Assembly: GCA_965372715.1 (NCBI GenBank)
Contig: CBDVDH010000001.1
Span: 107,717-127,716, forward strand
Direction of reading: 5' to 3'
DNA length: 20,000 nt
Source: an uncultured bacterium
GTDB lineage: Bacteria > B130-G9
Position 1 is the first letter of the stretch. The number at the start of each line of letters is the position of its first letter. The translations under genes were made by a program, and so were the position numbers. The notes beneath the pieces are model-generated. The model was not told the DNA's origin. It saw only the letters and a program-made list of their open reading frames with translations, and ran no database searches. This document shows, piece after piece, positions 1 through 20,000 of this stretch.

Positions 1-2
1 CA

Positions 3-965
3 GGAGAGGTGCTTTGGCGGGCGCCTCAATTCAAGGAGGGCTTGTTCGTGGCCGAGGTCCCACAGGCCGGTCAGGAGAACCTTGAACTGACCAATGTCGA
101 AGAGGTCAGACAAGGACTTTCCCTTGCCATCCGTGACTTCGTGCTCAAGAATGGCTTCTCGAAGGTGGTTATCGGTCTCTCGGGCGGGATAGATTCGGCG
201 CTGGTGGCAGCGCTCGCGGCAGAATCGCTTGGGCCAGAACAAGTCCTGGGTCTGATCATGCCGAGCGAGGTGTCGCCGCCGGAGAGCGTCCAGGACGCCC
301 AGAAGCTAGCATCGAATTTCGGGATCGAGACCAAGATCATCCCGATAGGGCCGGTTTATGACGCCTACAGCGCCGCGCTGGGCGAGCATTTCAGCGGCAA
401 GGCGCCGGACGTTACGGAGGAGAACCTTCAGGCTCGGATTCGAGGTAACGTCCTGATGGGATTTGCGAATAAGTTCGGATACATGGTACTATGCACGGGT
501 AATCGGTCTGAATCGCTTGTGGGATATGCGACGCTGTATGGGGATATGGCGGGCGGCTTTGCGCCGATTTCGGACGTGCCCAAGACGCTCGTTTATGAGC
601 TTGCGGAGCACGTCAATGCCGAGGCGGGGCGGGAGCTGATACCGCGAAGTGTCATCGCGAAGGAGCCTTCGGCGGAGCTCAGACCGGGTCAGACCGACGC
701 CGAGGCGCTGGGGCCATACGGGTCGCTCGACCCGATACTTGGGGCGTATATTGACGATGGTGCGGCTTTCGAGGGGATGCTCGAGTTTGGCCACGACGAG
801 GAGTCCGCTCGGAACGTTATCTCGCGGTTTCTGAAGAGTGAGTTCAAGCGCTATCAGGCGCCGCCGGGGCCGAGAATCGTCTCGCGGATGCAGGCCAGCG
901 AGCGCAGGATGCCGCTGGTGAAGTCTATCGAGAGCTGGTATCATCGCAAGCTGTGGGAGACGTAG
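3..965 (+). CDS. nadE: NAD+ synthetase, C-terminal synthetase domain (5' truncated by window edge; probably the glutamine-dependent form)
   Basis: Motifs VIGLSGGIDSALVA (PP-loop), ENLQARIRG, TGNRSE, GYATLYGDMAGGFAPISDVPKT, PSAELRPGQTD and EFKRYQAPPG. The frame is open to the window start. Confidence 0.93.
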   Translation, partial: GEVLWRAPQFKEGLFVAEVPQAGQENLELTNVEEVRQGLSLAIRDFVLKNGFSKVVIGLSGGIDSALVAALAAESLGPEQVLGLIMPSEVSPPESVQDAQKLASNFGIETKIIPIGPVYDAYSAALGEHFSGKAPDVTEENLQARIRGNVLMGFANKFGYMVLCTGNRSESLVGYATLYGDMAGGFAPISDVPKTLVYELAEHVNAEAGRELIPRSVIAKEPSAELRPGQTDAEALGPYGSLDPILGAYIDDGAAFEGMLEFGHDEESARNVISRFLKSEFKRYQAPPGPRIVSRMQASERRMPLVKSIESWYHRKLWET

Positions 966-1020
966 GTGGAGCGGGGAGACGACGTCTTTGGGCAACGATG
1001 CTGACGGGAAGGAGAGAGAC

Positions 1021-1551
1021 ATGCAAGAACTGCGTTTGAAGGACAAGGTCATCCGGCTGGTTGAGGGGGATATCACCGAGCAGGAGACTGATGCGATTGT
1101 CAACGCCGCTAACAGCCGTCTTTGGATGGGTGCTGGCGTTGCTGGCGCCATTAAGCGGCGAGGTGGGAAGGAGATCGAGGAGGAGGCGGTCGCAAAGGGG
1201 CCGATCCCCATTGGTGAGGCTGTGGCGACCGGCGCCGGGCGGCTTGCTGCCAAGCATGTCATTCACGCGGCCGGAATGGGTCCTGACCTTTTGACGGACG
1301 CCGCCAAGGTCCGAAGCAGCACCTGGAATTCGCTGCTTCGCGCCCACGAGCTGGGTCTTTCTAGCATTGCGTTTCCGTCGATTGGGACGGGTGTCGGCGG
1401 CTTTTCGATGCGCGAGTGCGCCGAGATAATGCTTGGCGAGGCTAAGAGGTTCTTCAGCGAGCGTGATACGTCGATCGAGGAGGTTCGCTTCGTTCTGTGG
1501 GGCAAGCCGGCGTTCGATACGTTCGTCGAAGTCCTTCAACGGCTCGAATAG
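1021..1551 (+). CDS. Macrodomain (ADP-ribose-binding / O-acetyl-ADP-ribose deacetylase-like) protein
   Basis: Motifs GDITEQETDAIVNAAN, GAGVAGAI, GEAVATGAGRL, VIHAAG and SIAFPSIGTGVGG. GGAAGGAGAG RBS precedes ATG 1021. Confidence 0.92.
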   Translation: MQELRLKDKVIRLVEGDITEQETDAIVNAANSRLWMGAGVAGAIKRRGGKEIEEEAVAKGPIPIGEAVATGAGRLAAKHVIHAAGMGPDLLTDAAKVRSSTWNSLLRAHELGLSSIAFPSIGTGVGGFSMRECAEIMLGEAKRFFSERDTSIEEVRFVLWGKPAFDTFVEVLQRLE

Positions 1552-1558
1552 GCTCGAC

Positions 1559-3652
1559 ATGCGCCTGCCTTGGGGCATCAACCTGCGCGCCAATCTGAGT
1601 CAATGGCCTGACGTGTTTACCAAAAACGGCTCAAGGAACGTTACTATCCTTTTCTGTGTGCTGGCGTTTGGGTGCCTCTTCTGGGCGATGGTTCCTGGGC
1701 CAACCGGCGTTCAGGTTGGGGTGTTCGGGCTGTTCGCTCTCCTGATTGCTCTTGCCTTTTTCAGCATTCCCGCCGCGCTGAGCCTCTTTGCGTTCTTGAT
1801 TCCTCTGTTAGGTATTGTGTCCCGTGTTTGCGGTTCCCCCTGGATTTCGATGCTGGTTTTCGCTTTTCTGGGGCTTGTGTGCGGCGCTGTGCTGAGAGCG
1901 CGCGTATTGGGGCGGGAGCTGAGTGGGTCGCGCATGCCCATGAAGACCTCGCTGCTGGCCTTCGCCGGACTTGTGATCGCGTCCGGCCTGATAACGACGC
2001 TCAGATTTATGAACTTCTTCCCGTTCACAGGCGAGCCGTTTCATGATTGGACCGTCAATTCCACAGGAGTGCTTACAACGGAGGCGGTGAACAACGCTGT
2101 GACGGTGGGCGTGGCCTACGTTTCTGGCATAGCTCTGCTTCTGCTTGTGTACAGTTTGCTCAGCGGCTCATGTGGGAGCCGGCGACTCAGGATTCAGAAG
2201 AACGTTGCCTGGGCGGTCGTGATTGCGGGCCTAGCGGCGAATCTATTTGCGCTGTGGCAAGTAGTCTCAGATAGGCTGCTCGTAATAGGCTTTGTGACGG
2301 GAACATATACCGACTCCAACGCCCTGGGTGTGTGCAACGCACTCATACTCCCATACTCCATTGGGCTCATCTTGGTCTCCTCCGGTCGCTCGCGCGTGTT
2401 TCTCGTCGTCTGCTCGCTTCTGTCCGTCGCAGTGACGGTTTTGGCAAGGTCGAGGGCGGGAGTTGTGGGCGTTATCCTGTTCTTGATGGCTCTTGCGTTG
2501 TGGCTCAGACGTCTTGATCGTGAGAGCGGCCGCCAAAAGGCTGTCCCAAGACGCGCTTTGAGGGCGTTTGCGGCTTTGGGCGCGCTCCTTATCGTCATGC
2601 TCGTGCTGCAAGATGTATCGCATCTGAGCGAGGTCCCCGTGTTTGGCGATGTGCTGCTGATGATCGTAGGGCCGAGCGAAGCTCCCATCAAGCATCTTTT
2701 GCAGCATAGAGTACATCAATGGTCTGAGGCGCTGAGGATGTGCCGAGACTTCCCCTGGACGGGCGTTGGCCTTGGTGCATACATCATCGAGCTGCCCAAT
2801 TACTACTTTCGCAGTGAGGGGAAGCTGTTCATGATCGACACAGCCGGTAGTCTGCCTCTTCAGGTCGCGTCGGAGCTCGGTATTTTGGGCCTCATTCTTG
2901 CACTGATGCTTGCAGTTTTCGTGATGCGTTCAAGCTATCGCTTGCTTTCCACAAAGCCTGAGCCCAGGTTTCAAGCGGAATACAAGCTGTCTGGCTGCAT
3001 ATCGCTCGGAGTTCTCGCGTCTTTGTTCTCGTTGCTGTTTGGGGCGCACGTTCTTTTCTTTGAATACTGTTACCTTCTCGCCATCTCAACGGGAATACTC
3101 CTGGCCTCGAGCGCAATTCTGCTTCCGCAATCGCAGGGGTTTGCCCGGGGGCGGCGCCGTTTGAAACCCGTCTGGCTTCTGGCACCTGTCGTAACCCTAG
3201 TATCCGTGGTTTTCCTCATTGAGTCTCTCGGGGCGCTTTCAATCGAGCAGAGAAGGAGAGATCTGGGTTGGCAGTTCGAGTATGGGTTTTACAGAAAGGA
3301 GACTTGGGACGGGGAGTTCGCCTTCTGGTGGATGCAGAGGGACGCCAGAATGACCATAACTGCAAAGGGAGACGTTCTCGAGTTCGCGCTTTTCTGTGCG
3401 CATCCCGATGCCGACGAGAAGCCCGTCAAGGCCAGTATCTTCATCGACGGGAGCAGAATGACGACTGTCGAACTGACACGCGATCGTTGGAGAGAAGTTC
3501 GTCTTGAGCTGAAGTCCCCAACCGACGGTGAGATCGCGCTAAGAATCTCAGTTGACAGGACCTTCAATCCGTGCGAGCTGGGTATAGGCACTGATGGTCG
3601 CGACTTAGGTGTCGCTATCGCGAAGTTCCGGTGGTCGAATGCCTGCCAGTAG
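1559..3652 (+). CDS. O-antigen ligase (Wzy_C)-like polytopic membrane protein with a C-terminal soluble domain
   Basis: Many TM segments. Motifs GTYTDSNALG, ARSRAG, R..QW..A..M..DFPWTGVGLGAY and LQVASELGILG. The soluble tail ends DGRDLGVAI. ATG 1559 lies 7 nt after the macrodomain stop. Confidence 0.75.
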   Translation: MRLPWGINLRANLSQWPDVFTKNGSRNVTILFCVLAFGCLFWAMVPGPTGVQVGVFGLFALLIALAFFSIPAALSLFAFLIPLLGIVSRVCGSPWISMLVFAFLGLVCGAVLRARVLGRELSGSRMPMKTSLLAFAGLVIASGLITTLRFMNFFPFTGEPFHDWTVNSTGVLTTEAVNNAVTVGVAYVSGIALLLLVYSLLSGSCGSRRLRIQKNVAWAVVIAGLAANLFALWQVVSDRLLVIGFVTGTYTDSNALGVCNALILPYSIGLILVSSGRSRVFLVVCSLLSVAVTVLARSRAGVVGVILFLMALALWLRRLDRESGRQKAVPRRALRAFAALGALLIVMLVLQDVSHLSEVPVFGDVLLMIVGPSEAPIKHLLQHRVHQWSEALRMCRDFPWTGVGLGAYIIELPNYYFRSEGKLFMIDTAGSLPLQVASELGILGLILALMLAVFVMRSSYRLLSTKPEPRFQAEYKLSGCISLGVLASLFSLLFGAHVLFFEYCYLLAISTGILLASSAILLPQSQGFARGRRRLKPVWLLAPVVTLVSVVFLIESLGALSIEQRRRDLGWQFEYGFYRKETWDGEFAFWWMQRDARMTITAKGDVLEFALFCAHPDADEKPVKASIFIDGSRMTTVELTRDRWREVRLELKSPTDGEIALRISVDRTFNPCELGIGTDGRDLGVAIAKFRWSNACQ

Positions 3653-3700
3653 AACTGCCGACAGTCAGCTGCTAACGCAGATTACCGACCCTGGTCGCAT

Positions 3701-3729
3701 TTGACAGGCTCTGGAGCAGTTGCTAATAT
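3701..3729 (+). promoter_or_regulatory. Sigma70-type promoter
   Basis: TTGACA (3701-3706), 17-nt spacer, TAATAT (3724-3729) with extended -10 TG at 3721-3722. Confidence 0.7.
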
Positions 3730-3739
3730 CGAGCGTCCG

Positions 3740-4795
3740 ATGAGCTATCTAAACTCCGTAAGATATACTCGCTTAGCCATCGCCGTGACTGGGGGTTCTC
3801 CGGCGAGGAGTGCGCTCGGAGGCATCCTCTTGGCATTCTTGGCCCTGGTGACCTCAATAGCCTGGGCAGACGTATCAGTCAGAGCCTCCGTGGACAGAGA
3901 CCAGGTGGCGCTGGGCGAGCAGTTTGACCTGGTGGTCATCGTCCACCATTATGAGGGCTATACCGTCAGCGATCCGCAAGTCGGCAAAACGCTCGGCGAT
4001 TTCGTCGTCGTGGCGAGCTCCAAGGAGGAGAAAGAGGACGAGGGAGTAACGCTGGAGTTTCGATATACTCTCGCGGGATTCAAACTCGATAGGGCTACGA
4101 TCGCGTCAATTGAAGTCGGATACATCGACTCGGCGGACCGCCCCGGCAAACTCGCGACTGACCCGATCAACATCACTATTGTAGGAACCGTGCCTCAGGC
4201 CGAGACGGAGATCAAAGGTATCCGGGGGATGGTTGAAATCGAGCCGCGGATGGCGCTGTGGCTCAAGATAGTCATCTGGCTCGGCGCGATTATCCTTGCC
4301 ATAGCGATCGCGTGGTGGCAGCTAAGGAAGAGAAGAACGGTCGGCATCGAGGAGTTGGTGGAGACAACGCCTCCGCCGTCGGTCGTGGCGCTTGCTGCGC
4401 TTCAGAGACTGGCCAATAGCGACCTTCTGTTTCAGAGACGATACAAGGAGTTCTACTTTGCGTTGTCGGAGATCATCCGCAGATTCCTGTCAGGAAGGTT
4501 GAGGTTCTCGGCCGAGGACATGACGACGACGGAGATCGAGTTCGCAATGAGGGATGACCCGATCTCGAGGGAGTTTACTGCCACAACTCAAGAAGTACTG
4601 AGATTCTCGGACATGGTCAAGTTCGCCAAACTTATACCTTCCGACCCGAAAAACGATGAGATCATTGAGAAGGCCAGAAATGCGATCGAATTGGGCCGGG
4701 AACCATTGTTTGAAACGGAGACGGAGCCAATTCCTCAGGTCGGGGATTCATCGAGGGACAGAGAGAAGGGCGGAGGCGTGAGCATTGCCGAGTAA
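3740..4795 (+). CDS. BatD-like / DUF4381-like secreted single-TM protein
   Basis: Signal peptide (AWA/D), BatD-like start VRASVDRDQVALGEQFDL, a central TM, then ALAALQRL..KEFY..LSEIIRRFL..TTTEI..DMVKFAK, typical of Bat/MoxR-cluster proteins. Start is uncertain (3740 or 3785). Confidence 0.6.
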   Translation: MSYLNSVRYTRLAIAVTGGSPARSALGGILLAFLALVTSIAWADVSVRASVDRDQVALGEQFDLVVIVHHYEGYTVSDPQVGKTLGDFVVVASSKEEKEDEGVTLEFRYTLAGFKLDRATIASIEVGYIDSADRPGKLATDPINITIVGTVPQAETEIKGIRGMVEIEPRMALWLKIVIWLGAIILAIAIAWWQLRKRRTVGIEELVETTPPPSVVALAALQRLANSDLLFQRRYKEFYFALSEIIRRFLSGRLRFSAEDMTTTEIEFAMRDDPISREFTATTQEVLRFSDMVKFAKLIPSDPKNDEIIEKARNAIELGREPLFETETEPIPQVGDSSRDREKGGGVSIAE

Positions 4796-6998
4796 GAGAC
4801 TTCGTGTCGCATTTCTGTGGCACTTTCATCAGCCGATCTACAAGGATTTCCTTACCGACGAATACGTTATGCCGTGGGTCAGGCTCCACGCTTTGAAAGA
4901 TTACTACGACATGGGCGCGATTCTAGCGAGCGTTGATGGTGCAAAGGCTACGTTCAACTTCGTCGGCTCGCTTCTTTTGCAGCTGGACGATTACGCCAGC
5001 GGTCGCGCGAATGACCTCTTCCTGCGTCTGACCGCAAAGCCCGCTAGCGCGCTCGACCTCGACGAGCAACGGTTCCTTCTCAATAACTTCTTCTTCGTTA
5101 ACAGCAAGATAATCGCCAGCTATCCGCGATTCTCTGAGCTCCTGGCCAAGCGGCAGACAGCGCTCAGCGCGCGGTCACCCTCATTAGTTTTCAAGAAACA
5201 GGACTTCTTGGACCTTCAAGTGCTGTTCAATCTCGCATGGTGCGGCAATACGCTTCGTCGCGAGGACGAGGTGGTCAGAGCGCTTCAGGCGAAGGGCCGA
5301 GGCTTCACAGAGGACGAGAAACTGGCCCTTCTAGATGCCCAACATGCGTTCCTTTCGCGGGTGACGTCTCTATACACGCGACTCGCCTCAGAGGGTTCGG
5401 TTGAGCTGACGACGACGCCGTTTTACCATCCGATCCTGCCGGTGCTGGCGAACGTTCAGAACGCGCGCGAGTGCTCGCCCGGCGTGCCGTTGCCGGCCAA
5501 GTGGAAGGGCGTGATGAAGGATGCCGTGAGGCAGGCGAGCGACGCGGTGAGACTGTTCGGCGCTCAATTTGATGTGCCGTTGCGAGGAATGTGGCCGGCC
5601 GAAGGCTCCGTAAGCCAAGACACGTGCGGCATATACACCGACCTCGGCATTAAGTGGATTGCCACCGACGAGGCGGTTCTCTCCAACTCGCTGGCGGCCT
5701 GTGGAATGCAGAATCTCCACGAGAATAGGTCGCAGCTCTATGCGCCTCATTTCGTCGAGGCAAACGGCAAGGAGCTTACGGTGTTCTTCAGAGACCACGA
5801 GCTCTCCGACGCGATTGGCTTCGTTTATGCCCCGTGGAACGCCGATGATGCCGTTAAGGACTTCATCACTAAGCTCCGCTGCATACGCGACCTGGTGAAT
5901 CGCAGCAAAGACAGCAAGTTCGATCGGTTCCCACCGGTCGTCTCGGTCATCCTCGACGGCGAAAACGCCTGGCAGTACTACGCGGACAACGGCGAGCCCT
6001 TTCTCCACAACCTCTACACGCGCCTCGTCAAGACGGACTGGCTCGAGCTAGTCACTTTTGGTGATTATGTAGAGGAGTTCGGGGTTGGTCGGAGGCTGTG
6101 CAGGTTTGGGGCCGGCTCCTGGATACGAGGCGATTTCGATGTTTGGATTGGTCATTCCGAGGATAATCAGGCATGGGATTACGTCGCAGCGGCGCGCGAG
6201 GCATTGGTCAAGAACCCTCCTTTGGACCAAAAGGCGAAGAAGCTCGCCTGGCAATCGCTGCTTGCGGCCGAGGGAAGCGACTGGAACTGGTGGTATGGGG
6301 ACGATCACACGTGCGACAACGTTGACCAGTTTGATCGGCTGTTCCGGAAGCACATCGCCAACGTTTTCACGCTCATTGGACGGGAGCCGCCGTTTGACTT
6401 GAGCGTCCCGATCAAGAAGGCCGCCCTGGTATTGTCTGTCCATCAGCCAAGACAACTGCTCCAGCCAGTGATCGACGGCAAGGACACGACGTATTTTGAG
6501 TGGCTTGGAGCAGGTGTTTTTGACCAGCGATCGGCTGGCCGGGGCGCGATGCACCAGGTATCAACCTTGGCCAAGAAGCTCTATTTCGGCTTCGACCTGG
6601 AGAATCTATTCATAAGGGTCGATTTTGCTCAAGATGCTGCCGATCTGCTCGGTCCTGGAGCCGACCGAGAGCTCTTCGTTCAGGTATCGCAGCCCTCGCA
6701 GTTTCGGATCGAGATCGTTATGAATCAGTCTCATCGGGACACTTCCGCCTCCTTGAATGTGCTATCGCAGAAGAATGGTGAATGGGAGTCAGTGACGTCA
6801 CTTAACAGCGTCGCTTTAGGCCGGGTGCTCGAGATGGCCATCCCGTTTCAAATACTCGGCTGCAAACCTCACGATAGGATTAGATTTGCAGTGAAGGTCT
6901 CCAAGAACGGCGACGTCATCGAGAGCATTCCAGAAGGGTCATCTATTGAGACTATTGTGCCGGGGCCGGACTTCGAGCAGGAAGAATGGTGCGTCTAG
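4785..6998 (+). CDS. Glycoside hydrolase family 57 (amylopullulanase/alpha-amylase-like)
   Basis: GH57 conserved regions WHFHQP, TTPFYHPILP, MWPAEGSVS (nucleophile), ILDGENAW (acid/base) and AEGSDWNWW. TTG start follows GGAGG. Confidence 0.9.
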   Translation: MPSKRLRVAFLWHFHQPIYKDFLTDEYVMPWVRLHALKDYYDMGAILASVDGAKATFNFVGSLLLQLDDYASGRANDLFLRLTAKPASALDLDEQRFLLNNFFFVNSKIIASYPRFSELLAKRQTALSARSPSLVFKKQDFLDLQVLFNLAWCGNTLRREDEVVRALQAKGRGFTEDEKLALLDAQHAFLSRVTSLYTRLASEGSVELTTTPFYHPILPVLANVQNARECSPGVPLPAKWKGVMKDAVRQASDAVRLFGAQFDVPLRGMWPAEGSVSQDTCGIYTDLGIKWIATDEAVLSNSLAACGMQNLHENRSQLYAPHFVEANGKELTVFFRDHELSDAIGFVYAPWNADDAVKDFITKLRCIRDLVNRSKDSKFDRFPPVVSVILDGENAWQYYADNGEPFLHNLYTRLVKTDWLELVTFGDYVEEFGVGRRLCRFGAGSWIRGDFDVWIGHSEDNQAWDYVAAAREALVKNPPLDQKAKKLAWQSLLAAEGSDWNWWYGDDHTCDNVDQFDRLFRKHIANVFTLIGREPPFDLSVPIKKAALVLSVHQPRQLLQPVIDGKDTTYFEWLGAGVFDQRSAGRGAMHQVSTLAKKLYFGFDLENLFIRVDFAQDAADLLGPGADRELFVQVSQPSQFRIEIVMNQSHRDTSASLNVLSQKNGEWESVTSLNSVALGRVLEMAIPFQILGCKPHDRIRFAVKVSKNGDVIESIPEGSSIETIVPGPDFEQEEWCV

Positions 6999-7010
6999 CG
7001 GACTTTGCTG

Positions 7011-8462
7011 ATGAGTGAGCGGATCGTCGAGAACTCCGCTCGAATGACTCTGTTACAGGTCTGCGGCATAGTCGCGAACTCTGTCCTTTACTTCATTCTG
7101 GCGAGGATGCTGGGCTCCTCAGACTATGGCGTTGCGAGCTGCACGGTATTCCCGGCGCTTGCGCTGTTGAGAACCGGCGTCTTTGGGGCCCTCATGTTCG
7201 GAACCGCAAAAGTCATAGCGGCCAATCCCGAGGCAATCCGGTCCTGCATCTCAGTCTCGCGAAAGGCATACGCCATCGTCGGGGGCATTCTTGTCGTAGT
7301 GTTCGTCGGGTTTGCCGGTCCGATAGCAGGTCTGCTGCGAGACCCTTCGCTCACGCATTATTTCCGCCTGATGGCACTAGCTGTCCCGCCGGTCGCGGCA
7401 TTCGTTCTATTCCAGGGGACGCTCGTCGGCCTAGAGGACTTCCGCTCGGCTATGCGCCTCGGGATGCTATTCCAGGTTCTCAAGCTCGTCCTGACGGTCG
7501 CGCTGGTGCTCATCGGCGCGAAGGTTTACGGCCTCATCTTCGGGTTCGCGATCTCCTGCGTCATCTCATTGCTCGTCTTTCGCCGCAAGACCCAGCCGAC
7601 CGCAAGAGATAAGGCGATTACACTGCCCTATTACCTATCAACCGTGGCGGGCATTTTCGTCACTTTTGCCATCGCAATCGCTCAAAGATACGTCAATCTA
7701 TGGAACCTGAAGCGAATCGTTTTCGACAACCAGACCGTGGCCTACTACTCAGTCGCCAATCAACTCGCGTCCATGCCCGCTTTGATCTTCACCGGGGTCA
7801 TGGTCGCGCTATGGCCGGCGATCTCGGGACTGGCAAATGCCCCCGACCTCTCGCTCGCAAGGGAGCATCTCAGCAAATCGTTCAAATACACCATGATCGG
7901 TCTGCTCCCCATCTCTGCGCTTCTGGCTGCTTTGCCGAATTACGCCATACGCCTCGCATTCGGCGCCGAATACGCCGCGGCTGCGAGCGTTCTCCCCATC
8001 CTTGTCATAGGCCTCGTTCTCCTGGCTCTCCAATCAGTAATCATGTCGGCGATGCTGGCCCTCGGTAAGGTCAAGAGCACGACCAGCATTATCGGCGGCG
8101 CCACAGTCGCGGCGTTCCTTGTCGGCACGCTGCTCATTCCTAGATTTGGCATTATGGGCGCGGCCGCGACGGAGGTCATGGGCTTTCTAGTTAGCTCGGC
8201 GCTCGTCGCTGTCGTCTCGTGGCGCACGTTCGGTAAGTTCACCTCGCTCGCCGAGGCGGGGAAGATCACAGCCTGTGCCGCCGTCCTATTTCTGACTGTG
8301 CGTGCGTTTGCCTTCCTGGGCTATTGGGTCGCTCCCGTCATCGTCGTCGCGCTCTGCCTCTATCTTCTGACGCTGACGATACTCGGAGTCCTCCCGACCG
8401 ATGGGATAAGGGCCACGCTCTCGCGCATTTGCATCCTCACCGCCCGAAGAGAGACCGAGTAA
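7011..8462 (+). CDS. Oligosaccharide flippase / polysaccharide biosynthesis protein (Wzx-like, MOP superfamily)
   Basis: About 12-14 hydrophobic segments. Motifs LARMLGSSDYG, VAYYSVANQL, FGAEYAAA and LIPRFGIMGAA. Confidence 0.85.
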   Translation: MSERIVENSARMTLLQVCGIVANSVLYFILARMLGSSDYGVASCTVFPALALLRTGVFGALMFGTAKVIAANPEAIRSCISVSRKAYAIVGGILVVVFVGFAGPIAGLLRDPSLTHYFRLMALAVPPVAAFVLFQGTLVGLEDFRSAMRLGMLFQVLKLVLTVALVLIGAKVYGLIFGFAISCVISLLVFRRKTQPTARDKAITLPYYLSTVAGIFVTFAIAIAQRYVNLWNLKRIVFDNQTVAYYSVANQLASMPALIFTGVMVALWPAISGLANAPDLSLAREHLSKSFKYTMIGLLPISALLAALPNYAIRLAFGAEYAAAASVLPILVIGLVLLALQSVIMSAMLALGKVKSTTSIIGGATVAAFLVGTLLIPRFGIMGAAATEVMGFLVSSALVAVVSWRTFGKFTSLAEAGKITACAAVLFLTVRAFAFLGYWVAPVIVVALCLYLLTLTILGVLPTDGIRATLSRICILTARRETE

Positions 8463-8463
8463 A

Positions 8464-8497
8464 GCTGAAGGCGGAAGGATGAATCATTCATTAGAGC
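8464..8497. repeat. Left inverted repeat of the island (8464-8483) overlapping trailer repeat copy 1 (8474-8497)
   Basis: GCTGAAGGCGGAAGGATGAA is the reverse complement of 14215-14234 at 18/20. GAAGGATGAATCATTCATTAGAGC recurs at 9918 and 10473. Confidence 0.75.
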
Positions 8498-8517
8498 GCT
8501 CTTAGCGTCTTCGTGCT

Positions 8518-9714
8518 TCATTTCTCTCCATTGGCGCCATTCATGGCAAGCCTCGGCGACAGGAACGCCAGAATCAGCTCTTTGTGTGCCTGATAGCCCC
8601 GGGGGGTCTTCACAATTAAACCGGCGTCGCAAAGCGAATTGACATCTCTCGCGAGTGTTCTCGCAGTCTTATTGGCATACGCACGAGCGAGCTTTGGACT
8701 GACATCCGGCAACGCAGAAAGCGGGACCGGGTCCCTCAAGGGAGAGAGATCGAGCGCCAAATGCCGCTGTCGTCTTGCCGTCTCAGATCGCTTGTCTCTG
8801 AAGAATTCGTGAACGTAATTCCGCCATGTGACATCCCACTGCTGCTCCCAGATGACCCCTAATTGCAGGCTCAGACCATCCAAGAATCCCCCAATCGCGT
8901 ATCTCATGAACGGCACGACGTCGCCGCCTCTCTTGCTGGCGAGATCTAGCTGCCTGTAGTATTCCGTCCGCGTGAGATTGTAATGATTACTTAAGAGGTG
9001 CGCAGACGCTGCAGGCACCCCGGACGAGATCAGAATCTGGAACTCGAGGAGGCGAGCGGTTCGTCCGTTGCCATCTCCAAAAGGGTGAATCCAGGCGATA
9101 TACAGATGAGCAACAACGGCCTTAAGAATGGCAGTAGCTATCCCACCCAGGCCATCCCTGGGTGAGAAATCAGCGCTGTTGAGCCACTTGCAGACTCTAT
9201 CAAGAAGGTGCTCACCGTCCTCCGCCGGTGCGCCTCGATAACGGCCCACCGTCACACCCTTGGTGCGCAGCTGACCAGGGCGGAGGTCGTCATCTAACTC
9301 AAGGCCGCGAAGCACCATCCTATTCATCTCACAGATCATTCCCGTCGTGATCTCCGAGGTTTGTCCGCTCCCGACAAGTTTGAAGATCTCGTTACCCGCG
9401 TGGATGATGTTGTCAATCTCTTGCCGTAGATACTCCCGCGACGGAGGGAGTTTCAGCTCTCCGGCCAGATGCTGTAGAACCTCCTCCTCACTGAGAGTAT
9501 TTCCCTCGATTGCGGTCGTGGCTAAGACACCCTTCGCCAAATACATTCTGTAGAGCTCCTTGGCGGTATCTGGTCGAAGCGGCACGCGGGCAATGTGCTC
9601 ACATTTGGATTGGCACTCCCCAAGCATTATCCAGAACGTCGCGGGCGCAGACCTGAGATCGGCAGAGAACTTAAGCCAGGGATGTGTCGATAGATATGTC
9701 CTATTTTCTGTCAT
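8518..9714 (-). CDS. Fic family protein (class II-like) with a C-terminal winged-HTH
   Basis: Canonical HPFGDGNGRTAR, inhibitory-type motif TTAIEGN, and C-terminal ARTLARDVNSLCDAGLI. Confidence 0.92.
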   Translation of the reverse strand: MTENRTYLSTHPWLKFSADLRSAPATFWIMLGECQSKCEHIARVPLRPDTAKELYRMYLAKGVLATTAIEGNTLSEEEVLQHLAGELKLPPSREYLRQEIDNIIHAGNEIFKLVGSGQTSEITTGMICEMNRMVLRGLELDDDLRPGQLRTKGVTVGRYRGAPAEDGEHLLDRVCKWLNSADFSPRDGLGGIATAILKAVVAHLYIAWIHPFGDGNGRTARLLEFQILISSGVPAASAHLLSNHYNLTRTEYYRQLDLASKRGGDVVPFMRYAIGGFLDGLSLQLGVIWEQQWDVTWRNYVHEFFRDKRSETARRQRHLALDLSPLRDPVPLSALPDVSPKLARAYANKTARTLARDVNSLCDAGLIVKTPRGYQAHKELILAFLSPRLAMNGANGEK

Positions 9715-9773
9715 CTGACGAGCGCCCCTAAACGCTTTCTAATAGGCATGGTATGATTTTATATCACCTATTC

Positions 9774-9830
9774 TGTCATAAGAATTGTCATACATAATGT
9801 CATAATGACCTGGCCAGATCATTATGTCAA
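9774..9830 (-). promoter_or_regulatory. fic promoter with operator-like repeats
   Basis: Minus-strand TTGACA (9830-9825), 17 nt, CATTAT. TGTCATA occurs three times at a 12-bp period (9774, 9786, 9798). 26-bp near-perfect palindrome at 9801-9826. Confidence 0.6.
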
Positions 9831-9895
9831 GAAAGATGTGATGCGAGAAATGAATCCCTAGCTCAATTGGGCGTAGCTTCCGCCAGTCCGCCTCT

Positions 9896-9956
9896 GGAAA
9901 GATGAAGGATGAAATATGAAGGATGAATCGTCCATTAGAGCCGCAATCCGAAATCG
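9896..9956. repeat. Heptamer tandem repeat and trailer repeat copy 2
   Basis: GATGAAG GATGAAA TATGAAG GATGAA. 9918-9941 matches 8474-8497 at 22/24. Confidence 0.75.
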
Positions 9957-9972
9957 ATGATCGCTGACCCGC

Positions 9973-10185
9973 TCAGCGCGCCAAAGGAACCGTTTCGAAC
10001 AGGAGTCTTCGGGCATCCGCGGCGGGCGCCCGCTTGGACAGATGTAACATCTCAATGCCAACGACGCGGCCGTCTGCTCCATAATCCAGAATAACGCCGG
10101 GCGATACTTCCTCCGATTCCGCTGCCTGGGCATCCGACAAGGTCAGATACAGGGCGTCCGCCTCTTCATCGATCCTTAGTATCAT
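9973..10185 (-). CDS. DUF2283 family protein (putative antitoxin)
   Basis: DEEADALYLTL...ESEEVSPGVILDYGADGRVVGIEML signature. The start overlaps the upstream stop (ATGA). Confidence 0.88.
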   Translation of the reverse strand: MILRIDEEADALYLTLSDAQAAESEEVSPGVILDYGADGRVVGIEMLHLSKRAPAADARRLLFETVPLAR

Positions 10186-10432
10186 TTCAGTTTCTTCTTT
10201 CCTCGGTCGAAGTACGCTGTCACCACGCTCGGTTCAGCGCCCTTCATATTAACTACGACACGAAGGACTCTGCCGCCGAAATCCGCAACACGCAACAGAC
10301 GATGCTCCAGGTCCGAATCAAGCCGGTCTGGCTCCTTGTCTTCGGGAGAAACAAGAGCCTCCTCCACCCATTCTAGCGCATTCCCCTTTTGACAATAGCC
10401 TCTCGAGCGTGCTCAGGCAGGACGTATTTCAC
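10182..10432 (-). pseudogene. DUF4258 family putative toxin, frameshifted
   Basis: GTG 10432 gives MKYVLPEHAREAIVKRGMR*. Restoring one base near 10380 gives ...KRGxALEWVEEALVSPED...GRVLRVVVN..VVTAYFDR, a full DUF4258-like protein. Confidence 0.78.
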
Positions 10433-10498
10433 TTATCCTTCATCCTTTCTGCAAGGCTAAATTATGAGGGCTGAAGAGTGAATCATCAATCAGAGCGC
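10433..10498. repeat. Inter-module junction: inverted heptamer copy and trailer repeat copy 3
   Basis: ATCCTTCATCCTT at about 10435-10447. GAAGAGTGAATCATCAATCAGAGC (10473-10496) matches 8474-8497 at 19/24. Confidence 0.65.
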
Positions 10499-10539
10499 CC
10501 TTCACTTTTGCGCAAAGCTCCGTCATTGCCGCACCTCGT

Positions 10540-10938
10540 TCAGCCCTGCCTAGCCTTTGCTTGGACTTGGCTTATCAGCTTGAGCGCCTTGTCCAAATCT
10601 GCCTTGATCTCCTCGTGCTCATATTCGGCAGGAGGCCCGGGCGGATAACGCCCATCAATGTAATAGCGAGACGCTTTCTCGCAAAGCTCTAGAAAATCGC
10701 CGAAGTCATCATCGAAGCTCGCGATGTGATTGAGAAGCGCGTCAAGTTCGTGCGTCTTTGGCGGCTTCCTGCCATGAAGAACGAGGTAGCCTTTCAGATA
10801 CTTCTCGATCGCCTGCTGAATGTGATACACAATAGAATCTGTGTGACCGCGCTGCTCGTAGATTAACTGCGCCGTTTCTATGTCGTGCTGACCTCTTTCG
10901 AACCACTCCTCGGCTTGTCTCTCGAAGGCCTCATCCAT
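10540..10938 (-). CDS. HEPN domain protein
   Basis: HIQQAIEKYLKGYL..PPKTHELDALL..YIDGRYP. The start overlaps the end of the MNT gene. Confidence 0.9.
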   Translation of the reverse strand: MDEAFERQAEEWFERGQHDIETAQLIYEQRGHTDSIVYHIQQAIEKYLKGYLVLHGRKPPKTHELDALLNHIASFDDDFGDFLELCEKASRYYIDGRYPPGPPAEYEHEEIKADLDKALKLISQVQAKARQG

Positions 10939-11260
10939 AGAGCAGCTCTCCCCTCTCAAGTATCTCTTCGACGAAGAAATCCCTCATCGCAATTCTGTTT
11001 TCGATCTCTTTCTCAGTGTAAACAAGGGGAGACACCGACAGCCGCCGGACGCGGTCCCGGACAAGCCTTTTCACCTCAAGCCATCTCTCAATGGGCCTCT
11101 TCTCCGTGTCCTTGATGATCAGGAGGTCAACGTCGCTATCCTCGTTTGGCTCGCCGTAAGCATAGGAACCGAAAAGAATCACCTTCTTGGGCCCATATCC
11201 CTCGACTACCCTCTGAACGATCTCAAGGATTACCTCTCTCAGTCTTCCATCGACTATCAC
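10931..11260 (-). CDS. Minimal nucleotidyltransferase (MNT), HEPN partner
   Basis: VILFGSYAYGEPNEDSDVDLLII (GS..DxD) and C-terminal EILERGELLYG. Confidence 0.92.
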   Translation of the reverse strand: MIVDGRLREVILEIVQRVVEGYGPKKVILFGSYAYGEPNEDSDVDLLIIKDTEKRPIERWLEVKRLVRDRVRRLSVSPLVYTEKEIENRIAMRDFFVEEILERGELLYG

Positions 11261-11314
11261 ACTGGTACCTCCAACAGCTTCGTCGTATCGTTCCCAGATA
11301 TGTCAACCACCTTG
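11257..11314 (-). repeat. Second copy of the methyltransferase 3' tail (58-bp direct repeat)
   Basis: 50/58 identical to 13099-13156. Encodes KVVDISGNDTTKLLEVPV*. Confidence 0.88.
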
Positions 11315-13102
11315 TTCTGGAAGCCGGAGGAAGGCCTGCACAATGTCAAGCATCTCATGTCTTTCCGCCCCGTTGTCCATGTATTTGTCCCGTTCAAGAA
11401 GCTGATCCGCGGTCATTAGGCCGATCGCGTTAATCACTTCCTTGTTGAACTTCTTGAGATCTGTGAAATCGCCGCAATCGGGGGAGGGATCTCGGCAGAC
11501 TCGCTTCACGGCGTCCGGATGCAAGTAATTCTCGATCTCCCTTTTCTTTGTTATGAAGAAAACCCCACCCTCAGCTTTGCAGCTGGCCTCCCAGTTGCGT
11601 TTTTTCTGGTCAATGGGCTGGTCTGGGCTTTCTTTGTCGCTGTCGATTAAGACTCCGTACCGCACACTGAGGTTACGGAGTGCTTTACGCGCAACCCAAT
11701 GCTGCAGAGAATCCTTTCCACCGAGCGGGATCAGGCCAATTCTTGCCTCATCCAATGTTCTATCTATTCGTCCGGCGTTCTTTAAGAGCTTGGAGGCCCG
11801 GGTAAGAAACTTAACGTCACCCTCGCCCTCGACGAACACGCACGCTCTATAGCCGATTATCCGGTCGCACGGCTCGACACCCAGCTCGCGAGCTAGCTCT
11901 ACGAGATCAAGGGCGGTGCCCTGCAAGATTTCGCCGACTCCATCTTGTCTGCGTACCAAGACCAGGTTTTGCTGGTCCGTGGAGCCCGCAAATACCGGCG
12001 AGTGAGACGAGATGAGGACTTGGCCCTCGCGGGCGATTTCGGCAAAGGAACTCAGCAGCACGCGCTGGGCGCCTGGGTGTAGATAAGTCTCTGGTTCCTC
12101 TACAGCGAAGATCCGGCCGTGGATTTCAAGGCCCTCGCTTCTTCGCTGAGCAAGATACTGAAAATACGCAACCATGAGGAGCCGTCGTAGTCCGGATCCC
12201 CTTTTGCCGAAAGCAATTGCCTGACCTTGTGCGTCGGTGCATTCAATGCGGAACTTCACGAGATCTTTCCAGCTAAATGAGGGGTCTGGCCTCATGGAGG
12301 CCACCTCATCCGTATGCTCCTTGAGAAGAGAGTGAATCTTCTGGACCTCGTTGTCTATCCGCTCGGTAAGGCCGCGCTCGATCAAGTCCCTCCCCTCAAT
12401 GTCGTGCACAGCCGTTTCGACGACTTCTTTGAACTTGCTCTGGAATGTCGTCTCCTCCTCACTCAGCCGGTAATCAGCAGGGAATAGTGTGAACTGCGGC
12501 AGGTAGGGGCCGATCCTGTTGAGAACTCTTTCCACCTTCTCAAGCTGCCTGCGGGATTTCTGAATTCCTCGTTTGTTTGCCACCTCGCGCAGGACCTCTC
12601 GTTTGTCCTTGTTGGTGATGGCTCTCCCAGACTTCTTGAAATCGAGATGGTATGTCTGGCCGCGCTTGTTCAACTCGGGCTCCTTCAGGGAGCAGAGGTT
12701 GGAGAATTGATCATCCTCGAAGTCCTGAGCGATGATGGACTCCGCCGGTTTCTTCGTCTTCTTGCTTAGGCTATCCGGGGTGAAGGTCTTCCTTATCGTG
12801 AGTAGTCCCTCTTCGTCTAGCAGGTTTTCTGAGGAGAGTGTCGTTGGCACCCCATCCTCGAGTTCCAGTGCCTCCGGAAGGTCAGAAAAAGACACCTCAA
12901 TCGACAATGCACATCCTTGGCCGGCTCCCTTTGTTAGATCCTCCTGGTCCGGAGAGCCATTGAAGAAAATCTCCAGAGCATGAAGGATGCTGGACTTGCC
13001 CGAGTCGTTCTTGCCAACCAGTGTGGTAATATCCCCTACCCTTATCTCCGTTCTCTCTGCAAAGCACCTAAACCCCTCCAACGCGATCTTGGCGATTCTC
13101 AT
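11303..13102 (-). CDS. OLD-family ATP-dependent endonuclease (ABC ATPase + TOPRIM; GajA-like)
   Basis: Walker A GKNDSGKS, RGSGLRR, Walker B/D-loop AVEEPETYLHP, H-loop SSHSP, TOPRIM FVEGEGD...DSD and KREIENYL. GGAGGT RBS precedes ATG 13102. Confidence 0.87.
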   Translation of the reverse strand: MRIAKIALEGFRCFAERTEIRVGDITTLVGKNDSGKSSILHALEIFFNGSPDQEDLTKGAGQGCALSIEVSFSDLPEALELEDGVPTTLSSENLLDEEGLLTIRKTFTPDSLSKKTKKPAESIIAQDFEDDQFSNLCSLKEPELNKRGQTYHLDFKKSGRAITNKDKREVLREVANKRGIQKSRRQLEKVERVLNRIGPYLPQFTLFPADYRLSEEETTFQSKFKEVVETAVHDIEGRDLIERGLTERIDNEVQKIHSLLKEHTDEVASMRPDPSFSWKDLVKFRIECTDAQGQAIAFGKRGSGLRRLLMVAYFQYLAQRRSEGLEIHGRIFAVEEPETYLHPGAQRVLLSSFAEIAREGQVLISSHSPVFAGSTDQQNLVLVRRQDGVGEILQGTALDLVELARELGVEPCDRIIGYRACVFVEGEGDVKFLTRASKLLKNAGRIDRTLDEARIGLIPLGGKDSLQHWVARKALRNLSVRYGVLIDSDKESPDQPIDQKKRNWEASCKAEGGVFFITKKREIENYLHPDAVKRVCRDPSPDCGDFTDLKKFNKEVINAIGLMTADQLLERDKYMDNGAERHEMLDIVQAFLRLPEQGG

Positions 13103-13449
13103 ACTGTCACCTCCCAAAGCTTCGTCGTATCGTTGCCGAATATGTCAACCACCTTGACCAGAATCTTGTACCAGCCAGGCTCTTCGTAAGTATGCGACGC
13201 GCTTGTCTGAAGCTTCGGCTGTTTGCGCGTCCTGAAGGACTGCCAGCCGTTGCGGAAACGCCCTTGTTTTTTGTCGTCGCGGGCGCTGTGCGTGAAGAGC
13301 TCTCGCTGCGCCTTCTCGCGGTCGGCCTTCGATTCGTTGACGCTCTCGACGACCTGAAAGGGCAGTATCGTCCTGTCAACCTTCCTGAGCTCGCCGTTCT
13401 CGTCATACTTGCCCTTCCAGACAAGCTCCGTCCTCTCAACGCCTTTCAT
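13099..13449 (-). pseudogene. Internally deleted type III-like site-specific DNA methyltransferase remnant (116 aa, in frame)
   Basis: N-terminus TELVWKGKYDENG...LPFQVVESVNES is fused to C-terminus WQSFRTRK..L...HTYEEPGWYKILVKVVDIFGNDTTK. Both ends are characteristic of these methylases, and no DPPY/F or FxGxG motif remains. Confidence 0.75.
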
Positions 13450-13457
13450 TGCTCGCG

Positions 13458-13625
13458 ATCCTCCAATCTCCAGTCTCCAGACCGTAGTCTTCAGCCTCCA
13501 GCAAGTGCAGAGCATTGGAACACAGGTTTGGCGATGGATCAAGGCTTGTCGGCGTCTCGGAGTGTGCCTGAGGGAAGGTCATTCGCCGTCCCTACAAGAG
13601 CAGACGCGGGGGTCTGCCCCTACAA
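13458..13625. repeat. Leader repeat copy A: heptamer run, 55-bp conserved block and two GTAG-type REP palindromes
   Basis: 13501-13555 matches 14238-14292 at 46/55. 13584-13625 matches 14310-14351 at 39/42. AGTCTCC-like heptamers at 13458-13499. Confidence 0.85.
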
Positions 13626-13719
13626 TATCACAGTTCGGCCTCCACAAGTGAGGGACATCTGCTAATGTGCATATCGTTAGTGTCAGGCCGGACCTTGGCT
13701 TTAGCCGTGGCATGTCCCC

Positions 13720-13950
13720 TCACAATAGATCGCGAAACTCTTCAGCATTCAGCCCCATATCCTCCAAGATGCCTGCCAAGGTCTTGCGCTTGATGGTCTT
13801 TCCTACAAGCATGGGCACCACTATCCTGGCCCGGTCTCTCTCCCGGTAGTAAACGGCGTGGCTTCCTTTCTGACGGTCAAAGACGAATCCCACCTTTAAG
13901 GCTGCCCTGACCACTTCCCTGCCTGTCACGATAGGGAGCTTAGGACTCAA
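13720..13950 (-). CDS. hicA: HicA family toxin
   Basis: LPIVTGREVVRA..KVGF..DRQKGSH...IVVP....IKRKTLAGIL. The TTG start overlaps the hicB stop. Confidence 0.9.
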   Translation of the reverse strand: MSPKLPIVTGREVVRAALKVGFVFDRQKGSHAVYYRERDRARIVVPMLVGKTIKRKTLAGILEDMGLNAEEFRDLL

Positions 13951-14174
13951 AGGGCGACCTCTACTGGCTTGATGAAGATGTCCTCCACTGGCAGGGACTC
14001 GCCACGTGCGCGAAGACTCTCCAGGTACGCCTCAATCGCCTCCCTGACATTGGCGAGGGCCTCGTCCAGTGTGTCGCCCTGCGTGTGGCAACCTTTCAGG
14101 GTAGGGCAGAACGCGTGGTAGCCGCCCTCCTGTTCCCGCTCCAAAATAACCGTAAAATGATGCGTCTCCATCAT
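13947..14174 (-). CDS. hicB: HicB family antitoxin (short, no DNA-binding domain)
   Basis: VILEREQEGGYHAFCPTLKGCHTQGDTLDEALANVREAIEAYLE, with AGGAG/GGGAG RBS. Confidence 0.92.
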   Translation of the reverse strand: MMETHHFTVILEREQEGGYHAFCPTLKGCHTQGDTLDEALANVREAIEAYLESLRARGESLPVEDIFIKPVEVAL

Positions 14175-14201
14175 CTCCCTATCTCCTTAATCCGCAATCG
14201 G

Positions 14202-14351
14202 TCATCCTTCATCCTTCATCTTTCCGCCTTCATCCTTGCAGGTGCGAGGCATTGGAACACAGATTTGCGGCTGAATCAAGGCTTGTCGGCGTGTGCAGGG
14301 CGGGGCAAGCGCCGCCCCTACAAGGGCAGACACGGGGGTCTGCCCCTACAA
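14202..14351. repeat. Leader repeat copy B, including the right inverted repeat of the island (14215-14234) and two REPs
   Basis: TCATCCT heptamers, the conserved 55-bp block, and REPs at 14297-14322 and 14324-14350 (GTAGGGGC-stem on the minus strand). Confidence 0.85.
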
Positions 14352-14403
14352 CTTCGTCTTTGGCCCGTAGGGGAATCTGGCGTTAAGCGTCAACTGCTTA
14401 TGA

Positions 14404-14435
14404 AAGCGGGGACCCGGTGTGGCGGGTCCCGGCTT
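14404..14435. terminator. GC-rich stem-loop between the divergent blocks (possible terminator or attenuator)
   Basis: AAGC-G-GGGACCCG / GTGTGG loop / CGGGTCCC-G-GCTT, with only weak U-tracts. Confidence 0.35.
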
Positions 14436-14489
14436 GTGTCGAGAAACAGAGCGATAACGCAAAACGGAATCGAGGGCGAGGTGAGTCAG

Positions 14490-15893
14490 GTGGCGCAATC
14501 AGAGCTTGGGGTGCTTCAGAATGGGGGCGAATCGGGCGGGCGAGGGTCGAGCGGGACGGTTGTTTCGGGGGCGAGGCTGTCCAACTTGACGGAGGTCGCA
14601 AGCTTCAGGCGCTGGTATAACAACCGGGACGTTCGCATTCCGCTCTACGAGAGCATGACGGCGGCTCAGCTGTCGCTCAGGCTTCCTATCTCAATCGGTA
14701 TTCCCAGGCAGATAATTGACAACTCAGCTGATGCGTTGTTCGGCGACGGTCGTTTCACAGGTGTTCGAATGGTTGGCCCCGACGACGCGGAGAGCGCCCG
14801 GCTTCAGGCGCTGTGGGATAGGGTGTTCAGCGACAATTCCATGCGACAGCGGCTCCTGACCGACGCCATCGACACTAGCATCTGCGGCGGGATATTCTAC
14901 TCCATCAGTTACTGCCCGGCAGGCCCAAGCGTGTTCAAGGTGCAGTCCATTAGCTACGATCAGCTGTGGGACGTCGAGTTGGACGAGCTCGATACCGAGA
15001 AAGTGGTGGCCTACATCTTTCAGTGGGAGCAGCTCGAACGAGACTCGGGGGACGACCAGACGAGGCGCTGGTATCGCGTCGAGATAGACGCGGATAGGAT
15101 CGTGAGGATGCGCGCCGCTCGTCCACACACAGCAGGCAACGACGGCGAGGGGGTCGAGTTCGAGGTGACGAGCGTCTCGGAGCACAATCTCGGAATAATC
15201 CCGGTCGCACACGTCGCCAACTCCATCCAGCGGATGCGGACGGTCGGCGATTCGGACATCGCTCCTCTCGTCCCAATGCTTGACGCGCTCAATCAAATGA
15301 TGTCGGACGCCTATTGGCAGTGCTACAACGACCAGTCGATACTCAAGGCGATCAACATCGCGGCGCCGGACACTGATGACCTGGAAGAATCGGCCATTCG
15401 CCTCGGGGGAGACCAAATCCATTTCCTGACCCAGAACGAGCAGCTGAACCAGGACATCGTGCGGATGAAGCCAGTCGGCATTCCCGAGAGCTTTTTCAGG
15501 ACGATTGATCTCCTCGTGGGCCAGATTTACAGGACTGCGGGTGAGTCTCATCTTGACCCGCTCAAGTGGACGGGGACCAACATCTCAGGCGTCGCGCTTC
15601 GGTTGCTTTATGAGCCGCTGGCCAAGAAAACGTATCGAAAGCGTATTTACTGGGCGTCGGGACTCGAGCGGCTCGCCAAGATCATATTCGCCTACGCTAA
15701 CTCCAAATCGGTCGTGTTGTCGGAGTCTGGCGGCTTCGTGCTTGGTGGCCCCCAATACCAACTGGACGATATTGAAGTCCTCTGGGGTTCCCTGATGCCT
15801 GGCGATGAGGTCGAAGAGCAAAAGCTGGTTCTGGACGACCTTTCGGCCGGCCTGATCGGTGTGGATGAGGCCAGGCGCAACCGGGGACTATAG
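14490..15893 (+). CDS. Phage portal protein (SPP1 gp6-like)
   Basis: IIDNSADALFG, HNLGIIPVAHVAN...GDSDIAPLVPMLDALN, NISGVALRLLYEPL..K and IEVLWGSLMPGDE motifs. GAGGTG RBS precedes GTG 14490 (about 467 aa); start is approximate. Confidence 0.82.
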   Translation: MAQSELGVLQNGGESGGRGSSGTVVSGARLSNLTEVASFRRWYNNRDVRIPLYESMTAAQLSLRLPISIGIPRQIIDNSADALFGDGRFTGVRMVGPDDAESARLQALWDRVFSDNSMRQRLLTDAIDTSICGGIFYSISYCPAGPSVFKVQSISYDQLWDVELDELDTEKVVAYIFQWEQLERDSGDDQTRRWYRVEIDADRIVRMRAARPHTAGNDGEGVEFEVTSVSEHNLGIIPVAHVANSIQRMRTVGDSDIAPLVPMLDALNQMMSDAYWQCYNDQSILKAINIAAPDTDDLEESAIRLGGDQIHFLTQNEQLNQDIVRMKPVGIPESFFRTIDLLVGQIYRTAGESHLDPLKWTGTNISGVALRLLYEPLAKKTYRKRIYWASGLERLAKIIFAYANSKSVVLSESGGFVLGGPQYQLDDIEVLWGSLMPGDEVEEQKLVLDDLSAGLIGVDEARRNRGL

Positions 15894-15899
15894 AAGTCG

Positions 15900-15965
15900 T
15901 TCGAAGTTCAAGGTTGAAAGTTCAAGGTTGAGGGTCGGCTGTAGGGGCGATTCACGAATCGCCCT
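15900..15965. repeat. Heptamer run and GTAG-type REP
   Basis: TTCGAAG TTCAAGG TTGAAAG TTCAAGG TTGAGGG, then GTAGGGGCGATTC-AC-GAATCGCCC at 15941-15964. Confidence 0.8.
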
Positions 15966-16022
15966 TAGATTGAAAGGGGCGGATAGACGCCTGGAACGCA
16001 TTGAAAAACAAGGGAGGTTTGG

Positions 16023-16520
16023 ATGGCAGATCAGGAAACAGTCGAGGAGAGAGTGGAAGCAGGCGCTGAGGTTGAGGCGGCTGCCGAGGAATCTGAGCTG
16101 AATAGGGAAGAGGTTGAGCCCGGCCCTTCCGACGATAGGGCGGAGCTTCTGCGGCGAGCGGTGTTCGCTGAGGAGGCGCTGGAGCTCTCGCGTTATATTG
16201 GGGACAGGAACCTCTTGCAGCGGCTTCGTAGTGTGATTGCTGGCCAGACGGAGGTTGAGCTCAAGCAGAAGCTTTCAGTCTTGAAGGATGTTCTGGCGCA
16301 TATCAAGGAATCTCAGGGCGGCGACCGGCCCACCCAGGAGAGTTTCAAAGAGATGGTCGCAAGCGAGGTTCAGCGGAATCTCGATCAACTCAATAATGCC
16401 GCGGAGACGGTCGATGCGGCGGTCGGCCAGATGCCAGGCGGCAGCAGCCTGGCCGTGAAGGATAGCGCCGCATCGCGGCTGAGGCGCCTGGCTAGGGTGA
16501 GAGGCATCCTCATCAAGTAG
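16023..16520 (+). CDS. Putative capsid scaffolding protein
   Basis: Acidic N-terminus, helical body and basic C-terminus. Lies between portal and capsid genes. GGGAGG RBS. Confidence 0.5.
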   Translation: MADQETVEERVEAGAEVEAAAEESELNREEVEPGPSDDRAELLRRAVFAEEALELSRYIGDRNLLQRLRSVIAGQTEVELKQKLSVLKDVLAHIKESQGGDRPTQESFKEMVASEVQRNLDQLNNAAETVDAAVGQMPGGSSLAVKDSAASRLRRLARVRGILIK

Positions 16521-16562
16521 TTCCAAGTTTCGAGTTTGAAGTTCCAAGTTTCAGGTTCAAGG
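16521..16562. repeat. Six-unit heptamer tandem repeat
   Basis: TTCCAAG TTTCGAG TTTGAAG TTCCAAG TTTCAGG TTCAAGG immediately after the stop codon. Confidence 0.8.
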
Positions 16563-16593
16563 CATGAAAGCAATATAGGAGGAGGAAGAGAAG

Positions 16594-17016
16594 ATGGCGT
16601 GGAAGAACAAGGACGCTCGGGGCAGCTGGGAGGCGGTAGCGAGCGTTGACGTTGAAGAGAATGAACTGATGCACATCACCACTGACGGCAAGACTGTGCT
16701 TGCCGACGCCTCAAGCGCCGTTGCGCGGGAGGCGCACGGTTTCGCTGCGCTTCGTGGTTACGAGGCTAGCGAGCGCGCGACGCTCGTGCGCAGTGGGAAG
16801 ATAGCGGGGATAACCGACGACGCTGGCGACCCGTTGACGACCGGGTCGATCTATTATCTGAGCGAGACGCCCGGCAAGATCACGGCCACCAAGCCGACCG
16901 CGGACGGCGACGTGATTCAGGTTGTAGGCGTTGCTGCGGGACCCAACGAGCTCAATATCTCGATTGGGCCGGCGTTTGTGGTCGCAAGTTCAGGAACCTT
17001 TCTACGGGCTCTCTAA
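16594..17016 (+). CDS. Capsid decoration/cement-like protein (DUF2190-like)
   Basis: LADAS...AHGFA...LTTGSIYYLSETPGKITATKP..GDVIQVVGVA pattern. Strong RBS, directly before the major capsid gene. Confidence 0.65.
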   Translation: MAWKNKDARGSWEAVASVDVEENELMHITTDGKTVLADASSAVAREAHGFAALRGYEASERATLVRSGKIAGITDDAGDPLTTGSIYYLSETPGKITATKPTADGDVIQVVGVAAGPNELNISIGPAFVVASSGTFLRAL

Positions 17017-17078
17017 TCGACGCCCGTAGTAACCCACTGAACGACACCAGGTAACACAAAGCATGGAAGGGGAATACA

Positions 17079-18140
17079 TTGGCTACATTTGACAGCTATC
17101 AGTATCGTGGCGGCGTCTATGTGGGCGGCGTTTACGGGACTGACACGGATATTGACTGGCGGCAGGTCCTCAAGGACGTTCAGGGCCTTGCGAAGGCCTA
17201 TAACGACCGAGATGTCTCGGGTCTTGCGGACCGCTTGACTCACAAGACGACGAGCGAGGCAGTCAAGCAAGAGATAAACCGCCTGGTCGCAAAGGAGGTC
17301 GCCGAGGGGCGCGAGCCGGATGTCGAGTCCACGAGCGTCTATGAGTTTGCCCTACCGATCAAGGAGTTTGAGGTAGGGTTCTCGATGACGAGAACCGCCC
17401 AGAAGAGGATCGATCCGAGAAGGATAGAGAACCTCTTCGCCAGCGTGATTCAGGCGCATCTTCAGCAGCGGCTCAAGAACGCACTGACGCCCGTTTTCTC
17501 CACCAACCCGGCGGGCAGTGAGTGGGGAGGGACGTGGCAGGTGAACACCGACTGCCCTGATTTCCAGGCGAACTCGTTCTTTGGCACGCCGCACACTCAC
17601 ATTTTTGCCAGGACCGCGACCAGCCTGACGTTCGATCATCTGCGGATGCTGGCCGAGGAGATACAGCATCATGGTTTCGGCGCACCGGGCGTCTATGGTG
17701 AGAAGACCCTGCTGCTTCTGTTGAACGTAGCTCAGGCAAATGACTTAATCCAGCTCGCAGACTGGACAACATACTCAGGACTGCCTGACTCTGTCGTTGA
17801 ACGACTCGCGCTCGACGGGATCAACGTCAATCAGGGCATAGGTGGGTTCATCGTCAACGTCAACAACATGATTCCGGAGAACTACGCGGTTGCCATCGCT
17901 CTCGACACGCCGTATCCGGCGGTCACGACACGCGTTGAGCGGCAGCGTCAGTATCAGGGGCTCGTGATTGAGACGCCATTTGAGGGCTCGCAGTATCCGT
18001 TCCGCGATTCTGTGTTCACGTTTTCGGAGGGCTGCACATTGACGCAGCCGAGCGCGGTTGCGGTTCTCATGCTTGGCGCCGATGACAACAGCACGGACGA
18101 GGACATCAGCGATTATGTAGTGCCCGAGTTCTACGCGTAG
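17079..18140 (+). CDS. Putative major capsid protein (HK97-like fold)
   Basis: 353 aa with an EVAEGREP...LPIKEFEVGFSMTR E-loop-like segment and P.F....F...HTH...L.EEIQHHG. Position fits the head module. TTG start after GGAAGGGG. Confidence 0.68.
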   Translation: MATFDSYQYRGGVYVGGVYGTDTDIDWRQVLKDVQGLAKAYNDRDVSGLADRLTHKTTSEAVKQEINRLVAKEVAEGREPDVESTSVYEFALPIKEFEVGFSMTRTAQKRIDPRRIENLFASVIQAHLQQRLKNALTPVFSTNPAGSEWGGTWQVNTDCPDFQANSFFGTPHTHIFARTATSLTFDHLRMLAEEIQHHGFGAPGVYGEKTLLLLLNVAQANDLIQLADWTTYSGLPDSVVERLALDGINVNQGIGGFIVNVNNMIPENYAVAIALDTPYPAVTTRVERQRQYQGLVIETPFEGSQYPFRDSVFTFSEGCTLTQPSAVAVLMLGADDNSTDEDISDYVVPEFYA

Positions 18141-18154
18141 AAAGGGGAATTGAC

Positions 18155-18538
18155 GTGAACGCTTCAGACTTCGAGGTAAGGCTCCGGGCAGTGCTTTCGG
18201 ACCTTTCGGAACAGCTTACGGACGGGCAATTCGAGCAGGCGATCGCTTCTGCGACCGATATAACAGGGATTTCACTGCCGACAAGCGATCCGGAGATGAT
18301 CGAGGCGCTGCTCAACAGGGGTGAGGCGATCTGTCTTGAGACGCTTCAAAACGACTGGCTGCCGCGGTTCGACGTGACGTATGCGGGGGACAAGCTCTCA
18401 CGGGCGGATGTGGCGGAGCAGATCGAGCGGAAGTTGGCACGGCTTGACACGCGTTGGGAGGTTCTCTCGGGGCGATACAAGCCCAGCGCCGAGCGCGGCT
18501 CAAGGAATGTCTCTGTTAGCACGGCATATCGGGTCTGA
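18155..18538 (+). CDS. Putative head-tail adaptor/connector
   Basis: 127-aa helical protein right after the capsid gene, with VRLRAVLSD..EQLTDGQFEQAI resembling connector N-termini. Confidence 0.5.
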   Translation: MNASDFEVRLRAVLSDLSEQLTDGQFEQAIASATDITGISLPTSDPEMIEALLNRGEAICLETLQNDWLPRFDVTYAGDKLSRADVAEQIERKLARLDTRWEVLSGRYKPSAERGSRNVSVSTAYRV

Positions 18539-18550
18539 GGGGACTTTTCG

Positions 18551-19270
18551 ATGGCACGCGAGTCGGACGGGTCAAGAGAGAGATCGCAGCTATTTCGCGA
18601 CATTCATCAAGCAAGTAACGAAGCGCGACAGATTGGGGGTTGGCAGAAGGCGTCCATAAGGCGGCTTATTCAGAGCGATTCACCCGGCATCGGTCTGCCG
18701 CCGACGGACGCCTACTCCAGCGGCCTCATCGATCTGAAGGTCTGCGCCTCATCCGTGCCGCAGGAGCTCTGCGACGGGCCAGTCGCCTCGACAACAAATG
18801 CGGCCATGCGGTTTGAATTCTGGAACGTCGAGGTGTTTCTGGGTGACGAGGTCCTGTTCGACGGTGATGCTTACGATGTGAGGCAGATCGAGGATAGAAC
18901 GCCAAGCGTTCTTCTAGCGAGCGTCGAGACTCAGAGCGGCGTCGTCGTGCTAAAGGCGAACGATGCTCCTGAGGAACCAGTCGCAGCGATGTGTATCGTC
19001 AGCACAAAGCCCGCGGGTCAGGTCTCGTTCAAGCTCGAATACACGGATGGGAACGGTGAGGAGACGGTCTCGGACGCGATCACATTTGCTACGGACTGCA
19101 AGGTGGGCGATTCTCAGGTGATTACGACCGGCGGCGAGGAGGCGGCTGTGGCCTCTTTACAGGATATCACGGAGTTCGAGGGCGAGCTCGGTGGCGGCGT
19201 GCTGAGGATTACGGATAATTGCCCCTTCAGAACGCGCGTGCTGGCCGAACGACGAGTTGGCGGCCAATAA
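18551..19270 (+). CDS. Putative head-closure (stopper)-like protein with an internal insertion
   Basis: Synteny, GDEVLFDGDAYDVRQIED and terminal RTRVLAERR, with about 105 extra residues between them. Confidence 0.42.
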   Translation: MARESDGSRERSQLFRDIHQASNEARQIGGWQKASIRRLIQSDSPGIGLPPTDAYSSGLIDLKVCASSVPQELCDGPVASTTNAAMRFEFWNVEVFLGDEVLFDGDAYDVRQIEDRTPSVLLASVETQSGVVVLKANDAPEEPVAAMCIVSTKPAGQVSFKLEYTDGNGEETVSDAITFATDCKVGDSQVITTGGEEAAVASLQDITEFEGELGGGVLRITDNCPFRTRVLAERRVGGQ

Positions 19271-19371
19271 GTTCGCCTCGCCGTACGGCGGAGTCTGAGA
19301 TGAACGGCGAATTAGCGGTTGATGAGGCCGACTTCTGAATCCCGCACTGACATCTACTATGGAGAACGGAC

Positions 19372-19881
19372 ATGACATTGCCAGATAGCGCGAAACCGCG
19401 GAACAAGCGGCTGTCGTTCTACAAGTTCGTTGTCGATAATCTGTCGGACGACGTGCCAGTCATCGTTCAGGGATGCTCCGACCTATTTGGTGGATGGGTT
19501 GATCCTCGGACCGTTGACTCGCTCTCGAGCTGGATCGAGCTGTTGGTTGACAGCTTTTCTGGCGGCCTGAACTCCAAGATGAGGGTCAGGTTCGTCGTCA
19601 ACGTTCGTGAAAACCGCGACGACGAGAACTTCCAGATGAAGCGCATGGACGAGGTGCTCGGGGCGATCTTATCGCTTCTCAATCTCTCGGGCGGTGCAGT
19701 CATTCCCATTTACGACTTCTCGGATCCGGCCAACCCCGAGAGCATCGGCGAGGCACAGGGCCTCGGCTTCATTCCTCGGCACACGCCCGAAAAGGACGGA
19801 TTCGTGGATGATGACGGAGGTGTGAAGCGCTATGAGCTCCACTACGAGCTTTGGCTCTGGCAGGAGGGCGTGGCGCCTTGA
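19372..19881 (+). CDS. Putative tail terminator / neck protein
   Basis: Synteny and size. SWIEL...VRFVVNVR...MDEVLGAILSLL...IPIYDF...RYELHYEL pattern. GGAG RBS. Confidence 0.45.
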   Translation: MTLPDSAKPRNKRLSFYKFVVDNLSDDVPVIVQGCSDLFGGWVDPRTVDSLSSWIELLVDSFSGGLNSKMRVRFVVNVRENRDDENFQMKRMDEVLGAILSLLNLSGGAVIPIYDFSDPANPESIGEAQGLGFIPRHTPEKDGFVDDDGGVKRYELHYELWLWQEGVAP

Positions 19882-19949
19882 AAGCCGGAGCGCAAGAGGG
19901 CTTGTGAGGAGGTCGTCCGGAATGTGGCTACGGGAAACATGATACGCAC

Positions 19950-19975
19950 TGTAGGGGCGGTGCTTGCCCCGCCCT
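19950..19975 (+). repeat. GTAG-type REP palindrome
   Basis: TGTAGGGGCGGTGCTTGCCCCGCCCT is 25/26 identical to the reverse complement of 14297-14322. Confidence 0.85.
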
Positions 19976-20000
19976 TCATACGTTCGGTCGCATCAGAGAA

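Follow-up and report, generated by a model that had tools for sequence, protein, structure and literature searches.

Integron arrays and CALINs (attC sites without an integrase) are made of small, co-oriented cassettes, many of them toxin-antitoxin (TA) pairs, and each is followed by an imperfect palindrome. The pdif modules of Acinetobacter plasmids are gene modules, TA pairs among them, that are bounded by short sites and contain no internal recombinase; pdif sites are XerC/D sites arranged in inverted pairs. In Campbell-type insertion-duplication and direct-repeat deletion, the added block is bracketed by a duplicated gene end or leader. Core defence hotspots, such as cDHS1 of Pseudomonas aeruginosa, hold variable defence and TA content between conserved genes (Johnson et al., 2023, PMC10250203). 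That account describes no mobile-element hallmark in these hotspots and proposes that they vary through transfer and homologous recombination in the flanks (PMC10250203). Short repeats can populate intergenic DNA as well. MITEs and REP-type palindromes are short elements with inverted arms and many intergenic copies (Delihas, 2011, PMC3184786), and the heptameric repeats of Xanthomonas and Nostoc are described as 7-nt, G-containing words in few repeats, concentrated right after stops, before starts and between co-oriented genes (Rehm et al., 2015, PMC4692102).

The locus described here belongs to an uncultured member of the Coatesbacteria, whose metagenome-assembled genome (G000) comprises 112 contigs and 3.56 Mb and is 95.9% complete. 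It was analysed in a window of 20,000 nucleotides, counted here from its first letter, that stops at the end of a 127.7-kb contig, so DNA past the phage genes is unseen. The conserved left flank is a Wzx-type polysaccharide flippase gene (7005..8462, plus strand; Pfam Polysacc_synt_3, E 1.2e-14), convergent with the cargo genes; its product is 94% identical in G001, the sister genome and the sole congeneric genome compared, and 48-65% identical in full-length matches from other genera. The right flank is a phage portal gene (14640..15893, plus strand; Pfam SPP1_portal, E 6.5e-16; PHROG portal, E 1.9e-20), with 95% nucleotide identity to G001, that opens a cluster of phage head genes which, the major head gene included, is conserved throughout the family. 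These flanks are unlinked in four other genera. Between them lie nine genes, all on the minus strand, and gene calls confirm the co-oriented series proposed in the initial annotation: hicBA, a methylase remnant, OLD, MNT-HEPN, DUF4258-DUF2283 and Fic. Its statement that each boundary carries one of three repeat families, termed trailer, leader and tail, also holds for all seven module borders. Like core defence hotspots, the locus thus has clustered defence and TA systems, conserved flanks, varying content and no integrase or transposase. Unlike hotspots of the cDHS1 type, it is small (6 kb), conserved as a site within one genus only, strictly co-oriented and marked by a recognisable repeat at every module border. 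The interval is probably an ordinary defence/TA turnover hotspot that was remodelled by general recombination, including repeat-mediated deletion and insertion-duplication.

The cargo shows the clustering of defence and TA functions clearly: a SoFic-like Fic, an OLD/AriA-like nuclease, MNT-HEPN, HicAB, DUF4258-DUF2283 and a Type III Mod remnant. Nearest the portal gene are hicB (14174-13947; Pfam HicB_lk_antitox, E 2.4e-10) and hicA (13950-13720; Pfam HicA_toxin, E 1.2e-15), which recur at 86-87% nucleotide identity in genomes G002 and G006, with homology that stops at the gene limits. In those two genomes, the pair sits behind a different methylase remnant. The OLD-family ATPase-TOPRIM nuclease gene (11303..13102) matches Pfam AAA_15 (E 5.5e-43) and the PADLOC profiles AriA (4.7e-42), Old (3.5e-32) and GajA (2.4e-28), and its OLD-like_TOPRIM match of 22.6 bits falls slightly below the Pfam cut-off of 23.2. 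MNT (11260-10931; NTP_transf_2, E 8e-12) and HEPN (10938-10540; Pfam HEPN, E 5e-24) share 87.5% nucleotide identity with their counterparts on G001:C5 and on G002:C167 alike, while the latter two match each other at 91.4%; these values conflict with the species grouping. The DUF4258 gene (10182..10430, the 5' limit being approximate) is matched by Pfam in its C-terminal part only. It is frameshifted in G000 and intact in the sister genome, and a contig from run X2 has one additional base after 10379. Its putative antitoxin partner, the DUF2283 gene (9973..10185; Pfam, E 2.9e-18), is 93% identical in G001, where it directly adjoins the flippase gene. Next to the flippase in G000 is the Fic-domain gene (8518..9714; Pfam Fic, E 1e-14), which resembles SoFic, a single-gene defence system (PADLOC, E 1.7e-54), and is found at the equivalent place on the related metagenome contig L069 with 79% nucleotide identity. 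A promoter-like site precedes it (9802..9830; TTGACA, 17 nt, CATTAT), matching at 10 of 12 positions in a search whose overall number of sites was no higher than in shuffles. Repeated ATGACA words follow this site, also in L069.

The initial annotation expected the cargo to vary among relatives, and it differs in every close relative examined. Beside a flippase gene that is 83-95% identical, G001 and three close metagenome contigs (L067, L068 and L069) all have cargo other than that of G000: DUF2283-DUF4258 follows the flippase in G001 and L067, DUF86-MNT with another gene in L068, and Fic, a 23S-IVP gene and a Type ISP gene in L069. Fic is missing from G001, L067, L068 and the run X2 contig, and OLD is missing from G002:C167, of another genus, and a run X4 contig, in which the joint spans 11289 to 13143. 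Both differences are bracketed by repeats, Fic lying between two trailers and OLD between two tails. Both also end in or beside the repeats, as expected of breakpoints in the initial annotation, but the expectation failed for breakpoints within hicA (13831), close to where HEPN ends (10552) and at the Fic promoter (9831). Against the hotspot reading, some 10 of the 16 homology breakpoints are no more than 20 nt away from a repeat, repeats and margins making up about 13% of the interval; this proximity is confounded because nearly all breakpoints are near a gene end. A whole block, tail-OLD-tail-MNT-HEPN, is located between acd and fabD in G001, with 78% identity for OLD and 87.5% for MNT-HEPN as against 93-96% for the syntenic flanks. 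In G000, only a 113-nt gap separates acd from fabD, and in genome G003 a mod remnant with hicBA occupies the site.

The three repeat families have unrelated origins, and the tails come from a methylase gene. The Type III DNA methylase (Mod) open reading frame of 117 aa (13099..13452, minus strand; PADLOC MTase_III, E 3.2e-14) is a remnant with an internal deletion, in which an N-terminal part is joined to about 55 C-terminal codons. It aligns with MTase_III in two stretches, best at profile positions 561-613 of 616, has a weak Pfam PKD_4 match, and gives no Pfam match to the catalytic core N6_N4_Mtase over its 117 aa. Its C-terminal part matches G003:C28 (E 1.6e-8), a full-length methylase with the same terminal peptide that overlaps the start of the next gene; a possible counterpart of its N-terminal part is G003:C189, a weak match (E 0.0018). 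Tail B (13156-13093) is the last 64 nt of this remnant, with a stop overlapping the OLD start (ATGA), and tail A (11251..11314, minus strand) comprises the final 17 Type III mod codons, including a GGAGG site, and its stop overlaps the MNT start (GTGA). A tail is, then, what is left of a Type III mod gene at its 3' end, together with a ribosome-binding site and an overlapping start codon. The two copies are 84% alike over 64 nt (11251-11314 and 13093-13156) and match only each other in a whole-genome search (E 1e-6 to 1e-10). The junction of tail A with MNT is found likewise in G001:C5, and the 5' limits of the tail junction copies differ (-50, -44, -40 and -27 nt). Such mod ends of 30-60 nt may have been kept because they supply the downstream gene with its ribosome-binding site and overlapping start codon.

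A leader combines a genome-wide REP-like hairpin with a local 55-nt promoter-like block. Leader A (13455..13625, minus strand) consists of REP-like hairpins (13625-13571), the 55-nt block (13555-13501) and degenerate heptads (13500-13455); leader B (14197..14351, minus strand) consists of a REP-like doublet (14351-14297), the block (14292-14238) and a purine heptad arm (14246-14197). The blocks are 84% alike (13501-13555 and 14238-14292) and the REP-like parts 85% (13571-13625 and 14297-14351), and the homology runs on into the degenerate heptads to about 13455. As with the tails, the sole genome-wide matches of the 55-nt blocks are each other, at E 1e-6 to 1e-10, far beyond chance. The block may have a role in expression. 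G001 has a single copy before hicB, of which the first half resembles leader A and the second leader B in a reading by eye over about 45 nt. The REP head word occurs 319 times genome-wide against about 27 expected, and 48 of the 319 are 150 nt or less from the end of a contig. Like REP, the 3' half of the leader is thus a high-copy extragenic palindrome with a conserved head; unlike REP/RAYT systems, none of the four Y1_Tnp genes in the genome is flanked by the leader REP within 500 nt. Rfam gave no match in 7500-15500.

The trailers derive from a heptad hairpin, a short element (about 80-100 nt) with inverted arms and a conserved loop that has 27 nhmmer hits over both strands at 15 loci in the genome. 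Three of four full copies fold with z-scores of -2.6 to -3.5 (0-2 of 200 shuffles as good), and the fourth reaches -2.0 (7 of 200). The copies in the locus share a stretch at 8461-8497, 9905-9941 (78%) and 10460-10496 (73%), all on the minus strand. Trailer T1 (8461..8530; nhmmer E 4.8e-7) is a degenerate hairpin, with loop and right arm at 8497-8461 and a weak left arm overlapping the Fic end; its fold is no better than shuffles (z 0.07), and L069 has an orthologous copy, also situated between the Fic and flippase genes. T2 (9886..9941; E 2e-10) is a half hairpin, loop and right arm without the left arm (z = +2.05 against shuffles), with an orthologous copy after DUF2283 in G001. T3 (10428..10510; E 3.1e-9) is a degenerate hairpin (z = -0.27) with a short purine heptad run that directly precedes DUF4258, and no copy of it occurs at the MNT-HEPN end in G001 or G002. 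The inverted heptad arm at 14197-14246 is a further member of the family. Period-7 arrays number 415 in the genome (TRF), which marks heptads, like the REP, as normal content of its intergenic DNA, and the two commonest families (21 and 19 arrays) are the two present in the locus. The GGATTGC family is found at many junctions. In L069, the 23S-IVP gene is flanked by inverted arrays of a different heptad word. Like the heptads of Xanthomonas and Nostoc, those here are G-containing words in few repeats, found chiefly right behind stops and ahead of starts where genes are co-oriented; unlike them, the words here are GGATGAA and GGATTGC, and they often form two hairpin arms with a conserved loop.

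Elsewhere in the genome, the hairpin keeps ordinary company. Twenty flanking ORFs at 10 loci were scanned with Pfam; 14 had a match and six had none. Among the matched ORFs, 13 are of housekeeping type (purD, purH, ahcY, topA, der, MacB, LptD-like, two rSAM, two GT1, HAD and TPR) and one is of TA type (NTase_sub_bind). Two sites were compared in five relatives. The copy between ahcY and topA is present in G000 and G001 and missing from all four genomes of other genera, where the gap is 33-57 nt; that between purH and purD is present in G000, G001 and G002 and missing from G006, G004 and G003. Because it is present or absent at orthologous sites, the hairpin behaves like a MITE, which it also resembles in being short and multicopy with inverted arms. 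Unlike those of MITEs, its arms consist of tandem heptads. Comparison of the two filled sites with their empty counterparts shows no evident target duplication, and the hairpin ends flank none of the four Y1 transposase genes, the family checked across the whole genome for a cognate transposase. Three hairpin copies and a lone arm in 6 kb exceed the roughly 0.03 expected from 15 loci in 3.56 Mb. This clustering is not predicted by general recombination alone and needs a local cause such as serial insertion-duplication, local hopping or insertion tolerance.

These distributions bear directly on the initial annotation, which had proposed cassette stacking by recombination between short expression-signal repeats and had named, among the findings that would count against this, repeats equally common between housekeeping genes. 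In the genome-wide search, the tails and 55-nt blocks proved local, but the trailer hairpin (15 loci) and leader REP (319 copies) are spread across the genome beside purD/purH, ahcY/topA, der and other housekeeping genes. The three families do not form a single boundary system. The border repeats are everyday intergenic repeats of the genome together with end pieces of a dead methylase gene, and probably not a new integron-like machine. The absence of a visible integrase or transposase was borne out by profile scans of window, contig and genome: no recombinase or transposase domain was found in the window ORFs scanned, PF00589 had no match on the source contig, and an integron integrase is absent from the genome (the best TIGR02249 score, 71.6 bits, falls short of the cut-off of 265), which encodes four Y1 transposases.

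The strongest rival, a workable form of the initial annotation's idea, is a repeat-guided stacking of cassettes, in which a module plus one repeat would circularise via its flanking repeats without a dedicated integrase and re-enter at another repeat copy by a single crossover, leading to a pile-up in one orientation. This is unlikely, if worth weighing. hicBA, OLD, DUF4258-DUF2283 and Fic each lie between a direct repeat pair, which is more regular than a model of random decay predicts and speaks against a hotspot shaped by decay. The Fic-less and OLD-less forms with joints in or beside repeats, the strong local enrichment of the hairpin and the apparent leader hybrid in G001 point the same way, and tail-OLD-tail is the trace expected if a block inserts at the 3' end of a mod gene by one crossover. 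Campbell-type events would likewise leave relatives that lack both a block and one repeat copy, as seen here; unlike in the typical case, the repeat pairs are old (84-85% alike), and one structure is common to another genome at a different site. Against stacking, the repeats are 37-64 nt long and 73-85% alike and would be poor RecA substrates. The Fic-less junction of G001 is not a clean product of a T1 x T2 crossover, since T2-specific sequence is kept past the shared part, and the flippase-side flank of T1 resembles L069 and not G001, a point against recent insertion into a site of the G001 type. Tail-OLD-tail-MNT-HEPN is itself old, shared at 78-87% identity, the tail remnants vary in their 5' limits, and the relocated block has no terminal repeat common to its two sites in G000 and G001. 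Somewhat less probable again is that the hairpin and the retained operon ends serve as portable landing pads, at which a circularised module plus repeat would re-insert and stack without an integrase, while the adjoining phage head cluster could be a gene transfer agent supplying the DNA. No circle or reciprocal joint appears in the run contigs, which come from other populations and could hardly show one. Nothing found demands more than general recombination, and the interpretation suggested at the outset is partly supported, in the varying cargo, the two repeat-bracketed differences and the lack of a recombinase.

It is improbable that the heptad hairpin is the end of a non-autonomous transposon. 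In that reading, cassettes with a purine heptad arm on one side and a loop plus pyrimidine arm on the other would be cargo-bearing forms of the short element, mobilised in trans by a transposase whose gene lies at another place. The short element is indeed present or absent at orthologous sites, purine arms precede hicB and DUF4258, loop-plus-pyrimidine arms follow DUF2283, HEPN and Fic, the L069 23S-IVP gene is enclosed by inverted arrays of another heptad word, and the genome has genes for four Y1 transposases. Neither hairpin nor REP accompanies any of these four genes, however, no cassette turned up elsewhere with an identical pair of arms, and the relocated OLD-MNT-HEPN block lacks shared ends. 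An 8-nt direct repeat considered as a target duplication was rejected as part of the GGATTGC family.

There is very little to commend an assembly chimera, with modules of different strains merged at shared repeats. The genome is fragmented, repeats terminate many of its contigs, as the REP words near contig ends indicate, and three junctions (HEPN/T3/DUF4258, T2/Fic promoter and hicA/leader A/mod remnant) are seen in G000 only, with no independent contig. Yet the exact words common to repeat copies are, by eye, shorter than 20 nt and so too short for path merging. Independent contigs confirm flippase-T1-Fic (L069), T2-DUF2283-DUF4258 (G001, L067 and X2) and tail-OLD-tail-MNT-HEPN (G001:C5), and run X1 yielded four identical short contigs from the interval. 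No dif-like site, as in pdif modules, was seen in the locus on inspection. A degenerate CALIN with the hairpins as diverged attC sites would suit the co-oriented, mostly promoter-less, TA-rich small cassettes with imperfect palindromes behind them, but it can practically be set aside, as the nearly complete genome has no integron integrase, the hairpin ends are by eye heptad runs and not RYYYAAC/GTTRRRY inverse core sites, the hairpins occur one by one between housekeeping genes across the genome, without an attC core reading, the three local copies include halves and fold no better than shuffles, and only one of the three repeat families is palindromic.

The turnover hotspot remodelled by general recombination thus remains the preferred explanation. 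Its modules would be the survivors of decayed operons, several of them formerly headed by a Type III methylase gene, and the repeats at their borders would be by-products of three kinds rather than one system: half or decayed copies of a mobile heptad hairpin of about 80 nt that populates intergenic DNA, a genome-wide REP-like hairpin with a 55-nt promoter-like block at the 5' end of two modules, and the final 30-60 nt of mod genes. The routes would be allelic replacement via the conserved flanks after DNA transfer among relatives, insertion-duplication of the Campbell type, and deletion, either between direct repeats or illegitimate. By such means, general recombination would gain, swap and lose modules at what is probably a hotspot for small defence and TA operons, limited to a single genus within a Candidatus Coatesbacteria family.

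Nine genes, all on the minus strand, lie between the plus-strand flippase gene (7005-8462) and the plus-strand portal gene (about 14640-15893), in agreement with the initial annotation, which described a co-oriented array of defence and TA modules. The window is the final 20 kb of a 127.7-kb contig in a MAG of 3.56 Mb and 112 contigs. The array comprises hicB and hicA, a 117-aa remnant of a Type III methylase of which the two ends alone remain (PADLOC MTase_III, E 3e-14), an OLD-type ATPase-TOPRIM gene matching the PADLOC AriA, Old, and GajA models, the MNT-HEPN and DUF4258-DUF2283 modules, and a Fic gene (SoFic defence model, E 1.7e-54). The toxin-type DUF4258 gene (10182-10430) is frameshifted by the loss of one base near 10379; it is intact in the sister genome of the same genus (G001), and the extra base is present in a related metagenome contig. 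The absence of an integrase or transposase also holds: the ORFs scanned in the window contain no recombinase domain, the 127.7-kb contig encodes no tyrosine recombinase, and a search of the genome (G000) found no integron integrase. An Rfam search of 7500-15500 gave no match. Promoter and terminator counts do not exceed those of shuffled sequences, and the sole sites listed are the Fic promoter and one inside the trailer repeat T3 (10428-10510). The Fic promoter region (9715-9830) contains three to four repeated words with ATGACA, possibly a candidate operator, which are kept at 7500-7620 of metagenome contig L069, a relative at 79% overall identity.

Cargo beside the flippase varies among relatives, as had been proposed. 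The comparison covered six other genomes of the family, which belongs to Candidatus Coatesbacteria, with a close set of one congeneric genome and three contigs. In G001, metagenome contig L067, and a contig from public run X2 (flippase 94-95% aa identity), DUF2283-DUF4258 directly adjoins the flippase and Fic is absent; two unrelated small genes, a truncated hicA, hicB, and the portal gene follow. The G001 region is split across two contig ends. Contig L068 (flippase 87%) carries a different MNT-DUF86 pair, and L069 (83%) has Fic in the corresponding position, accompanied by an orthologous T1 trailer and followed by a 23S-IVP gene and a Type ISP restriction gene. In G002, from another genus (63%), and a contig from run X4, OLD is missing and MNT-HEPN comes immediately after a methylase tail. 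Contigs from the four public runs compared represent related populations, not the source population; across six runs, no more than 0.09 of the words sampled are shared. Contigs L070-L073 (63% identity) were set aside as comparators, matching the window through the flippase region alone, as were four other genera, where the portal gene adjoins other genes.

Modules also occur elsewhere in the family. In G001, a tail-OLD-tail-MNT-HEPN block sits between acd and fabD, its OLD 78% and its MNT-HEPN 87.5% identical to those of G000, against 93-96% for syntenic DNA. MNT-HEPN is 91.4% identical between G001 and G002 and 87.5% between either and G000; these identities conflict with the species grouping and thus indicate that modules have been exchanged within the family. 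The acd-fabD interval is a second small hotspot, being a 113-nt gap in G000 (G000:C30:34817-34931), holding the tail-OLD-tail-MNT-HEPN cargo in G001 (L013, G001:C5), and a methylase remnant with hicBA in G003, also from another genus (L017, G003:C27). Another co-oriented stack with the same border elements, in a different genus, occupies 650-3200 of L014 (G002:C167). It runs through heptads, a 43-nt methylase start, DUF7718, DUF5647, heptads, a methylase tail, and MNT, and continues with a frameshifted HEPN, a HicB-like gene, another tail, a Phd-like gene, and HicB/HicA-like genes.

A repeat search recovered the three repeat families where the initial annotation had placed them, and all seven module borders carry one. 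Their spread through the genome is uneven: in a whole-genome search, neither the tails nor the initial 55 nt of the leaders have a match other than their own second copy, whereas the trailer hairpin and a REP-like element of the leader are dispersed.

The tail (11251-11314 and 13093-13156) is the 3' end of a methylase gene. A full-length methylase gene in another genus (G003:C28) encodes the same C-terminal peptide. Immediately after it comes a PD-(D/E)XK nuclease gene, whose start is overlapped by the methylase stop codon, and then an MNT-type pair. Across the family, the tail precedes OLD, MNT, a Phd-like gene, and HicB-like genes, and each copy carries a GGAGG site with an ATGA or GTGA overlap. 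Tail remnants that lack the methylase body begin at -50, -44, -40, or -27 nt. Such variable starts fit independent deletions that would have left intact the translation signal on which the following gene depends, and do not fit a fixed recombination site.

The trailers T1 (8461-8530), T2 (9886-9941), and T3 align to a conserved element of ~80-100 nt, composed of a GGATGAA-type heptad run, a conserved loop, and a complementary heptad run ending in CCTTCCAGA. A profile search places this hairpin at 15 loci in G000, 11 of them full copies. Four full copies were folded; three give z of -2.6 to -3.5 (0-2 of 200 shuffles as good) and the fourth folds less strongly (z -2.0, 7 of 200). The locus trailers fold no better than shuffles (z 0.07, +2.05, and -0.27); the locus hairpins are half or decayed copies, with a lone purine arm before hicB (14197-14246). 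Specificity of the trailer for cassette borders is not borne out: 14 of the 20 ORFs flanking 10 other hairpin loci have a Pfam match (six have none), and 13 of these 14 are of housekeeping type (purD, purH, ahcY, topA, der, and others), the remaining one being of TA type. The ahcY/topA copy is common to both genomes of the genus, and four other genera have a 33-57-nt gap there; the purH/purD copy is in three genomes, missing from three, and differs within one genus. G001 has many more copies than G000, several at contig ends. Judged from this distribution, the heptad hairpin is an apparently mobile intergenic element. In G001, the right arm of the ahcY-topA copy (L055, G001:C104) is itself interrupted by a palindromic insert of ~46 nt, suggestive of another small mobile repeat.

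Tandem Repeats Finder (TRF) reports 415 period-7 arrays in G000, the two commonest families being those at the locus borders. The heptads resemble the heptamer repeats described in Xanthomonas and Nostoc (PMC4692102). A GGATGAA run (14078-14291) recruits very many marine and sediment metagenome contigs and reaches a summed depth of 6868 in public run X5, where neighbouring bins stay in single digits, so the word is abundant well beyond G000. An 8-nt direct repeat, GATTGCGG, lies beside the lone heptad arm (~14197) and beside T2 (~9945), giving the first appearance of a 4.3-kb insert in a split hairpin flanked by a target-site duplication. This reading was dropped because the repeat belongs to a second tandem heptad family, GGATTGC, which is found at many junctions and outnumbers every other period-7 family in the genome.

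The leader (13455-13625 and 14197-14351) is composite. A REP-like hairpin, arranged as a doublet, makes up its 3' half. About 27 occurrences of the hairpin's head word would be expected in the genome, and 319 are observed. A RAYT link is not supported: of four Y1 transposase genes, none is flanked by the leader REP. A REP-like hairpin also forms the contig end (19950-19975), and 48 of the 319 head words are no more than 150 nt from where a contig stops, a crowding that implies that REP repeats break the assembly. The 5' block of 55 nt has two copies in G000 and one in G001, before hicB. Two conserved parts of it, separated by a more variable 17-nt spacer, read to us like a putative -35 box and extended -10 box; the block is absent from the sites listed by the promoter scan.

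Breakpoints bear on the claim that cargo changes by crossover between repeats, which stands in part. The OLD-less joint lies inside the tails, but other breakpoints fall inside hicA (13831), 12 nt inside HEPN (10552), at the Fic promoter (9831), and at the exact hicBA gene limits. The Fic-less junction falls within T1 on one side and on the outer border of T2 on the other; because bases specific to T2 persist in G001 beyond the shared portion, this junction is not a clean crossover product. Fic-T1 also occurs in L069, a more distant relative, so the placement of Fic next to the flippase is probably old, and G001 probably lost the gene. By our tally, about 10 of 16 breakpoints lie within 20 nt of a repeat, and nearly all are also at gene borders; the proximity is confounded, because selection would place surviving breakpoints at gene borders anyway. 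Three junctions are unique to the G000 MAG. Some joints jump ~5.7 kb between T1 and the heptad arm; with sides of 23-26 nt, these joints are solo hairpins of other DNA and were rejected as excisions. The contigs of the four public runs showed neither a circle nor a reciprocal joint; contigs would hardly reveal either.

We therefore hold, with moderate confidence, that the locus is a defence and TA turnover hotspot, built for the most part out of decayed operons once led by a methylase gene and reshaped by general recombination. The direct repeats would be consequences of operon decay and of the genome's own intergenic repeats, serving as deletion points and probably also as insertion-duplication points; module borders would come to be marked by a mobile hairpin and by the surviving ends of dead genes. 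A repeat-guided stacking process is a minority reading, which draws on two features that hotspot turnover does not explain, namely the strong local hairpin enrichment (a 2-kb stretch contains 3 of the 15 genome loci) and the regularity with which pairs of direct repeats bracket four modules. The integron-like cassette stacking of the initial annotation is judged less likely than general recombination, its repeats being traced to operon decay and intergenic repeats.

The right flank is a phage-like head cluster (14640-19881). Its major head protein (17079-18140) is single-copy in all seven family genomes at 85-99% aa identity, against 48-94% for the neighbouring flippase, and the portal gene is syntenic in G001. 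On these comparisons, the cluster looks like a vertically inherited, domesticated set of phage head genes, not a prophage, and is possibly akin to a gene transfer agent.

The proposed turnover hotspot belongs with the core defence hotspots described in PMC10250203. It also counsels caution: the genome-wide spread of repeats should be checked before repeat-delimited gene stacks are called a new recombination system. The heptad hairpin, a new repeat family, and the head cluster with its family-wide major head gene may each merit separate study. For a barely studied candidate phylum, the locus offers a compact, readable example of a hotspot, and would show how a defence hotspot is assembled from decayed restriction-modification operons.

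Follow-up and report, generated by a model that had tools for sequence, protein, structure and literature searches.

A set of phage head and neck genes in the genome of a Coatesbacteria species (G000) raises the question of whether it belongs to a recent prophage or to a particle that the host has long kept as its own. We analysed a stretch of 20,000 nt around these genes (the window), together with the rest of the genome and its relatives.

An operon of ten genes interrupted by a contig end

Seven intact open reading frames (ORFs), all on the + strand, lie at 14490-19881 of the window, and in the gaps a purine-rich GGAG-type motif is found a few bases 5′ of each of them, which bears out an initial annotation of seven apparently intact genes with good ribosome binding sites. 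The seven-gene extent given there has to be revised. The window and contig C1 both stop at coordinate 20000, inside a dispersed hairpin repeat; the assembly thus interrupts the operon, and 19881 is not its end. It runs on into contig C32 with three further conserved genes (g8-g10, G000 C32:93-2209). The ends of C1 and C32 share a 19-nt overlap and together complete one palindromic repeat, and the g7-g8 junction is intact on one contig in the sister species (L011). The operon has ten genes in the order portal, g2, g3, major capsid protein, g5, g6, g7, g8, g9 and g10, the last being a phage-type DpdA. All ten are collinear in five of the six relatives; in the sixth (G003) the contig stops within g5, and gene order is unchanged in all six as far as the contigs reach. 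The features are as follows:

14175..14489, no strand: hicB-portal intergenic region, hicB divergent; TCATCCT five times and a GC-rich hairpin repeat; portal ribosome binding site just before 14490
14490..15893, +: g1, portal, SPP1-type, 467 aa, GTG start (PF05133, phrog_64)
16023..16520, +: g2, 165 aa, acidic N-terminus, scaffold-like (by position)
16594..17016, +: g3, 140 aa, putative small capsid-associated protein (by gene linkage to g4)
17079..18140, +: g4, major capsid protein, 353 aa, TTG start (phrog_3990, tblastn)
18155..18538, +: g5, 127 aa, putative adaptor-type neck protein (by position)
18551..19270, +: g6, 239 aa, possible head-closure domain, C-terminally extended (one weak match)
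19372..19881, +: g7, tail terminator, 169 aa (predicted fold and Foldseek)
19882..20000, no strand: g7-g8 spacer, left arm of a palindromic dispersed repeat; end of contig and window
C32, within 93-2209: g8, 286 aa, possible tail tube (by position and a weak language-model lead)
C32, within 93-2209: g9, 110 aa, between g8 and g10
C32, within 93-2209: g10, phage-type DpdA (7-deazaguanine DNA transglycosylase), 224 aa (phrog_887)

The GC content of the cluster resembles that of its surroundings. Repeats had been described in the intergenic gaps, and we located there both 7-nt tandem words (14202-14237, TCATCCT five times; 15904-15931; 16519-16561) and a genome-wide hairpin family: the GC-rich hairpin repeat 5′ of the portal gene (~14295-14345) has about 112 blastn matches in the genome, and the repeat of the same kind 3′ of g7 about 140.

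Identity of the head and neck genes

The portal protein matches PF05133 at 4.7e-16 (59.2 bits against a gathering cut-off of 25.5), which places it in the SPP1-type family, and phrog_64 at 2.7e-20; its orthologues in six genomes are 71-94% identical. Its open frame extends back to 14085, where it overlaps hicB on the opposite strand. The capsid protein matches phrog_3990, ‘major head protein’, at 3.5e-23, and in tblastn is 24% identical to the annotated capsid proteins of the Mycobacterium phages DrLupo and Barnyard; across the phylum, which here means the four genera sampled, it retains 85-99% identity. For g7 the predicted fold confirms a tail terminator of the lambda gpU / T4 gp15 / Mu type: the AF2 model is of moderate confidence (pLDDT 68.8, pTM 0.70), and its Foldseek matches comprise 15 PDB chains at E<=1e-3 with TM ~0.5, almost exclusively terminators, collars or neck proteins and led by the Mu terminator (9khy, 6.4e-5), T5 p142, T4 gp15, lambda gpU and a pyocin collar. 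Matches in BFVD are DUF3168, tail completion and tail terminator proteins. Such a fold implies a tube-like partner.

Portal, capsid and terminator thus keep the names that they had been given, and head closure (g6) has one weak match, to phrog_161 ‘head closure Hc1’ at E 0.01 in one of the four orthologues scanned (that of G005). The names scaffold (g2), decoration (g3) and adaptor (g5) are position-based, since no significant family match names them. No family reached E<=0.01 for g2 in Pfam and PHROG profile searches, one of three orthologues scanned giving a weak match to phrog_1052 ‘head assembly’ (E 0.045), and none of the four g5 orthologues scanned matched a family. The g3 protein matches phrog_4368 (2.5e-9) and phrog_12121 (1.7e-5), both families of unknown function, and its gene always lies immediately 5′ of the capsid gene, including in the distant relatives L042 and L044. 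None of the seven window genes has a Pfam or PHROG protease match.

Downstream genes and a phage-type DpdA

Of the three genes on C32, g8 is possibly a tail tube, judging from its position and a weak lead from a language model (0.87-0.88), its AF2 model being unreliable (pLDDT 27). The identity of g10 is clearer: it matches phrog_887 at 1.8e-40, and 252 matching phage records are annotated as DpdA, 7-deazaguanosine inserting enzyme or queuine tRNA-ribosyltransferase, with 26-42% identity to phage DpdAs. DpdA and TGT are defined by three catalytic or base-binding aspartates (PMC10164549). In g10, D48, D84 and D177 are invariant in six orthologues and align with aspartates of the DpdA of phage CAjan (KP064094), to which the catalytic core aligns at 33% identity. 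The CAjan enzyme has 306 aa against 224 aa in g10, which lacks its C-terminal part; in this shorter protein we identified no structural Zn site, and Pfam gave no TGT match.

The host encodes QueC and a separate tRNA TGT. ‘Singleton’ DpdA phages rely on host preQ0 (PMC6884629), and in the operon, too, genes for preQ0 synthesis are missing next to DpdA. Whereas phage DpdA (Queuovirinae and others) is carried by replicating phages, g10 sits in a chromosomal virion operon and is passed on vertically, and its flanks show none of the DpdB-K partners known from the Dpd restriction system of bacteria. The place of dpdA beside virion genes suggests, and does not prove, an action on packaged DNA.

A large terminase at a second locus

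The operon had been described as terminase-less. This is correct locally and incorrect for the genome, as an orphan large terminase (TerL) lies on contig C68 (G000 C68:10611-12554). Its discovery depended on a distant relative in which it has stayed next to the capsid gene: in the metagenomic relatives L044 and L042, a homologue 54% identical to the C68 protein is encoded alongside g3 and the capsid. In tblastn this protein matched 336 phage records annotated as terminase (large subunit), 239 of them over >=80% of its length, with a best E of 5e-34. Homology that spans the ATPase and nuclease halves alike, together with P-loop and Walker-B motifs, marks it as a TerL, and its P-loop-like LGKxSGKS and its ILGIIDEA motif are invariant. 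All six Pfam terminase models tried missed it, and no PDB sequence matched; calls of ‘terminase-less’ from profile searches alone are therefore unsafe.

A search for an orphan terL elsewhere in the genome had been proposed, and the gene is present at this second locus once in each of the seven genomes, with identities of 97, 78-80, 77 and 70% and dN/dS of 0.10-0.21. Next to terL lie, on its 3′ side, the gene of a conserved 137-aa sigma-70-region-4 DNA-binding protein and, in divergent orientation, a 180-aa ORF. These neighbours are the same in all five relatives examined, and the locus is embedded among host glycosyltransferase genes.

Vertical inheritance under purifying selection

Our sample comprised seven metagenome-assembled genomes (MAGs) of one Coatesbacteria family, 83-96% complete. 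Coatesbacteria are little-known, uncultured bacteria of sediments.

The capsid gene is single-copy and free of stops in all seven species genomes. Pairwise identity of the ten concatenated proteins follows that of RpoB plus GH57 (96.0/95.3, 78.1/78.3, 72.7/72.6, 89.6/89.0 and 95.3/94.2%), and the two data sets recover the same supported clades, the deep branches of G005 and G006 being poorly supported. Between genera the capsid protein retains 85-88% identity, no less than RpoB with 82-84%. Per-gene median dN/dS between genera is 0.05-0.27 for all ten genes, with synonymous sites near saturation (pS 0.5-0.79); g2 has 0.15, g5 is likewise conserved and under selection, and g6 evolves fastest (0.27). 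For the concatenated genes dN/dS is 0.18 (G000-G004, dS 0.10), 0.14 and 0.11. The synteny, phylogeny and dN/dS analyses that had been suggested thus agree on preserved order, host-like divergence and purifying selection on all genes. In the single assembly of G002 the portal gene reads in two frames, which could be real decay or a MAG error. Both loci probably go back to the common ancestor of the four Coatesbacteria genera sampled and have since passed down vertically, with selection keeping them intact.

Flanks and missing phage modules

The portal gene is preceded by HicB/HicA, a PKD fragment, an OLD-type AAA_15+TOPRIM nuclease, MNT/HEPN and Fic, and then by host polysaccharide genes. The initial annotation had placed only a divergent toxin-antitoxin island here; profile searches gave no terminase, protease, integrase or replication gene. 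The downstream flank, read for a full prophage, has instead the three additional conserved genes. Beyond g10 come host genes, and no gene for a tape measure, tail tip, integrase, lysis or replication was found among them. Flanks consist of host genes in G000, G004, G005, G006 and G002/G003, alike within a genus and different between genera, and within ~6-10 kb on either side, scanned in five genomes, there is no integrase, replication or regulatory module. A functional or recent prophage does not fit host-gene flanks free of integrase, lysis genes and att sites around a cluster present in all seven genomes.

In G000, searches for a tape measure (PF10145), a gp25-type baseplate protein (PF04965), a lysis gene and a small terminase gave no match. 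These negatives are weak, because the Pfam terminase models tried also missed a real TerL.

Comparison with known systems

Known GTA or viriform types include the RcGTA-type Rhodogtaviriformidae, the multi-locus BaGTA and BhGTA/VSH-1, and the criteria for viriforms given in the same source include a fully endogenised genome, often in several loci; mostly vertical inheritance with host co-diversification; virion-like particles that package mostly random host DNA, with a capacity below the GTA gene set; and delivery of the packaged DNA to other cells, for which release and a tail or receptor-binding apparatus are required (10.1101/2022.06.10.494566). The loci on C1/C32 and C68 lie among host genes without integrase or att sites, and occur in all seven genomes with identities close to those of RpoB plus GH57. 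No RNA run contains the locus, which counts neither for nor against particle production. GTAs have caudoviricete-derived virion genes that are fixed in the chromosome at several loci, lack integrase and replication genes, are inherited vertically, co-diversify with the host and retain TerL and an HK97-class capsid protein under selection; the same holds here. The differences are that the Coatesbacteria system, known from its genes, belongs to a different and uncultured phylum, that its TerL is unlinked from the portal, that no tape measure, tail tip or lysis genes are recognised and that its operon carries a DNA-hypermodification gene. We found no sequence relationship to known GTA families: GTA relatives are absent from the best matches listed in phage-collection searches with capsid and TerL, the nearest cultured phages by capsid being at 24% among the matches listed.

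SPP1-like or Barnyard-like siphovirus modules, such as that of DrLupo (NC_048743), share the SPP1-type portal family and the order portal, scaffold, capsid, neck, terminator and major tail protein, the last having 281 aa in DrLupo against 286 aa in g8. In DrLupo, terS and terL lie directly 5′ of the portal gene, whereas the Coatesbacteria TerL is elsewhere; and where DrLupo has a chaperone, a 2,000-aa tape measure and minor tail proteins after the tail tube, the operon has DpdA and then host genes. Between the two, the capsid protein alone is detectably similar.

A probable host-owned particle system

The initial annotation had preferred a long-resident, selected element, either GTA-like with split loci or a capsid-derived nanostructure, to a recent prophage. 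Inheritance, selection and the orphan TerL support the preference, and of its two forms the GTA-like one is strengthened: a nanostructure without DNA is now less likely, because a selected TerL and a DNA-modifying enzyme are part of the set. The likely explanation is a two-locus, vertically inherited, host-owned GTA-like (viriform) particle system and not a mobile prophage, from whose genes we infer particle formation, DNA cargo and transfer. Under some condition the cell would build procapsids from portal, scaffold and capsid protein, and the unlinked TerL would pump DNA through the portal; g5 and g6 would then close the head, with g7 capping a tail or tail-like tube. DpdA may swap guanine for 7-deazaguanine, using preQ0 from the host QueC pathway, in the packaged DNA or the whole chromosome, and so protect that DNA from nucleases.

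The same inheritance and selection fit any role that benefits the host, and a phage-derived particle might serve export of extracellular DNA for biofilms, anti-phage defence as a decoy capsid, or delivery, with a benefit other than recombination in a recipient. Distal tail, receptor-binding and lysis genes were not found in the flanks or in the G000 Pfam searches, and the operon abuts toxin-antitoxin and defence genes in G000 and G004. We regard such a role as unlikely, since the conserved TerL, portal and DpdA point to packaged DNA meant to survive nucleases, which is what a transfer device needs, and since the defence neighbourhood is not conserved between genera.

Gene content alone, with head, neck and terminator and no tail tip or lysis genes, would also suit a satellite that takes tails and lysis from a helper phage, and a separate podovirus-like phage contig (C81) is present in the same MAG. 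Capsid-forming PICI (cf-PICI) satellites encode heads and connectors and not a complete tail, as here; mobility, an integrase, a replication module and reliance on a helper characterise them. This class does not match scanned flanks free of integrase and replication genes and a vertical inheritance, and any satellite-like element is very improbable given a position fixed within genera, host-like divergence in all seven genomes, a TerL unlinked among host glycosyltransferase genes and the absence of the C81 phage from the sister species (PF03237 search). We give scarcely any credence to a decaying prophage remnant without particle function, whose genes persist by chance or because only one, such as DpdA, is useful. 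The split G002 portal and the several expected virion genes that were not found would agree with it, but low dN/dS in the ten genes and TerL at nearly saturated synonymous sites, a capsid no less conserved than RpoB and the unchanged gene order speak against it.

In our best reading the GTA-like system is a novelty in this phylum, and an unusual one in that it includes DpdA. A more specific version is tentative and rather doubtful: a particle of independent origin that packages 7-deazaguanine-modified DNA, with motor genes split off under separate control beside the sigma-region-4 protein and a tail that is unrecognised or absent. If true, this would make it the first among GTA-like agents to carry DNA chemically protected from the restriction systems of recipients. 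Literature combining ‘gene transfer agent’ with ‘deazaguanine’ held, judged by title, nothing about a GTA with DpdA, and we found no publication describing a link between DNA hypermodification and domesticated particles, which DpdA inside the operon suggests. Only a few lineages have yielded GTAs established by experiment; should the Coatesbacteria system work as proposed, whole uncultured lineages also keep host-owned virions, and capsid-mediated exchange of chromosomal DNA would have to be considered in more bacteria.

The putative particle gene cluster continues across a contig break

The initial annotation ended the operon at window position 19881, which did not hold, as the genes go on across a contig break to a second contig, C32, of this Coatesbacteria MAG. 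Contig C1 is 127,716 bp long and the window ends at 127716, so window position 20000 is the contig end. We found that the last 19 nt of C1 are identical to the first 19 nt of C32, that the joined ends make one perfect palindrome, and that the proteins encoded 3′ of the seventh gene (g7) in the sister species (locus L011) map to the C32 start. The cluster (g1-g10) and its surroundings are laid out as follows.

Features of the window and of the C32 start
Window 1-8462: host genes (NAD synthase, O-antigen-ligase-like protein, BatD-like, GH57, flippase)
Window 8518-14174, minus strand: defence and toxin-antitoxin genes (Fic, DUF4258-like ORF, HEPN/MNT, OLD-type nuclease, PKD fragment, HicA/HicB)
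Window 8518-9714, minus strand: Fic
Window 10182-10367, minus strand: DUF4258-like ORF
Window 10540-11260, minus strand: HEPN/MNT
Window 11303-13117, minus strand: OLD-family protein, 604 aa (AAA_15, 5.7e-43, and OLD-like TOPRIM)
Window 13099-13542, minus strand: 147-aa ORF with C-terminal PKD-like fragment (E 8e-4)
Window 13720-14174, minus strand: HicAB
Window ~14295-14345: GC-rich hairpin repeat, upstream of the portal gene
Window 14490-19881, plus strand: seven consecutive ORFs (g1-g7), intergenic gaps 12-129 nt
Window about 19940-20000 and C32 1-45: GC-rich hairpin repeat, after g7
C32 93-953: g8, 286 aa
C32 1054-1386: g9, 110 aa
C32 1535-2209: g10, phage-type DpdA by sequence, 224 aa

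The palindromic hairpin repeat (arms ~25 nt, loop ~26 nt) has more than 100 matches in the genome by blastn and occupies many contig ends of the assembly, and is therefore a main cause of its fragmentation; it makes up the final 50 nt of the window. The repeats described earlier were recovered, with heptamer arrays at window 14202-14237, 15904-15931 and 16519-16561. A promoter and terminator scan gave signals at chance level, and a search of sequencing runs returned no RNA run containing the locus. Beyond g10, C32 carries unrelated ORFs and host genes (aminotransferase, LigD-type phosphoesterase, HEPN).

In the upstream island, the OLD-family gene stands without an adjacent helicase, as a member of a small group with HEPN/MNT, the DUF4258-like ORF, Fic and HicAB. 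The 147-aa ORF overlaps the OLD gene start and resembles a gene remnant.

Identities of the cluster genes

Two of the proposed names were confirmed by profile matches, namely the portal (PF05133 at 59.2 bits, cut-off 25.5; phrog_64, 2.7e-20) and the major capsid protein (phrog_3990, 3.5e-23), the latter sharing 24% identity with the annotated capsid proteins of the Mycobacterium phages DrLupo and Barnyard. The guess of a tail terminator for g7 was borne out by fold comparison. An AF2 model built from an 8-sequence alignment (pLDDT 68.8, pTM 0.70) matched in Foldseek the Mu terminator (6.4e-5), T5 p142, T4 gp15, lambda gpU and the pyocin and diffocin collars, and in BFVD proteins named “tail completion / DUF3168 / tail terminator”; on this modelled fold, we identify g7 as the tail terminator. 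The other names were less secure. “Closure” for g6 has a single weak “head closure Hc1” match (E 0.01, in one of four orthologues), and an ESM Atlas language-model search with g6 returned nothing, while “scaffold” (g2), “decoration” (g3) and “adaptor” (g5) gave no informative family match and are guesses from position.

Profile searches that included orthologues gave no family match for g8 or g9, and those against PDB sequences none for g8 or g10. The AF2 model of g8 has a pLDDT of 27, and its ESM Atlas search returned viral hypothetical proteins only, the nearest named clusters being tail-tube families (0.87-0.88). In the siphovirus DrLupo the major tail protein (281 aa) comes after the terminator, the slot held here by g8 (286 aa). 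We treat the tail tube as a lead for g8, not as evidence.

The last gene of the cluster is assigned by homology as a phage-type DpdA. It matches phrog_887 (1.8e-40) and 252 phage records annotated as DpdA, “7-deazaguanosine inserting enzyme” or queuine tRNA-ribosyltransferase (at most 42% identity, E 9e-31). Three aspartates (D48, D84 and D177) are conserved in the alignment with the DpdA of phage CAjan, and DpdA and TGT are described as using three aspartates for catalysis and base binding (PMC10164549). The genome also encodes QueC (C1:70343-70972, 2.2e-52) together with an ordinary tRNA TGT, so that a preQ0 supply is plausible. Phages that carry DpdA alone and draw on the pathway of their host have been described (PMC6884629).

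A large terminase is encoded at a second locus

The operon had been described as terminase-less, which is correct for the window alone and not for the genome. Searches with PF03237, PF03354, PF04466 and PF05876 in all seven genomes, and with PF17289 and PF20441 in this one, found no conserved terminase. Similarly, tblastn with a set of DrLupo proteins, among them TerL, TMP and the major tail protein, found nothing in this genome. The sole PF03237 match over the cut-off was on contig C81 and was rejected as the operon's terminase, since it is part of a distinct podovirus-like module (L010:1-10982) that has a portal and a capsid gene of its own: a Terminase_6N-type TerL (1194-2711), a portal (2994-4868, phrog_1216) and a major head protein (6569-7723, phrog_1328). 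This module probably comes from a phage or prophage, a fragment of which was binned with the MAG; the PF03237 search of the sister species gave nothing, and sub-threshold matches in G001 and G003, two other species of the phylum, are DEAD-box helicases.

Scanning metagenomes with an alignment of the capsid proteins returned 14 loci. In two of them, L044 and L042, with capsid proteins at 54-55% identity, a 641-aa gene lies just 5′ of the g3 and capsid genes. Its homologue here is a 647-aa protein on contig C68 (10611-12554, 54% identity) that matches 336 phage records, 239 of them over at least 80% of the length, annotated either as terminase or as its large subunit (Streptomyces, Gordonia and Vibrio phages; best match E 5e-34). 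An LGKxSGKS P-loop and an ILGIIDEA motif are invariant, and neither a Pfam match nor a PDB sequence match was found. Judged from its sequence, the C68 protein is the large terminase, and the six-model Pfam negatives are accordingly false negatives. The search for an orphan terL thus succeeded: the gene is present once and stop-free in all seven genomes, at 97, 78-80, 77 and 70% identity, with a dN/dS of 0.10-0.21. With TerL on C68, the genes of the system are spread over two loci or more.

Two neighbours of TerL are kept in all five relatives examined, a divergent 180-aa ORF and, directly 3′ of TerL, a 137-aa sigma-70 region-4 protein (C68:12850-13263, locus L055; PF08281, 8.4e-12) that is under purifying selection. 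Neither has a phage match. For the sigma-70 region-4 protein, the roles of small terminase and of dedicated regulator are both conceivable. The remaining C68 genes are host glycosyltransferases and similar.

In the distant relatives L044 (Ga0180433_10015387, 152-8149) and L042 the order is TerL, 94 aa, g3, capsid, 184 aa, a staphylococcal-nuclease-domain protein of 644 aa, g8, g9 and g7, which differs from g1-g10. A 950-aa protein on contig C42 of this genome is weakly similar to the nuclease-domain protein of L044.

The cluster is inherited with the host genome and under purifying selection

We examined all seven species genomes of the GTDB phylum (one family, four genera, 83-96% complete) and found exactly one intact capsid gene in each. 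The g1-g10 order is identical in G004 (the sister species), G005, G001, G006 and G002, and the G003 contig stops inside g5. Flanks are host genes, common within a genus and different between genera: HicAB and an aminotransferase in the genus of this MAG and its sister species, UPF0014 and a phosphoribosyltransferase in that of G001-G003. The initial annotation had named a full prophage in the flank as grounds against domestication; integrase, replication, tape-measure and lysis genes are absent from every flank examined.

In G005 (locus L012) a giant surface-type protein lies on either side of the cluster (14863-19353 and 45-6143): a beta-helix/DUF1565 protein of 1496 aa, locally similar to a phage tail PHROG, and a 2032-aa Ig-domain protein; such proteins were not seen beside the cluster in the other genomes.

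Identity to this genome (G006 rpoB left out)
Capsid: sister species 98.9%; G001-G003 86-88%; G005 85%; G006 87%
RpoB: sister species 96.6%; G001-G003 83-84%; G005 81.7%
GH57: sister species 92.8%; G001-G003 71-74%; G005 69%; G006 63%

Vertical inheritance was upheld by the ten concatenated cluster proteins, whose pairwise identities almost equal those of RpoB+GH57 (cluster/host 96.0/95.3, 78.1/78.3, 78.0/80.5, 72.7/72.6, 89.6/89.0 and 95.3/94.2, with the G005 host row left out). Both sets recover the same supported clades, (G000,G004), where G000 is this MAG, and (G001,(G002,G003)), with G005 and G006 not firmly placed. For the closest pair, pS is 0.02-0.16 per cluster gene, around the values of rpoB (0.05) and GH57 (0.20). 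The expected selection was also found, with dN/dS well below 1 in every cluster gene (between-genus medians 0.05-0.27) and 0.18, 0.14, 0.11 and 0.08 for the concatenated cluster in four unsaturated pairs.

The portal of G002 (L017, G002:C121, 2660-4071) falls into two ORFs, of 205 and 270 aa, that overlap and lie in different frames; all other orthologues are intact. The metagenome locus L039 is the same contig, hence one assembly, and the split may be an assembly error or real decay.

A probable two-locus particle system

Collectively, the genes encode a portal and a scaffold-like protein, a capsid protein and its small partner, TerL, a pair of neck proteins and a tail terminator, and the set is host-owned, old and selected. 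Such a set covers what is required for building and filling a head and then attaching it to a tube, and DpdA would harden DNA, packaged or chromosomal, against nucleases. Viriform criteria given in 10.1101/2022.06.10.494566 include endogenisation in several loci and co-diversification with the host. Both can be addressed by genomics and both were found here, and we therefore read the genes as a GTA-like (viriform) particle system. This supports the domesticated, GTA-like reading of the initial annotation and sharpens it to a host-owned system of two loci that includes TerL and DpdA, which we regard as likely and for which we infer particle production, random packaging and delivery.

Host-owned particles that serve a purpose other than transfer would share this ownership and selection, and we consider them unlikely. 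Distal tail, lysis and small terminase genes were not found by Pfam and DrLupo tblastn in this genome or by flank scans; since Pfam missed a real TerL, this is weak evidence. A helper-dependent, satellite-like element appears quite improbable, and a functionless remnant, to which real decay of the G002 portal would be congenial, is the least probable of these explanations and difficult to square with the evidence of selection.

Judged by title, the papers found to join “gene transfer agent” and “deazaguanine” include none on a GTA with DpdA, and those found to mention Coatesbacteria none on such a particle locus. “Putative viruses for Coatesbacteria” are listed from cold seeps in PMC8319345, whose supplements might include the locus as a predicted provirus. 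Neither the capsid alignment nor any of three distant homologues of the capsid protein found a relative in IMG/VR. A word-based protein search returned 10 capsid and 9 g8 homologues, where named from Coatesbacteria or “bacterium” MAGs. The capsid family is rare: a set of 1.84 billion representatives contains 77 members at E<=1e-3, of which 18 reach <=1e-10 and 3 reach <=1e-30.
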